Source: Candidatus Yanofskybacteria bacterium (GTDB lineage Bacteria; Patescibacteriota; Minisyncoccia; 2-02-FULL-40-12; GWA2-44-9). From it: 59,125 bases of DNA. This document shows positions 1-59,125 of this stretch, in pieces. Both the position numbers and the translations under genes were made by a program. The stretch lies in the NCBI GenBank assembly GCA_016181045.1, contig JACPAB010000002.1, positions 1 to 59,125 on the forward strand, in the 5' to 3' direction. Every line of letters begins with the position of its first letter. Within the stretch, counting starts at the first letter, position 1. Below the pieces are notes generated by a model. That model saw only the letters and a list, made by a program, of their open reading frames with translations. It was not told the origin of the DNA and did not search any database.

Positions 1-69
1 TGGGAAGATATTTTCTGGAAACGCAAAACTCAACACATTGATTGGCTGGAGAAAGAAATCAGATTATAG
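1..69 (+). CDS. 3' end of an upstream gene (partial, unknown product)
   Basis: Frame 1 is open from the window edge (WEDIFWKRKTQHIDWLEKEIRL*) and stops 7 nt before the next ATG. Confidence 0.45.
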   Translation, partial: WEDIFWKRKTQHIDWLEKEIRL

Positions 70-76
70 TAAAAAT

Positions 77-598
77 ATGAAAGTTTATTTTGCGGCTCAC
101 GCCACAACTAAAGATAATGAGGCAAAGGTTGCTTCTGGCTGGAGTAATACAGGTCTTTCTGATTTAGGTCTAAAGCAAGCAGAAGAACTGGGAGAGACAT
201 TTAAGGATATTAAACTTGATATTGTTTGCTGTTCTGATTTGAAAAGAGCTGTTGATACGGTGCAAATTGCCTTTGAGGGCAAATATCAAGTTATAGCTGA
301 CCAACGATTGCGAGAACTAAATTATGGCGATTTTAACGGCAAGCCGTCTGCAGTGGTTGAGCCGATGAAAACGCAACATATCAAAGAGCTGTTTCCAAAT
401 GGCGAAAGCTACGAGCAAGCTGTTACGCGGGTGCAGGGATTTTATAAAGAACTCAAAGAAAAATATCCCGATAAAATCATTCTCGTTGTTGGACATAGGG
501 CTACTCAATATGGACTTGATGTTATGAGCGGCAAAACTTTGGAAGAATTATTAAACACTCCCTTTAAGTGGCAACCTTATTGGGAGTATAAGATTTAA
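77..598 (+). CDS. Histidine phosphatase (phosphoglycerate mutase-like) family protein
   Basis: AHATT..N (RHGxT variant), SDLKRAVDT, LRELNYGDFNG, GESY, LVVGH motifs; ATG at 77 preferred over TTG at 38. Confidence 0.85.
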   Translation: MKVYFAAHATTKDNEAKVASGWSNTGLSDLGLKQAEELGETFKDIKLDIVCCSDLKRAVDTVQIAFEGKYQVIADQRLRELNYGDFNGKPSAVVEPMKTQHIKELFPNGESYEQAVTRVQGFYKELKEKYPDKIILVVGHRATQYGLDVMSGKTLEELLNTPFKWQPYWEYKI

Positions 599-743
599 GT
601 GATCCCTACCAGTAATTCACGATTTTAAACGGCGAAATGTTGCCGGGAATTTGCCAAATTGCGGCCTGCCCCGTTGGAAGCTTGCTTTCCTGCGGGGTTC
701 TCTTTCGGGGTTTGCGAAGGTTTTAATTCCGGAGCCCGAATTT

Positions 744-771
744 ACAAAATACCACGAAGGTGGTATTTTGT
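744..771. terminator. Hairpin terminator, possibly bidirectional
   Basis: ACAAAATACCAC-GAAG-GTGGTATTTTGT perfect 12-bp stem. Confidence 0.6.
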
Positions 772-800
772 GTTAAGTTTTTTAAATCCAAAGAACCAAA

Positions 801-1073
801 ATGAGGGTTGACGCCCAAGGAAGAGTCAGGGTGAAAGTTGGCGACAGGGTCCGCATTGTAACCGCGAACGGATGTATGGCTCACACTCGGGATAATCCCA
901 GAGAAGGTACGGTTGTGAAAAAATTCAGCCAGAAGTTATATGGCGGAGGCAATGAATTATACGAATATTTTCAGATCAGGTTAGATAGCGGAGAGCTTGT
1001 GGAGAAGCCGGCCAAGTGTCGGTCTTTATTTTACCCTTGCTCGAATTTTATGCTACACTTAAAGAATAATTAA
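801..1073 (+). CDS. Hypothetical protein, possible KOW/SH3-like barrel
   Basis: VKVGDRVRI...EGTVV...FQIRLDSGE pattern; 90 aa. Confidence 0.5.
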   Translation: MRVDAQGRVRVKVGDRVRIVTANGCMAHTRDNPREGTVVKKFSQKLYGGGNELYEYFQIRLDSGELVEKPAKCRSLFYPCSNFMLHLKNN

Positions 1074-1088
1074 TTAAGCAAAATATAT

Positions 1089-2219
1089 ATGGCAAAAAGA
1101 AGAACGGGTATAGGCGGGACCGATAACCGCCGCAGGAGATCACATTCTCATAAAACCAAAAAGAGATTGGAGATAAAGAGGATTAGGTTGGAGGCCTTGG
1201 CTAAAAGAAGAAAACATATTGCAATACTGATTGCGGGAATGGTACTTACTGCCGGATTTGCGGTGGGTTTTGGCATTCCTGTCTTTGCCGGAGATCCGGT
1301 TGAGGGTTTGGATATAACCATTGAGCAGATTCCCGGAGGCCGGGTTTCTATCAAATATTATAACTCTTTACGGTCAAGAAAATCGGCTGGGCTAATAAGG
1401 ATGGAGGTTGGCGACGTCCTTTTACGGTACAGCGTTGGCGGCGCGGACATCAACAAAGTCACGGACGCGCTTGAGGGCAACGGAGTATATGAGGCCGAGC
1501 TTAAATCATTTTTGGTCGCGATCGGAGTAAACGAAGTAGGCGTTCAGGATGTCTTTACAAAGCTTGACGAGCTTGGCATAGACGCTGATTCTTCTACAGA
1601 TCCGCCGTCAGCCGCCGGAGCTGATTCTCCCGAAAAAGAATTTACGACGGGAGGGGCGGTTTCTGCTCCTGTCGCGGGAGACGCATCGCAATCAACCTCA
1701 CAATGGGGATATATAGGTTTAGAGGGAAAAGCGCTTCGAGATAATTTCCGGGAAAATGTAAAAATAACAATAGGCCATGTGGATCACGGAAAGACAGCGC
1801 GCATTGCCCTTGCCCACGGCAAAGGACTGCGCATGCTCAATCGTTTTCGCTCGGCAATGGCCCGGTTTGACCATATTTTAGGCCGTCTGGAATCGCGGAT
1901 TGAAAAAATGAGAATTGAAATTGAAGGTGAAGAGCGAGCAGAAACCGGCCTTCCAAATTATACATTTCCGCCACGCAAAACGGTTATTCTTATTGAGGAA
2001 GCTAAAAATATACAGGTTGAAAACGAGGCCAAGATGAAAGAACTTAAGGCGAAATATGAATCCCTGCTTTTGGGCGAAAATGCGGGGGGAATCGCTGAAG
2101 AAGCACGCGCCATAGCCACGGAGCTTAAAGCAGATATAGAAAACCTCCGCGCCATAATTATTGAGATATATACGCAAGCCGACGATTACAATAGTTCCAG
2201 ATCAAATACCAGCATATAA
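1089..2219 (+). CDS. Membrane-anchored or secreted hypothetical protein with basic N-terminus and C-terminal coiled coil
   Basis: R/K-rich first 43 aa, hydrophobic segment IAILIAGMVLTAGFAVGFGIPVFA, helical C-terminus. Confidence 0.7.
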   Translation: MAKRRTGIGGTDNRRRRSHSHKTKKRLEIKRIRLEALAKRRKHIAILIAGMVLTAGFAVGFGIPVFAGDPVEGLDITIEQIPGGRVSIKYYNSLRSRKSAGLIRMEVGDVLLRYSVGGADINKVTDALEGNGVYEAELKSFLVAIGVNEVGVQDVFTKLDELGIDADSSTDPPSAAGADSPEKEFTTGGAVSAPVAGDASQSTSQWGYIGLEGKALRDNFRENVKITIGHVDHGKTARIALAHGKGLRMLNRFRSAMARFDHILGRLESRIEKMRIEIEGEERAETGLPNYTFPPRKTVILIEEAKNIQVENEAKMKELKAKYESLLLGENAGGIAEEARAIATELKADIENLRAIIIEIYTQADDYNSSRSNTSI

Positions 2220-2221
2220 TC

Positions 2222-2584
2222 ATGACTAATATGAACACTTCAACTTCGTTCAGTGCAAGCAAAAACACACTTATCATTGCAGTCATTATTCTCGTTGTCG
2301 CGGGAGGAGTATTGTTTTTCTTGAATCGCGACCCCTCGTATCAAAAAGAGTCGCTTACGATCGAGCAGGATTTGACGCCGATCGATCTCACTCAAGATGA
2401 GAAACAGGCGCTTCAAGCCGAAGGACTCGCCTTTCCTTCCGGAGGAGACGCGGCCGCGAAAAATTTGCAAACCGTGCGAACTTCCGACGAACTTGACGCT
2501 ATTGAAGCCGACCTCAACGAAACCGATTTATCGGGTCTTGATGCCGAATCTGAAGCAATAGAAAGCGACCTTTCGGGATTATAA
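2222..2584 (+). CDS. Single-pass membrane hypothetical protein with acidic tail
   Basis: TM LIIAVIILVVAGGVLFFL; TSDELDAIEADL...LD acidic C-terminus. Confidence 0.7.
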   Translation: MTNMNTSTSFSASKNTLIIAVIILVVAGGVLFFLNRDPSYQKESLTIEQDLTPIDLTQDEKQALQAEGLAFPSGGDAAAKNLQTVRTSDELDAIEADLNETDLSGLDAESEAIESDLSGL

Positions 2585-2614
2585 CCGGCGCCATTTGCGA
2601 GGGCCTCGGCGCAT

Positions 2615-2878
2615 GTGCTGATTACCGCCGAAACTGCGGGCGGGTCTGGTATTGAACAGAAAATTGGATTCATTGGTGTCTGCGGTACTTTTCGTAAAGA
2701 TGCCGATAGCATTTCATTAACAGAAGAAGACAAAGAAACAGTTCAGATGATGTGCCAAATGGTGCATAATATGCCAAGCGAGTATGGCTGTCTGGGGGTT
2801 GGCGAATCCCCGACAATGTTATGGGATGAGTATTGTGAATTTATGAAAAGAAATAATATCCGCCACAACCTTGATTAA
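2615..2878 (+). CDS. Hypothetical protein (start uncertain)
   Basis: 87-aa ORF co-oriented with neighbours; no recognisable motif. Confidence 0.35.
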   Translation: MLITAETAGGSGIEQKIGFIGVCGTFRKDADSISLTEEDKETVQMMCQMVHNMPSEYGCLGVGESPTMLWDEYCEFMKRNNIRHNLD

Positions 2879-2929
2879 GTCAAGGTTTTTTGTTATTATC
2901 AAGCAACTTGTTCTTAAAATGAGGTCAAA

Positions 2930-3805
2930 GTGAGCGAACGGGTAGAAAGAGCGAGATGTTTTGCAACGAATGCCCATCAAGGTCAGACGCGGTATAACAA
3001 AGCCAAAATGCCATTAGCGGTCCATTTGGAGGAAGTGGCGTCGCTGGTTAAAGAGTCAGGTGGCAGTGAAGTAGAGATCGCGGTGGCGTGGCTTCACGAC
3101 GTTGTTGAAGACACTCCCGTGACGCTCGCCGATATTGTTGAACATTTTGGCGATGAGGTGGCAAATATTGTGGACGGTTTGACCGATCCGCCAGGGTGCG
3201 ATGGTATCATACTTGAATGCAAAGTGGCCCAAGCCCGGCGCGTAAGCACCGAGAGCGATAGCGTCAAGCGCGTAAAGCTTGCTGACCAGATCTCCAACGT
3301 GCGGTTGGTTGCCGTTGACCCGCCGGTCCACTGGGACTCGCAGAAGTGCCTTGACTATGCGAACGGCGCCAAACTGGTCGTTTGGGAATGCAAGGATGCA
3401 AGCGGGCGTCTTTTTGGCCTGTTCTGCCGGGCATATGCTGACGCCATAAAAGCTCATGACACTGGAAAAGCGAAACTTCTGTTCATTTGCACAGCCAATA
3501 CCAACAGAAGCCGTGCGGCGGAGGACTTGTTTGCTGATTCAAGCAGGTACGAAGCTAAGTCAGCAGGGTTCAAAATGCTTGAGTCAAGCGGCCAGGTACT
3601 TACACAAGAATTAATAAATTGGGCTGACAAGATATTTGTTATGGACGAAATCAGCGACCATCATCTCACTCGGTTGCGTTCCGGTTTTGACGTTCAAAAT
3701 AAAGATGTGGTCGTTCTGGATATTCCGGATAGATTTGGCCGGAAAGATAGGAATTTATCAGCGATGTTAAAGCAAAAACTGGTCGGTCACGGTATAGAAG
3801 TTTAA
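2930..3805 (+). CDS. HD-domain (p)ppGpp hydrolase-like (SAH/Mesh1-like) domain fused to a low-molecular-weight protein tyrosine phosphatase-like domain
   Basis: AHQGQTR, WLHDVVEDT, LTD, KLADQISN (RelA/SpoT HD motifs); then FICTANTNRS (CX5R), SAG, WADKIFVM, LDIPD. Confidence 0.85.
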   Translation: MSERVERARCFATNAHQGQTRYNKAKMPLAVHLEEVASLVKESGGSEVEIAVAWLHDVVEDTPVTLADIVEHFGDEVANIVDGLTDPPGCDGIILECKVAQARRVSTESDSVKRVKLADQISNVRLVAVDPPVHWDSQKCLDYANGAKLVVWECKDASGRLFGLFCRAYADAIKAHDTGKAKLLFICTANTNRSRAAEDLFADSSRYEAKSAGFKMLESSGQVLTQELINWADKIFVMDEISDHHLTRLRSGFDVQNKDVVVLDIPDRFGRKDRNLSAMLKQKLVGHGIEV

Positions 3806-3986
3806 TTGTTTACATAGCCGCGTTATACGCGGCTTTTTGTTTTTGACACTAAACTTCTCGGAGCTGCTTTGTATTTTTTGCTCGGTTAGTAATCTTTAAT
3901 TTTGTGGCCCCCTTTGACTTTTTCTTGTTTTGTTGTAAAGTGGTTTCAAGGTTTATAAAATCCTTAACAAGCGAGGGGGGTGGGCG

Positions 3987-4346
3987 ATGAGAGGACTACG
4001 CGATATCAAGACCCATGGCACTCTTGCCAGAAAAGGACGGCTGGTGAGCGTTGCCAGAGATTGGCATCGTATTAATGGGGGAAACGGAACTTCGGAAAAT
4101 CAATCCTGGGATGGAAGCATTGAGCCAATGGTGTTTAAGAAAAATGTCAAGGCGCGGAGATTCTCGAGACCTTCTCAAGATTTATTTCGAGTTCCCGAAC
4201 TGGAGGGGCAGATCCGTGCCACTCTGATCAAACAAGTTCAGGAATCCATTGTTGAAATGGAAATGTTTTCAAGTGAAGGAGTGCCGGGAGCTCTCGCTGA
4301 ACTCCAACGCCTCAAAGCGGAACTTTCCCAACTGGAGAATAGATGA
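3987..4346 (+). CDS. Hypothetical protein
   Basis: 119-aa ORF with upstream TTGACT/TAAAGT promoter-like pair, G-rich RBS and a downstream hairpin. Confidence 0.55.
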   Translation: MRGLRDIKTHGTLARKGRLVSVARDWHRINGGNGTSENQSWDGSIEPMVFKKNVKARRFSRPSQDLFRVPELEGQIRATLIKQVQESIVEMEMFSSEGVPGALAELQRLKAELSQLENR

Positions 4347-4488
4347 AGGGGCTTGTGGTTGCCCCTTCCTTTTTGTATAATAAAAGAATGCCTTTACATT
4401 GTTATAATAATTTAAGATACTTGTTACCAAAGGGTCGTAAGATCCTAGGTCGAAATTTTAATTTATTTATCAATTAATTTAAATCATC

Positions 4489-5271
4489 ATGATTTTTTCA
4501 AAACACAGCATAAAAGCGACAGTTATTCTTGCGTCTGTTCTGTTCGTCGTCGGCGGAACTCTTGTTTACGCGAATCACTCATGGGGTGACTACCATTGGG
4601 CGCGCGCATCCAGCCCGTTCACCCTTAAACTGGGGGATAACGTTTCAAGCGCCTGGGACGCCTATCTTGGCGAAGCATCATCTGACTGGAGCGTCTCTAC
4701 GGTACTTGACACGACGGTTGTTCAAGGCGGCACTAATCCCAAAAACTGCCGGGCCACAAATGGCCGGGTAGAGGTTTGCAGTAGCAAATACGGTTTTAAC
4801 GGGTGGTTGGGTGTCGCTACAATATGGATAAGCGGCAGCCATATTGTCGCGAGTACAGTTAAAGTAAATGACAGTTATTTTAATACCGTCACTTACAATA
4901 CCCCTCCGTGGAGGCGGTTGGTAATATGTCAGGAGGTTGGCCACACGTTCGGTCTTGACCATCAAGACGTGGACTTTTCCAATCCCAATCTCGGCACCTG
5001 TATGGACTACACCGGCAATCCAAGCGGCCCGCCTTCGAATGAACACCCGAACGCGCACGACTACGAGCAACTTGAGGCAATCTATACTCATCTGGATTCA
5101 ACGACAACGGTAAGCCAAGTTGTTTCCAGCCGTTTTGGAAACGGTAATGCGGCAGATGCGGCTGAATGGGGCAAAGAAGTCCGGAAAGATTCAAAAGGAA
5201 AGACCTCGCTATACGTCCGCGATCTCGGAAATGGCGAAAAAATATTCACCTTTGTTATTTGGGCCGATTAA
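4489..5271 (+). CDS. Secreted metzincin-like (matrixin/M10-like) zinc metalloprotease
   Basis: Signal peptide; CQEVGHTFGLDH (HExxHxxGxxH with first H replaced by Q); Met-turn CMDY. Confidence 0.75.
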   Translation: MIFSKHSIKATVILASVLFVVGGTLVYANHSWGDYHWARASSPFTLKLGDNVSSAWDAYLGEASSDWSVSTVLDTTVVQGGTNPKNCRATNGRVEVCSSKYGFNGWLGVATIWISGSHIVASTVKVNDSYFNTVTYNTPPWRRLVICQEVGHTFGLDHQDVDFSNPNLGTCMDYTGNPSGPPSNEHPNAHDYEQLEAIYTHLDSTTTVSQVVSSRFGNGNAADAAEWGKEVRKDSKGKTSLYVRDLGNGEKIFTFVIWAD

Positions 5272-5356
5272 CCCTCGATGTTTTAAAGGATAAGTGCAAA
5301 CAACCCCGATTTATAAAGGGGTTGTTTGTTTTTAAGAATCGCATAAACTTAAAACC

Positions 5357-5851
5357 ATGAGTACTAAGAACATTAAAGCCCTTCTTATTATTGGCATCAT
5401 CGTTGCTGCCGGTGTCGGCGCGGTGTTTTTATTTTTGGGAAATAATGACGGATCCGGCTCCGCCGATGACTCTGCCGGGCTCGTTGTCAGAGAAAACGCG
5501 ATCTATGTCGCGGAACAGCCGCCTTCAAACATTGTGTCAGTTGCAATTGTGCGTCTTGGAAAACCAGGATTTGTGGTAATTCACGAAGATGTAAACGAAG
5601 CGCCCGGGAGGATTTTAGGCGTGAGTGATCTGATCGCGCCCGGCGAGACAAAAGATTCTTTACCGATAACGCTCTCTCGTTCAACATTAGACGGGGAAAC
5701 GATTTATGCCATGCTTCATTTCGATGACGGGGACGGCGTGTTTGACGCGGCAAAGGACAATCCGGTTATTGATCCCATCGCTAATGAGCCGATGATGGCG
5801 ATTGTCGCGATAAGCAAGGATGCAACCGAACCGGATGCCGTGAATCCGTGA
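5357..5851 (+). CDS. Membrane-anchored protein with beta-sandwich extracellular domain
   Basis: N-terminal TM; GFVVIHED...GVS...YAMLHFDDGDGVFD motif. Confidence 0.7.
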   Translation: MSTKNIKALLIIGIIVAAGVGAVFLFLGNNDGSGSADDSAGLVVRENAIYVAEQPPSNIVSVAIVRLGKPGFVVIHEDVNEAPGRILGVSDLIAPGETKDSLPITLSRSTLDGETIYAMLHFDDGDGVFDAAKDNPVIDPIANEPMMAIVAISKDATEPDAVNP

Positions 5852-5923
5852 CGGATGTTTTGTTTGTAATCAACGGCTTATTCGTGCTATCTTCTTGGAA
5901 GCACTTATTAAACGAGGACAACG

Positions 5924-6274
5924 ATGCGTCCTTTTGAAACGTTTTTTGTAGTCGCGCTTCTGCTGTATAGTTTTGTGATCTGGTCGCACCGGATCAAGAA
6001 AAGATTCAGTCCTTGGATGGTGTGGCTGTTCGGGGCTGGCCTTGCTGCCGATGTAAGCGGTACGGTATTTCTTTGCGTGGCAACCGCTTCGGGGTGGACG
6101 TTTTCTGTCCACGCCATTTCGGGCCTCATTTCTCTTCTTATCATGGCTCTGCATTTTATTTGGGCGTTATTATCGATAACGCTTGGCGGAAAATTCGAGG
6201 ACTACTTTAAACGTTTTTCAGTTTTGGCGTGGTTCCTTTGGCTCATTGCGTTTGTCTCCGGTATTCCGCGGTAA
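5924..6274 (+). CDS. Four-TM membrane protein (HsmA/TIGR03987-like)
   Basis: ALLLYS..IW, FGAGLAADVSGT, HAISGLISLLIMALHFIWA, FKRFSVLAWFLWLIAF. Confidence 0.7.
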   Translation: MRPFETFFVVALLLYSFVIWSHRIKKRFSPWMVWLFGAGLAADVSGTVFLCVATASGWTFSVHAISGLISLLIMALHFIWALLSITLGGKFEDYFKRFSVLAWFLWLIAFVSGIPR

Positions 6275-6334
6275 ATAAATTTTCCGGAACAATAAAACCG
6301 CCCTTTGAGGGCGGCCTTATTATTATGGCTACTT

Positions 6335-6592
6335 TTAGGACAAATGCTTGGAGACAAGCTTTGTCATCTCGAACATGCTGACCGTGCTCTGCCCGCCGAA
6401 TACCTTTTTCAAGGCCTCATCGGCGTTGATGTTTCGCTTGTTCGTTTGGTCCTGGAGACCCTTGCTCTTGATGTATACCCAGAGCTTTTTGACCACTTCC
6501 GACCTGGGCATAGGACCCGCGCCGACCACTGCCGCCAACTCCGAACTGACATTCATCGGCTTCATGAAAGCCGAATTCGCTTTTTGCGCCAT
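6335..6592 (-). CDS. Stand-alone SWIB/MDM2 domain protein
   Basis: FMKPMNVSSELAAVVG..MPRSEVVKKLWVYIK..LQD..NKRNINADEALKKVF..MFEMTK. Confidence 0.93.
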   Translation of the reverse strand: MAQKANSAFMKPMNVSSELAAVVGAGPMPRSEVVKKLWVYIKSKGLQDQTNKRNINADEALKKVFGGQSTVSMFEMTKLVSKHLS

Positions 6593-6741
6593 GTTGTTAG
6601 TTATTAGTTTGTTACGGTGAGTATAGCAAGACCCCCAAATTAACGCAAGCTGGTATTTTTCCGGGATTAGTGTATACTACATAGATTAAGAGACGGAGGT
6701 CGGGTTTCTTTATACAACATACAATTAAACTAACAAAAACC

Positions 6742-6942
6742 ATGACTGGAACAGTAAAAAAGAAAGTCGCGGACAGGGCATTCGGATTCATCTCGCGTGA
6801 AGGTGAAACGAAGGACCTTTTCTTCCACAAAGACGACTTGAACGGTGTGACGTTTGAGGAGCTGCAGGAAGGCGACTCGGTTTCATTCGACGTAGTTCAG
6901 GGCGAAAAGGGCCCGGCTGCCAAGAATGTACAGAGAGCTTAA
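6742..6942 (+). CDS. cspA: Cold-shock domain protein
   Basis: TGTVK, FGFI (RNP1), DLFFH (RNP2), GEKGPAAKNV. Confidence 0.93.
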   Translation: MTGTVKKKVADRAFGFISREGETKDLFFHKDDLNGVTFEELQEGDSVSFDVVQGEKGPAAKNVQRA

Positions 6943-7029
6943 AAACTTTCGCAACAAAAAACTACCTCTCAACAAGGTAGTTTTTTGTTATGATAAGCGT
7001 AAGGTTCATTTACAATTCTTGGAGCGGAC

Positions 7030-8037
7030 ATGAAAGAACTGTTGCTTGGGGAAATGGAAAAACTGCAAAGGTCTTCCGGCGCTTTTACCGCGGCGCCAAG
7101 CGGGGACTACCGCGCCTGCTGGCTGCGCGATCACCTTTATTGCGTTTTCGCTTACTTTTATCTGGGCGATTTCGAAAAACTTCAAAAGGGCATCTGGGTT
7201 GTTTTTGACATTTTCCACAAGTACCGCTGGAAGATCGAAAAAGCTATTTGCCAGCCGCCCGGCTCTAACAATGTTCACGAGTTCATCCACTCAAAGTACG
7301 ACCCCGATACCTTCAATGAGATAACAAATGATTGGGGCCACCATCAGCTGGATGCCATAGGCCTTTTGCTTCACATTGTGGCTGACCTGGATTTCAAAAA
7401 TATCCGTGTCATCAGGAACGAAAACGACTCGAAACTGATACAACTTCTGGTTTTTTACCTGCTTTCAGTAAGATTTTGGAAAAATCCGGACAATGGCATG
7501 TGGGAAGAGGGGCTTGACCTTCACAGCTCGTCGATCGGCGCGATTGTCGGCGGCCTTTCTTACATTAACAGACGGCAAATCGTTGTTGTGCCCTCGTCAA
7601 TGATAAATGCCGGCCGGGATGCTTTAAATTTCATTCTCCCCAATGAGTCCCATGGCCGCGAGGTTGATATGGCGCAGCTTTCTTTGGTCTGGCCTTACAA
7701 CATTGTTTCGCGCGATGTTGCCGACACGATCCTTTCGCGCGTCAAGACAAAGCTGGTCCAGCGCCACGGCCTCAACCGCTATTGGGGCGACAACTATTTC
7801 CGCTCCCAGAACGGTGTTTCCGGCGAGTGGCCGATGGGCTTTTTCTGGCTCTCGATCATTTATTCCCAGCGCCATGAGGCGGAAGAGGCGCGGCGTTGGT
7901 TCGAACGAGGCCTTGCGGAAGTGGTTTCCGGCAAACATATTCCGGAGCTGTATAAGAACAACGAGCCGAATAATCACACTCCGCTTGCCTGGGCGCATGC
8001 CTTGGCAATAATTGCTCAAGTAAAAATAGCCGGCTGA
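7030..8037 (+). CDS. Glycoside hydrolase family 15 / phosphorylase-kinase alpha-beta-like protein
   Basis: YRACWLRD, WGHHQLDAIG, DNGMWEE, HSSSIGA, NRYWGDNY, PELY, PLAWAHA. Confidence 0.8.
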   Translation: MKELLLGEMEKLQRSSGAFTAAPSGDYRACWLRDHLYCVFAYFYLGDFEKLQKGIWVVFDIFHKYRWKIEKAICQPPGSNNVHEFIHSKYDPDTFNEITNDWGHHQLDAIGLLLHIVADLDFKNIRVIRNENDSKLIQLLVFYLLSVRFWKNPDNGMWEEGLDLHSSSIGAIVGGLSYINRRQIVVVPSSMINAGRDALNFILPNESHGREVDMAQLSLVWPYNIVSRDVADTILSRVKTKLVQRHGLNRYWGDNYFRSQNGVSGEWPMGFFWLSIIYSQRHEAEEARRWFERGLAEVVSGKHIPELYKNNEPNNHTPLAWAHALAIIAQVKIAG

Positions 8038-8058
8038 ATGCCGGTCTTTTTATTTCTG

Positions 8059-8087
8059 TTGACTTTTTGCTGTTTTAATGCTAAAAT
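8059..8087 (+). promoter_or_regulatory. Sigma70-type promoter with extended -10
   Basis: TTGACT-17 nt-TAAAAT with TG upstream of -10; implies the gene starts at ATG 8099 rather than 8078. Confidence 0.55.
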
Positions 8088-8098
8088 TACTAAGATAT

Positions 8099-10009
8099 AT
8101 GAGGTTTTTCTATATAACACTGCTTATTCTCGGGGCGATACCGCTCGCGCCCAATTTGGCTTTTGCGGATATGCCTTCTGAATGTCCAGGGGTCATAGAG
8201 GACTACAATGTTATTGTAGATGGCGACGGAACTTCCGAGGATGATTTCATTACCATCAGCGACGATAACTCAACCAACATTGACGGTAAGGGTGGCAATG
8301 ACTGCATTGTTGTCGGCGCTGACAACTCCGGCAAGATAGAAGGAAGCGGAGGCGATGATGTAATAATTATCAGTAACAATAACTCCGGAAATATTTTGAG
8401 CGGAACAGGTGCCGATAAGATTACTGTTGGCAGCGGTAATTCTGGAAGGGTTGAGGGCAATGGAAGCAACGATGTTCTTGTGATCGGCAACAATAACGCT
8501 GGCTTTATAATGGGAGGCGCCGAAACGGACAGTATCAGTGTTGGCGATAACAACTCTGGAAAAGTTGAAGGTAACGGCGGAGCGGATACCATTCTGGTCG
8601 GAGTGGATAACTCGGGCGGTGTTTCTGGTGGAACAGAAACAGATAACATTACAATAGGCGACAATAATAGCGGAAAGGTAGAAAGTGAGGGGGGCGATGA
8701 CATTATAAATATAGGAAACAACAACAATGGACCTGTTCAGGGCGGTACGGGCATAGACATAATTACTATCGGGAACGATAACGGCGTAGACGGAGATGTT
8801 GAGCTTAACGGTGGGGACGATATCCTCAAAGTCGGAGAAAGAAATCGGGGCAATATAACCGGGGGAACCGGAGACGATACCGCAATTCACGGATATGGAA
8901 ATACCGGTGTTGTTGATGTTGAGAATGTGATAGCTATTCCACCGGCTCCGTCGGCAAGTCCTTTGCCTGGGACATTTAACTCTATCCAAAATATAACCCT
9001 GTCTTCCGACGGAGCGGAATCAATTTTTTATACCATAGACAGCACTATTCCGGATTGCGAGGAGGAAAACAGAATGCTTTACGAGGAACCGGTTCCGGTC
9101 TTATCGACCAAAACAATAACCGCTATCGCTTGTACGGAAGATGGGGAGTATTCTTCTCCTGTTGCTTCTTTTGCCTACACGATAGAACTTAAAATTGACC
9201 AGGCAGACCTGTCGTCTATCTTGGAAGCCGTATTCGTGCCGGCTCCAGACACCTCGCTTTCGCTTACTTCATCTTTGACCGTTTCTCAAGATCTAGAGAT
9301 AAATGCTACCGCTTCCGGAAGCAAAATTGTTCTTAGTGAAGCTACTATAATTACCCGCGCCGATGAGCAGGAGTTTGATGCCGCCACACTTGTTTCTTCC
9401 GAAACCGATATCGGTTTACTTTCCGGGCTTACGGAAGGCCAGGTTTTTGAAGGCGCCCTTCAGTGGGGTATTCCAAGCATTACTCTTGAGTTTAACCCCG
9501 CCATTACCATAAGTATTTTTGTGGGCACGGATTTGAATGGCCAGACGTTGAGTGTTGTCCGTTCCGCTACCGGTACCGACAGTTGGACCGATGACGGTAT
9601 TGTGTCGCCTGCAACTTGCGTCGTAAGCGCCGGAATATGTTCATTCCAGGCGATCAAGGCGTCTTATTACGCGATTTATACCTATACTCCGCCAGCTCCT
9701 CAACCGAGTAATTCCGGAGGTGGCGGCGGAACGATCTGGTTTCCGGCGTTATACGCCCCGGCTTCGACTCCCGCTCCCGAGACAATTTCCACACCGGTGG
9801 CTCCGGTTCTTGCGCCTGAACCAACTCCCGCATCTACTCTCGTAGTTGTTGCCGTTGTTCCTAAAAAAGTTGTTCAAGCAAAAATCAGTAAAGTTCAACC
9901 GACACAGGAACTTACTAAAATAAAAATAGTCGAACAGCCAACAGTTAAGAAAAATCTCTTGTCCAATATTTTTACCGTCATCCTCGGTCTCTTCCGCTGG
10001 CCATTCTAA
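8099..10009 (+). CDS. Secreted/surface protein with RTX-like Gly-Asp beta-roll repeats, chitobiase/Fn3-associated domain and Pro-rich C-terminus
   Basis: Signal peptide; about 10 repeats of GxGGxDxIxIGxNNSG; IFYTIDSTIP..YEEP..TITAIA; PAPEPTP linker; hydrophobic C-terminus. Confidence 0.75.
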   Translation: MRFFYITLLILGAIPLAPNLAFADMPSECPGVIEDYNVIVDGDGTSEDDFITISDDNSTNIDGKGGNDCIVVGADNSGKIEGSGGDDVIIISNNNSGNILSGTGADKITVGSGNSGRVEGNGSNDVLVIGNNNAGFIMGGAETDSISVGDNNSGKVEGNGGADTILVGVDNSGGVSGGTETDNITIGDNNSGKVESEGGDDIINIGNNNNGPVQGGTGIDIITIGNDNGVDGDVELNGGDDILKVGERNRGNITGGTGDDTAIHGYGNTGVVDVENVIAIPPAPSASPLPGTFNSIQNITLSSDGAESIFYTIDSTIPDCEEENRMLYEEPVPVLSTKTITAIACTEDGEYSSPVASFAYTIELKIDQADLSSILEAVFVPAPDTSLSLTSSLTVSQDLEINATASGSKIVLSEATIITRADEQEFDAATLVSSETDIGLLSGLTEGQVFEGALQWGIPSITLEFNPAITISIFVGTDLNGQTLSVVRSATGTDSWTDDGIVSPATCVVSAGICSFQAIKASYYAIYTYTPPAPQPSNSGGGGGTIWFPALYAPASTPAPETISTPVAPVLAPEPTPASTLVVVAVVPKKVVQAKISKVQPTQELTKIKIVEQPTVKKNLLSNIFTVILGLFRWPF

Positions 10010-10037
10010 AAAAGCCCCGCAGATGCGGGGCTTTTTT
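10008..10037 (+). terminator. Rho-independent terminator
   Basis: AAAAAGCCCCGCA-GA-TGCGGGGCTTTTTT. Confidence 0.75.
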
Positions 10038-10098
10038 ACTTCTTGATGAATCTTAAGCCCTTTGATATAGTAATGAGCAGGTTAAATACCTGACTACT

Positions 10099-10740
10099 AT
10101 GGAAAATGAAAATTCACAAAACGAGTATTTTTTAAAGAAAGAGGCGAAAGAAAAGGAAGTCCTTGCCAAAGAGTCAAAAAAGAAAATGAAGAAGTTTCTT
10201 GTTTGGGCGGTTATTTTGGTTGTTGTTGGTTTTGGCGCTTGGCGGGTGCTCGTGCCCATAGTTAATGCCCCGGATAACCCCGACACTCCCGAGGTCAAAG
10301 GGGATTTCTTCCCGGCCCAAACCAGACAGCATATTGCCATGGACGCGACCCATCCTGATTATAATTCCAATCCTCCGACCGGCGGCTGGCATTATGATAG
10401 CCCAGCCCGGGTGGGAATTTACGACAAAGAACTCGCTGACGAACAACTGTTACACAACCTCGAACACGGCCACGTGTTGATAGCTTATCGGCCGGACTTA
10501 GACGCGGAAACAATCGAAAAGCTGGCCGACATTGCCAAGTCATATGGCTCAAAAATTGTCATGGTGCCACGGGCCAAGAACGATAAACCGATTGCCCTGG
10601 CCGCATGGGAGTATCTTTTAAGGATCGACAGCTTTGACAAGATGCAGATAGAAGGGTTCATTAAAGCCCATAGGGGCAAGGGACCTGAAAACATACCCGC
10701 CATGAGTGAGCCGAGCTTTAAGGACTTTAGACAAAAATAA
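10099..10740 (+). CDS. DUF3105-family membrane-anchored protein
   Basis: YNSNPPTGGWH, LHNLEHGHV.IAY, IALAAW, GPE. Confidence 0.85.
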   Translation: MENENSQNEYFLKKEAKEKEVLAKESKKKMKKFLVWAVILVVVGFGAWRVLVPIVNAPDNPDTPEVKGDFFPAQTRQHIAMDATHPDYNSNPPTGGWHYDSPARVGIYDKELADEQLLHNLEHGHVLIAYRPDLDAETIEKLADIAKSYGSKIVMVPRAKNDKPIALAAWEYLLRIDSFDKMQIEGFIKAHRGKGPENIPAMSEPSFKDFRQK

Positions 10741-10762
10741 AAAATTATTATAGAATATAATC

Positions 10763-11494
10763 ATGGATGATATTCAAATAGAATTGGCGGTACAAAAAGA
10801 GCCCGAAAGTCCGAAAAATTGGTTTGACCCTTCGAAGTTTATTTTGCCAGGCGCAATACTGATCGCGGCCGTATTGATAAGCGGTTCGATAGTTTTCTAC
10901 AGTTTTAATGTTAGGGGCAATGCCGGGACTGCCGATATCAAGGGCGAAAAAGTTGATGTTTCCGTTGATGACGACCCGATGTTGGGTAATCCGAAGGCAA
11001 AAATAACTCTCGTAGAATTCAGCGACTTTCAGTGTCCTTTCTGCCGCTCGTTCTGGCGTGATACCTTGCCGCTCATAAAGTCAGAATACATAGATACCGG
11101 CAAAGTCAGATTTGTGTATCGCGATTTTCCTTTAAGTTTTCATCCTGGAGCAATGCCGGCCGCGCAAGCGGCTGAATGCGCGAGAGAACAAGACAAATTC
11201 TGGGAGATGCACGACAAGATATTCAGCGAGCAGGCCAAGCAGGGCTCCGGAACTATTCAGTTCCCCGAAACAGATATAAAGAAATGGGCCTCACAGATTT
11301 CCGGGCTGGACTTGAATAAATGGAACGAATGTATCGCTTCAAAAAAATATAAGTCAGAGGTGGAAAAGGATCTTAAGGACGGCACTGCTTATGGCGTTTC
11401 CGGCACGCCGACAGTGTTCATAAACGGTAAACCTGTTGTGGGAGCCCAGCCGTTCTCGGCATTCAAAGCGGAGATAGACGCACTTCTTAAATAG
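10763..11494 (+). CDS. DsbA-family thiol:disulfide oxidoreductase
   Basis: EFSDFQCPFC, YRDFPL, GVSGTPTVFING, GAQP. Confidence 0.92.
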   Translation: MDDIQIELAVQKEPESPKNWFDPSKFILPGAILIAAVLISGSIVFYSFNVRGNAGTADIKGEKVDVSVDDDPMLGNPKAKITLVEFSDFQCPFCRSFWRDTLPLIKSEYIDTGKVRFVYRDFPLSFHPGAMPAAQAAECAREQDKFWEMHDKIFSEQAKQGSGTIQFPETDIKKWASQISGLDLNKWNECIASKKYKSEVEKDLKDGTAYGVSGTPTVFINGKPVVGAQPFSAFKAEIDALLK

Positions 11495-11498
11495 AATT

Positions 11499-11951
11499 AT
11501 GAAAAAGATAGCAATTTCTTTGGTGGTTGTGGTAGTTGTTGTGGGAATCTGGCTAACGACCAGAAAAGCCAATGAGGTGGCCGGTCCTGTTTCAACACCT
11601 ACGCCGACATCGTCTGTTTCGCCGACCTTAAGCCCTAGTCCGACCCCTTCCCAGCAAAGCAATACCGTAATCTATACTGATTCCGGATATTCACCGGCTA
11701 CAATTACCATAAAGAAGGGCCAGACCGTTATCTGGAAGAACAACAGCTCAAAGCAGATGCGGACCGCTTCCGCGATACATCCGACTCACTCCGTTTATCC
11801 GACCACCGGAGGATGCGTGGGCAGCACTTTTGATGCTTGTATGGGCCTTCCTTCCGGCCAGGAATGGTCTTTCGGGTTTGAAAATGCCGGAACCTGGAAA
11901 TATCACAATCACATGAACCCGTCTCACACGGGAACCGTCGTGGTTGAATAA
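11499..11951 (+). CDS. Membrane-anchored cupredoxin (plastocyanin-like) protein
   Basis: YSPATITIKKGQTVIWKN, HPTH, GTWKYHNH...GTVVVE; PT-rich linker. Confidence 0.8.
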   Translation: MKKIAISLVVVVVVVGIWLTTRKANEVAGPVSTPTPTSSVSPTLSPSPTPSQQSNTVIYTDSGYSPATITIKKGQTVIWKNNSSKQMRTASAIHPTHSVYPTTGGCVGSTFDACMGLPSGQEWSFGFENAGTWKYHNHMNPSHTGTVVVE

Positions 11952-12135
11952 AAACAGGGTTTGTGCTATCATGTGGGAGTTGTAGGTATCTCGCTTCTCT
12001 AGTTGAGTCTTTTGGCTCTGATTAGTAGGAACCGACCCGCCTTCGCGGTCTCAACGGGCCTTGCCCGCTGAAGCCCGCTATGGCGAGGCGAAGGCGGGAG
12101 GTCGCTCCTACTTAAATTAAGTATTAGCATCAAAA

Positions 12136-12462
12136 ATGGCAAAAAGATTGTATATCGGTAACTTGTCTTATGACACTACCGATGATTCTTTGAGGAATGC
12201 TTTTGCGGAAGTGGGTCCGGTTGCATCGGCTTCGGTCATGAAGGACAGAATGTCCGGCCGATCCAGGGGCTTCGCTTTCGTAGAGATGGAGAATGACGAC
12301 GATGCTCCGAAGGCCATCGAAAGATGGAACGGACAGGAGCTCGACGGCAGAAAGCTCATCGTAAATGAGGCAAGACCGATGACCACCGACAGGCCGCCTC
12401 GCAGAGGTGGTTTCGGTGGAGGCGGAAGAGGTTTCGGTGGAGGCGGTCAGAGGGACTACTAA
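12136..12462 (+). CDS. RRM (RNP-1) RNA-binding protein with Gly-rich tail
   Basis: LYIGNLSY (RNP2), RGFAFVEM (RNP1), VNEARP, GGFGGG tail. Confidence 0.95.
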   Translation: MAKRLYIGNLSYDTTDDSLRNAFAEVGPVASASVMKDRMSGRSRGFAFVEMENDDDAPKAIERWNGQELDGRKLIVNEARPMTTDRPPRRGGFGGGGRGFGGGGQRDY

Positions 12463-12470
12463 AACCAAAC

Positions 12471-12499
12471 AAAAACCAGCTTGAGTAAAGCTGGTTTTT
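12471..12499 (+). terminator. Rho-independent terminator
   Basis: AAAAACCAGCTT-GAGTA-AAGCTGGTTTTT. Confidence 0.7.
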
Positions 12500-12655
12500 G
12501 TTTTAACTTAAGCTGGAGCTTCGCTCCAGTTGTGAACAGAGTTCCCTTGCTGTCGCCAGCCCGTGTCCCCAAAAAGAAGCAAATCTCTCGGAAGCATAAC
12601 AGGACTTCTTTATTGGGGCCCCTCGGGGGCGACGACGCGGGAGCCCACTCCGAGA

Positions 12656-13072
12656 ATGCAATTCAAATTTCCCAAAAACGACGAAAAATACTCCTGGACC
12701 AATCATGTCGGTCGGAAGATGATGTTTTACGGCTTGTCGGCTGATAGGATAAAAAGAGTAATGAGGAATCCCAAAAGGAGCGAAAAGGGCGTAGCTCCAG
12801 AAACCATTGCCGTGATGCAGCCCGCCGGAACCAAGTCGAGGCCATATGAGATCTGGGTAATGTATGCGACGCGAAAGGCGTCGCATACTCCGAGGCAGCA
12901 GCCGAGGAGTTACAGTAGGGAATCCCTCGGCCGCAGCCTCGGGACGATTGGCCCTTCGGCCAATCGAAAAGTCATCATTACCGCCTGGCGTTATCCGGGC
13001 AAAAGCCCGATTCGCGAAGCCATCCCCATTCCCGCTGATATTTTGGAAGAACTCAAAAATATAAAATATTAA
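12656..13072 (+). CDS. Conserved hypothetical protein (RelE/DUF4258-like pattern) with in-frame palindromic insertions
   Basis: WTNHVGRKM..YGLS..RIKRVMRNPKR..EIWVMY...IITAWRYPG; ATG at 12656. Confidence 0.65.
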   Translation: MQFKFPKNDEKYSWTNHVGRKMMFYGLSADRIKRVMRNPKRSEKGVAPETIAVMQPAGTKSRPYEIWVMYATRKASHTPRQQPRSYSRESLGRSLGTIGPSANRKVIITAWRYPGKSPIREAIPIPADILEELKNIKY

Positions 13073-13172
13073 TTTTCAATTTTCAAGCATCAATTTTCAA
13101 TAAATTCTTCAATGATACAATTGATCAATTGATACATTCACTGGAAATTGTAAATTGGTAATTGTTAAATTT

Positions 13173-14015
13173 ATGTCAAAGATTGGCTGCCATGTTTCCA
13201 TAGCGGGGGGAATTGTGAACGCGCCAAAGAGGGCGGCGGAGTTGGGATGCGAGTCGTTCCAGATGTTTACACGGTCTCCGCAAGGCGGCGCCGCGCCGGT
13301 CATTACCCCCGAGATAGCCAAGAGTTTTAGGGAGGAGATGGAAAAATGGAAGCAAGAAAATTGCTATATCCACACCCCTTATTACATTAATTTTGCTTCT
13401 TCGAATGAGGCCATCAGGCAGTCATCGGCAAGAATTGTAAGGGAAGAGTTGGAACGGGGGAGTTTAATAGGAGCCAAATATATAATGACCCATTTGGGAA
13501 GTTCAAAGGACTTTACCAGGCAAGAGGGCCTGAAAATGACCGCAGAAGGAGTGGGCCGAATTTTAGAAGGATATAAGGGAACCACCAAACTTCTTTTGGA
13601 AATATCCGCCGGGGCGGGGAATGTTATCGGAGATACCTTCGAAGAATTAAAATACATTCTTGATCGTATTGATATATTGATATATGGGTATGAAGTCGGT
13701 ATTTGTATTGATACCGCTCACATGTTTGCCTCCGGTTATGACATTAAGACGGAGGAGGGCTTCAAAAAGGTGGTCGCGGCAATAAAGAAAACCGTGGGGT
13801 TGGAAAGGATAAGGATTGTCCACGCCAATGATTCTAAGATAGAACTTGGCGGACGAAAAGACAGGCATGACCATATCGGCCAAGGTAAAATAGGCGAAGA
13901 GGGGTTTGTGAATTTGATGAGGGTTTTTCCGAAAGCGGACTTTGTTTGCGAGACCCAGCCCGACCTTGTGGAGAAAGATATAGCGAAACTTAAAGAAATT
14001 AGAGATACTATCTAA
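13173..14015 (+). CDS. nfo: Endonuclease IV (deoxyribonuclease IV)
   Basis: IGCHVSIAGG, QMFTRSP, HTPYYINFAS, THLGS, CIDTAHMFASGYD, HANDSK, DRHDHIGQG. Confidence 0.93.
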   Translation: MSKIGCHVSIAGGIVNAPKRAAELGCESFQMFTRSPQGGAAPVITPEIAKSFREEMEKWKQENCYIHTPYYINFASSNEAIRQSSARIVREELERGSLIGAKYIMTHLGSSKDFTRQEGLKMTAEGVGRILEGYKGTTKLLLEISAGAGNVIGDTFEELKYILDRIDILIYGYEVGICIDTAHMFASGYDIKTEEGFKKVVAAIKKTVGLERIRIVHANDSKIELGGRKDRHDHIGQGKIGEEGFVNLMRVFPKADFVCETQPDLVEKDIAKLKEIRDTI

Positions 14016-14016
14016 C

Positions 14017-14220
14017 ATGGATAATATTATATTAGGCATGGGCTTTTGGATATTTCTGGGAGCGGTCGCTGTTTGGTCTATGTTCTGGAAGGGTTGGGCG
14101 TTGTGGCGTTCGGCGCGGCTGGGGAGCAAAAAGTGGTTTGTGGTGTTGTTGTTGGTCAATACTTTGGGAGTTTTAGAAATTCTCTACCTGTACGTTTTTT
14201 CAAAGTATCGCAAGAATTAA
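14017..14220 (+). CDS. DUF5652-family small membrane protein
   Basis: WSMFWKGWALWRSAR..KKWFVVLLLVNTLGVLEILY. Confidence 0.85.
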   Translation: MDNIILGMGFWIFLGAVAVWSMFWKGWALWRSARLGSKKWFVVLLLVNTLGVLEILYLYVFSKYRKN

Positions 14221-14270
14221 TTTCTTAAAATAAAACACCCGCTCAACGAGCGGGTTACGTACGGGTTTGG

Positions 14271-14636
14271 TTAGGGTCGCCAGTTCGGTGGATAGCCTTC
14301 CACGCGTGGCATCTCACGCCACCAAGGCGCATCTGCCTCACACACAAAATTGTGTCCATTATACAGTGGGAGATAAGCGACGGGACGATAACCTTCCGGA
14401 GGACATTGGTCCGGTCGCGGTGGGTATTGAGGATCCTCACAACCATAACCACAAATGTCTTCTATTAACACGGGCCATACGAGCGGAACCACAACTGGAA
14501 CTGGTTGAATGATCGGACCTGGCTTAATAGTAAGCTGGGTTGGCGCTGTGGGATATCCGCAATTGAGCGTAAGTAAGGCGAAACTTAACATAAACAAAAC
14601 CTGTTTCTTGCCGGACGGGTTTTTAAGGGACGTCAT
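14271..14636 (-). CDS. Hypothetical lipoprotein-like, Pro/Cys-rich protein
   Basis: Lipobox-like LTLNC; GGGAGGG RBS upstream; hairpin near 14238-14256. Confidence 0.5.
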   Translation of the reverse strand: MTSLKNPSGKKQVLFMLSFALLTLNCGYPTAPTQLTIKPGPIIQPVPVVVPLVWPVLIEDICGYGCEDPQYPPRPDQCPPEGYRPVAYLPLYNGHNFVCEADAPWWREMPRVEGYPPNWRP

Positions 14637-14681
14637 TTTGTTTCCCTCCCTGGGTATTCTTACGCGCGTGAATATAATTAT

Positions 14682-15872
14682 CTAAACTTTGAATTTTGTC
14701 AAGAACCTCTTTTTGAATTCTTTGAACTTGCCTTTGGCTATAGAGTTTCTTATTTCTTCAAGTAAATTATTGAAGAACCACATATTGTGAATGGTGGCAT
14801 AACGCTTGGCCCGGTTTGTTAAAGTGGTCTGATCACCTTTAAACAGCGAGTGTAGTTTTGTTCTGGTTACTCCGGATTTGCAAATAGGACATCTACATCT
14901 CTTCTCAAGCGCTAAACCGGTACTTTGATATTTCCATATATCAAAGTGTCCTTGTTTTGTGTAAATTCTGCCGTGGCGGGCTTCTCTCGTCGGAATTACG
15001 CAGTCAAACAGGTCTATCCCTTGTTCAACGGCATTAAAGACGTCTTCTACCCTGCCGATGCCCAGAAGGTGTCTTGGTTTTTCTTCCGGCAGGTGCGGGA
15101 CGACCCATTTAAGCGTTTCAACCATCTCGTCTCCCGCCCGACCGGACGACCCCGGTCGTACGGGCAGGTTTCCGAAAGAACCGCCAATGCCGATTCCTTC
15201 AAATGGGAGCGAAGCGATGAATTTGGCGCTCTTAATGCGCAGGTCTTTGAATCTCCCGCCCTGGATTATGCCAAAAAGAATCCGGTCTTTTCTTTTCCGG
15301 GCTTTCAGGCACTCTTTAGCCCAGCGATGAGTTCTTTCAAGCGCTTTTTTGTTATATGCGTAGTTGTCTAAAGGCGAGGTGCATTCATCAAATGCGAATA
15401 TAATATCAGCGCCCAGTTTTTCCTGCAGTTTTATAGATAGTTCAGGTCCCAAAAATCTCTTTTTTCCATCAAGCATAAAGTAAACGCCTTTTTCGGTTAT
15501 CTTTACCCCATTAGAACTTGAGGTCGCCAAGGGCGACCTACTTCTAACGGGGCGCGTATTTTTTCTCAATATTTTACCGACCCCAAACTTATTGCCGAAT
15601 CCGAGCGAAAATACCTGAAAGCCGCCGCTGTCGGTCATTATCGGCATTTTAACCCCGAGAAGTTTGTGGACATTTGCTTTGCCCCGAAGATGATAAGTGT
15701 TGGCTATAACAACTTGGGTTTTGGTCTTTTTTATATCCGAAGGGCGAAGGCACTTTACTTCAGCATGGGTTGCGACGATAACATAAGACGGTGTTCGGAT
15801 CGTGCCGTGAGGCGTGCTTAAAACGCCCAGGCGGGCTTTTGTATCCTTATCTTTTTTTAGAATTTTGAACAT
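14682..15872 (-). CDS. tgt: tRNA-guanine transglycosylase
   Basis: ANTYHL, TDSGGFQVFSL, FDEC, GIIQGG, PRHLLGIG, FDCVIPTREARHG, CxCxxC, HN. Confidence 0.95.
   Translation of the reverse strand: MFKILKKDKDTKARLGVLSTPHGTIRTPSYVIVATHAEVKCLRPSDIKKTKTQVVIANTYHLRGKANVHKLLGVKMPIMTDSGGFQVFSLGFGNKFGVGKILRKNTRPVRSRSPLATSSSNGVKITEKGVYFMLDGKKRFLGPELSIKLQEKLGADIIFAFDECTSPLDNYAYNKKALERTHRWAKECLKARKRKDRILFGIIQGGRFKDLRIKSAKFIASLPFEGIGIGGSFGNLPVRPGSSGRAGDEMVETLKWVVPHLPEEKPRHLLGIGRVEDVFNAVEQGIDLFDCVIPTREARHGRIYTKQGHFDIWKYQSTGLALEKRCRCPICKSGVTRTKLHSLFKGDQTTLTNRAKRYATIHNMWFFNNLLEEIRNSIAKGKFKEFKKRFLTKFKV
15133..15168. repeat. Palindromic element inserted in frame in tgt (LPVRPGSSGRAG)
   Basis: CCCGCCCG..ACGAC-CCCG-GTCGT..CGGGCAGG hairpin. 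Confidence 0.7.
15506..15552. repeat. Palindromic element inserted in frame in tgt (PVRSRSPLATSSSNG)
   Basis: CCCCATTAGAA..AGGTCGCC-AAG-GGCGACCT..TTCTAACGGGG hairpin. Confidence 0.8.
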
Positions 15873-15905
15873 AATATTTTGTTAAAAATACCCCAAGCGG
15901 GGTAT

Positions 15906-16667
15906 TTATTCGGAATTGCTGTATTCGTGCCAGAATTGATGTGTTTGGTGTCTTTTTACGGGACTGAATAAAGACCAGAAACTCTTTCGCGGGTCCCGAT
16001 ATTGATATTTGGTTGCCGCGTTCATTTTTGCTACGAGCCCAAGTCCTTTCCAGTCCCGGATCTCTACCAGGAAATCAAATTTTTCCATATGGAACCAAGG
16101 CGATTCGTCAATAACTTCTTTGAGATGGCCACCTATCCTCCTAAGCGCGAGCGTCTCCTCGTCTACATACAAGACGCCGGTTATATTGTTGACTAAATAA
16201 TCAGCGTTCTCTTTTGCGAGAGGCGGGTCTTCTCTGGGCCAAAAATGGATCTTAAGGCAGGTTCTGCCGTCAAGGACCTCTCTTTCCGGGTTAATGGAGA
16301 AATAGAAGTGGCTTAAGAAAGCGTCCAGCAGTTTGTCAAAATCAAGCGGATTGGCGGCCGGTTCTGCTCCGGAAGGCCAAATGTCCACCAGCTCTTCAAC
16401 ATATTCTTTTCCGTTTTTCCCATCTTTGCCGTAGGCCTTGTAGACCATTTGCTTCTCAACCGATTTGAATTCGCCGTCATTATTCAGGTTCTCAATTCTG
16501 TGGGTCTTTTTGACAACAAGGGTGTCTTGCCTCGTTTTGTTGTCCTTCTTGGCCTTTTCGAATGTCTGCGTAACGATCCTAAGCGCGTGAATATCCTGGG
16601 TCTGGGCCATAACTCCCGACGGTATCAGAAAAGAAAGAAAAGCCACAAGCCAAAGCATTTTTCTCAA
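15906..16667 (-). CDS. Secreted hypothetical protein (LolA/MucB-like beta fold possible)
   Basis: Signal peptide ending VMA-Q; EVLDGRTCLKIHFWP...GVLYVDEET pattern. Confidence 0.6.
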   Translation of the reverse strand: MRKMLWLVAFLSFLIPSGVMAQTQDIHALRIVTQTFEKAKKDNKTRQDTLVVKKTHRIENLNNDGEFKSVEKQMVYKAYGKDGKNGKEYVEELVDIWPSGAEPAANPLDFDKLLDAFLSHFYFSINPEREVLDGRTCLKIHFWPREDPPLAKENADYLVNNITGVLYVDEETLALRRIGGHLKEVIDESPWFHMEKFDFLVEIRDWKGLGLVAKMNAATKYQYRDPRKSFWSLFSPVKRHQTHQFWHEYSNSE

Positions 16668-16755
16668 GATTTTCCTTATTTGTTGTAAAGAAACGATTGT
16701 CGGGAGAATAGCATGATTTTGAATTTATGGGAAGGCAGTATATAATAAGATAGTT

Positions 16756-16986
16756 ATGATTAAAATTTATACAACTCCCACTTGCGCTTACTGCAAGATG
16801 GCAAAAGAATATTTTAAGTCCAAGGGTATTGAATATGAAGAATTCGATGTCATGTCCGATGTCGCAAAGAGGGAAGAAATGGTCAAAAAATCCGGTCAAC
16901 TCGGCGTGCCGGTGATAGATATCGATGGGAAGATAGTTATGGGTTTCGACAAGCCGAAAATTAACCAATATTTAGGAATAAAATGA
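16756..16986 (+). CDS. Glutaredoxin-like protein (NrdH/YruB family)
   Basis: IYTTPTCAYC, GQLGVPVIDIDG, GFD. Confidence 0.92.
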   Translation: MIKIYTTPTCAYCKMAKEYFKSKGIEYEEFDVMSDVAKREEMVKKSGQLGVPVIDIDGKIVMGFDKPKINQYLGIK

Positions 16987-17594
16987 AAAAAGAATTAAAA
17001 CCATTATCGTATGACGCCGGAGCGTTGAAAGGCATCTCGCAGAAGACCGTCGAGATACATCACGGCAAGCTGTACAAGGGCTACGTGGATAAGTCCAACG
17101 AGATAAAGGAAAAACTCGGCTCTATAGTAAAAAGCGGGAAAGCCGAGGGCAATCAGATATACAGTGAACTTCGCGCGTTAAAGAACGGAGAGAGTTTCGC
17201 CAACAACGGCGCGTATCTCCACGAGAATTATTTTGCCATTCTTGGCGGCGACGGCGCGCCAAAAGGAGAGATTGTCGGGCGGCTGGCGGAACGATACGGC
17301 TCATTCGATGGTTTCAAGACATACTTTTCCGCTTGTGGTATGGCTGCGCGCGGGTGGGCGATACTTGCCTGGGATCTTCACGAGAAAGAATTGCGGATAT
17401 TCGCTTGCGATGCCCAAAATCACGGCGGCATCTGGGGAACAATACCGATAATCGCAATGGACGTATATGAGCATTCATATTTTATTGATGTCGGCTCCGA
17501 TCGCAAGGCCTACATCGAAGCGTTTTTCAACAATCTTAATTGGGACAAGATAGAGAAGTTTTATCAGCGAGCTAAAAAATATGATTGGGAATAA
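16983..17594 (+). CDS. Fe/Mn superoxide dismutase
   Basis: HHGKLYKGYV, LHENYF, GWAILAWD, MDVYEHSYFID, NLNW. Confidence 0.9.
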   Translation: MKKELKPLSYDAGALKGISQKTVEIHHGKLYKGYVDKSNEIKEKLGSIVKSGKAEGNQIYSELRALKNGESFANNGAYLHENYFAILGGDGAPKGEIVGRLAERYGSFDGFKTYFSACGMAARGWAILAWDLHEKELRIFACDAQNHGGIWGTIPIIAMDVYEHSYFIDVGSDRKAYIEAFFNNLNWDKIEKFYQRAKKYDWE

Positions 17595-17633
17595 GTTAAA
17601 ACCGGCTGTTGAGACCGGTTTTTAATTTTTTGG

Positions 17634-17663
17634 TTGACAAAATCTTTGCTTTCTGTATAGTAT
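17634..17663 (+). promoter_or_regulatory. Sigma70-type promoter
   Basis: TTGACA followed 16-18 nt later by TATAGT/TAGTAT, just after a terminator hairpin. Confidence 0.5.
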
Positions 17664-17693
17664 CTAACTATAAGTGAGATATTTAACAAGGAG

Positions 17694-18107
17694 GTGGCGA
17701 TGGAGGAAAGGATGAAAACGTTTTGGTTTCTTGAAAGTATCGGCGGTTTGTCGTGGGTTTATATGTATTTAGTTTGGATAATAGATTTTGAATTTTTGAA
17801 AATTTTAATCGTGCCCCTTGCCTTGTCAGCAGTCTTATTCAGTTTCTGGGCGTTGGTTTATGCAGTGGCGAGGTTAGACCGCAAATCTACACCGTTCATA
17901 GCGATTCTGGCTGGTAATTTCTGGGTTGTAGCTGACTCCCTTTGGGCAGTTAATGATTCTTACGGGGTTGAGGCCTTGCTTCAGATTGCCCGACTTTTTA
18001 CTTTTTTGTTGATGATTGTCGCAACTTGGGAGTTTTTTGCAAGTAAAGATAATGTTGAAAAGTTGGCGCATTTTGCCGAATTTTTCAGGAAATTTAAGAA
18101 TGGGTAG
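17694..18107 (+). CDS. Multi-pass membrane hypothetical protein
   Basis: About four hydrophobic segments; AAGGAGG and GGAGG RBS-like motifs near alternative starts. Confidence 0.6.
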   Translation: MAMEERMKTFWFLESIGGLSWVYMYLVWIIDFEFLKILIVPLALSAVLFSFWALVYAVARLDRKSTPFIAILAGNFWVVADSLWAVNDSYGVEALLQIARLFTFLLMIVATWEFFASKDNVEKLAHFAEFFRKFKNG

Positions 18108-18139
18108 AAAGGCGATAATGCGGCTTAAGCCGCATTTTC

Positions 18140-19501
18140 TTACCTCCAACTCGCAAACCACACTCGTGCATTGTAGGCCTTTTGTGAGAGCGGCAAACCG
18201 TAGCTTAACGGCGCAAAGAAGAGAAAAGCGGCAATGGCACCGATTACGATTCCCGTAAAAATTTTGCGGGAATTTTTTCTTGCCCTGAGCGGGTCGAAGG
18301 GGTTTTTGTCGACAAGATAACAAAGTATTATAATCGCAAAGACAAGAGCGGTTAAGTAGTGGTATAAGAACATCACGCGCTTGACCCCGATGAAGGGCAA
18401 TAAATTTAGCCAATAGCCAATAGACAATAGCCCATAGGTATGATTTTTTATATTTCTGAAAAAATTAATCATAAAATAAATTACGGCAACAGTTGAAAGC
18501 CACCATATCACCGGATTGCCGAAGAAGTAAATTCGAGCATTATCTTTGATCCAATAAAATATCGGCCTTGCCATAAGCGGCCATGTGTACCACTGGCTTG
18601 AGTAAGGGTGGATAGCCGTAAGCCGCTGATTTGATCTATACATCTCAACATTAAGATCCAAAATATTTTTAACAATATTATTCTCTCTGAAGTTGGGCTT
18701 CATGAAAGCGTCGCCGGAGCCTAGGTTTGGCAGAAGCGCAAAGTGGAGCGCAAAAATAGAAAAGTAGATAGCCAACGAAATAAAGAAAAAAGAAGATATC
18801 CTCAAGACCTCCATAAAACTAACGATTGTTAGTTTTATGGAGGTTTCGGAGGTTTTGAGGGTTTCGACTGCTTCGATTAAAATCGGCAGGGCAATAAACC
18901 CCAACCCGGTCCATTTTATGGATATGGCAAGGCCGCTGAATATCGCCATTAAAAATAAATTCCAATTCCAGTCCCACGACATTCTCACATTCTCAAGAAT
19001 ATGAGAATGTCGTGGGTGGGGTTGGCGGCGGTATCCGAAGTAAAATAACAGTGAAGTGAAGCCGAATAGAAGCAGAAACGGGTCTAGAAGTATTAAGCGG
19101 GACTGGGTTAAAAGCGCGTTGTCAAAAACTACGAGCAACGCTCCGGTGAAAGCCGCCATACGGCTCATTCCGAGTTCCAGGATAAGCAAGAAAATTACCA
19201 GTGGTAGCAGTGTTCCAGCCAAAGCCGGCAGAAATCTCAAGGCCATATATTTTTTGTCCGGAAACTTATCGCCGATATTTACAAAGCTGTATTCCGGCTG
19301 GAAATCGAACAACTTGGCGAACCCGGCAATCATTAACTTTCCCAGCGGCGGATGGATGTCAAAATAGTATTCTCCCGTGTAATATCCCGACACGAATTTG
19401 CCGAAATGGACCTCATCAAAAACCGTCTCATTTGGGTGTCCGAAAAAAGCAAAATGCGTTGCGATACTTAAGGCCAGAATTATCAACAGATACTTTTTCA
19501 T
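18140..19501 (-). CDS. Dolichyl/polyprenyl-phosphate-mannose-protein mannosyltransferase (PMT, GT39)
   Basis: VFDEVHFGKF, FDIHPPLGKLMIA, SRLILLD, IKWTG, HPYSSQWYTWP, GNPVIWW, RVMFLYHY. Confidence 0.92.
   Translation of the reverse strand: MKKYLLIILALSIATHFAFFGHPNETVFDEVHFGKFVSGYYTGEYYFDIHPPLGKLMIAGFAKLFDFQPEYSFVNIGDKFPDKKYMALRFLPALAGTLLPLVIFLLILELGMSRMAAFTGALLVVFDNALLTQSRLILLDPFLLLFGFTSLLFYFGYRRQPHPRHSHILENVRMSWDWNWNLFLMAIFSGLAISIKWTGLGFIALPILIEAVETLKTSETSIKLTIVSFMEVLRISSFFFISLAIYFSIFALHFALLPNLGSGDAFMKPNFRENNIVKNILDLNVEMYRSNQRLTAIHPYSSQWYTWPLMARPIFYWIKDNARIYFFGNPVIWWLSTVAVIYFMINFFRNIKNHTYGLLSIGYWLNLLPFIGVKRVMFLYHYLTALVFAIIILCYLVDKNPFDPLRARKNSRKIFTGIVIGAIAAFLFFAPLSYGLPLSQKAYNARVWFASWR
18279..18301 (-). 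repeat. CCCTTCGAC-NNG-CTCAGGGCAAG repeat copy, in frame in PMT (PFDPLRAR)
   Basis: Reverse complement CCCTTCGACCCGCTCAGGGCAAG matches 26127-26149 at 21/23 nt. Confidence 0.75.
18973..19016. repeat. Palindromic element inserted in frame in PMT (PRHSHILENVRMSW)
   Basis: CCCACGACATTCTCA-C-ATTCT-CA-AGAAT-A-TGAGAATGTCGTGGG near-perfect hairpin. Confidence 0.85.
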
Positions 19502-19551
19502 TTCGCGATGGGATAATAAAGGCATATTAGCAGTTTAAAAAAAGGAAGGAA

Positions 19552-19943
19552 ATGATCCGGCTGATTACAGCTCTGTTCCTATTTCTTTTTATCTTAAGTT
19601 CAAACGCGTTTGCTCAAACTCAAGAAAAGCAAGTACTGGATAAAAAATTCTGGGTTGTAAATTTTGTTTTTGTCGGCGCAAACGTCTTTGACGGATGGAG
19701 TACGTTTTATGCTCTTGAAAAATGCCCCACTTGTATAGAGGGTAATAAATTGATGAGGCCGATCGTTAATGCCGGGAAGATGCCGACCGCGATTTTTATT
19801 GCCACCACAGACGTCGGGATTGTTTATTTAGTTATTATCTCAAAAAGCATGATAATGAATTGTGGTGGGTGGTACCAGTTGTTGGGGCGGTAGCTCATGG
19901 AACTGCCGGAGTGATTAACATAAAAATAGGACTTAGTTTCTAG
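19552..19943 (+). pseudogene. Frameshifted exported/membrane hypothetical protein
   Basis: ORF 19552-19893 drifts into an implausible tail after ~19828; the alternative frame gives SYYLKKHDNELWWVVPVVGAVAHGTAGVINIKIGLSF* ending directly at a terminator hairpin. Confidence 0.6.
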
Positions 19944-19992
19944 AAGGCCCGAATGGGCCTTTTGTTTTTCTGTTTAAATTTTAGTAAAATTA

Positions 19993-20259
19993 GGTTGGAT
20001 AATTAACCCATTTTATAATCTTAGCGGAGCGTATTTTAGCCAAGGTCGAAGCCGGAATTCTGAAGATGTAGATTCTACTTCAAGGAATTCCGGCAAAGAG
20101 ATTGGCTAACAATACGCCCGCCCGCTGCGGGAGCTGAAAGAATAGCCGATTCCATTGTCAGGCCGCCCTCGTCGTAGAGTCTACGTCTTCAGGCGGCCTT
20201 TCGCGAACTCGGCTATTCTTTCAAGCTCTAAAATGATAAAATGGGTTAAATATCCAACC
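19993..20259. mobile_element. MITE/REP-like element with 24-bp terminal inverted repeats and two internal hairpins
   Basis: GGTTGGATAATTAACCCATTTTAT ... ATAAAATGGGTTAAATATCCAACC (1 mismatch); no ORF. Confidence 0.65.
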
Positions 20260-20263
20260 ATAT

Positions 20264-21190
20264 ATGTTTGATTTGATTATTATTGGCGGCTCGGCTGCGG
20301 CAGCATCCGCGGGCATATATGCCACCCGGCGCGCTTTAAATTTTAAAATAATCACCAAGGACTTTGGCGGCGAGGTGGCGACATCGGGCGAGGTGGACAA
20401 TTACCCGGGTATTCCGGGGACTAACGGTATAGAGTTGGCCGACAAGTTCAAGAAGCATTTAACCAACTACGGAGTCATACCCGAAGAAGGGGTTGAAGTT
20501 AAAAAAATAATCCGGCAGACCGACGGAATTTTTCTCATAAATGCGGCTAAAGAAGGCCAGGACATCGAATATACCGCCCGGGCCGTCATAGTGGCCACTG
20601 GCGTTCACCCGAGGGAGTTGAACATTCCGGGAGAGAAGGAGTTCAAGAACAAAGGCGTCAGCTACTGTACCGTTTGTGACGGGCCCGTATTCGGAGGCAA
20701 AACAGTGGCCATTATCGGAGGGGGAAATTCCGCGCTGGAGGCGGGACTTATGATGGCCGATATCGCCGGCAAGGTTTATATGCTCAACAAAAACCCCGTT
20801 TTTAAGGGCGACACCATTCTGCTTGACAACCTGAAGACCAAAAAAAATGTTGAATTCATCTACAGCGTCAAAACCAGCGGGATAACGGGGAAGCAATTCG
20901 TGACAGGGCTCAAATACGAAGAAGGGGGAAGTGAAAAAGAACTAAAAGTGGATGGCGTATTCGTCCATATCGGAATGCTTCCCAATTCCGGCGTTGTTCC
21001 GGAAGATGTCCGGAAAAATAATTACGGAGAAATTGTTGTAGACAAGAATTGTCAGACCAATATTCCCGGTCTGTATGCCGCCGGAGACGTGACAGATGTA
21101 CCGTTCAAGCAAATAGTAATTGCCGCAGCACAAGGAGTTTGTGCATTACTAAGTGCTGTGCAGTATTTGAATAAATTTAAACAGATTTAA
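20264..21190 (+). CDS. trxB: Thioredoxin-disulfide reductase
   Basis: GVSYCTVCDG, IIGGGNSA, GVFVHIG, GLYAAGD, KQIVIAAAQG. Confidence 0.9.
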   Translation: MFDLIIIGGSAAAASAGIYATRRALNFKIITKDFGGEVATSGEVDNYPGIPGTNGIELADKFKKHLTNYGVIPEEGVEVKKIIRQTDGIFLINAAKEGQDIEYTARAVIVATGVHPRELNIPGEKEFKNKGVSYCTVCDGPVFGGKTVAIIGGGNSALEAGLMMADIAGKVYMLNKNPVFKGDTILLDNLKTKKNVEFIYSVKTSGITGKQFVTGLKYEEGGSEKELKVDGVFVHIGMLPNSGVVPEDVRKNNYGEIVVDKNCQTNIPGLYAAGDVTDVPFKQIVIAAAQGVCALLSAVQYLNKFKQI

Positions 21191-21249
21191 GATTTAAGAT
21201 TTAAGATTAACGAATATTCTTAAATCAAGATTCATAAATCGTAAATCAA

Positions 21250-21693
21250 TTGATTTATATCGGGACAGACCATAGAGGGTTTAAATTAAAAGAGAAGGTG
21301 AAACAATGGCTGATCGAATGGGGCTACGAATACCACGATGTCGGTGCCTTTGAATACGACCAGAACGACGATTACCCCGTCTATGCATCCAAAGTTGCCG
21401 AGAGCATGACCGAACCCGATGACCGGGGCATCTTATTCTGTGGTTCCGGCGTAGGGGTGGACGATGTCGCCAATAAATTCGACGGTATACGTTCCGGCCT
21501 TGCCATCAACAAAGAACAGATAGAAGCAGCCAGAAGAGACGACAACATCAACGTCCTCGCCATCGCTTCGGACTTTACTTCCGAAGAAGATGCGCAGGAA
21601 ATCGTCAGGACATTTCTTAAAACCGAATTTGCCGATGAGGAAAGATTCAATCGCCGGCTTGGCGAGATAGGGGAAATAGAAGAAACAAATTAA
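21250..21693 (+). CDS. rpiB: Ribose-5-phosphate isomerase B
   Basis: GTDHRGF, DDYP, GILFCGSGVG, ANK, ARRDDNINVL, RFNRR; TTG start. Confidence 0.9.
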   Translation: MIYIGTDHRGFKLKEKVKQWLIEWGYEYHDVGAFEYDQNDDYPVYASKVAESMTEPDDRGILFCGSGVGVDDVANKFDGIRSGLAINKEQIEAARRDDNINVLAIASDFTSEEDAQEIVRTFLKTEFADEERFNRRLGEIGEIEETN

Positions 21694-23330
21694 TGTCTGA
21701 TATTGTAAACGAGATCAAAAACCTTATCGAAGGAAAAGTGTCCGTTTCAGAAGCGGACTTAAACTTATTTAGCCACGACGCGAGCATTTTTGAGGTTAAG
21801 CCACAATTGATTGTCCGTCCCCAAAACGTAGACGACATCAAAAAGCTGGTGTCCTTGGTTTCTGAAAAAAAAGCGTCCTGGCCGAATCTTTCTCTGACGG
21901 CGCGGGCCGCGGGTTCGGACATGACCGGAGGGCCGTTGAATGAGTCAATAATTTTGGATTTTACGGCCCATTTTGACAAAATAAACGAGATGGGCGGGGA
22001 TTATGCCATCGTCGAGCCCGGTGTTTTTTATCGTGACTTTGAAAAAGAAACATTGAAAAAAGGACTACTGTTGCCCTCGTATCCGGCTTCTCGCGAAATC
22101 TGTACTGTTGGCGGTATGGTTGCAAATAATGCCGGCGGAGAGAAGTCGTTGCGCTATGGAAAAACGGAGGATTACGTTGAGGAACTCAATGTCGTGTTGA
22201 GCGATAGCAATGAATATGTTTTAAAGCCATTAACTTCTATAGAATTTGAACAAAAAAGGATCCAGAATGATTTTGAGGGGAACATGTATCGTAAAATTCA
22301 CGAATTACTAATTACTAATTACGAATTACTGCGCAAAGCCAAACCCGACGTGTCTAAAAATTCTGCCGGCTACGCGTTATGGAACATAATGAAAGAAGAA
22401 AGATTTGATTTAACAAAGTTATTCGTCGGTTCGCAGGGGACCCTCGGGATCATCACCAAGATCAAATTCCGGCTTATAAGACCGGCAAAGTATTCCCAAC
22501 TCTTTGTCCTGTTTCTTAAAGATATGACAAAGATAGGCGACTTAGTCATTGATTTAAATAAATATAAACCGGAAAGCATGGAATCCTACGACGACAACAC
22601 AATAAAGCTAACTTTCAAAATACTCCCCGACTTAATAAAAAAGATGGGGCTTGGCGTTTTATTGAGATTTATCCCTGACCTGTGGGTTATTATTACTGGA
22701 GGCACCCCAAGATTAGTAATTTTGGCTGAATTTACAGGTGATGACGAAAAAACTCTAACCGACAAGATAAAAAGTTGCCAAAAAGACATAGTTGATAAAT
22801 TTAAAGTTAAAACAAGAATTGCAAAAAGCGAGGCCGACGTTCAAAAATACTGGACGATAAGGAGAGAAAGTTTCAACTTATTGAGAAAACACGTTAAAGG
22901 CAAAAAAACCGCTCCGTTCATTGACGACATTATTGTAAGGCCGGAACATCTGCCCAAATTTCTGCCCGAACTCAACGAAATACTGGATGAGCATAAGGAC
23001 TATATTATTTATACCATAGCTGGCCATCCCGGAGACGGCAACTTCCATATTATTCCGCTGATGAACCTTTCGGATGAAAGATCAAGAAATATAATCCCGG
23101 AGTTGTCAACCAAGGTTTATGACCTGATTATCCGATATAATGGCTCAATAACAGCCGAGCACAATGACGGTTTGATACGAACGCCGTATATTGAAAAGAT
23201 GTACGGTAAAGAAGTTTATCAATTGTTCGAGAAGGTGAAAGAGATCTTTGACCCCCAAAACATATTTAATCCCGGGAAAAAGGTCGGTGCTGATCTGGAT
23301 TATGCAATGAAACATATAAAACATGATTGA
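21693..23330 (+). CDS. FAD-binding oxidoreductase (D-2-hydroxyacid dehydrogenase/GlcD-like)
   Basis: RAAGSDMTG, CTVGGMVANNAGG, GSQGTLGIIT, GHPGDGNFH, AEHNDG, FDPQNIFNPGK. Confidence 0.9.
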   Translation: MSDIVNEIKNLIEGKVSVSEADLNLFSHDASIFEVKPQLIVRPQNVDDIKKLVSLVSEKKASWPNLSLTARAAGSDMTGGPLNESIILDFTAHFDKINEMGGDYAIVEPGVFYRDFEKETLKKGLLLPSYPASREICTVGGMVANNAGGEKSLRYGKTEDYVEELNVVLSDSNEYVLKPLTSIEFEQKRIQNDFEGNMYRKIHELLITNYELLRKAKPDVSKNSAGYALWNIMKEERFDLTKLFVGSQGTLGIITKIKFRLIRPAKYSQLFVLFLKDMTKIGDLVIDLNKYKPESMESYDDNTIKLTFKILPDLIKKMGLGVLLRFIPDLWVIITGGTPRLVILAEFTGDDEKTLTDKIKSCQKDIVDKFKVKTRIAKSEADVQKYWTIRRESFNLLRKHVKGKKTAPFIDDIIVRPEHLPKFLPELNEILDEHKDYIIYTIAGHPGDGNFHIIPLMNLSDERSRNIIPELSTKVYDLIIRYNGSITAEHNDGLIRTPYIEKMYGKEVYQLFEKVKEIFDPQNIFNPGKKVGADLDYAMKHIKHD

Positions 23331-23964
23331 AATTATTCCAGCCATACTTACGAATTCGTCTGAAGAATTTGAGAAGATATTAAGAACAGTTGAACCCTAT
23401 GTTGACCGCGTCCACTTGGACATAATGGACGGCGAGTTTGTTTCCAATAAGACCATCACAGGATATGAAGAACTGATGAGTTTGGAAACGAAACTTAAAT
23501 TTGACGTTCACTTGATGGTTGCCAAGCCGGAGGAACAGATGCATTTATGGTATAAGACGGGCGCGGACAGGTTTTTGATCCACGCCGAAACCGACCATGG
23601 CCACATTGATCTTATAAATCAGATACACCTTAACGGCAGGAAAGTCGGTTTAGTTTTGAACCCTGAAACTCAAGTCGAAAAAATAGCCGAATTGATAGAC
23701 GATATTGATTTTGTCCAATTCATGACCGTGCACCCGGGAAATTATGGAGGGGAATTTGTTGAGAGTGTTGTGCCCAAGATAGGCGACTTTCACGGCCGGT
23801 ACCCCAATATGCCCATAGCGGTGGACGGCTCCATGCATCCCGGCAATATTCAAAAAGTTATAGCGATGGGAGCTTCCATAATAGTTTTAGGCAGCCACAT
23901 ATTTGCCGAGAACCGGGATGTTGGCGAAGCTATTGAAGAAATTAGAAAAATAGCTGAAAATTAA
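23323..23964 (+). CDS. rpe: Ribulose-phosphate 3-epimerase
   Basis: IIPAIL, HLDIMDGEFV, DVHLMV, LNPET, MTVHPG..G, VDG. Confidence 0.93.
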   Translation: MIEIIPAILTNSSEEFEKILRTVEPYVDRVHLDIMDGEFVSNKTITGYEELMSLETKLKFDVHLMVAKPEEQMHLWYKTGADRFLIHAETDHGHIDLINQIHLNGRKVGLVLNPETQVEKIAELIDDIDFVQFMTVHPGNYGGEFVESVVPKIGDFHGRYPNMPIAVDGSMHPGNIQKVIAMGASIIVLGSHIFAENRDVGEAIEEIRKIAEN

Positions 23965-23967
23965 GTA

Positions 23968-24951
23968 ATGGAATTTGATATCGTGGCGATAGGTTCAGCC
24001 ACAAGAGACATATTTATAGGCATAGACGACTTTAAAAGGATTAAGTCAGCCGATTTTTCTACGGGTGAAGGCCTGTGCTTTCCTTTCGGGTCAAAGCTGG
24101 AAATCAAGAAGATCGTTTTCGCTTCCGGCGGAGGAGGGACCAATGCCGCCGTTACTTTTGCCAGGCAGGGATTGAGAACGGCGTGCATCGGAGTGGTCGG
24201 CAACGACTTTAACGGGCAAGAGTTGTTGAACGAACTTGCCGGAGAAGGCGTAGAAACAAAATATTTCCAGAAACATGACGACGGCCCCACCGCTTACTCG
24301 GTTATTCTTGTTGACCCGTCGGGAGAAAGAACCATCCTGTCTTACAAAGGAGAAGGCCAGCATTTTGATGCCGGCAAAGTTGTTTTTGAAGACATTAAGA
24401 CAAAATGGATGTTTCTGGACAGCTTGGGCGGCCACTATGACGTGCTGGAAAAAGCCGTGAATTGGGCGGCGGCAAACGGCGTAAAGCTGGCTACAAACCC
24501 CGGCGGCAAAGAACTTGGCCATGGTTTGGAAAAGCTAAAACCGCTGCTGAAAAACTTTTCCATATTCTGGGTGAACCAGGAGGAGGCAGCCAAGCTCACG
24601 GGCATTGACTACAAGAACGAGTCCGAGATATTCAAAGCCATGGACGAGCTTATCGGGGGGATATTCGTGATGACAAAAGGGCCCGAAGGCATGGCCGTAT
24701 CGGACGGCAAGAACATATACCGCGCCAAAGTGCCGGACTCTCCAGTAGTTGAAAGGACGGGAGCGGGGGACGCCTCCTGCTCCGGCTTTATAGCCGAATA
24801 CACAAGGTCTGGTAGTATAGAGAAAGCGATACAATTTGCCACCGCTAATGCGTCTTCTGTCGTTACTCAATATGGGGCCAAGGCGGGGATACTGAAGAAT
24901 GGGGATTGGGGACCGTGGCCATTAGTTAAAGTTGAGAAATCTCAACTTTAA
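23968..24951 (+). CDS. PfkB-family carbohydrate kinase
   Basis: GGGGTNAAV..ARQG, GERT, NQEEA, TKGPEG, ERTGAGDA. Confidence 0.92.
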   Translation: MEFDIVAIGSATRDIFIGIDDFKRIKSADFSTGEGLCFPFGSKLEIKKIVFASGGGGTNAAVTFARQGLRTACIGVVGNDFNGQELLNELAGEGVETKYFQKHDDGPTAYSVILVDPSGERTILSYKGEGQHFDAGKVVFEDIKTKWMFLDSLGGHYDVLEKAVNWAAANGVKLATNPGGKELGHGLEKLKPLLKNFSIFWVNQEEAAKLTGIDYKNESEIFKAMDELIGGIFVMTKGPEGMAVSDGKNIYRAKVPDSPVVERTGAGDASCSGFIAEYTRSGSIEKAIQFATANASSVVTQYGAKAGILKNGDWGPWPLVKVEKSQL

Positions 24952-25068
24952 AATAACCAATACACAATAACCAACATCCAATCAAATCTTAAAACATTAA
25001 AAAGTTTTTAACATTTAAAGAATTGGTTATTGACTGGTTATTGAGTTATTGATTATTAAAATTTATTT

Positions 25069-26331
25069 ATGAAAGATTCTTACAACAAACTTTCTCGCAT
25101 ATTGCGGGTCTCTCCGGAGCTTCTTTTGAACTTGGACCAAAAAATGTCGGCGATAAGCGGACAGGACGGGGTAATAGAAGACATAGCCAATCAGAACGAC
25201 ATACTCGTTTCCCGAACTCTGACTGAATTAGGGTTAAGCAGGGAGTCGAAGGCCGAGGAAGTATATAACGCTCTGGTTCACCGCCTTATTTATCTTGATC
25301 AGCAACTTTACGAGGCGCTGGATAAACCGGACCTCGCCCAAATGTCGGTTGCTTGCGGGAAATTGTGCGAAATGGCCTTCAGGGTCTTTACTCCCCCAAG
25401 GGGATTGTTCATCAAGAGAGAAAAAGTTGCCGAATTGCTGGACAAACACAAGCCGGACAATCTTCTCAACCATTTTGGTTATGCCACCGCGAAGGAGCTT
25501 ATAGAAAAAGAGGGATTTGCGTCCGTTGTCAGCGCGCTTCGTTTTACGCAAAGCAAAGAATGGATGCATAAATTCTTTGAAGAATCGTACAGTTCTCTGA
25601 CCCCCGATGATTTTGAAGAAAGGGATGTGGAACTAATAGTGCTTGATCAAAAATGGCTTTCTGTCGTCGAGAAATTCCTTGAGAAGAAATATCATAATAT
25701 AAGCCATCTCAAAGAATACGGCATAATTTTTATAATTCCTTTGCCCATAGATACACCGGGAGAAACGATGCGCATGTTCACGCTCATTCTCCACTACCTT
25801 CACGAGGTACCATTTTATTCCTCATTATTCCGAAAATTTATGAAAGACGAGGACTTTGTTCCTAAACTGCAATCGCTTTTGCGAGGGGACGTTTCCGAAG
25901 ACAAAATGTCGGATGGTGGGAAAATAGTTTGGCGGGTGGTTCAGAGATATCTAGCCAAAGACGATGAATCCGATTTCCGTCTTTTTGAACAGCACGTAAA
26001 TCCCGAGGCGGAGCATTGGTTCAGGGCAGAAGAGGATCTGGGCCGTTTATCAAGGATGCTTGGAAGGAACGAAGGCCGGTTGAATCTTGGCTACTGGACG
26101 GGGCTGGATTTCGTAGGCGACTTTTTCCCTTCGACAAGCTCAGGGCAAGCACGATTGATAAGTTTTGACCTTATAGACCTGATAATGTCTGTGGTCAAAA
26201 AGGGGGAGATAAAATATCTTTATCATCAGCAGGAGGCATTGTGGAACAAGATTTTTTCTGAATATCTGGGACGGGAGAGGATGAACCGTCTCATCGAAGA
26301 AAAAATTATCGAAGGATTTATCGAGTTATGA
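25069..26331 (+). CDS. Conserved hypothetical protein embedded in the sugar-phosphate operon
   Basis: 420 aa; KKYHNISHLKE, LHYLHE, HVNPEAEHW motifs; overlaps fba start by 4 nt. Confidence 0.8.
   Translation: MKDSYNKLSRILRVSPELLLNLDQKMSAISGQDGVIEDIANQNDILVSRTLTELGLSRESKAEEVYNALVHRLIYLDQQLYEALDKPDLAQMSVACGKLCEMAFRVFTPPRGLFIKREKVAELLDKHKPDNLLNHFGYATAKELIEKEGFASVVSALRFTQSKEWMHKFFEESYSSLTPDDFEERDVELIVLDQKWLSVVEKFLEKKYHNISHLKEYGIIFIIPLPIDTPGETMRMFTLILHYLHEVPFYSSLFRKFMKDEDFVPKLQSLLRGDVSEDKMSDGGKIVWRVVQRYLAKDDESDFRLFEQHVNPEAEHWFRAEEDLGRLSRMLGRNEGRLNLGYWTGLDFVGDFFPSTSSGQARLISFDLIDLIMSVVKKGEIKYLYHQQEALWNKIFSEYLGRERMNRLIEEKIIEGFIEL
26127..26149 (+). repeat. CCCTTCGACAAGCTCAGGGCAAG repeat copy, in frame (PSTSSGQ)
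   Basis: Second copy at 18279-18301 on the other strand and in a different reading frame. Confidence 0.75.
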
Positions 26332-27242
26332 ATAATTTAAATTACTATCTTGAACAAGCTCGGTTATCGCGCACGGCTCTTGGGCATTTCAATTTTGCTA
26401 CGGCGGACGTGTTGAGGGGGATCGTTGAGGCGTCCAAGGATGCCGGCGCCACTGCTGTAATGGTCGGTACATCCGAGGGAGAAGCGGGCTTCGTCGGTCT
26501 TAAAGAAGCTGTTGCTTTAGTTAAAGCGTTGCGGGAGGAGCTTAATTTTCCAGTTTTTCTGAATGCGGATCATTTCAAAAGTTTTGAGAAATGCAGAGAG
26601 GCAATAGATGCCGGATATGATTCGGTAATCATAGACCCCGTAGTAGAGATTTCGAATACCTTCGGTAAAGATAAATCGAAATCACACTACGGGGCAGGTG
26701 CGCCTGGTTTTATGGAAAAGGTGGTTATTACTAAAAAAGTTGTTGATTATGCTCGGTCAGTCAGCTCCTATATTTTAGTGGAAGGCGAGTTAGGATATTT
26801 GAAAGGTTCCTCTCAAATACAAACAAAAATTGAAATAACGCCCGCGGACTTTACCAAACCAAAAGAAGCAAAAGAATTTGTTGAAAAAACTGGAGTTAAT
26901 CAGTTGGCGGTTGTGTTTGGTAATATTCACGGAATAGTCACCGAGCAAGAAGAGAAGTTAGACATAGAGCATTTCAAAAAAATTATAACGGCGATGCCGG
27001 ATGTTTTCTATGTTCTTCACGGCGCATCGGGTTTGAAAGACGAGGATGTGGCCGCATCTATCAAAGCGGGAATAACCAACGTTCATTTTAACACCGAATT
27101 GCGGGTGGCTTACCGCAACGCCATCGACAAGGTTTTCCACGAAAAACCCAACGAAACCACGCCTTATAAATACCTCGGCCCCGCGGTAGAAGAGGTCAAA
27201 AAACTCGTCACCCAGAAGATTCACGTCTTCATGGGCAAATAG
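26328..27242 (+). CDS. fba: Class II fructose-bisphosphate aldolase
   Basis: HFN, NADH, GYDSV, VEGELG, LAVVFGNIHG, VLHGASG, NTELR. Confidence 0.92.
   Translation: MNNLNYYLEQARLSRTALGHFNFATADVLRGIVEASKDAGATAVMVGTSEGEAGFVGLKEAVALVKALREELNFPVFLNADHFKSFEKCREAIDAGYDSVIIDPVVEISNTFGKDKSKSHYGAGAPGFMEKVVITKKVVDYARSVSSYILVEGELGYLKGSSQIQTKIEITPADFTKPKEAKEFVEKTGVNQLAVVFGNIHGIVTEQEEKLDIEHFKKIITAMPDVFYVLHGASGLKDEDVAASIKAGITNVHFNTELRVAYRNAIDKVFHEKPNETTPYKYLGPAVEEVKKLVTQKIHVFMGK
26636..26694. repeat. Palindromic element inserted in frame in fba (PVVEISNTFGKDKSKSHYG)
   Basis: CCCCGTAGT..GATTTCGA..TACC-TTC-GGTA..TCGAAATC..ACTACGGGG. Confidence 0.8.
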
Positions 27243-27456
27243 CGAGTGGTACGGTATTTTTCAGCCCGTTCCGATTGCTCCAGCGGCAATCTCCACTTGT
27301 CCTCGCGACGGCGGGTTTCTCGCAGTTTCGATAAAGTTAACTAATTATTTAGATAGGAAATTGTGTAGCCTTCAGTTCTAAATGGCAAGCATTCCTAACT
27401 ACTCAAAACACCAAGCCCGCCTGTTGCGGGTCTGAAAAATACCGTGCCACCTCGCT
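27241..27456. repeat. Non-coding element with ~28-bp terminal inverted repeats
   Basis: AGCGAG-TGGTACGGTATTTTTCAG-CCCG ... CGGG-T-CTGAAAAATACCGTGCCA-C-CTCGCT. Confidence 0.65.
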
Positions 27457-27474
27457 TTAACTATCGCAGTTTGA

Positions 27475-27503
27475 TTGACAAATGAGATTTTCGACGATAG
27501 TAT
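27475..27503 (+). promoter_or_regulatory. Sigma70 promoter for a probably leaderless transcript
   Basis: TTGACA-17 nt-TAGTAT; ATG 6 nt downstream. Confidence 0.55.
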
Positions 27504-27509
27504 AAAATT

Positions 27510-27716
27510 ATGAATAAACAAATTTCATGCAATGGCGGTTGCGACAAAACGTGGCCGGATGACCAAGTAAAGTGGCATCACAACCCGGGCATTAGGGTCG
27601 GTGGCAGAGCGGTCGAAGAAGGCGCAGATTTCAAAGCCGATGAACCGGCCAAGATGTGCGAGGGGTGCTTTCAAAAGCTTCCGGACGAACAGAAGCGGGT
27701 GTGGCCGGAAATATAA
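27510..27716 (+). CDS. Small Cys-containing (zinc-ribbon-like) protein
   Basis: CNGGC...CEGC; promoter directly upstream. Confidence 0.6.
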   Translation: MNKQISCNGGCDKTWPDDQVKWHHNPGIRVGGRAVEEGADFKADEPAKMCEGCFQKLPDEQKRVWPEI

Positions 27717-27721
27717 TCACC

Positions 27722-27988
27722 ATGAACAAAAAACTTATAGCTAAAGAATGGTTAGTATTTTTGAAATGGCTTTTGATTGGCGTTGTTGTAATGCCGCTTT
27801 TTCTTGGAATACTGGTTTTGTTCATAGATGGTGATGTTATGTTTGGCTACATAATGAAGGCATTATACTCGGATATGTTTGGCGGAGATGTAGAATGGGG
27901 ACCAGTGGGAACTTGGCTTTGGATACTTATACCTTATGGAATTTTCAATTTGGTTAGGTCGATAAAATGGGCAAGAAGAAATCAATAA
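27722..27988 (+). CDS. Small membrane protein
   Basis: MNKKLIAKEW + TM + WILIPY..FNLVRSIKWA. Confidence 0.6.
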   Translation: MNKKLIAKEWLVFLKWLLIGVVVMPLFLGILVLFIDGDVMFGYIMKALYSDMFGGDVEWGPVGTWLWILIPYGIFNLVRSIKWARRNQ

Positions 27989-28078
27989 GCCAAGAACCTA
28001 TTCAACCGCCTCAAAAATGTTAAAAGCTCGGTTTTTAACATTTTTATGACTATTCACTCAATCTAAGCGAAAACCCCT

Positions 28079-28272
28079 CCCAATTACCGACCGTTTGCCT
28101 CCGAGGAGAACACAATGATTAAATTGACCGAAAATTTGCTTATTCAATAAATTTTAGCCGGAAAATCCTGATAAGGAGGAACGGATGCTAAAATTTATTA
28201 AGCAACATTGAGAGTTAATTTAAGCATTTGTCCGAAGGAGACCGAAGGCGCAGGCAACAGGTCGAAAATGGG
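28079..28272. other. Long (~195 nt) rod-like hairpin: ncRNA or MITE-like repeat
   Basis: Nested pairings CGACC/GGTCG, TTGCCT/AGGCAA, TTAAATTGAC/GTTAATTTAA, TTGCTT/AAGCAA, AATAAATTTTAGC/GCTAAAATTTATT, TCCT/AGGA. Confidence 0.55.
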
Positions 28273-28322
28273 CGAATGCTTGATTTTAAATAAAATTTCG
28301 AGTATTATAATAGAGCTTATTT

Positions 28323-29060
28323 ATGGCTACCAAGCAGCAAAAAATTGAATTAAATGCCGCCAAGCGCGTAGCTATCGGCGGACGGCTGAACTCATTAAGA
28401 AAATCCGGATATGTGCCGGCGATTTTGTACGGAAAAAATCAGGAGCCGCTTCCCTTGCAGGTTCCGTTGAAGGACTTCATAAAGGCGTTCGAATCAGCCG
28501 GAGAATCAACCCTTGTTTACATAAATGTCGACGGGCAGGCCTATCCGGTTATTATTCATGATGTCGCCAGAGACCCCGTTTCAGACGATGTTCTTCATGC
28601 CGATTTTTATAAGGTTCGGCTCGACCAAAAAATCAAGGCCAATGTTCCGGTAGAATTTACCGGTGAGTCGCCGGCAGTAAAAGATCTGCTGGGTATTTTC
28701 GTAAGGAATGTGAACGAACTGGAAGTTGAAGGATTGCCCCAGGACATGCCCCACGAGATTACCATCGATATTTCTGGAATGAATAATTTCGGCGACCAGA
28801 TCCTGGTCAAAGACATAAAACTCGCCTCCGGACTAAGAATAGTCGGCGAAGAGGATGAGATAATTGCCACTGTTCAGGAGCCGATGTCTCAGGAAGAGCT
28901 TGAAAAGGCATTGGAGGCGCCGACCGAAACAGCGGAAGACGTCAAGGTCATCGAAAAAGAGAAAGAAGAGGAACCAGCCGAAGCCGAAGGCGAAGTGGCG
29001 CCGGAATCACCTCAAGAACAAAAAAGTGAGCAGAAGCCCCAGCCAGAGAAGAACAAATAA
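28323..29060 (+). CDS. rplY: 50S ribosomal protein L25/general stress protein Ctc
   Basis: LRKSGYVPAILYG, LHADFY, VPVEFTGESPAVK, PHEITIDIS, acidic tail. Confidence 0.95.
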   Translation: MATKQQKIELNAAKRVAIGGRLNSLRKSGYVPAILYGKNQEPLPLQVPLKDFIKAFESAGESTLVYINVDGQAYPVIIHDVARDPVSDDVLHADFYKVRLDQKIKANVPVEFTGESPAVKDLLGIFVRNVNELEVEGLPQDMPHEITIDISGMNNFGDQILVKDIKLASGLRIVGEEDEIIATVQEPMSQEELEKALEAPTETAEDVKVIEKEKEEEPAEAEGEVAPESPQEQKSEQKPQPEKNK

Positions 29061-29144
29061 AGTCCATCCGTTTCTCGACAGCCAATTTTTCAGTTGTCCT
29101 CCCCAGCCCGGTTCCGATTGGAAGACCGGGCTTTTGATTTCTCG

Positions 29145-29909
29145 TTATTGATTAGATAAGGCGTCTATGACAGGGTCCAGCGCTCCGGCCATTATTCTGT
29201 CTATGTTGCCCCAGCTTTTTTTGATGCGGTGGTCGGTTATCCTGTCCTGCGGGAAGTTGTAGGTCCGTATTTTTTCCGAACGGTCCCCGGTACCTATTTG
29301 TTTCCGGCGTTCTTCGGTGATGTTCCCGGTTTCTTCGATCTTTTTTATTTCCAGAAGTTTAGCTCTCAATATATCCATGGCCTTGTCCCGGTTCCTTTGC
29401 TGGGATCTTTCCTGTCTGGAAGAAACGACTATGCCGGACGGCTTGTGAAGTATGCGGACGGCGGTCTCCACTTTGTTTACGTTTTGGCCTCCGGGACCTC
29501 CGGCACGGGAGAAGGTGATCTCGAGTTCGTCTGGACGTATCTGAAGTTCGTTTTCACCGGCTTTTCGAAGCACTGCCACCGTGGCGGTCGAAGTGTGTAT
29601 CCGGCCGCCCTTTTCCGTTTTAGGAACTCTTTGGACTCTGTGAACTCCCGATTCATTGCGCATCTTGGTATATGCGTTTGGCCCCTTGATCTCAAAAACG
29701 ACGGACTTATATCCGCCGATGTTGTTTTGGTTGGAGTCGATGATGTCCAAACCCCAGCCCTTGGATGCCGCATATTTTTTGTAGAGGTAAAAAAGTTCCG
29801 CGGCAAAAAGAGCGGCTTCATCGCCGCCCGCTCCGGCACGTATTTCGACAATAGCTTCATCCGATAAGTTGCGCGGTTTTTGGTTGGGCTGGTATGGGAC
29901 GTAAGTCAT
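29145..29909 (-). CDS. prfA: Peptide chain release factor 1, lacking N-terminal domain 1
   Basis: [25 protein letters not shown] (PxT), [28 protein letters not shown]; 254 aa. Confidence 0.9.
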
Positions 29910-30199
29910 TATTTTCTCGCTTTCTTTTTGCCAAGCGAAGATCTCTGAGTTCTCGGAGTGGTTTCCTGGTCGTGCTTTAGCCGGCCGAGGAACTCTGTAG
30001 ATTTCTCGAGTTTCTTTTTAAACTTCTCAACCCTTCCTCTGGTATCGAGGATCTTTTCTTGTCCGGTATAGAAAGGATGGCAATTGGAGCAAATTCCAGT
30101 CGAAACTTCCGGCGAAGTCGAGCCGGTCGTCCATTTGTTTCCACATGCGCAATGGACTTTAGCGTTATCAAAATACTTCGGATGGATGTCTTGTTTCAT
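29909..30199 (-). CDS. rpmE: 50S ribosomal protein L31 (Zn-binding type)
   Basis: [29 protein letters not shown]. Confidence 0.96.
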
Positions 30200-30260
30200 G
30201 GCTATATTTTAACATGAGAGGGTTGATTTTACAAGGACTATCTGGTAACATAGTTCGGGT

Positions 30261-31019
30261 ATGGCTGAACTTAATACTATGGGACTCCAGGTCAATCCCG
30301 AACAAAGCCGCGAGGGCTCGCAGCGCGCCTCTGCTTCGTACGGGATCAATTACGAAGACATGCTCAAGGCGGGTATGCATTACGGTCGGAAAAGGACCGT
30401 TTTAAATCCGTCCATGAATCGCTATGTCTTTACTGTCAGGGATGGCATTTGCATTATAGACCTGCTTAAGACCCAAGCCCAGCTTATGAATTCCATGGAA
30501 TTCCTCAAAAGAACCATAAATCCGCCGGCTGGTGGGGTGGGATTGGTTCTTTTTGTCGGGATTACCAAGCAATCCAGTGAGTCGATGAAAAGCTTGGCGG
30601 AGTCCTTTAATATGCCCTATGTTATCGACAGGTGGCTGGGCGGAACTCTGACCAACTATAAGGTTATCAACGCCAGGGTCAAAAAACTCGAGGAGTTAGA
30701 GAACGATATGAAGACCGGAGCCCTGGATAAGTACACCAAAAAGGAACGCTTGATGCTCACGAGAGAGCTGGTAAAAATGAAGGTCAGGTTCGATGGTCTG
30801 AAAAAACTCACCCGCTTGCCTGATGCCATCTTCGTATCCTCGCTGAAGGAGAGCTCGTTAGCCGTTAAAGAGGCCAAAAAGATGGGCATCAAAGTTGTGG
30901 GTATTGCCAACACGGATTCCAATCCGGAAGAGATCGATTATGTGATTCCGGCAAATGACCGCTCAAAGAAGTCGGTGGACTTGATAGTTGATATAATCAC
31001 CAAAGAATTAGCAGAATAA
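30261..31019 (+). CDS. rpsB: 30S ribosomal protein S2
   Basis: MLKAGMHYG, IIDL.KT, RWLGGTLTN, NTDSNP, IPAND. Confidence 0.95.
   Translation: MAELNTMGLQVNPEQSREGSQRASASYGINYEDMLKAGMHYGRKRTVLNPSMNRYVFTVRDGICIIDLLKTQAQLMNSMEFLKRTINPPAGGVGLVLFVGITKQSSESMKSLAESFNMPYVIDRWLGGTLTNYKVINARVKKLEELENDMKTGALDKYTKKERLMLTRELVKMKVRFDGLKKLTRLPDAIFVSSLKESSLAVKEAKKMGIKVVGIANTDSNPEEIDYVIPANDRSKKSVDLIVDIITKELAE
30295..30346. repeat. Palindromic element in frame at the 5' end of rpsB (NPEQSREGSQRASASYG)
   Basis: ATCCCGAACAAAGC..GCGAG-GG-CTCGC..GCTTCGTACGGGAT. Confidence 0.7.
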
Positions 31020-31046
31020 AATTACAAGTCCGACTTGTAAAAAAAT

Positions 31047-31496
31047 ATGGTAAATACTGACAAAATAAAGCAGTTGCGCGACAGCACCGGGCTCCCTCTC
31101 GGCCAAATAAAAAGGGCTATTGATGAGGCCGGAGGAGACGAAGCTAAAGCACGAGAAATATTGAAGGCCCAAGGCGTTGCTGTGGCCGCAAAAAAGTCAT
31201 CCCGAGAAGTAAAAGAGGGGGTGATTGACTCCTACATTCATGCCAATAAGAAGTTGGGAGCCATGGTGGAGGTTTTGTGTGAAACGGACTTCGTAGCCAG
31301 AAACGTCGAATTCCAAAAACTGGCCCACGACCTGGCCATGCACATAGCTGCAGCAAGACCGGAAACTCCCGATGGCCTTATGGCCCAGCCCTTCGTCAAA
31401 GACCCAGCTATAACCATAAAAGAGCTCATCAACCAATATGTCGCCAAACTGGGAGAGAATATCCAAGTCGGCCGGTTTGAGATATTTGAGGTCTAA
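31047..31496 (+). CDS. tsf: Elongation factor Ts (short form)
   Basis: [41 protein letters not shown]; follows rpsB. Confidence 0.95.
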
Positions 31497-31501
31497 ATAA
31501 A

Positions 31502-32095
31502 ATGTACCTGCTCATTCCTCTTATTTTAATTTTGGCGTCTGCGGGAGGCATCTTTTTCATTGTTTGGAGAAAGGTGCCCTATCTTAAGAAGCTTACCGTG
31601 ACCGACGTTCAGTCCGGACAGAGCATCTGGTCCGACCTTTTCCCGGAATTGGCTAACGGAGTCAACAGCACCCGGCTCAAACACTATCGCGGGGTTTGGC
31701 TGCTTGAGCTTGAGAAGTTCCTTCGTCGCTTGAGATTAATGTCCATGAAAATGGACAGAATGTCGGACTCCCTTATTAAAAGGATAAGGAATGTAACAGA
31801 AAGAAAACATCCTTCAGCCGGGGTTTCACCTGCGGCCTCGGCTTCACCTTCGGCGACTGCAGAGTCGATAAGGGAAACAGTAGAGGACTTAAAGCGCGAA
31901 GAGCAGAAATTGATAATCGAAATAGCCAAAGACCCCAAGAACTCCTCACTCTACGAAGTGTTGGGTGATCTCTATGTAAAAATGTCCAATTTCGCCGACG
32001 CAAAAGAGTCGTATGAAGCGGCAATAGAACTCAATCCGGCCAACGAGGAACTCAAAAAGAAGCATTCTCAAGCGGTTGAAAATGTGGTAAAATAA
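31502..32095 (+). CDS. Membrane-anchored TPR protein
   Basis: N-terminal TM; DPKN..YEVLGDLY....FADAKESYEAAIELNP. Confidence 0.8.
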   Translation: MYLLIPLILILASAGGIFFIVWRKVPYLKKLTVTDVQSGQSIWSDLFPELANGVNSTRLKHYRGVWLLELEKFLRRLRLMSMKMDRMSDSLIKRIRNVTERKHPSAGVSPAASASPSATAESIRETVEDLKREEQKLIIEIAKDPKNSSLYEVLGDLYVKMSNFADAKESYEAAIELNPANEELKKKHSQAVENVVK

Positions 32096-32108
32096 GGTGT
32101 CTCAAATT

Positions 32109-32182
32109 GCCCGTGTAGCTTAGTGGCAAAGCAGTGGTCTTGTAACCCACCGACGGGTGTTCGATTCACCCCGCGGGCTCCA
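32109..32182 (+). tRNA. tRNA-Thr(TGT)
   Basis: GCCCGTG/CGCGGGC acceptor stem, CT-TGT-AA loop, GGGTG-TTCGATT-CACCC, encoded CCA. Confidence 0.93.
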
Positions 32183-32258
32183 GATCTTTGAAATTTCTCA
32201 TAGTAAAGTAGTCAATTAAATAAATTGCCGAATAGCTAATTGTGTGATATGGTTAAGC

Positions 32259-33044
32259 ATGCCTAAACGATGGAGCATAATTGAAGAAAGAGTCAGGAAA
32301 TTAGAGCTAGTAAAATTGTATATTAAAGAGAATAAGACCATAGGTGAGATTGCTCGCGGTCTTGGTTTGGGAGAATCAAGCGTGTATCAAAGATTGTTAA
32401 GACTGGGTATTAAGCCCATTCCGTTCAAGAAAAAAACTTATAAAAACATAAATTATAATGTCATTATTCCAAAAATATATTCTGAAAAACTAGCTGAAAT
32501 GGTGGGAATTTTGCTAGGTGATGGACATCTTACTCCTACCCAGGTTACAGTAACTTTGGGTAAAAAAGATGAGTACACGGGCTATATTAGCGATTTAATG
32601 ACAAGCCTTTTCAATGTAAAGCCCAAGACTTCTGTAACTAAGGAAGGGCATTATATAATTTATTTAGGATCTGCCAGGCTTGTTCGCTGGTTTTTGAAAA
32701 TGGGATTATGCTTTAATAAAGTTAAAAATCAGGTTGATATACCACCTTGGTGCATAAGAAGAAAAAATTATATGATAAATACTATTAGGGGTTTAATTGA
32801 TACAGATGGATCAGTATATAAATTAAGATTTGGTACACAAATATCATTTTGCAACCGATCCTTACCGCTTATGAAGGCTGTTAGGACTATGCTTATTAGA
32901 CTAGGATTTAAGCCTTCAAAGATAAGTAGCCATAATATTTATCTAACTAGATCTGGGGACCTACTTAAATATTATAAAGAAGTAGGTTTCAATAATAAAA
33001 AGCACGAGAAAAGATTTTTAGAATTTGATGGGCGGTTCGGATAG
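32259..33044 (+). CDS. HTH + double-motif LAGLIDADG homing-endonuclease-like protein
   Basis: TIGEIARGLGLGESSVY (HTH); LAEMVGILLGDGHL and IRGLIDTDGSV motifs; AT-rich. Confidence 0.88.
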   Translation: MPKRWSIIEERVRKLELVKLYIKENKTIGEIARGLGLGESSVYQRLLRLGIKPIPFKKKTYKNINYNVIIPKIYSEKLAEMVGILLGDGHLTPTQVTVTLGKKDEYTGYISDLMTSLFNVKPKTSVTKEGHYIIYLGSARLVRWFLKMGLCFNKVKNQVDIPPWCIRRKNYMINTIRGLIDTDGSVYKLRFGTQISFCNRSLPLMKAVRTMLIRLGFKPSKISSHNIYLTRSGDLLKYYKEVGFNNKKHEKRFLEFDGRFG

Positions 33045-33113
33045 CGGCAATTCCATCGCGCTGTAAACGCGACGACCGTTCGGTCTACGGGGGTTCGAGT
33101 CCCTCACCGCCCA
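33030..33113 (+). tRNA. tRNA-Tyr(GTA)
   Basis: GGGCGGT/ACCGCCC acceptor stem, TCGCG-CT-GTA-AA-CGCGA, long variable arm, TTCGAGT T-loop. Confidence 0.93.
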
Positions 33114-33135
33114 CAGGAAGAGCAATGGGGTTCAT

Positions 33136-33209
33136 GCCTGGGTAGCTCAGTTAGTTAGAGCACGTCATTGGTAATGACGAGGTCGCCAGTGCAATTCTGG
33201 CCCCAGGCT
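33136..33209 (+). tRNA. tRNA-Thr(GGT)
   Basis: GCCTGGG/CCCAGGC acceptor stem, CGTCA-TT-GGT-AA-TGACG, GCCAG-TGCAATT-CTGGC. Confidence 0.9.
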
Positions 33210-33292
33210 CAAGGTCGTTAAATAGCCATTAGTTATTAGCCACTAGAAATTAGAATCTAAGTCCTAATGGCTAAGTTCTAATTACTAAATAT

Positions 33293-33457
33293 ATGTCACA
33301 AGAAAATTTGTTAAGATTAAAGTGTTCTGTCTGCAAGCGGGCCAACTATTACACCACGAAGAACAAGAAAACCGTCGAGCGGAAGCTGGAGTTCAAGAAG
33401 TTCTGCAAGTGGTGCAAGAAAAGCACGCCACATAAAGAGGCGAGGATTACAGGCTAA
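33293..33457 (+). CDS. rpmG: 50S ribosomal protein L33 (Zn-binding type; absent from the ORF track)
   Basis: Manual translation MSQENLLRLKCSVCKRANYYTTKNKKTVERKLEFKKFCKWCKKSTPHKEARITG*. Confidence 0.95.
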   Translation: MSQENLLRLKCSVCKRANYYTTKNKKTVERKLEFKKFCKWCKKSTPHKEARITG

Positions 33458-33465
33458 TGCCTGTT

Positions 33466-33536
33466 GGGAGTGTCGTTCAATGGTAGGACTCTTCTCTCCA
33501 AAAGAAGGTATCCCCGTTCGAGTCGGGGCACTCCCG
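33466..33536 (+). tRNA. tRNA-Trp(CCA)
   Basis: GGGAGTG/CACTCCC acceptor stem, CTTCT-CT-CCA-AA-AGAAG, CCCCG-TTCGAGT-CGGGG. Confidence 0.93.
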
Positions 33537-33542
33537 CAGTAA

Positions 33543-33577
33543 AAACATAAAACGGCATACCAGGCCGTTTTATGTTT
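33543..33577 (+). terminator. Terminator after tRNA-Trp
   Basis: AAACATAAAACGGC-ATACCAG-GCCGTTTTATGTTT. Confidence 0.7.
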
Positions 33578-33651
33578 GACTTGTCAATATTGTGTTGAAT
33601 TTTTTTTTGATATCATTGTGGCAAGAACATTAAAAACTCGCGAGGAAAAAG

Positions 33652-36600
33652 ATGGTCACCAAAAAATCGAAGCGTCTTGCTCCGGAAGAGAACGCAAGGG
33701 TCAAAAAGCGCTTGAGGCATCTTTGGAAAATGTCCGAAGGTGAAAAGGGGAAATTCATCGACCTTGTAAGAAGAGATGAATTCCTGAAGAGTGTCGGCCA
33801 GAATTGGGACAATTGCGACCACAAAGCCGAACGGATGGGCTTTTATAAGAGAGGAGAGAACTTGAACTCGAGATTTTGGATAACCAAGTTCGAAAAGGAA
33901 CACCCGGAGGCCCAGAAGCGTCTGGATGTGGTATTGGCAGACAGTACCACTTCGATGCAAAAGATACTTGATGATTTCAAGGAATTCGGCATCAAAAATG
34001 ATGACCAACTCAGAAAATACGCCAGAACCAAGGGTATCAATATTAAAAAGGGGAAGACGGACACAAGCATTGCTTATGACAGAAGGACTGCCGAGCTTGT
34101 GCAAAGCGGCATTCTTGTCAACGGCGGTCTCGATAAGATGCTTTCAACCCTGAAGGCGGAATTCTCGAGCACCGTGAGGAACATTACCCAAAAATCGCTT
34201 GCGGCAGAGATCGAAGCGGTCATCTGGAACAAGAAGGCCGAGGAAGCGTTCCGGCATGTAGTCGGCCACGACTTGCCTCTGGAAAGATTCAGCAAATACC
34301 ACCCCCATATCCCGCAGGATATGCTTAAGCGAAAAGCGAAGACCCTGACCGGTCTAAGCAATGTTCAGCACCCCGTGGCTTTTTTGAAGGGCCTGGGCAG
34401 GATCGGCGATCTTGAGGGCCTGGATGGTTCATTCGAGCTGCCCAAGAGCGGTTCGGCGAATCCTTATCCTGTTTCCGTGAAAAGCGATAACCCGTGGGTC
34501 AGGGTCATCAATGGCGCAAATATCGGTTTGAGGCACAAGCGCTTGATCGAGGAAAACCCCGTGCGCCGCGCTCTCGCCGACGCGACCAGAAGCGGCGATG
34601 ACGTGGTGTTCATCGTCAATCCTTTTGACATTGAGATCAAAAAAGCCGCTGGCGGTTTGAGAGTCCAGAGGTCATTTGCCTCCGGTCTTAACGTGAACCT
34701 GAAACTGCTCGATCCTTTTTACAGGGACCGGCTCGAACATAATCACGACGGCAACCGCATCGTCTACGAGATCGTTGCCGAAAGATTCGTTAATATGCTC
34801 TCCGGATTGGCCAAGATCGCCAATCGTCCCGACGGCACGCCGGAATTTTCCGGCCAAGTGTTCGTCATCCTCGGCTATAAGGAAGAGGAAGTCGTTGCCA
34901 ATGCCGCCGCTTGGGAGTTGGGCTACAAGACCCGGCTCAAGCAGGAGCAGATCGAAGCGGAGATCAAGTCGGTTAAATCCGCGATTGCCAGCGGGGAAGA
35001 AAATATCGGAGGGGTTGACCTGTATGAGGAGCTCAACAACCTTGTGAACCTCAAAGCCAGGGTTATCCAATCCAATATTAACGACGAGGAATTGCAGAAA
35101 TATGCCCGCAAGGTCATGCACTTCGTCGTTAAAAAGATCGAAGAGTCGATCCCCAACGCCAAAGTCATCGGACAAGGGACGACTTTTGTGAATGTGAACG
35201 GGAACGTCGTTGACTTCAATGTTCCTTCACATCTCCAGGTTACTGACGGACTCTTGTCCAACTACAACAGAACCCATGGCGCCAGATCGGTCAGGCAGGA
35301 AACCGCCAGAACGACGGTTATCTGCCATCCCTATTCCCTGAATTTCCGTATGACCTCGAGAGAGATCAACGTCGGGAACAGAAGGGCCGAAGCAAGGGTA
35401 TTCGTCGCGCCTATCTGCGTCGACGGAAAGTTCTTGCGAGACGCTTTGCGCGATTCGGTCAGGAGCGCCCACCCCATCTCAAAAGTCGTCTTTTCTTCCC
35501 AATTCAGCCCCGGCGTGTTGCGGCTGCGCTTCAGCCAGGGGATAGTAAGCGCCGACCCCATTCCGATCGAGGCGTTGTCGAGGAAATCGAGTCCGGCCAA
35601 AACTGGCAAGCATCATACCGATGCCAAATACATCTGGAACATGGTTGCTACCGACCCGCATTTCGGTTCGAGGAACCGGGAAGAGGTCTGGAGCCATGCC
35701 GCCAAGGGCTCGCTCGGCGTCTCCGACGCGGTCATCCAGATGATGCGAGATGCCAAGTTGTGCGAAGGCGGCAAACTGCCCGTCCATCTTTATACCGTTA
35801 ATGACGACCCGACGCAGGGTAATCACTACGATACCCATAAACAGCCGCATCCCGAGCAGATGTCCTATCAGGCGATGGAGAGGTTGATGCCGACTTTGGC
35901 CACTAAAGAGGAAGTTGTGGCGTTCGCCCTCAATCAGTTCCGGAAGAGGGGTTCCGATTGGCTTCAGGAGCAGATCGAACAAGTCAAGGAACGGCACATC
36001 GAGCCGAACCTGGACTTCTTCGGTTCCATTCTGCATCGGGTCGTGAGATCCGGACTGGTCATTCGGGGCGTCAGTGAGATTCACGGCGTTCCTTATGACA
36101 GAAGAGACCTTGGCGCCATCAACTGGGGGACAGGCAACCACCTTGAATCCACCATTGACAGGAACCTGACCGAAGGCGTTGAGTATGCCAAGCACTTGAG
36201 GGCCTTGCTCTATGGCGAATGGCAGAATCAGAAGGATCTGATTGACCGTTTGGTTGCCGCTCCTCTTGAGGGCAATCAGTATTTCGCTTGGGGCATAGTG
36301 AATGCGCCCGGCGGATACGAGTGGGCAGTCGAATTCAGAAGCGATCCCACCCGGCTATCAACCTGGGCCGACCCGCTTAAGGCGGCTGTCACCAACGACG
36401 CGCTTCGCGGCGATTATGGCCTGTTCATGACCGGCCACAAGACGCTGAAAGTTTACGGAGATAAGCATTTCTTCTCGGCAGTGAATACCGAGCATGCCTT
36501 CTATCATATGTGCGCCTCCGGCACGTCAACCGACCTTTACGGCCACAGAGGATTCCCTCCGAACAACACCGGCGTGTCCTTTGTCGGCCTGCCGGCCGAA

Positions 36601-36714
36601 GGTCCGGAAGCGGGACCCATCCTCTTGCGGCATTTCCACATCGAACACATCCGCAAATATTTCGAGAAACCATACGACTTCGATTGGGAAGGTTTCCTTC
36701 CCAATCCGGTCTAG
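33652..36714 (+). CDS. Large hypothetical protein with a C-terminal calcineurin-like metallophosphoesterase-type motif set
   Basis: TDPHFGS, NDDPTQG, GTGNH, GDKHF in the canonical order; 1020 aa. Confidence 0.65.
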   Translation: MVTKKSKRLAPEENARVKKRLRHLWKMSEGEKGKFIDLVRRDEFLKSVGQNWDNCDHKAERMGFYKRGENLNSRFWITKFEKEHPEAQKRLDVVLADSTTSMQKILDDFKEFGIKNDDQLRKYARTKGINIKKGKTDTSIAYDRRTAELVQSGILVNGGLDKMLSTLKAEFSSTVRNITQKSLAAEIEAVIWNKKAEEAFRHVVGHDLPLERFSKYHPHIPQDMLKRKAKTLTGLSNVQHPVAFLKGLGRIGDLEGLDGSFELPKSGSANPYPVSVKSDNPWVRVINGANIGLRHKRLIEENPVRRALADATRSGDDVVFIVNPFDIEIKKAAGGLRVQRSFASGLNVNLKLLDPFYRDRLEHNHDGNRIVYEIVAERFVNMLSGLAKIANRPDGTPEFSGQVFVILGYKEEEVVANAAAWELGYKTRLKQEQIEAEIKSVKSAIASGEENIGGVDLYEELNNLVNLKARVIQSNINDEELQKYARKVMHFVVKKIEESIPNAKVIGQGTTFVNVNGNVVDFNVPSHLQVTDGLLSNYNRTHGARSVRQETARTTVICHPYSLNFRMTSREINVGNRRAEARVFVAPICVDGKFLRDALRDSVRSAHPISKVVFSSQFSPGVLRLRFSQGIVSADPIPIEALSRKSSPAKTGKHHTDAKYIWNMVATDPHFGSRNREEVWSHAAKGSLGVSDAVIQMMRDAKLCEGGKLPVHLYTVNDDPTQGNHYDTHKQPHPEQMSYQAMERLMPTLATKEEVVAFALNQFRKRGSDWLQEQIEQVKERHIEPNLDFFGSILHRVVRSGLVIRGVSEIHGVPYDRRDLGAINWGTGNHLESTIDRNLTEGVEYAKHLRALLYGEWQNQKDLIDRLVAAPLEGNQYFAWGIVNAPGGYEWAVEFRSDPTRLSTWADPLKAAVTNDALRGDYGLFMTGHKTLKVYGDKHFFSAVNTEHAFYHMCASGTSTDLYGHRGFPPNNTGVSFVGLPAEGPEAGPILLRHFHIEHIRKYFEKPYDFDWEGFLPNPV

Positions 36715-36829
36715 TCCCTTAAATTGTGGGGTATAAAAAACCGAGGTTAACACCTCGGTCTTTAATTTGCCTTTTTTCTTTAATGTGATATATAAAATTC
36801 ACGAACTTTGAAAACCAGGAGCTGCTCAA

Positions 36830-37948
36830 GTGAAATATATTTCCAATCCGCTTTACGTTTTGGGGGTTATTATATTGCTGCAGGTTGGTTTGAACCCCGA
36901 CCCGACATTTTGGTACGGAGTTCTGTTTCTTGTCTTTATTGCCTATGTCCAGAATGTTTCCTATGGCCTTCAGAGTCGGGCCGGGACTCGCAGCAGTAAT
37001 GCTCTCCATGCGTTTACCGCAATTCTTGCGAGTTTGGTCTTCTTTATGACCTTGCGTTATCTCTATAAAGACCAGATGCCTTTGACGCTTCTTGCGACAT
37101 ATATGTTCGCTACCGTTTTTGGCAGTTTACATGGCAATATTGTCTCCCGAAGAATAGAGAAGTATATCGGTGCCCAGACGGAAGCGCCGAAGAACCAGCC
37201 CCAGCTTATGAGGTTCTGGCCTTCCATGATCGTTCTGTTGGTCGCGCTGGTTCTACAAGCCATGTTTGTGCCGTCATCGCTTAGTCCGTGGATGATCGCC
37301 GGACTTGCCATTCTGACCCTCATCGATAATTTTGCCTTTGCGGTTCTACGGCTGGCCCGCAGTAGCGATAACTATTGGTTTCATGGGTTTGCGGCACTGC
37401 TTCAGGCCGGCGCAAAGTTTTTGGGATTGGCGATCATGTTTAACTATGAAATGGATTGGGCATTGTTTCTGCCGACCACCAGCGGGGGAGTGATGGGAAG
37501 CTTGACCGGACAATATTTTGCCCGAGGCATTTCGGACCGTATTAACGCCGGGTTTGATTCTCATGTTGTGGGAGATAAAAATATCGAATGGCCGATTCTT
37601 CAAATAGCGGTCTTCTCCTTAGGGATGGTGGTGCATGGAATTATTTTCGGCCAGAATAATTTTGTTAACGTGATGCTTATTCTCGGATACGCTTTCAGTC
37701 AGAGCGTAAGCTTCGCGGTGGTCAGCCGGGCACGGCAGAGGAACCATAACACTTATCTCATGTGGGCATCGGTATTTTCCAACGGGATCTGGTATTTGAC
37801 AATGCATCAACTGGCTTTGAAAAATATTACTCCGGATAAAACAGCGCCCTATGTTGTCGGCGGTGTTGTCGGTAGTTTGGCCGGACAGAATATCGCGATG
37901 CATATTGAGAAAAAAATTCATGCGCGCATGGATGCCGCAACAGTATAA
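36830..37948 (+). CDS. Polytopic membrane protein built from three ~120-aa repeats
   Basis: QNVSYGLQSRAGTRSS / DNFAFAVLRLARSSDN / QSVSFAVVSRARQRNH units, each ending G(S)LxG. Confidence 0.8.
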   Translation: MKYISNPLYVLGVIILLQVGLNPDPTFWYGVLFLVFIAYVQNVSYGLQSRAGTRSSNALHAFTAILASLVFFMTLRYLYKDQMPLTLLATYMFATVFGSLHGNIVSRRIEKYIGAQTEAPKNQPQLMRFWPSMIVLLVALVLQAMFVPSSLSPWMIAGLAILTLIDNFAFAVLRLARSSDNYWFHGFAALLQAGAKFLGLAIMFNYEMDWALFLPTTSGGVMGSLTGQYFARGISDRINAGFDSHVVGDKNIEWPILQIAVFSLGMVVHGIIFGQNNFVNVMLILGYAFSQSVSFAVVSRARQRNHNTYLMWASVFSNGIWYLTMHQLALKNITPDKTAPYVVGGVVGSLAGQNIAMHIEKKIHARMDAATV

Positions 37949-38023
37949 TCAAAAATCGCCGAGAGGCGATTTTTTAATTTTCTAATTATTTTATAGTTGT
38001 GCCTAGGGATAATTATAAAATAA

Positions 38024-38239
38024 TTAAAAAATATCTATTTTCAGTTTCCTTGTTTTTTCTTTGGAGTGCTCGATCTGACGGAGGATCACCTCTACGTCTT
38101 CGACTTTATACATCCGGTAGTTATTCACCGGGTTGCGGTAGGCGACAAGTTTGCTTTTCGCGTCCCAGTTGCGAACCGTCAAGGGGGTGACACCGAGAAG
38201 CCGGGCGACTTCTTTTACCGTTAAAAATTTTTTGGGCAT
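38024..38239 (-). CDS. MerR/excisionase-type HTH DNA-binding protein
   Basis: LTVKEVARLLGVTPLTVRNWD..KL..RNPVNNYRMY. Confidence 0.88.
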   Translation of the reverse strand: MPKKFLTVKEVARLLGVTPLTVRNWDAKSKLVAYRNPVNNYRMYKVEDVEVILRQIEHSKEKTRKLKIDIF

Positions 38240-38384
38240 AGGTTGGAATATTTAAATATTTAAATCTTTAAACATTTAAGATGGATAAAGATGTATTTCA
38301 ACTATTTTTATAACTTATCAAAGTTAGTTAGTAACCTTTATGTGTCTTTATATATTCATTCTACTTTTATGCCCAAACAAGGTC

Positions 38385-38479
38385 AATGTGGATAACCCGC
38401 CGCCTCAAGGCGGCTTATATTTAAACATTAAAATATTTAAATATTGCCAGCATTTGAAAAATGCTGGGTTATCCACATT
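38385..38479. promoter_or_regulatory. Inverted pair of perfect DnaA boxes
   Basis: TGTGGATAA at 38387-38395 and TTATCCACA at 38469-38477, within a 14-bp inverted repeat. Confidence 0.65.
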
Positions 38480-38582
38480 TTTTCAACACCAGGGCTTATA
38501 ATTAAAAGGTTGATCGAGTGCTGTTTTACTATCCGATACCGTATCGGATAGGCAACAAATATTTAAGTATTTAAAGACCTTT

Positions 38583-41500
38583 ATGCGGCCCGAAGAAGAG
38601 AGCTTTATAGAAGACAAAACGGGACAAAACTGGATGTCGATGTTTGAAGCATCCAGCCGATGCTCCTATTCACAGGAGTATTTGAGTTTGCTTGCCAGGC
38701 GCGGGAAGATCTTTGCGCAGAAGATCGGAAGGAACTGGTACACGACAGAGGACTCACTCAATGAGTATTTGAAAAAACAAAGTTTGACCATTACCGTTCC
38801 GAGAAACGTGCTTGGACGCTTGACCTCATCCGTTCCGCTTACACCGGAGGAACCGGAAGCGGGAGATAAATCTGACACCGGCCATGAAAGCCACTCTAAG
38901 GTCTTTGAGGAGTTCGAACGGCTCAACCCGCAATTATTTCAAGCAAAAAAATCCGAAAATTTGCCCGCCGGCGAAACGATAAAATTTCCCTCCGAAAAAG
39001 TTGTTCAGTCGACAGCGCCGGCATTCCAAAAACAAGATGACGTATTAAATAAACTCGACCGTCTTTCCGATTCTTTGGGGAACTTCGCGGAAAGAATTAC
39101 TAGAAAACTTGATCAGCCCAAAGAAGAACCATTAACCCCGGAACAGGAAGAATTTTTTGAAGTTCAACTGCCGTCGTTCGGATATCGTTTTAAAATATTT
39201 GACAGGTACGCGCGTTCAATGATGCGCAGTCCTGTCAGAATGATGACGATAATGATAACGGCGGTTGTGGCGATATTTATAATCGCCGGCGGGTTCAGTT
39301 TTGGCCAGGTGGACCATGTCGTTCAGCAGATACGGGATACTTTCAAAAATGCCGATACTCTGCAGGGCCATTTTCCGGGAACTCACGCTAATGAAGTTTT
39401 AGTGCTCGACAAAGCCGGAAACGTTTCAATATTCGGCCACATTGAGACCCAAGGCCAGCTTCGTTCTTTTGCATCTGACGGTGTGGCGCCGCTCGTCGTT
39501 GACTCAATGACATTGGTTGATAATTTGAATGCCAACTATTTGGACGGGTTGGCATCAAAGGACTTCACCCTCGCATTTGTCACCAAAAACGGCAATATTA
39601 CGCATGAGGACGTTTTTCTTGAAGGGAATGTCGAAGTAGGCAAGACACTAACTGTTAAAGGAGCTGCGAAACTTCTTGACTCACTCCAGGTCTATGGAAC
39701 TCTTGGCGTATTTTCTGATGCGGTATTTGGCAGGAATGTCACACTTACCAACGGCGATCTTTCAATAAAAAAGGGGACAATCAAAATTTTTAACACGGCC
39801 CTGATCAAAAATTTAAACGCCGAATTCTTGGACGGCCTCCGTAAAAACGATATTAATCTTGATTTTGTGACATCTAACGGCGCTTCTACCGCCAACGGCA
39901 TAACTATTGGCGCTCTGGAAGTGAATGGCCAGAGTGATTTTCGGGGGATGGGATTTTTTCATGAAGGCGTATGGGGTTCGGATGGCGCATTCGGGACTTT
40001 GGGGGTGTCAGGCGATGCAATCATAGGCAGTCAAGACAAACCGGAAAAATCAAGTTTTCAGGTCTATTCTAAAAAATTTCAGATTAACCAGGATGGGAAC
40101 GTAGGTATTAGCGGCAAAACCACTACTGCTGATCTGGTGGTCAGTAAAATGCTTTCTGACTTAATTTCTTCCGGTTCTTTCGATTTGGGTTCTTCAACAA
40201 ATCGCTGGGTGGATGTCTTTGCCCAGAATCTTAATTTAAGCGGGACATTCACCGCTTCGGGCAGTGTTAATTTCGCCGGCACATCATCCAATTCGTTTAC
40301 TATAAATACCGACAACGCCACGGCCGACACCGAGAACTCATATTTATCTTTTGAACGCGGGACGACAACGCCGAACGCGACCTTAAAATGGAATTCAACA
40401 AACAATCGTTTTGAATTCAACGAACCGCTTTTTGTGGCAAGTTCAAGCGCGGAGACGATTTTTTCCGTTTCCGGCGGTCCGGCATCAGTTTCCAATACCC
40501 TCTACGTTCAGAATGGCGGCAACGTCGGCATCGGGACGACTTCCCCCGGAGCTAAGCTGGATGTTGTTGGTCGTGGGCTGTTTGTCAATTCCGAAACCCA
40601 AGGCACCGCCTCCGCTTCATACCTCCTAACCGGCAACACTCTCCAAGTCGGGGGATTTGCTTCGGCGGCTTATTCAAGATTCGGGACTTTAACCCTTACA
40701 ACCAATCCTGCCGGCAACTGGATTACCACAACCAACGATGTCCTTGTCTCGGGAGATCTCTACGGTGTCGGCTCATTAGCTTTTGCCGGACCGGCATCAA
40801 TATCCAACACCTTATTTGTAGGCACAGGAGGCAAGACCGGCAACGTCGGCATCGGGACCACCGCTCCGCTTTCGAAGTTGGAAGTTAGTGGTGGGAGGTT
40901 GGAAGTTGGCGGAACGGCCAGCGCAAGCTATCTCCTCACCGGCAACACTCTCCAAGTCGGGGGATTTGCTTCGGCGGCTTATTCAAGATTCGGAACCTTA
41001 ACCACCGGGCATTCAAATTACATCTCCGCATCCAACGACCTTCTCATCTCCGGCGATCTTGAAGTAAAGGGCACCGCTTCGTTTGCCGGCGGAGCATCCA
41101 TATCCGGCAACTTCAATCTGGCCGGAGATCAGACAATCTCCGGCAACCTGACCGTAAACGGCACCGGCTCATCGTCGTTTGCGGGCTCACTTAATGTGTC
41201 CAAAGGAATACATGGCTTAGCCGATATCACCGCCACCGGAAGATTCATCGGCTACTCAACCGCTTCCAACTCCTTTGCCGGTTCGCTGGACATTACTAAA
41301 GGACTTCGGGTAACCGGCAACATCACCAACGACGCCCTATCTGCAAGCCGTTTGGTCTTCTCCAACGGCTCCAAGGTTCTTTCTTCGGTCTCAACTCTTA
41401 CTGGCTGGATAGCAGGTACAAGTAACCAAATCACGGTTACAGACGACTTGGACGGTTCTGTTACTCTCTCATTGCCTCAAAACATTCATACCGGAGCCAG

Positions 41501-44500
41501 TCCGACATTCGCCGGGCTTACCTTGACTGGCAATCTAACCGGAATCAATGCCGAGTTCCAAGGCACCGCTTCGGCTTCATACCTGCTCACAGGCAACACG
41601 CTCCAGGTGGGCGGCTATGCTTCGGCGGCGTATTCGAGGTTCGGGACTGATGAAACTGGCTACTCTAACTTTATCACCACAACAAATGACCTTCTTATTT
41701 CCGGCGATTTAGAAGTCAATGCTTCGGCCAATTTTGACGGCAATCTCCGAGTGGGCAACGGCTCCACTCCCGCCTTATTCGTCCAATCAGGAAATGGCAA
41801 CGTCGGCATCGGGACAACGGGACCACTTACGACTTTACACGTTAAGGGTAGTGTTGCTGATGATAAAATTCGTGCTCAGGGTTTGGTGGTTGGTGATCAC
41901 TCATTTATTGGTTCCTATAATTCGGCTGGAACAGTTACTGGTTACTTTGGGGCAACAAGGAATTCGGCTGATGGAGCGGGTCGTCCAGCAGATTCAGTAG
42001 TATTACTTACAGGTACAAATTCTCCCCTAGTTTTCAGCACAAATGAAAATGAGAGAATGAGAATTACAGGCGCCGGCAACGTCGGCATCGGGACGGCCAC
42101 TCCGACTTCTCTCTTAACCGTCCAAGGTCGTGGAGAGTTCCAAGGCACCGCCTCGGCTTCTTACCTTCTGACCGGCAATACCTTGCAGGTCGGAGGTTTT
42201 GCTTCGGCGGCGTATTCGAGGTTTGGGACTTCAACCCTGACCACTAACCCCGCCGGCAACTGGATTACCACAACCAACGACGTCTTGGTTTCGGGAGATC
42301 TCTACGGTGTCGGCTCATTAGCTTTTGCCGGTCCGGCATCAATATCCAACACCCTATTCGTGGGCACAGGCGGCAAGACCGGCAACGTCGGCATCGGGAC
42401 AACGGGACCGATTAATAAACTTGAAGTTGAGGGTGGCGATATTTCTTTTGGAAGCAGCACCACTAATCTACGAAAAATCATTTTCGGTTCTAATAATGGC
42501 AACGATTATTTAGGTTTTAGGGATGTTTCTTCTGGCACTAATGCGTTGGAGTTCGCGCAAGATGGCTCAATAAAGTTCGTGATAGATGGAGTAACCGGCA
42601 ACGTCGGCATCGGGAATACTGTTCCGGATACGAAACTTGATATTACCGGCACAGCTTCGGCCTCGCTTTACTATTCTGGCGATGGAGTCGTTGGTGCGCC
42701 CGGCTATTCTTTTTCTAATGATCCAAATACAGGAATTTACAGAGGCGGAACGGATATTTTAAGTTTTGCCACCGGTGGAAGCGAGCGAGTTCGCATTAAC
42801 GCTAATGGAAATGTCGGTATCAATTATGGAGGAAATCTTGATACCTTTTTTGAAGTAGGGGGGACTGCCTCTATTTCCGGCAATCTTCTTTTGGGTGGGA
42901 TCCAGCAGACAAGCGGCACTTCCTCGTCGTCATTCGCCGGGCTTCTCCAGTTGAACGCTACACCAACCGGAACCGGCATTAGCCAAGGCAGTTTATACCT
43001 TAACCCCAAATCAGCCGGAACCAACAATGTCATCATCGGGGTCGCTGTCAACTCAACCGAAAAACTCCGCATTGACGCCGAAGGTGATGTCCAGACCGTC
43101 GGTTTGTTCAATTCCACCAACACTTCCGGCACCAACCAGCTCTCCGGCAATCTCCAGGTTGACGGCAATACCACTTTGGGGAACGCTACCAGCGACACAA
43201 TCACCGCCACCGGCCGGTTTAGTTCGCATTTAATTCCTTCGGCTGACTTGACCTATAACCTCGGCGACCCGAGCTTGAGATGGGATTCTTTTTATGTTGC
43301 TTCGCTCTCCGTTACCAATCTATTTGCGGGAGGCACAGCTTCTTCATCATTCGTTATTAATAAGGATAATACTACAAATGACGCCGAGGATTCTTTTCTT
43401 GAATTTGAAAGAGGCACTGCCACGCCGAATGCAAAACTTCAATGGGATTCGGCTAACGACCAATTCGTGTTCAATTACCCGATAAGCACTGCCGGTTCAG
43501 TATTCGGCATAGGAACAGCTTCTTCATCATTTGCCGGACCGGTCTGGTTTACCGGTACGCCGACAGGGACGAATCTCCAAAGCGGCTCGGTTTATATAAA
43601 CCCGGGTTCAGCCGCGACTAATTATACTTTGTTCGGCATCGGCGTAGCCGGTGTTGAACGATTCAGAGTTGACGCTGAAGGCGACACGACGATTGCCGGC
43701 GATTTGGGAGTGGAAAACCAGATTTACGACATTACTGAAGATACTCTCCGAATCAACGACGACCTGCAAATAAACGGCAACGACATTAAGGATTCGGGGA
43801 CTACTGTTCGTATCACTCTCGGTGCGACTACCACTTTAACCGCAACTGTTACCGACTTAACCGGCGATTTGGAGGTCTCCGGTTTAGACATCAGGGATTC
43901 CGGCGGAACGAACAGGATTACTTTCACCACTCTTGGAGCTACCGGACTCACTTCCGTAACTGGCGCTTTGGACACGACTACATATCTTAAATCTGGCGAC
44001 GAGTTGATTGTCACCAACGCCGGCCAGTTTGCTGGCACGGCCACAGTTGCTTACTCGCGTTTTGGCACCACCGCCACCACCCACGCCCTCTCCGCCACTA
44101 ACGACCTTCTCATCAACGGCAAACTCGAAGTTGACGGCACGGCCTACTTTGACGGCACGGTCAACTTCCCAAGCATCGCCTCGGCCTCACTTTTCCATGC
44201 TCAAGATGGCACGGCCGCTTCTCCCAGCTATACCTTTGCCATTGACAAAGATACAGGCATGTTCAGGCCGGTTGTCAATCAATTAGCATTCTCTACTTTA
44301 GGAACTGAAAGGTTGAGAATTGATAACCTTGGCAACGTCGGCATCGGGACGACGGGGCCGACTTCTTTGCTAACCGTCCAAGGCCGGGGAGAGTTCCAGG
44401 GCACGGCCTCTGCTTCCTACCTCTTAACCGGAAATACCTTGCAGGTCGGAGGATTCGCTTCGGCGGCTTACTCGAGGTTTGGGACTTCAACTCTTACCAC

Positions 44501-47500
44501 CAACCCCGCCGGCAACTGGATAACGGGAAGCAACGATCTTCTTATCTCCGGTGACTTGTATGGGGTGGGTTCAATCGCATTTGCCGGTCCGGCTTCAATA
44601 TCCAACACCTTATTCGTAGGTACTGGCGGCAAGACCGGCAACGTCGGGATTGGGACGACGGGGCCGGCCAGCGCGCTTCATATCGGAGGAACAGGAGCAT
44701 TGTCATTTGGAACAAGTCCTGCCCAATCCGGCAATATCCGTGTCCCGAACAATACGACCATTATCGCGGCAAGAAGAGCCAATGATCTTTCGGATTTCGT
44801 AGTTTTGGTCTCGGATATTCAAAATAACATTACCATTAGTGCGGTCGGTGATGTCACTATCTCGCCAGGAACCGGCGCTATATGGGATTTTAAGACCGGA
44901 GCAGGGAACCCGCTCCAGCCACGAGGTGATAATGATACCGACTTTGGGGGGACTGCGACGCGTGTTAGGACCGGATATTTTGGCACCTCAATCGTCGACC
45001 CGCTCTTGATCGGTGGCTCCGCGGTCGGTTCTTCTCTTGAATTAAAGTCCACCTCCGGAGTCGGCACTACGGATTTTATCAAGTTCACCGTTGGCAATAA
45101 TGGTGGGACCGAAGCGATGCGGATTATTGACTCCGGCAACGTCGGCATCGGGACGACGGGGCCCACTAGCAGGTTGAATGTGGAAGGTGGGAGGTTGGAA
45201 GTTGGCGGCACTGCAAGCGCTTCATATTTTCTCACCGGCAACACTCTCCAGGTCGGGGGATTTGCTTCGGCGGCGTATTCAAGGTTCGGGACATCAACCA
45301 CCGGCCATTCAAACTACATCTCGGCAAGTAATGATTTACTGATAAGCGGCGATCTTGAAACCCGGGGTACCGCTTCATTCGGAGGAGTGGCAAGTGTATC
45401 AGGCAACTTCTTCACATATGGCACCAATACCTTCTCTGGCGCCGGCTCTTCTTCTTTTGCCGGCTCCCTTTCCGTCGCCAAGGGGTTCCTTGCCGGAGCC
45501 AACAATGCTTTGGTGGTCAATGGAGCGGCCACAGCCAACACCTTGAACATTGTCGGCGCTAACGTGGGCATCGGAACAACGGGGCCGGGAGCGAAGTTGC
45601 ACGTTTCTGATACGAGTCAGAATGCGGATTTGAAGTTGGAATCAACATATAGCGCTGCTACTGATGGTAGGGCACGATTAGTCATGACAGCGGTTGATAG
45701 GCAATGGATTGTACAACTTGATGGCACTGGTGACCTTTGGAAAATCAGAGATGATAGCGCGGGAGAAGACAGGTTAGTTATTAATTACGGCGGCAACGTC
45801 GGCATCGGGACGACGGGGCCGGGGTCGGCTTTGCATGTGATTAGTAATGTTGACAGTGAGGGAATTACTCTTGAGCGGACATCTGCAACAACGGGGAAAT
45901 ATTCATTTGGTCTAGATACAGCCGGTAATTTAAAGGTTAGTGAGACAGGCGTGTCGGCACGATTGACGGTGTTAAAAACTTCCGGCAACGTCGGCATCGG
46001 GACGACGGGGCCAGTTGGAAAATTGGAGATTCGAGGGACTACGGCAGATTCTCCAAATTTTGCTTTGAACTTATCTGACGTTGATGTCGCCCATGTAATT
46101 ACCGGATGGGCTCCCGCAGCGACCTATGGTTTCTTGAATATTCTTAACAGTACTGCGGGTGGACTTCAGGTCTTTGGAGCCAGCGATGCCGCTGGCGTTA
46201 GAGGTTTGGAACTGAATGGATTTATAGGAGTCACCGATCCCACAGACACAGTTCCAGCAATCTGGATAAACGGAGGCAAGTCTGACGGAACCAACCAAGC
46301 TGCGTTAGGTGCGGCAGAAACCGTGCTGCAGATTGCCAATGGCGGTACGGCGGCTGTCACGCTTTTAGGCAGCGGCAACGTCGGTATCGGGACGACGGGG
46401 CCGGGAAGCAAGCTTGATGTTTTAGGTGGGTGGGCAAATATCAGAGCTGGAACTTCGGGCATAACGCAACAAGCCAATGGAGAACTTCTTTTATCAAGCA
46501 CCGGCCCAAAACTGTGGATAGAGGATACGGATGCAACTTCTGGCCAGCGAGTTATGAAAATACACACTTCATCAGGATTAACGAAGTTTGAATCGATGTC
46601 GGATGATGGCGTAACCAATACCGTAGGAAACATATTAGTATTGGAACATTCAACCGGCAACGTCGGCATCGGGAATACGTCTCCTGACAGCAAACTTGAT
46701 GTAACCGGCACAGCTTCGGCTTCGCTCTACTATTCTGGCGATGGAACTGTTGGCGCGCCCGGCTATTCTTTTTCTCAAGATCCAAATACCGGAATTTATA
46801 GAGGCGGAACGGATATTTTAAGTTTTGCTACCGGCGGAAGCGAGCGAGTTCGTATTAATGCCAGTGGAAATGTCGGTCTTAACTACGGAGGAAATCTCGA
46901 TACTTTTTTTGAAGTAGGGGGGACCGCCTCAATCTCCGGCAATCTCTTGCTGGGAGGCATACAGCAGACAAGCGGCACCTCTTCGTCATCTTTTGCCGGC
47001 CTTTTGCAGTTGAATGCCACACCGGCCGGCACCGGTATCAGCCAGGGCAGTTTATACATCAATCCCAAGTCGGCCGGAACAAACAATGTTATTGTCGGCA
47101 TCGCCGTAAACTCCACCGAGAAGCTCCGCATTGACGCTGAAGGCGATGTCCAGACAGTTGGTCTTTTCAATTCCACCAATACTTCCGGCACCAACCAGTT
47201 ATCTGGCAACTTGCAGGTTGACGGCAATACCACTCTGGGTAATGCAACGTCGGATACTATCGCAACAACCGGCAGATTCAATTCCGACATCCTGCCATCA
47301 GCTGATTTAACATATAACCTTGGTTCTTCGGTTCTGCGCTGGGATAATGTCTATTTCGGCTCCGCCTCAATCACCAATCTTTTTGCCGGCGGCACGGCTT
47401 CCAGTTCTTTTATCATCAATTCCGACAATACTACCGCTGATGCCGAAGATTCGCAATTAGAATTTGAAAGAGGAACTACTATACCCAACGCGATATTGAA

Positions 47501-49127
47501 ATGGGATTCAACCAATGACCGGTTTGATTTCAATAATTTCCCGGTGCGTCTGCAAAACCAGCTGATTGTTGCCGGAACGACCAGTTCTTCGTCTTTTGCC
47601 GGGCCGACATGGTTCACCGGTACGCCGACCGGAACGGCTTTGGCGAATGGATCAGTGTTTATCAATCCAAGCTCCGGGCCGACAAACAACACTCTTTTTG
47701 CCATTGCTGTTGCCGGTTCGGAACGGTTAAGAATTGACGCGGAAGGCGATGCCACGATTCAGGGCGATTTAGGGGTGGAAAATCAGATTTACGACATTAC
47801 TGAAGATACTCTCCGAATCAATGACGATATCCAGATAAACGGCAATGACATCAAAGATTCAGGAACTGTGAGCAGGATTTCTCTTGGAGCCACCACCATC
47901 CTTACCAATACGATTACAGACTTGACCGGCGATTTAGAGATTTCAGGAGGCGATATTCGGGATTCTGGTGGAACAAACAGAGTCACGTTCAGCACCTTGG
48001 GAACAACCGGGCTCACTTCTATAACCGGCGCTCTGGACACGACCACCTATCTTAAATCAGGAGATGAATTGATTATTACCAATGCTGCCCAGTTTGCCGG
48101 CGCTTCGACCGCTTCATACTCAAGATTCGGCACCGTCGCTACCAGCCACGGTCTCTCCGCCACCAACGACCTTCTCATTAACGGCAAGCTTGAAGTTGAC
48201 GGCACCTCTTACTTTGACGGCACCACCAACTTCTTCGGCATTGCTTCTTCTTCACTCTTCTACGCCCAGCCCGGCACCGCCGCCTCGCCATCCTTCTCCT
48301 TTGCCATTGACCAAGATACGGGCATGTTCAGACCGGCAATCAACCAGCTGGGCTTCTCCACATTGGGGATTGAAAGATTGAGAATCAATTCTGACGGCAA
48401 TGTAGGCATCAACGCCGGAGGAACCATTGACACTAAATTTGAAGTCGGAGGCACGGCTTCAATCGGAGGCAATCTGACTACCTATGGCGCCAACACCTTC
48501 TCGGGCACCGGCTCATCCTCATTTTCCGGAAGCGTGGATATATCAAAAGGACTCCGAGTCGGAGCCAACACCGCCTTATCAGTCAATGCCAATGCCAGCG
48601 CCAATACATTGGTCTTAGTGGGCGGCAACGTCGGCATCGGGACGACGGGCCCGGTATATACACTTGATATACAAGCACCTACAGGTTCAGCTCGAATAAC
48701 ATCTTTAACTGGAACTGATCCTGTCTATCAGTATTTCGCTAATACTGGCGGTAGTGCCGTTATTGGGGTTGACAGTAGTACCGGAAATTCACTTATTTCA
48801 AGTGGTGGACTTGCTTATTCACTGGCTTTTGTAGCACCTGGTACTACTCGTGCCATTCAACTGGCAACCAATAACGCTGCCAGATTGACGATAGACAGCA
48901 CCGGCAACGTCGGCATCGGGACCACAGCCCCTACAAGCAAGCTTGAGGTGCTGGGCGGGCGGCTTGAGGTGGGCGGCACTGCCTCTGCTTCTTACCTTCT
49001 CACCGGCAATACTATCCAGGTTGGGGGCTTTGCCTCGGTTTCCTACAACCGCTTCGGTACTTCAACCACCGGCCATTCACCAACAACGCTTTGGTTGTTA
49101 ACGCCAACGCCACAGCCAACACCTTAA
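38583..49127 (+). CDS. Giant repetitive surface/fibre protein, N-terminal part (HTH, TM anchor, GNVGIG repeat array)
   Basis: YSQEYLSLLARRGKI..KIGRNWYTT HTH; TM ITAVVAIFIIAGGF; NLNA..LDG motifs; many GNVGIGT repeats; frame breaks near 49078. Confidence 0.85.
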   Translation: MRPEEESFIEDKTGQNWMSMFEASSRCSYSQEYLSLLARRGKIFAQKIGRNWYTTEDSLNEYLKKQSLTITVPRNVLGRLTSSVPLTPEEPEAGDKSDTGHESHSKVFEEFERLNPQLFQAKKSENLPAGETIKFPSEKVVQSTAPAFQKQDDVLNKLDRLSDSLGNFAERITRKLDQPKEEPLTPEQEEFFEVQLPSFGYRFKIFDRYARSMMRSPVRMMTIMITAVVAIFIIAGGFSFGQVDHVVQQIRDTFKNADTLQGHFPGTHANEVLVLDKAGNVSIFGHIETQGQLRSFASDGVAPLVVDSMTLVDNLNANYLDGLASKDFTLAFVTKNGNITHEDVFLEGNVEVGKTLTVKGAAKLLDSLQVYGTLGVFSDAVFGRNVTLTNGDLSIKKGTIKIFNTALIKNLNAEFLDGLRKNDINLDFVTSNGASTANGITIGALEVNGQSDFRGMGFFHEGVWGSDGAFGTLGVSGDAIIGSQDKPEKSSFQVYSKKFQINQDGNVGISGKTTTADLVVSKMLSDLISSGSFDLGSSTNRWVDVFAQNLNLSGTFTASGSVNFAGTSSNSFTINTDNATADTENSYLSFERGTTTPNATLKWNSTNNRFEFNEPLFVASSSAETIFSVSGGPASVSNTLYVQNGGNVGIGTTSPGAKLDVVGRGLFVNSETQGTASASYLLTGNTLQVGGFASAAYSRFGTLTLTTNPAGNWITTTNDVLVSGDLYGVGSLAFAGPASISNTLFVGTGGKTGNVGIGTTAPLSKLEVSGGRLEVGGTASASYLLTGNTLQVGGFASAAYSRFGTLTTGHSNYISASNDLLISGDLEVKGTASFAGGASISGNFNLAGDQTISGNLTVNGTGSSSFAGSLNVSKGIHGLADITATGRFIGYSTASNSFAGSLDITKGLRVTGNITNDALSASRLVFSNGSKVLSSVSTLTGWIAGTSNQITVTDDLDGSVTLSLPQNIHTGASPTFAGLTLTGNLTGINAEFQGTASASYLLTGNTLQVGGYASAAYSRFGTDETGYSNFITTTNDLLISGDLEVNASANFDGNLRVGNGSTPALFVQSGNGNVGIGTTGPLTTLHVKGSVADDKIRAQGLVVGDHSFIGSYNSAGTVTGYFGATRNSADGAGRPADSVVLLTGTNSPLVFSTNENERMRITGAGNVGIGTATPTSLLTVQGRGEFQGTASASYLLTGNTLQVGGFASAAYSRFGTSTLTTNPAGNWITTTNDVLVSGDLYGVGSLAFAGPASISNTLFVGTGGKTGNVGIGTTGPINKLEVEGGDISFGSSTTNLRKIIFGSNNGNDYLGFRDVSSGTNALEFAQDGSIKFVIDGVTGNVGIGNTVPDTKLDITGTASASLYYSGDGVVGAPGYSFSNDPNTGIYRGGTDILSFATGGSERVRINANGNVGINYGGNLDTFFEVGGTASISGNLLLGGIQQTSGTSSSSFAGLLQLNATPTGTGISQGSLYLNPKSAGTNNVIIGVAVNSTEKLRIDAEGDVQTVGLFNSTNTSGTNQLSGNLQVDGNTTLGNATSDTITATGRFSSHLIPSADLTYNLGDPSLRWDSFYVASLSVTNLFAGGTASSSFVINKDNTTNDAEDSFLEFERGTATPNAKLQWDSANDQFVFNYPISTAGSVFGIGTASSSFAGPVWFTGTPTGTNLQSGSVYINPGSAATNYTLFGIGVAGVERFRVDAEGDTTIAGDLGVENQIYDITEDTLRINDDLQINGNDIKDSGTTVRITLGATTTLTATVTDLTGDLEVSGLDIRDSGGTNRITFTTLGATGLTSVTGALDTTTYLKSGDELIVTNAGQFAGTATVAYSRFGTTATTHALSATNDLLINGKLEVDGTAYFDGTVNFPSIASASLFHAQDGTAASPSYTFAIDKDTGMFRPVVNQLAFSTLGTERLRIDNLGNVGIGTTGPTSLLTVQGRGEFQGTASASYLLTGNTLQVGGFASAAYSRFGTSTLTTNPAGNWITGSNDLLISGDLYGVGSIAFAGPASISNTLFVGTGGKTGNVGIGTTGPASALHIGGTGALSFGTSPAQSGNIRVPNNTTIIAARRANDLSDFVVLVSDIQNNITISAVGDVTISPGTGAIWDFKTGAGNPLQPRGDNDTDFGGTATRVRTGYFGTSIVDPLLIGGSAVGSSLELKSTSGVGTTDFIKFTVGNNGGTEAMRIIDSGNVGIGTTGPTSRLNVEGGRLEVGGTASASYFLTGNTLQVGGFASAAYSRFGTSTTGHSNYISASNDLLISGDLETRGTASFGGVASVSGNFFTYGTNTFSGAGSSSFAGSLSVAKGFLAGANNALVVNGAATANTLNIVGANVGIGTTGPGAKLHVSDTSQNADLKLESTYSAATDGRARLVMTAVDRQWIVQLDGTGDLWKIRDDSAGEDRLVINYGGNVGIGTTGPGSALHVISNVDSEGITLERTSATTGKYSFGLDTAGNLKVSETGVSARLTVLKTSGNVGIGTTGPVGKLEIRGTTADSPNFALNLSDVDVAHVITGWAPAATYGFLNILNSTAGGLQVFGASDAAGVRGLELNGFIGVTDPTDTVPAIWINGGKSDGTNQAALGAAETVLQIANGGTAAVTLLGSGNVGIGTTGPGSKLDVLGGWANIRAGTSGITQQANGELLLSSTGPKLWIEDTDATSGQRVMKIHTSSGLTKFESMSDDGVTNTVGNILVLEHSTGNVGIGNTSPDSKLDVTGTASASLYYSGDGTVGAPGYSFSQDPNTGIYRGGTDILSFATGGSERVRINASGNVGLNYGGNLDTFFEVGGTASISGNLLLGGIQQTSGTSSSSFAGLLQLNATPAGTGISQGSLYINPKSAGTNNVIVGIAVNSTEKLRIDAEGDVQTVGLFNSTNTSGTNQLSGNLQVDGNTTLGNATSDTIATTGRFNSDILPSADLTYNLGSSVLRWDNVYFGSASITNLFAGGTASSSFIINSDNTTADAEDSQLEFERGTTIPNAILKWDSTNDRFDFNNFPVRLQNQLIVAGTTSSSSFAGPTWFTGTPTGTALANGSVFINPSSGPTNNTLFAIAVAGSERLRIDAEGDATIQGDLGVENQIYDITEDTLRINDDIQINGNDIKDSGTVSRISLGATTILTNTITDLTGDLEISGGDIRDSGGTNRVTFSTLGTTGLTSITGALDTTTYLKSGDELIITNAAQFAGASTASYSRFGTVATSHGLSATNDLLINGKLEVDGTSYFDGTTNFFGIASSSLFYAQPGTAASPSFSFAIDQDTGMFRPAINQLGFSTLGIERLRINSDGNVGINAGGTIDTKFEVGGTASIGGNLTTYGANTFSGTGSSSFSGSVDISKGLRVGANTALSVNANASANTLVLVGGNVGIGTTGPVYTLDIQAPTGSARITSLTGTDPVYQYFANTGGSAVIGVDSSTGNSLISSGGLAYSLAFVAPGTTRAIQLATNNAARLTIDSTGNVGIGTTAPTSKLEVLGGRLEVGGTASASYLLTGNTIQVGGFASVSYNRFGTSTTGHSPTTLWLLTPTPQPTP
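42597..48395 (+). repeat. ~1.74-kb diverged internal duplication (42597-44330 vs 46656-48395)
   Basis: Both blocks run from GNVGIGNT.PD.KLD.TGTASASLYYSGDG to FSTLG.ERLRI. Confidence 0.85.
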
Positions 49128-49931
49128 ACATTGTGGGCGGCAACGTCGGCATCGGGACGACGGGGCCGACATCGCAATTATCCATAATAAAAACAGGCGC
49201 TAATACCACATTTCATTTGGGTCCAAGTGAATCTACTGGCCTGGATATTTTTCGCGAAAATGCAACGGGGAACATTTATTACGATGTAACTGAATCTGGG
49301 GCATCTGCTATCTTTAGAACCAATGCAGTTTCAAACGGGTCTTTTCAATTTTTGTCCGGCAACGTCGGCATCGGGACGACGGGGCCAACTTCGCTTCTCA
49401 CCGTCCAGGGCCGGGGCGAGTTCCAAGGCACGGCCTCTGCTTCTTACCTTCTCACCGGCAATACTATCCAGGTTGGGGGCTTTGCCTCGGTTTCCTACAA
49501 CCGCTTCGGTACTTCAACCACCGGCCATTCACTTTCGGAGGAACCGGCTCATCTTCTTTTGCCGGCTCCCTATCTATAGCCAAAGGATTCCTGGCCGGAG
49601 CCAACAACGCTTTGGTTGTTAACGCCAACGCAACAGCCAACACGCTGAACATTGTCGGCGGCAACGTCGGCATCGGGACCACAGCACCTACAAGCAAGCT
49701 TGAGGTGCTGGGCGGGCGACTTGAGGTCGGCGGCACCGCCTCGGCCTCCTACCTTCTCACCGGCAATACTTTGCAGGTTGGCGGCTTTGCTTCGGCGGCG
49801 TATTCAAGGTTTGGGACATCAACTCTTACGACCAATCCGGCAGGTAACTGGATAACGGGAAGCAACGACCTTCTTATCTCCGGCGACTTGTATGGCGTAG
49901 GTTCAAGGCGACTTGTATGGCGTAGGTTCAA
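49079..49931 (+). other. Internal fragments of the giant gene between three frameshifting junctions (probable assembly artefacts)
   Basis: ORFs 49091-49579 and 49612-50109 encode the same repeat units; 25-nt tandem duplication at 49882-49931. Confidence 0.7.
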
Positions 49932-52900
49932 TCGCATTTGCCGGACCAGCATCTATCTCCAACACTTTATTTGTCGGAACAGGCGGCAAGACCGGCAACG
50001 TCGGCATCGGGACGACGGGGCCGGGGCATACACTCCATATACGGTCAGCAAATCAGGGAGTCAATTTTGGAGGTACTACTGCTGTACAACTAGCTTTGTA
50101 TACAAGTGACGCGCAAGCCATTGACAAAGGTGGACAGATCGCACTAGGAGGGGCCACTGGTAATTCCAACACCCCGAACTATGCTTTTGGTACGATTGCG
50201 GGACGCAAGGAAAATGGCACCTCTGACAACTTTGCTGGATATCTGCAGTTTTCAACAACGGGGGGGGGTTCCACGATTGCCGAGGCCATGAGAATCACAA
50301 GCACCGGCAACGTCGGCATCGGGACCACAGCACCTACAAGCAAGCTTGAGGTGCTGGGCGGGCGACTTGAGGTGGGCGGCACGGCCTCTGCTTCCTACTT
50401 CTTGACCGGCAATACTCTCCAAGTCGGCGGATTTGCTTCGGTTGCCTATTCAAGGTTCGGGACTTCAACCTTGACTACTAATCCCGCTGGCAATTGGATT
50501 ACCACAACCAACGATGTCCTGGTCTCGGGGGACTTATACGGCGTCGGCTCATTATCCTTTGCCGGACCGGCATCAATATCCAACACCCTATTCGTGGGTA
50601 CAGGAGGCAATACCGGCAACGTCGGCATCGGGACGACGAACCCAAAGTTTAAATTAGATGTCCTTAAGTCGGGTGGAAGCGACATCGTGAGATTTGGCTC
50701 TGATACGACGAATTATCTGAAGATAGATAGTGGCACCATCTCGACGGACCTCGTCTCATCAGAAAATAGGGCTTTCACCATCTTAACCAATGCTGTCGAA
50801 CGTCTGAGAATCACCGGCGGCGGCAACGTCGGCATCGGGAATACTACGCCTGATTCAAAACTTGATGTGGCCGGAAATATCACTGCCTCTACTTCCGGCA
50901 ATATTGATTTAACCCTTCGTTCATCATCAGCCGTAGGCGACGACGGCAAATTCATTATCCGTTCAACAGGCGCTTCTGACCGCCTTGAAATCATGAACGG
51001 CTCCACGCCGACTTCGTTGGTTACGATTGCTTCATCCGGCAACGTCGGGATTGGGGAAACATCTCCCACAGCTTTACTTGAAATCAAAGGTGGAACCGCT
51101 TCAATCAGCAATACTTTGTTTGTAGAAAATAACGGCAGTGTGGGGATCGGGACGACGGTGCCGGAGGCAAAACTTACTATTTTGGGAGTATCTGGCAATC
51201 AAATAAAAATTGATTCATCGAATGGCACCGCAAGCGCTATTGTCTTTTTTAACGGAGGAGTCAACAGATGGGAATTCTACAGCAGTTCGAATTCTACCAA
51301 CGACTTAATTGTGCAGGATAATACCGCCGGTACTCAACCCCTCATAATTAAAAGGACAACCGGCAACGTCGGCATCGGGACGGAAACCCCATCCTCCCTT
51401 CTCACCGTCCAAGGCCGGGGAGAGTTCCAAGGCACCGCCTCGGCCTCTTACCTTCTGACCGGCAACACCTTGCAGGTGGGAGGATTTGCTTCGGCGGCGT
51501 ATTCAAGGTTCGGGACTACTGCCACCACTCATTCAAACTGGATTTCAACTGCCAGCGACCTTTTCTTATCCAATGACCTTGAAGGCCGGGGCTCCATTTC
51601 TTTTGCAGGAACCGCTTCCTTATCCAATACCCTCTGGGTCTCACCGGGAGGGTTTTCCGGCAACGTCGGCATCGGGACGACAGCACCAACTACGAAACTG
51701 GACGTTTCCGGGGCGGCTTCGGTATCCGCCGACTTTGAGGTCGGCGGCGTGATTTTGGCGGCTGACGGAACAACCTCTCTTCCAAGTATAGCGTTTACGA
51801 ATGATAGGGATGCCGGCATATATCGAGTTTCCAACGCTTTGAGCTTCACTCTTGGCGGCACGACGATGTTATCACTTGACGCGACCGGCTCGGAAAACCA
51901 AATCACCATTGACGGGGGGATTCCGCTGGGATTCGGCACCAGCGCACGGAATCCAACTGCATACCTGCGTCGCGATGCGAACAACATCCTGGGGATGCGC
52001 AATGGCACGGATGCGCAAGAATTTCGCATCTGGAACACGGATGCCGCCGCGGACGAATTTCTTAGTATCGGGTTCATCAATAACGCCAACGTGGCGACCT
52101 TTGAAACGGAGCAGGTCAGCGGTGGGACGGTGAGAAATTTTGCTTTCCTCGGCGGCAACGTTGGCATCAACACGACCACTCCTCAAACCAAATTCGAAGT
52201 CCAAGGCACCGCTTCCGCTTCTTACCTCCTGACTGGCAATACATTACAGGTGGGTGGTTTTGCCTCGGCTGCTTATTCAAGATTCGGCACCTTAACCACC
52301 GGGCATTCAAACTACATCTCGGCGTCTAACGATGTATTAATTTCCGGAGACCTTGAGACCCGGGGCACGGCTTCATTCGGAGGAGTGGCCTCGGTGTCGG
52401 GGAACTTCTTTACAAGAGGAACAAACACCTTCTCGGGAACCGGCTCCACCTCATTCTCCGGAAGCGTGGACATATCCAAAGGCCTTCGGGTCGGAGCCAA
52501 CACCGCATTATCGGTCAATGCCAACGCCTCGGCTAACACATTGGTTTTGGTGGGCGGCAATGTCGGGATAGGGACGAGCGACCTTACGACAAAACTTGAA
52601 GTGGCTGGCACGGCCTCTATTTCCGGGGCTACCACCTTAAGAGGGATAACCTACACCTGGCCCTCTGTTGATGGTTCGGCTAATCAGTTCCTGAGAACCA
52701 ATGGCTCGGGAACATTGGCTTGGGCCACATCCGGAGTAGCATCCAACTCCTTGGACTTCGATGAGTTTGTAAACAATATGACTCTAGATGCTAATTTGAG
52801 AATCACTTCGGCCTCTTACCAATTCAATTTAAGAAACACCGACTTTATTGCCGGCAATATCACTGCTTCATCGTCAGGCAATGTAGATTTTGTCCTTAGA

Positions 52901-55900
52901 TCATCCACCACTAATGGGGCAGCCAACAATGATGATGCTAAGTTTACTATCAGAACGGGATCATCTTCCGAGAACTTCCAGATCAGAAATGGGGCGAATA
53001 CCACTCTCCTCTCTATCGCTTCCAGTTCTGGCTTATTCAGTATTAAAGGTACCCTCACAGCCTTAACGGGAAACAATCTGAAATTACAGGCCTCAGGGAC
53101 TGGAACGGGAAGCACTGGATCAGGATCCATCTATTTCCTTGATTCCAGTGGAACGACCAAGGGGAGATTGGGAACCACTTCCACTGATACGGTAACACCG
53201 AATGCAGGCACGGGAGCTGATGGAAGTATTTCTCTCACCACGGCTGGAACTACTAATTGTCAGACCACTGCCATCGCAAACGGCAGATCAAACGCTGATT
53301 GTATTGCTACGGCTATTAGTACCACTTCCAACTCTGGCCAGACAGTGGTTACTGTTTCCTCTACCACCGGTTTCGCTGTTAATGATGAAATTCTATTGAT
53401 CCAAATGACCGGCACAGGGGCTGGTAACTATGAGTTTAGAAAAATTAGCAGTATAGATTCTTCAACCCAGATATCTACGACTGCTAATCTTACGAACACA
53501 TATACTAATGACGGGTCATCTAAGCCCCAGATGGTGAGAGTGCCGAATTACAATAACGTTACGATTGGTGATACCGGCCAAGCCAGAACACTAACCGTAA
53601 GCGCCTGGAATGGAACAGTGGGTGGAATATTGGCATTTCGGGCCAAGGGAACGGTGACGGTGGCGAGTGGGAGCTTAATTGATGTGAATGGATTGGGGCT
53701 TGGAGGTGGCGCGGGTGGCACAGGCGGAAACGGCGGCGCTGGCGTGGCACAGACGAATGCCGGTAACGGTAGCTTGGGTTCGACTGGTACTGCTGGTTCA
53801 GGAACCGGCGGCGGCAACGGAGGTGTGGCTGGCGGTGCAGTTGGTAACGGAGCGACGGGAGGTGCATCAAACGCGGGTTCTGGAGGTGGCGGAGCCGGAG
53901 GCATGGGAGGCGGAGGAGCAGGCGGGGCTTATGCAACCGCAAACGCTGGCGGTAATGGCACCTCGGGCGCTGGCGGAAACGGCGGCGCTGGCAGCGGTAC
54001 AGCGGGGACCCCAGGTTCCGGCGGAGCAGGAGGAGCTGGCACCGGAGGAGCCGCAGGAAGTACGCATGGCGCGGCCAGCTTGTCTACCCTATTTTTGGGT
54101 TCCGGCGGAGGAGGCGGCGCCGGCGGTAATGGCGGCGGCGGCGCAAACGGAGTCGAAGGTACAGGCGGCGGCGCCGGCGGTAATGGCGGCACAGGCGGAG
54201 CCGGAGGTGCAGGCGGTGGAATTGTATTTATAGAAGCAAGCACGATTTCTAACAGCGGGACGATTCGGGCGGATGGGAGTAGTGGAAGTTCAGGTTTAGT
54301 GGGATCAGTTGGCGCAAATGGGTTCAATGGTACTAACTGGCAGCAAGGCGGTGGTGGCGGAGGTTCTGGGGGAGCACCTGGCGGCGGCGGTTCAGGTGGA
54401 TCTGTCTATGTTGCGGCCTCAACCGTTACTGCAGGTACCATTACCGCCTCTGGCGGTTCAGGCAGTTCAACTGGTGGCAATGGCGGAAACGGCGGCGTTG
54501 GTGATGGTCCGAATATTAATGAAAATGGTGGCGGTGGCGGTGGCGGTGCCGGTGTTACTGGTGGAAGTGGAGGAGCAGGCGGAGGCACAACTGCGGTAGC
54601 TGGATCTGCAGGTGCTTCCGTAGCTGCGGGCGCGGGTAGCGCCGGCGGCAATGGCCGTATTCGCTGTGATACGTCTGCTGGTTCTGGCTGCACCACTACT
54701 CCATCAGCCAACCAGAACGTCTACAGCGCATCTCTTGGTAATAGCTTAGGCACCCTCTATATTGGTGCCACCAACACGACTTCCTCCGACTTGGCGGAGT
54801 ATTATCCCGCCCATGATAAATCTCTTGTTTCCGGCGATGTGGTTTCGGTTGATTTTGATGGTTCCAGCTACGGTCTTGTAAAAGCCCGCGACTCTGATCC
54901 GCCCTTAGGGATAATATCAACCAACCCCGGCTTGATACTCGGCGGAGGCGAGGGAGACAAATCGAGTGAACGTCTTGTCGCCCTGGCCGGGCGGGTGCCG
55001 GCTAAGGTTTCCGACGAGAACGGCCCGATCAACGTCGGCGACAAATTGGCGGTTAGTAAAACCACATCCGGCTATGCGATGAAAGCAACCGAAGCCGGAG
55101 AGATAGTGGGCGTAGCTCTTGAGCCGTTTGGTAATTTGCCGGCGTCGAGTTCATTTGAAAATGTTGCCAGCGGCTCATTCTCAAATCTTGCTTCCGGCTC
55201 GGTTCCGGTTGCTCCGCCAAAGCCGGTAACTTACGGGAAAATTCTGACTTTCGTGAATGTCGGCTATTGGGCGCCGGCGGAAAGCCAGATTTCGATAAAT
55301 GGAGAATTTGCGATCAGAGGAAGCGGGAGCTTGTCTGATGTAATCGTGGTATCATCGGTTGAGTTTGGAGAGGTTGCCTCCGGTTCAAGAGCGGTTATTG
55401 CCACAGTTATCAAAACGGTTTTGACGAAAGTCCAAAACCTCTGGGCATCCGGCGACATTATCGCCGAGGGCATCCGCAAAACGTATTTTGCGGTTGTTAA
55501 TATTGAAATATTTAAGGATTTAAATATAACCGATTGGGGGACGCGAAGCATAACTATCGCCAATACTGCTGATGATGCGACAAAATCATTATTTAGTGGA
55601 AACGGCGCGCAGGCGGCGGCGGAGTCAAAATTAGACCTCAAGGAGAACGGCGCATACTTAGCCACCTACGGCGTGGACTCAACCAGGGGAGAGATTGCGT
55701 TGAGCGGTTCGTCTGATTTAGTCGGCGGCGAGGCGAAAGTGTTCTTCGACTTCTCGTTCAGTTCGGTAATATCGCCAGATGTTCCTTTGAAAGTTTTGAC
55801 GACCCCGACAACCATGATGCAGGGCCAGTTATATGTGGCCAACAAGACGCCTTATGGCTTTGTGGTCAAAGGCATGAACGGCGCTTTGGACGGAAAGTTT

Positions 55901-56284
55901 GACTGGCTGGTCATCGCCCGAAGAAAAGGATACGAGGGGACAGACGCGGCTGTAATTTCCAATGACCAATTACCAATTTCCAATGAATCTTCAAATACTA
56001 GTGAACCAATAACCAACACTGAAATTACAAACACCGCAACTCCGTCAACAGAAACATCGCCGAGTCCCACTCCAGAATTAACGACCTCTGATGGCGCAAC
56101 GACCACGCCAGAGGACGGGCAGGCATCCGAGGTCACAGAACCGACACCTGAAACAACTCCGGAATCTACTCCCGAGCCGACAACTTCGCCGACCCCAGAA
56201 CCAACCCCAGATGCTACCCCGACCCCAGAACCAACCCCGACATCAATCCCCGAACCGAGTCCGACACCGACCCCTGAAATTTAA
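49913..56284 (+). CDS. Giant repetitive surface/fibre protein, C-terminal part (GNVGIG repeats, Gly-rich domain, intramolecular-chaperone-like domain, PT/E-rich tail)
   Basis: Continues the same repeats; Gly-rich ~53690-54660; DLAEYY..GIISTNPG..VALAGRVPAKVSDENGPINVGDKL; (P/T/E)n tail. Confidence 0.85.
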   Translation: MYGVGSIAFAGPASISNTLFVGTGGKTGNVGIGTTGPGHTLHIRSANQGVNFGGTTAVQLALYTSDAQAIDKGGQIALGGATGNSNTPNYAFGTIAGRKENGTSDNFAGYLQFSTTGGGSTIAEAMRITSTGNVGIGTTAPTSKLEVLGGRLEVGGTASASYFLTGNTLQVGGFASVAYSRFGTSTLTTNPAGNWITTTNDVLVSGDLYGVGSLSFAGPASISNTLFVGTGGNTGNVGIGTTNPKFKLDVLKSGGSDIVRFGSDTTNYLKIDSGTISTDLVSSENRAFTILTNAVERLRITGGGNVGIGNTTPDSKLDVAGNITASTSGNIDLTLRSSSAVGDDGKFIIRSTGASDRLEIMNGSTPTSLVTIASSGNVGIGETSPTALLEIKGGTASISNTLFVENNGSVGIGTTVPEAKLTILGVSGNQIKIDSSNGTASAIVFFNGGVNRWEFYSSSNSTNDLIVQDNTAGTQPLIIKRTTGNVGIGTETPSSLLTVQGRGEFQGTASASYLLTGNTLQVGGFASAAYSRFGTTATTHSNWISTASDLFLSNDLEGRGSISFAGTASLSNTLWVSPGGFSGNVGIGTTAPTTKLDVSGAASVSADFEVGGVILAADGTTSLPSIAFTNDRDAGIYRVSNALSFTLGGTTMLSLDATGSENQITIDGGIPLGFGTSARNPTAYLRRDANNILGMRNGTDAQEFRIWNTDAAADEFLSIGFINNANVATFETEQVSGGTVRNFAFLGGNVGINTTTPQTKFEVQGTASASYLLTGNTLQVGGFASAAYSRFGTLTTGHSNYISASNDVLISGDLETRGTASFGGVASVSGNFFTRGTNTFSGTGSTSFSGSVDISKGLRVGANTALSVNANASANTLVLVGGNVGIGTSDLTTKLEVAGTASISGATTLRGITYTWPSVDGSANQFLRTNGSGTLAWATSGVASNSLDFDEFVNNMTLDANLRITSASYQFNLRNTDFIAGNITASSSGNVDFVLRSSTTNGAANNDDAKFTIRTGSSSENFQIRNGANTTLLSIASSSGLFSIKGTLTALTGNNLKLQASGTGTGSTGSGSIYFLDSSGTTKGRLGTTSTDTVTPNAGTGADGSISLTTAGTTNCQTTAIANGRSNADCIATAISTTSNSGQTVVTVSSTTGFAVNDEILLIQMTGTGAGNYEFRKISSIDSSTQISTTANLTNTYTNDGSSKPQMVRVPNYNNVTIGDTGQARTLTVSAWNGTVGGILAFRAKGTVTVASGSLIDVNGLGLGGGAGGTGGNGGAGVAQTNAGNGSLGSTGTAGSGTGGGNGGVAGGAVGNGATGGASNAGSGGGGAGGMGGGGAGGAYATANAGGNGTSGAGGNGGAGSGTAGTPGSGGAGGAGTGGAAGSTHGAASLSTLFLGSGGGGGAGGNGGGGANGVEGTGGGAGGNGGTGGAGGAGGGIVFIEASTISNSGTIRADGSSGSSGLVGSVGANGFNGTNWQQGGGGGGSGGAPGGGGSGGSVYVAASTVTAGTITASGGSGSSTGGNGGNGGVGDGPNINENGGGGGGGAGVTGGSGGAGGGTTAVAGSAGASVAAGAGSAGGNGRIRCDTSAGSGCTTTPSANQNVYSASLGNSLGTLYIGATNTTSSDLAEYYPAHDKSLVSGDVVSVDFDGSSYGLVKARDSDPPLGIISTNPGLILGGGEGDKSSERLVALAGRVPAKVSDENGPINVGDKLAVSKTTSGYAMKATEAGEIVGVALEPFGNLPASSSFENVASGSFSNLASGSVPVAPPKPVTYGKILTFVNVGYWAPAESQISINGEFAIRGSGSLSDVIVVSSVEFGEVASGSRAVIATVIKTVLTKVQNLWASGDIIAEGIRKTYFAVVNIEIFKDLNITDWGTRSITIANTADDATKSLFSGNGAQAAAESKLDLKENGAYLATYGVDSTRGEIALSGSSDLVGGEAKVFFDFSFSSVISPDVPLKVLTTPTTMMQGQLYVANKTPYGFVVKGMNGALDGKFDWLVIARRKGYEGTDAAVISNDQLPISNESSNTSEPITNTEITNTATPSTETSPSPTPELTTSDGATTTPEDGQASEVTEPTPETTPESTPEPTTSPTPEPTPDATPTPEPTPTSIPEPSPTPTPEI

Positions 56285-56411
56285 ACATTTAAAGATATAA
56301 AGTTGTAAAAATTTCAACACAAAAATAATTAAAGTAAATATTGAATTGTTTATATGCTTTAAGTAGGCTAATACAGCATACTTAAACATACAAATATTCA
56401 AAAATTTAAAG

Positions 56412-58814
56412 ATGAGTATAAACTTTTTAGAGAACCAGGTCGAAGAAATTCCCGCCGTTGATTCTTCAGACGGGGAAAAAGAGGAAACCGTTTATTTAAA
56501 GCTGTGCCGCGCCGTTGTTCTGGCCGCTGTCTTTTTGGTGCCTCTTTTCTTCTTGCCGTGGACGACAAGTGTTCTGGAATTCAACAAGCAGCTGCTTCTT
56601 ATCGGCTTGTCCGGCGCGGCGTTGATCTTGTGGCTGCTCCATGTGGTTGTCTCCGGCCGGCTTATATGGCGTCCAAATCCCGTTGATGCGGCTGTTGGTT
56701 CTGTTTTGGCGGCATCGGCTCTGGCTACGCTTTTCTCAATTACCAGGTTCAAAAGTTTATTCGGCCTTTCCGGCAGCTTGAGCGAATCCTTTATCGTCAT
56801 TATGGCGTTGTCAATTATTTATTTTGCCGCGGTCCATTCTTTCCAGGATAAAGGCAGGTCGGCCAAGATGGTCATGGTTACCTCCTTGTGTTTGGCTTTG
56901 TTGTTTGGCCTTTTGCAGTTATTCGGTTTGCACATATTTAAATATTTAAATATTTCGATATTTAAATTTACCGACTCGGATGCGTTCAATTCTGTGGGTT
57001 CCATAAATTCAATGGGTTTGTTGGGGGCCTTGGCTCTGCCGGTCTTCTATAGGTTTCAAAGTTTCAAAGTTTCAATATTTAAATATTTAAATATTGGGAA
57101 AGTCGGGGCTTTTCTGGCTCTGGCTCTGCTCGTGATACTTAACTGGTGGGCGCTTTGGGTTGTCGCTATTGCCGGAATGGTCTGCCTGATAGCGCTGGAA
57201 AGCTTGGCTAACCGACAAACGGAAAATAATAAATTCCGGCTCGCCAGGTTCATATTCCCGATGACGGTGATAGTTCTCAGCGTGTTCTTGATGATAGTGA
57301 ATTTTAATCTTTCTGCTCTGAAAGCGGGTCTGCCGATAGAGGTTGCGCCGTCTTTCGGCCTTTCCGGCGATGTCGCCTTGGATGTATTGAAGAAAAGCCC
57401 GGCCTTCGGATATGGCCCGGAGAATTTCTCCCTCGCTTTCGATAAATTCGGCGCATCAAGTTTGGCAAATACGACATTGTCGAGCGCGAAGTTCTTCGAT
57501 TCTACATCGCAGATGATGAACTTTGCCGTAAGCGGAGGCATTGTCTTGCTGGTGGCCATCGCGTTCCTCCTGTGGGTTCTGGGAGCGGGGATATTTAAAT
57601 ATTTAAATATTGAAACATTTAAATATGAAGATGCGGGCGTTGTCTCTGCTTTAGCCGCTTTAGTTGTCGGAATGTTTCTGTATCCGTTCAATCTTTCGCT
57701 CATGTTTCTGTTTTACCTTGTCATTGCCCTTACCGTTTTAGCTTTATGGGGTAGTGAGTCCAGGGTGGTGGATGTCGAGGAAAGGGCCTCGACGTCGCTG
57801 GTATCATCTCTCGGATTCATAGGCGGATTGCTTCTGGTCTTGGTTGGTTCGTATTTCGGGGCGACGATATATATCTCCGACCTTAAATATGCGCAGGCCC
57901 TGTCCAGCGATACCAACGACAAAGCCGTCCAACTCCTCGTGGAATCAATAAACTGGAACGGTAATGATGACAGGTATTACCGCGCCGCATCGCAGGTGGC
58001 GCTCAATTTAATGGTGGCAGAGCTGAACAAGAAGCCGGCCAACGAGGACAGGACGGCAAAAGTCCAAAATTATATTGCCTCGGCAATAAACCTGGCCCGA
58101 AGAGCGACGGAAGTCGGCCCCAAAGAAGCGAACAACTGGTTTAATTTGGGAGCGGTCTATCAAAACTTGCTCGGATTCGTTGACGGGGTAGAGAAGTTGT
58201 CGGAGGACGCATATTTGAGGGCCGCGGATCTGCGCCCCGGGGATGCTTCATATTTCAACCAAGTCGGCTCAACTTACTTGGCCAGCGCCGACCTGTCCAG
58301 GCGTTTAGCCGCCGGTGGAGGGGCAAATGGCGCGAGGTTCCAGACCGCAGTCGGTCCGGCCCTGGATAAGGCGGAAGAGAATTTCAAGAAAGCGACCGAA
58401 ATTTCAACCAACTTCGGTTGGGCTATTTACAACCTTGGCGTTGTTTACGACAGGCAAGGGAAGGTAAATGAGGCCATTTCCCAACTGGAAAAAATCATGC
58501 CGTTCAACAGCAATCAGCCCGGTTTGGCTTTTGAGTTGGGTCTGCTTTATTACCGCGTAGGCCGGAAAGACAAGGCGTTCAACGAATTGCAGAGAGCGGT
58601 GTTGTTGTCGCCGGACTTTTCCAATGCCCGCTGGTATCTCGCCTTGATACACGAAGAGAGACAGGACTTCGCTTCAGCCATAGAACAGCTCGAGAAAGTA
58701 TTGAGCATTGAGGCGAATAAAGATAATGTCGAAGTCCTGGCCAAGCTGAAACAACTCAAAAATGGTCAAAAGACAATTCCTCCTAAAAAAGTTACCGATC
58801 AGAAACCTCTCTAA
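56412..58814 (+). CDS. Polytopic membrane protein (O-antigen ligase/GT-C-like) with C-terminal TPR repeats
   Basis: About 12 TMs; VPLFFLP..EFNKQ; FGYGPENF; TPRs (WFNLGAVY, YNLGVVY, FELGLLYY, ARWYLA). Confidence 0.82.
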   Translation: MSINFLENQVEEIPAVDSSDGEKEETVYLKLCRAVVLAAVFLVPLFFLPWTTSVLEFNKQLLLIGLSGAALILWLLHVVVSGRLIWRPNPVDAAVGSVLAASALATLFSITRFKSLFGLSGSLSESFIVIMALSIIYFAAVHSFQDKGRSAKMVMVTSLCLALLFGLLQLFGLHIFKYLNISIFKFTDSDAFNSVGSINSMGLLGALALPVFYRFQSFKVSIFKYLNIGKVGAFLALALLVILNWWALWVVAIAGMVCLIALESLANRQTENNKFRLARFIFPMTVIVLSVFLMIVNFNLSALKAGLPIEVAPSFGLSGDVALDVLKKSPAFGYGPENFSLAFDKFGASSLANTTLSSAKFFDSTSQMMNFAVSGGIVLLVAIAFLLWVLGAGIFKYLNIETFKYEDAGVVSALAALVVGMFLYPFNLSLMFLFYLVIALTVLALWGSESRVVDVEERASTSLVSSLGFIGGLLLVLVGSYFGATIYISDLKYAQALSSDTNDKAVQLLVESINWNGNDDRYYRAASQVALNLMVAELNKKPANEDRTAKVQNYIASAINLARRATEVGPKEANNWFNLGAVYQNLLGFVDGVEKLSEDAYLRAADLRPGDASYFNQVGSTYLASADLSRRLAAGGGANGARFQTAVGPALDKAEENFKKATEISTNFGWAIYNLGVVYDRQGKVNEAISQLEKIMPFNSNQPGLAFELGLLYYRVGRKDKAFNELQRAVLLSPDFSNARWYLALIHEERQDFASAIEQLEKVLSIEANKDNVEVLAKLKQLKNGQKTIPPKKVTDQKPL

Positions 58815-59125
58815 AATTCACAAGGCGCATCTGGTCGTTCTTGCAACGGCTGGTTTTATCGTGGGGTGGTTAGGGTTCCTTCTCTTGCAATCACCTCTTA
58901 GTTCGCCTAAAGAGATAAAGGTCGGAGAAGGACAGGGGGTGTATGCGATTGCCCATACTCTAAAACAGGAAGGAGCAATAGGAAGCAAGCTTGCTTTCGT
59001 CGCCTATACATTGATAACGGGCAACGAAAAAAAGCTTCAGGCCGGCAGGTATCTTTTTAAGCCGGGAGCCACTATTCCCGTCATTGTCCATTCAATAGCG
59101 GAAGGGTTTGCCGAATCCGATGATA
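58762..59125 (+). CDS. mltG: Endolytic transglycosylase MltG (5' part, runs off the window)
   Basis: Manual translation: TM, IKVGEGQGVYAIAHTLKQEGAIGSKLAF...KKLQAGRYLF; start codon uncertain. Confidence 0.72.
   Translation, partial: MVKRQFLLKKLPIRNLSKIHKAHLVVLATAGFIVGWLGFLLLQSPLSSPKEIKVGEGQGVYAIAHTLKQEGAIGSKLAFVAYTLITGNEKKLQAGRYLFKPGATIPVIVHSIAEGFAESDD

Follow-up and report, generated by a model that had tools for sequence, protein, structure and literature searches.

The fibre gene and its repeated motif

The sequence analysed, hereafter the window, is the 59,125-nucleotide stretch comprising positions 1-59,125 of contig JACPAB010000002.1 in assembly GCA_016181045.1 of Candidatus Yanofskybacteria bacterium, a groundwater bacterium of very small size whose genome is 85% complete at 46% GC, with 8 further contigs beside that of the window. 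The plus strand carries one fibre gene of ~17.7 kb, which as assembled is divided among the following open reading frames (ORFs):

38583-49127, +, giant fibre gene, ORF piece 1, 3514 aa
49091-49579, +, ORF fragment of 162 aa in a second frame of the fibre gene, holding motif copies 49139 and 49358
49612-50109, +, ORF fragment of 165 aa in the third frame of the fibre gene, holding motif copy 49660
49913-56284, +, fibre gene, ORF piece 2, 2123 aa

From its N-terminus, piece 1 passes through a weak HTH_17-like segment and a hydrophobic anchor into fibre domains, and piece 2 holds further fibre domains, a Gly-rich region, a C-terminal region and a Pro/Thr-rich tail; throughout the fibre, conserved stalk segments alternate with unique domains. 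Sequence searches matched the protein to the solved fibres 8OND (E 8.3e-9) and 8OJN (6.6e-5) over stretches reading ...ERMRIDTSGNLGLGTAAPTSALHV... in the capping-loop region, and to PHROG tail-fibre families at 5e-39, and returned no Peptidase_S74 match in the fibre protein. The product is a membrane-anchored giant fibre of the phage-tail-fibre or mosaic adhesive trimer (MAT) kind, built as a chain of beta-helix domains, each of which begins with the capping-loop peptide GNVGIG(T/N)T.P..KL.V. Because the motif is the first strand and capping loop of every beta-helix domain, the segments that the initial annotation delimited as modules are divergent domains of one family.

Within the DNA encoding this peptide an exact 19-mer, GGCAACGTCGGCATCGGGA, occurs in 22 copies, all on the plus strand and all within the fibre gene, and no copy arose in dinucleotide shuffles (0/100). 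The 19-mer is absent from the reverse strand and from the genome's other 8 contigs, and 13-mers of the motif are found nowhere else in the genome on either strand. Twenty-two of the 26 GNVGIG sites in the gene are letter-exact and the remaining four are 1-3 letters off; GNVGIN, GNVGLN and GNVGIS copies at 40095, 42807, 46866, 48396 and 52154 are 4-9 letters off. Copies, variants and the larger units that they bound are as follows:

40518-40536, +, exact copy 1
40839-40857, +, exact copy 2
41796-41814, +, exact copy 3
42075-42093, +, exact copy 4
42381-42399, +, exact copy 5
42597-42615, +, exact copy 6; left edge of block B
42597-44330, +, block B, 578 aa, duplicated as B'
42807-42824, +, GNVGIN within block B, other codons, 7 differences
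44331-44349, +, exact copy 7, closing block B on the right; hairpin-capable 29-nt form
44637-44655, +, GNVGIG, 2 synonymous differences
45135-45153, +, exact copy 8
45558-45576, +, ANVGIG, 4 differences
45558-46655, +, four stacked unique domains (78, 64, 130 and 94 aa)
45792-45810, +, exact copy 9; unique module on both sides
45984-46002, +, exact copy 10; unique module on both sides
46374-46392, +, GNVGIG, 1 synonymous difference (GGT)
46656-46674, +, exact copy 11; left edge of block B'
46656-48395, +, block B', 81% amino-acid identity to B
46866-46883, +, GNVGLN within block B', other codons, 9 differences
48396-48413, +, GNVGIN, bounding block B' on the right; 6 differences, other codons
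48624-48642, +, exact copy 12
48903-48921, +, exact copy 13
49139-49157, +, exact copy 14; in a different frame from copy 13
49358-49376, +, exact copy 15
49660-49678, +, exact copy 16; another frame shift
49994-50012, +, exact copy 17; another frame shift
50306-50324, +, exact copy 18
50615-50633, +, exact copy 19
50822-50840, +, exact copy 20
51038-51056, +, GNVGIG, 3 differences
51362-51380, +, exact copy 21
51659-51677, +, exact copy 22
52154-52172, +, GNVGIN, 4 differences
52556-52574, +, GNVGIG, 3 differences; last copy of the array

All copies are direct, identical DNA often reaches 24-29 nt around the peptide codons, and spacings are multiples of 3 wherever the frame is unbroken, the frame being preserved in 17/20 successive master-type copy intervals. 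The repeat described by the initial annotation is present where it was placed, as are the copies buried in the scaffold that use other codons, and the case for it is stronger than the annotation made it. Its span of 41796-51380 captured a real array but one that is wider (40518-52573), and every module length that it gave is a multiple of 3, although the boundary drawn at 51134 is a GSVGIG variant inside the module that starts at 51038. The spacings of 236 nt (48903 to 49139), 302 nt (49358 to 49660) and 334 nt (49660 to 49994) imply three frame breaks in the assembled gene:

49079-49080, +, frame break 1; stalk segment truncated, a net 187 nt shorter than the intact copy 45135-45557
49531-49532, +, frame break 2; left breakpoint shared with break 1, where a 100-nt exact repeat ends
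49882-49931, +, frame break 3; exact 25-nt tandem duplication (49882-49906 / 49907-49931)

The 100-nt exact repeat (48981-49080 = 49433-49532) is recent and ends within a stalk segment, away from the motif.

Synonymous invariance, composition and recurrence of the motif

The motif is invariant at synonymous sites, and the invariance has sharp edges. Its six codons have a probability of 0.0011 by genome usage (309 ORFs, 109,278 codons) and likewise 0.0011 by the fibre gene's own usage. At 28 aligned sites, the control residue Pro +9 is encoded by CCG 12, CCA 6, CCT 6 and CCC 3 times, Leu +13 by six codons, and Val +15 and Gly +17 by four codons each. Between pairs of stalk segments the same-codon fraction is 1.00 over codons 0-5, 0.6 at the next and 0-0.3 for most of codons 7-18, averaging about 0.5 outside codons 0-18. 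Since the isolated conserved Pro, Leu, Val and Gly residues vary freely in codon, the invariant island corresponds to the stretch in which invariant residues follow one another without a gap. The stalk segments also have an invariant core of 29 residues, which has a same-codon fraction of about 0.5 and is not homogenised, and so whether a tract is homogenised is not predicted by its length of homology alone. The proposal that the motif is an element at the nucleotide level is upheld, because codon preference does not account for it, as judged from genome and gene codon usage together with the free downstream control codons; nor does the invariance stem from recent duplication, as the repeats around the motif are only 60-89% identical.

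Composition separates modules from scaffold, as had been suspected: GC3 is 0.41 +/- 0.10 in 14 unique modules, 0.57 +/- 0.03 in 8 stalk segments and 1.0 in the motif. With the window's other ORFs at 0.44-0.57 and one at 0.67, it is the stalk segments rather than the modules that deviate. GC3 climbs with copy number, a trend compatible with GC-biased exchange or with selection favouring a stable joint. Mutual dissimilarity of the modules holds for their DNA but not for several of the encoded proteins, which are 30-40% identical over most of their length, and the 130-aa domain (45984-46373) has motif-to-motif relatives in distant taxa.

Fibre genes of relatives, which are located at contig ends, show 68-81% nucleotide identity over stretches of >100 nt. 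The exact 18-mer is found in them at 13/15 (G002), 5/5 (G040), 4/6 (G043) and 3/4 (G010) sites, and among the 20 relatives listed the exact 17-mer is found at 31/123 GNVGIG sites. Many further contigs of Patescibacteria, DPANN and viruses carry identical letters, and exact copies occur in viral contigs and in MAGs whose labels span several phyla (L064 21/26, L204 19/21, L060 8/10, L161 5/5); related genes with the same peptide but few exact copies also exist (G018 1/21, L109 1/20). In other loci, 422/435 exact copies lie in frames open for 50 codons on each side and the rest are mostly near gene ends, and the same architecture is found in complete chromosomes of other lineages (L109, L124).

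Across 46 arrays, third-position identity of the motif is 0.67 within arrays versus 0.56 between them, the Pro and Leu control positions reaching 0.38-0.46 within arrays; the corresponding motif values are 0.72 and 0.36 in 3 viral arrays that are codon-unbiased. The AT-rich phage arrays L336 and L325 are homogenised to variants of their own, with unrelated flanks, and one variant predominates in arrays whose MAGs bear the labels of several different phyla. Glycine codons are position-specific (GGC, GGC, GGG here; middle GGT in L346 and L219), and in the codon-unbiased viral sample codon 0 is GGC 111 times versus GGG 11, and codon 5 GGG 60 times versus GGC 38. The commonest alternative form has GGC for GGG (39 sites), A/T variants each being rarer (<=18 sites), and where the majority allele of an array differs from the common form, it is A/T in 46 cases and G/C in 8.

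Rearrangement boundaries fall at the motif, in agreement with the initial annotation. Identity between blocks B and B' is 0.2 up to the left motif, 0.87 from there on and 0.23 past the right one, the fibre gene of the same-genus genome G003 is colinear until ~20 nt before the first motif and carries other modules thereafter, and module types recur motif-to-motif in distant genomes in different order. The duplicated segments shared by L028/L102 (303 nt) and L011/L012 (151 nt) likewise start at motif copies. Recurrence of the modules themselves at high identity in a second context, another earlier expectation, was not found, the best matches having 44-52% amino-acid identity.

Proposed exchange at the motif and competing explanations

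The array-specific codon variants, the motif-bounded 1.7 kb duplication and the end of colinearity in G003 lead us to propose, with a probability of roughly 0.5, that the motif undergoes concerted evolution and doubles as an in-frame joint for domain shuffling, through homologous recombination or slippage at the motif. Repeated homologous exchange among many direct, in-frame copies, whether by unequal crossing-over, short-patch gene conversion or replication slippage, would keep the motif DNA identical. Because the tract is the only uninterrupted homology common to otherwise dissimilar domains, exchanges would begin and resolve within it, homogenising the tract while whole domains are duplicated, deleted or swapped with the frame intact. 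Recombination would thus be the homogenising force, and domain shuffling may diversify a contact fibre. Efficient RecA exchange usually requires homology at or above the 19-29 nt available here, which counts against this exchange, as do the 100-nt repeat that ends away from the motif, the stalk core that escapes homogenisation and the failure to find any module at high identity in two contexts. The k=31 read contigs, which break at the motif and whose 'joints' are all <31 letters on the shorter side, revealed no exchange event directly. Neutral concerted evolution would, moreover, yield a drifting consensus, yet one variant predominates in arrays whose MAGs carry different phylum labels and its Gly codons are position-specific, which points to some additional force, be it selection acting on the motif letters, biased conversion or lateral exchange.

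Biased conversion might also act with no shuffling role at all. As a neutral by-product, G/C-biased gene conversion would freeze an ancestral version with G or C at every third position, the common transitions to A/T being erased and only rare C<->G changes spreading. The third positions of the 24-mer are indeed all G or C in this 46% GC genome, GC3 climbs with copy number, the commonest alternative is a C/G change, and A/T accumulates in decayed arrays. We nevertheless regard this explanation as unlikely, given that GC3 returns to background immediately past codon +7, the invariant stalk core is not homogenised, the choice between C and G is position-specific even in the codon-unbiased viral sample, AT-rich arrays are homogenised to A/T, and departing majority alleles are predominantly A/T. 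That the letters are instead kept by an mRNA or translation function (local structure, a folding or trimerisation pause, or a site for an RNA-binding factor) would suit the open frames around nearly all exact copies elsewhere, the position of the motif at the start of every domain, the run of five C-ending codons followed by G-ending ones, with a Watson-Crick tRNA for each where a tRNA gene was found, and the stable folding of some motif forms. Differing codons fixed at the three Gly positions, however, are not optimal-codon choice; the conserved Pro, Leu, Val and Gly codons nearby are unbiased; the GNVGIN and GNVGLN copies of the same gene use other codons; related genes manage the same peptide without the letters (G018, L109); most copies lack a hairpin; and a Shine-Dalgarno-like sequence is absent from the motif as read by eye. 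Such a function is accordingly quite improbable.

An assembly artefact, in which pieces of different genes or strains were joined at a motif common to many members of the community and 48.9-50.0 kb is a misjoin, could account for part of the mosaic. Depth is 1,300-4,600 in motif-rich bins versus 55-90 elsewhere; k=31 contigs start or stop at motif copies; three frame breaks fall within 1 kb, two of them where the 100-nt repeat ends and one at the exact 25-nt tandem duplication; and the relatives' genes sit at contig ends. Single k=31 contigs nonetheless cross several copies with 0 differences (41141-42163, 46374-47813, 50614-51422), the frame is intact in most intervals, and the architecture is repeated in complete chromosomes, making an artefact very unlikely; the synonymous invariance itself is beyond the reach of any misjoin. 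We give least credence to a dedicated site-specific recombinase that acts on the 19-mer to insert, excise and exchange in-frame cassettes moving between genes and genomes, the integron- or shufflon-like reading of the initial annotation. The conserved island with very sharp edges, the identical letters in several labelled phyla and viral contigs, the position-specific Gly codons, the four unique domains stacked site to site and the folding of the 29-nt form at -15.5 kcal/mol (z -3.6) would all be in keeping with it. The analogy is not supported, however, on several grounds: the only recombinase found in the 85%-complete genome is a single Xer-type tyrosine recombinase, located on a different contig (C5), with no serine recombinase found; 22/22 copies are direct and coding; the hairpin form is limited to 7/22 copies, with covariation not above control pairs; the modules are related in-frame domains of one family rather than independent genes or cassettes, with no near-identical module in a second context; the motif 13-mer occurs nowhere else in the genome; and the AT-rich phage arrays, homogenised to other letters, argue against a single shared recognition site.

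Relation to known systems

Short specific repeats bound variable segments in integron attC/IntI cassettes and in the R64 shufflon (Rci, 19-bp sfx repeats), whose segments are alternative C-termini of a surface adhesin. The fibre gene shares this arrangement, but a dedicated recombinase was not found here, the repeats lie in direct orientation within coding sequence, a single ORF contains the segments as in-frame domains, and attC-like structure is missing in most copies. In Borrelia vlsE, 17-bp direct repeats flank variable segments of a surface protein that are exchanged by gene conversion. The fibre gene likewise has variable coding segments for a surface protein set between short direct repeats; unlike in such expression-site/silent-cassette systems, all 22 copies lie in one gene and a separate silent-cassette array was not found.

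In the T-even phage gp38 adhesins, as described in the accessible part of Trojet et al. 2011 (PMC3157838), glycine-rich motifs (GRMs) separate hypervariable segments, so that in both cases conserved Gly-rich motifs bound variable segments of a host-recognition protein. Here, by contrast, entire domains of 64-580 aa form the units, 20-30 to an array and with no known homology to gp38, and the joint is invariant at synonymous sites and common to lineages with ~70% identical flanks, exchange being deduced here without crosses. Also among the closest known systems are phage beta-helix tail fibres and the MAT fibres of Bdellovibrio bacteriovorus, including fibres with C-terminal parts exchanged in evolution (Caulton et al. 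2024, PMC10769870); the accessible part of that paper makes no mention of nucleotide-level conservation of the loop. The fibre here is 5-6 times longer, with repeated stalk segments alternating with unique domains, and its N-terminus has an HTH-like segment and a hydrophobic anchor where the MAT fibres, as far as that part describes them, have a signal peptide and a conserved 130-aa domain. The matched stretches lie in the capping-loop region, and in Bd2133 the first beta-helix domain begins with G683, which is the initial G of GNLGLG (Caulton et al. 2024, PMC10769870); taken with the 8OND match, this indicates that the motif marks a domain start in a solved fibre.

The fibre gene and its domain layout

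The window is C3:1-59125 of a 457-kb genome in nine contigs (46% GC, rated 85% complete). On its sequence we read four ORF pieces on the forward strand as what would be a single fibre gene of ~17.7 kb, interrupted by three frame breaks at 49.08-49.93 kb.

Features of the fibre gene and its frame breaks
38583-49127, +: ORF piece 1, 3514 aa
between the 3514-aa and 2123-aa ORFs, +: two short ORF fragments in other frames
48981-49080 = 49433-49532, +: 100-nt exact repeat
49079/80 and 49531/2, +: frame breaks 1 and 2, truncated stalk segments with a shared left breakpoint at the end of the 100-nt exact repeat
49882-49906 / 49907-49931, +: frame break 3, exact 25-nt tandem duplication
49913-56284, +: ORF piece 2, 2123 aa

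The three frame breaks fall inside a single 1-kb stretch of the fibre gene (49079-49931) and could be assembly misjoins or real lesions; the contigs of relatives also end in these fibre genes. The N-terminus carries a weak, excisionase-type HTH_17-like match (residues 17-67) whose E value of 0.0016 is below the Pfam cut-off, followed by a hydrophobic stretch near residues 220-240 (window 38583-39400). It is odd for a surface fibre to have a DNA-binding-like head, and this N-terminal region keeps ~69-71% nucleotide identity in relatives. The remainder of the protein resembles phage tail-fibre families (phrog_9942, 5e-39; phrog_18345, 6.5e-23) and matches by sequence the solved Bdellovibrio MAT fibres 8OND (E 8.3e-9), 8OJN (6.6e-5) and 8OL4 (0.0079). 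Pfam returned no family for the fibre part and no Peptidase_S74 in either ORF piece, PDB searches with the first 645 aa and the last 1242 aa gave nothing usable, and NCBIfam gave no match to the last 527 aa (54701-56281). At 53600-54900 lies a long low-complexity stretch, rich in Gly, Ala and Asn and containing 51-nt repeat families, and the C-terminal tail (56100-56284) is rich in Pro, Thr and Glu.

Within the fibre, stalk segments of about 100-140 aa (8-11 copies) alternate with unique modules of 64-166 aa, and a block of 578 aa is duplicated. The initial annotation had delimited unique modules running from motif to motif, four of them stacked in tandem; their coordinates, their lengths and the stack of four were borne out. 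Several unique modules are 30-41% identical to one another over most of their length, indicating that they belong to one domain family and have diverged, and all lie in one reading frame and are read through as domains of a single protein. Several modules had also been described as more T/A-ending in codon use than their scaffold. This held insofar as GC3 is 0.41 in the unique modules and 0.57 in the stalk, but it is the stalk that is unusually rich in GC3 and not the modules that are unusually poor; GC3 climbs with copy number, from unique modules through stalk to 1.0 in the motif.

The PDB alignments (8OND, 8OJN) fall on ...ERMRIDTSGNLGLGTAAPTSALHV..., that is, on the GNVGIG motif. MAT fibres are described, in the part of Caulton et al. 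2024 consulted (PMC10769870), as intertwined trimers of beta-helix domains bearing "capping loops" with the consensus V-G-G/N-pi-X-X-P-X-X-X-L, whose register is one residue off the motif here, and the first beta-helix domain of Bd2133 is placed there at G683; chain numbering makes this residue the first G of GNLGLG. These alignments identify the motif as the predicted structural start of each beta-helix domain. Such a role accounts for conservation of the peptide and for modules that run site to site, but it does not explain the conservation of the DNA letters.

Other features of the window were recorded alongside the fibre gene. Directly upstream of the fibre locus, a 1020-aa ORF (33652-36714) has no Pfam match and the highest GC3 in the window (0.67). 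At 32109-33536 a four-tRNA cluster encloses an ORF with a LAGLIDADG_3 domain (32244-33044), the end of which overlaps the tRNA at 33030-33113. A release-factor ORF on the reverse strand (29145-29909) is only 254 aa long, and its PCRF match covers only profile positions 99-194, so that it lacks the N-terminal domain such proteins normally have; immediately upstream, also on the reverse strand, is an L31-like ORF.

Synonymous invariance of the motif in the window and in other lineages

The 19-mer GGCAACGTCGGCATCGGGA occurs 22 times, all in forward orientation (reverse, 0), with no copy elsewhere in the genome and none in 100 of 100 shuffles. The fibre gene has 26 GNVGIG sites, 22 of which are letter-exact, the remaining four differing by 1-3 letters, and the six motif codons have a probability of 0.0011 under the codon usage of either the genome or the gene. 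The exact repeat that the initial annotation had noticed is thus real. In an alignment of 28 sites, which takes in ANVGIG and one GNVGIN variant, the six motif codons were used at 24-27 of 27-28 sites, whereas the equally conserved residues Pro(+9), Leu(+13), Val(+15) and Gly(+17) were each spelled with four to six codons. Codon preference was therefore rejected as the cause of the invariance. Recent tandem duplication was rejected as well: the repeats surrounding the motif are 60-89% identical, and the same-codon fraction between pairs of stalk segments is 1.00 at codons 0-5, then 0.6, falling to 0-0.3 over most of codons 7-18 with ~0.5 elsewhere, a sharp island that is not the trace of a recent duplication. 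The identical tract extends to 24 nt in 9/22 copies and to 29 nt in 7/22. With regard to a possible pause at rare codons, the tRNA anticodons CCC, CGU and GAU are present in the assembly; tRNA-Gly(GCC), tRNA-Asn and tRNA-Val(GAC) were not found in it, at 85% completeness.

Among 61 related genomes, 38 hold the 19-mer with up to two mismatches, compared with a single match for a reversed control pattern, and when every synonymous spelling was searched for, 44 of the 61 had sites. The share of GNVGIG sites with the exact 18-mer ranged from high (13/15, 5/5, 4/6 and 3/4 in relatives G002, G040, G043 and G010) to low (1/21, 2/10 and 0/19 in G018, G016 and G005), and the exact 17-mer stood at 31 of 123 sites among the 20 relatives listed. 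The relatives' genes share 68-81% nucleotide identity with the window gene over stretches longer than 100 nt and reach 91% only over 86 nt, and on these values recent lateral transfer of whole genes was rejected for the relatives fetched.

Exact scans of public collections each returned at least 120 stretches, and the matches listed included viral contigs and metagenome-assembled genomes (MAGs) whose labels cover numerous Patescibacteria lineages as well as DPANN archaea, Elusimicrobia, Omnitrophica and other groups. Single matches in GC-rich genomes may reflect plain codon bias, but arrays of exact copies do not (21/26, 19/21, 8/10, 8/12 and 5/5 sites at loci L064, L204, L060, L050 and L161). 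After one ascertaining match per locus was dropped, the exact form stood at 105/354 and 64/187 further sites. At 429 exact sites in other loci, the next two Thr codons were ACG in 322/401 and 237/329 cases, and past these two codons codon use was ordinary; 422 of 435 exact copies lay in open frames. In a codon-unbiased viral sample of 231 sites from 118 loci, three exact sites were present compared with 0.007 expected, so that the exact form is enriched yet rare across phages at large. Several unrelated arrays (loci L064, L067, L128 and L150; relatives G018 and G055) also spell this peptide in a second way, GGGAATGTGGGGAT(T/C)GGG, beside the main one. At 87 viral GNVGIGTT sites, neighbouring Gly and Thr third letters tend to match (GGA-ACA, GGG-ACG, GGT-ACT), with a chi-square of 61 computed over sites that are non-independent within one array.

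The 130-aa domain at 45984-46373 has full-length relatives that span motif to motif in distant loci at 41-52% identity, such as positions 71-439 of L064, with a motif at 440, and positions 1063-1416 of the related genome G058, where a motif likewise follows. A metagenome scan with this domain returned seven loci, all 44-52% identical, and thus no recent exchange of the domain was seen in that scan.

Weighing the proposed mechanisms of exchange

The initial annotation had likened the modules to an integron array and proposed that they are mobile in-frame cassettes inserted or exchanged at a specific site; an integron-like mechanism found no support. An integron has an IntI-type recombinase beside its array, and none was found beside the fibre array: a PF00589 search of the whole genome gave one match, on contig C5, which NCBIfam scores as XerC/XerD/XerA-like (246, 244 and 235 bits) and as integron integrase at only 135 bits (cut-off 265). 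No recombinase domain was found among the ten ORFs neighbouring the fibre gene, and no serine recombinase in the genome at 85% completeness. In integrons the attC sites are hairpin-forming imperfect inverted repeats, about 57-141 bp long, whereas the conserved element here measures 19-29 nt and all copies are direct. A hairpin (-15.5 kcal/mol, z -3.6) requires the continuation ...CGACGGGGCC, present in 7/22 copies; copies lacking it have z scores of +0.5 to +0.8, and the third-position pairs 9-21 and 6-24 were no more associated than control pairs, so covariation was not detected. Integron cassettes are, moreover, separate promoterless genes, unlike these modules, which are domains of one protein, and the integron tests showed nothing of a mobile cassette. 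Shufflons and DNA-invertase systems differ in having inverted repeats with an Rci- or Din-type recombinase, against 22 direct copies and a Xer-type enzyme only. A guide-like partner was rejected, as both strands of the rest of the genome were free of any 13-mer of the 24-mer and the one 12-mer found is within chance (0.71 expected). A link to reverse transcriptase was likewise rejected, RT genes being present in 4/5 relatives with homogenised arrays (motif copies alike at synonymous sites) and in 4/5 with decayed arrays. Outside the window, C1:13272-15110 holds an RT ORF (372 aa, RVT_1 1.6e-23) beside a 120-nt repeat pair (13272-13391 / 13765-13884, 86.7% identical); together these are probably a diversity-generating retroelement acting on another gene. 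The target of such an element carries a variable repeat that differs from its template, near the RT, specifically at adenines; the fibre gene did not show this pattern, as the repeat pair gave no match to it.

The part of the initial annotation that gained support, of an indirect kind, is the exchange of domains at a specific DNA repeat, to which homogenised arrays and motif-edged rearrangements both point. Across 46 arrays, third-position identity in the motif is 0.67 within arrays and 0.56 between them, and in three codon-unbiased arrays 0.72 and 0.36, compared with 0.38-0.46 within arrays at Pro/Leu control positions. The AT-rich viral arrays L336 and L325 have near-uniform spellings of their own with unrelated flanks, and L346, L219 and L313 have intermediate spellings. 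Spellings proper to each array are the pattern of concerted evolution and argue against a single universal recognition sequence. As for rearrangements, identity between blocks 42597-44330 and 46656-48395 is about 0.2 ahead of the left motif, 0.87 from that motif on and 0.23 past the right motif; two duplicated segments in other MAGs begin within 2 nt of a motif copy; the gene of G003, a genome of the same genus, is colinear with the window gene over the N-terminal 1.9 kb until about 20 nt before the first motif and carries different modules beyond; and locus L109 orders its module types U10, U6, U4, U8 where the window has U4, U6, U8, U10. When 380 loci were compared all against all by megablast, the only matches besides overlapping records were a few short duplicates inside single genomes. 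The invariant DNA island coincides with an uninterrupted run of invariant residues and excludes isolated conserved residues past a variable position, as expected if contiguous identity is what matters. The climb of GC3 with copy number points the same way.

The best explanation, to which we assign a probability of about 0.5, is a recombination joint held uniform through concerted evolution, in which homologous exchange among motif copies would keep the joint uniform. Several points sit less easily with it: no exchange event was seen, the tract is short for RecA, and the 29-residue invariant stalk core is not homogenised. One motif spelling, with position-specific Gly codons, is dominant across MAGs whose labels name several phyla. 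A concerted family drifting neutrally would not be expected to show this, so an extra force is needed, be it biased conversion, lateral exchange or selection acting on the letters. Stalk segments at window 44395-44659 share 80.8% DNA identity with those of G043, a genome of another family (L016 8846-9110), and the N-terminal region is only 69% identical to that of G003 despite the shared genus, a disparity that may have been left by lateral exchange of fibre segments. We regard as improbable the wider reading that a community-wide exchange network uses the 19-24-nt sequence as its shared connector standard, with domains spliced in frame via ordinary recombination or an unrecognised enzyme or guide that reads it. 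If it were true, all fibre-domain boundaries in the ultra-small Patescibacteria, in DPANN archaea and in the viruses of both would retain the same letters, and domains from DNA uptake or phage could enter resident fibre genes in frame.

The stretch is present in four runs from one groundwater study as k=31 contigs, which are broken at copies of the motif. Bins rich in the motif have 20-60x the depth of the rest of the gene, indicating that the motif and its near flanks are common to many other genes in the community. The k=31 joints listed are no evidence of deletions: with 21-31 letters on their shorter sides, they represent other contexts of the motif.

Significance and relation to known systems

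Mosaic tail fibres and adhesins are textbook cases of modular evolution, yet the DNA joints of module swaps have rarely been pinned down. This locus gives a concrete joint, an invariant in-frame tract at every domain boundary that recurs in many other lineages, and so renders the old "linker sequence" idea testable. It bears on how episymbiotic ultra-small microbes diversify fibres that probably contact their hosts. In practice, a shared k-mer fragments assemblies and can cause misjoins, and giant fibre genes in MAGs therefore need long-read checks; the 19-mer can also serve as a probe for such genes in metagenomes.

The literature searched on tail-fibre motif recombination, Patescibacteria giant proteins and MAT fibres yielded nothing on nucleotide-level conservation, nor were the peptides GNVGIG, NVGIGT, GNVGIGT and NVGIGTT found in it. 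Judged by its database matches, the predicted protein belongs with the MAT or tail-fibre-like beta-helix fibres, in a non-S74 form, and the motif has the same placement as the capping-loop motif of MAT fibres, at the edges of beta-helix domains. The closest known case in design is the T-even gp38 adhesin, a likeness of design only for which we claim no homology. New here is a joint that is invariant at synonymous sites, that bounds whole domains in arrays of 20-30, and that is common to lineages whose flanks are saturated with changes.
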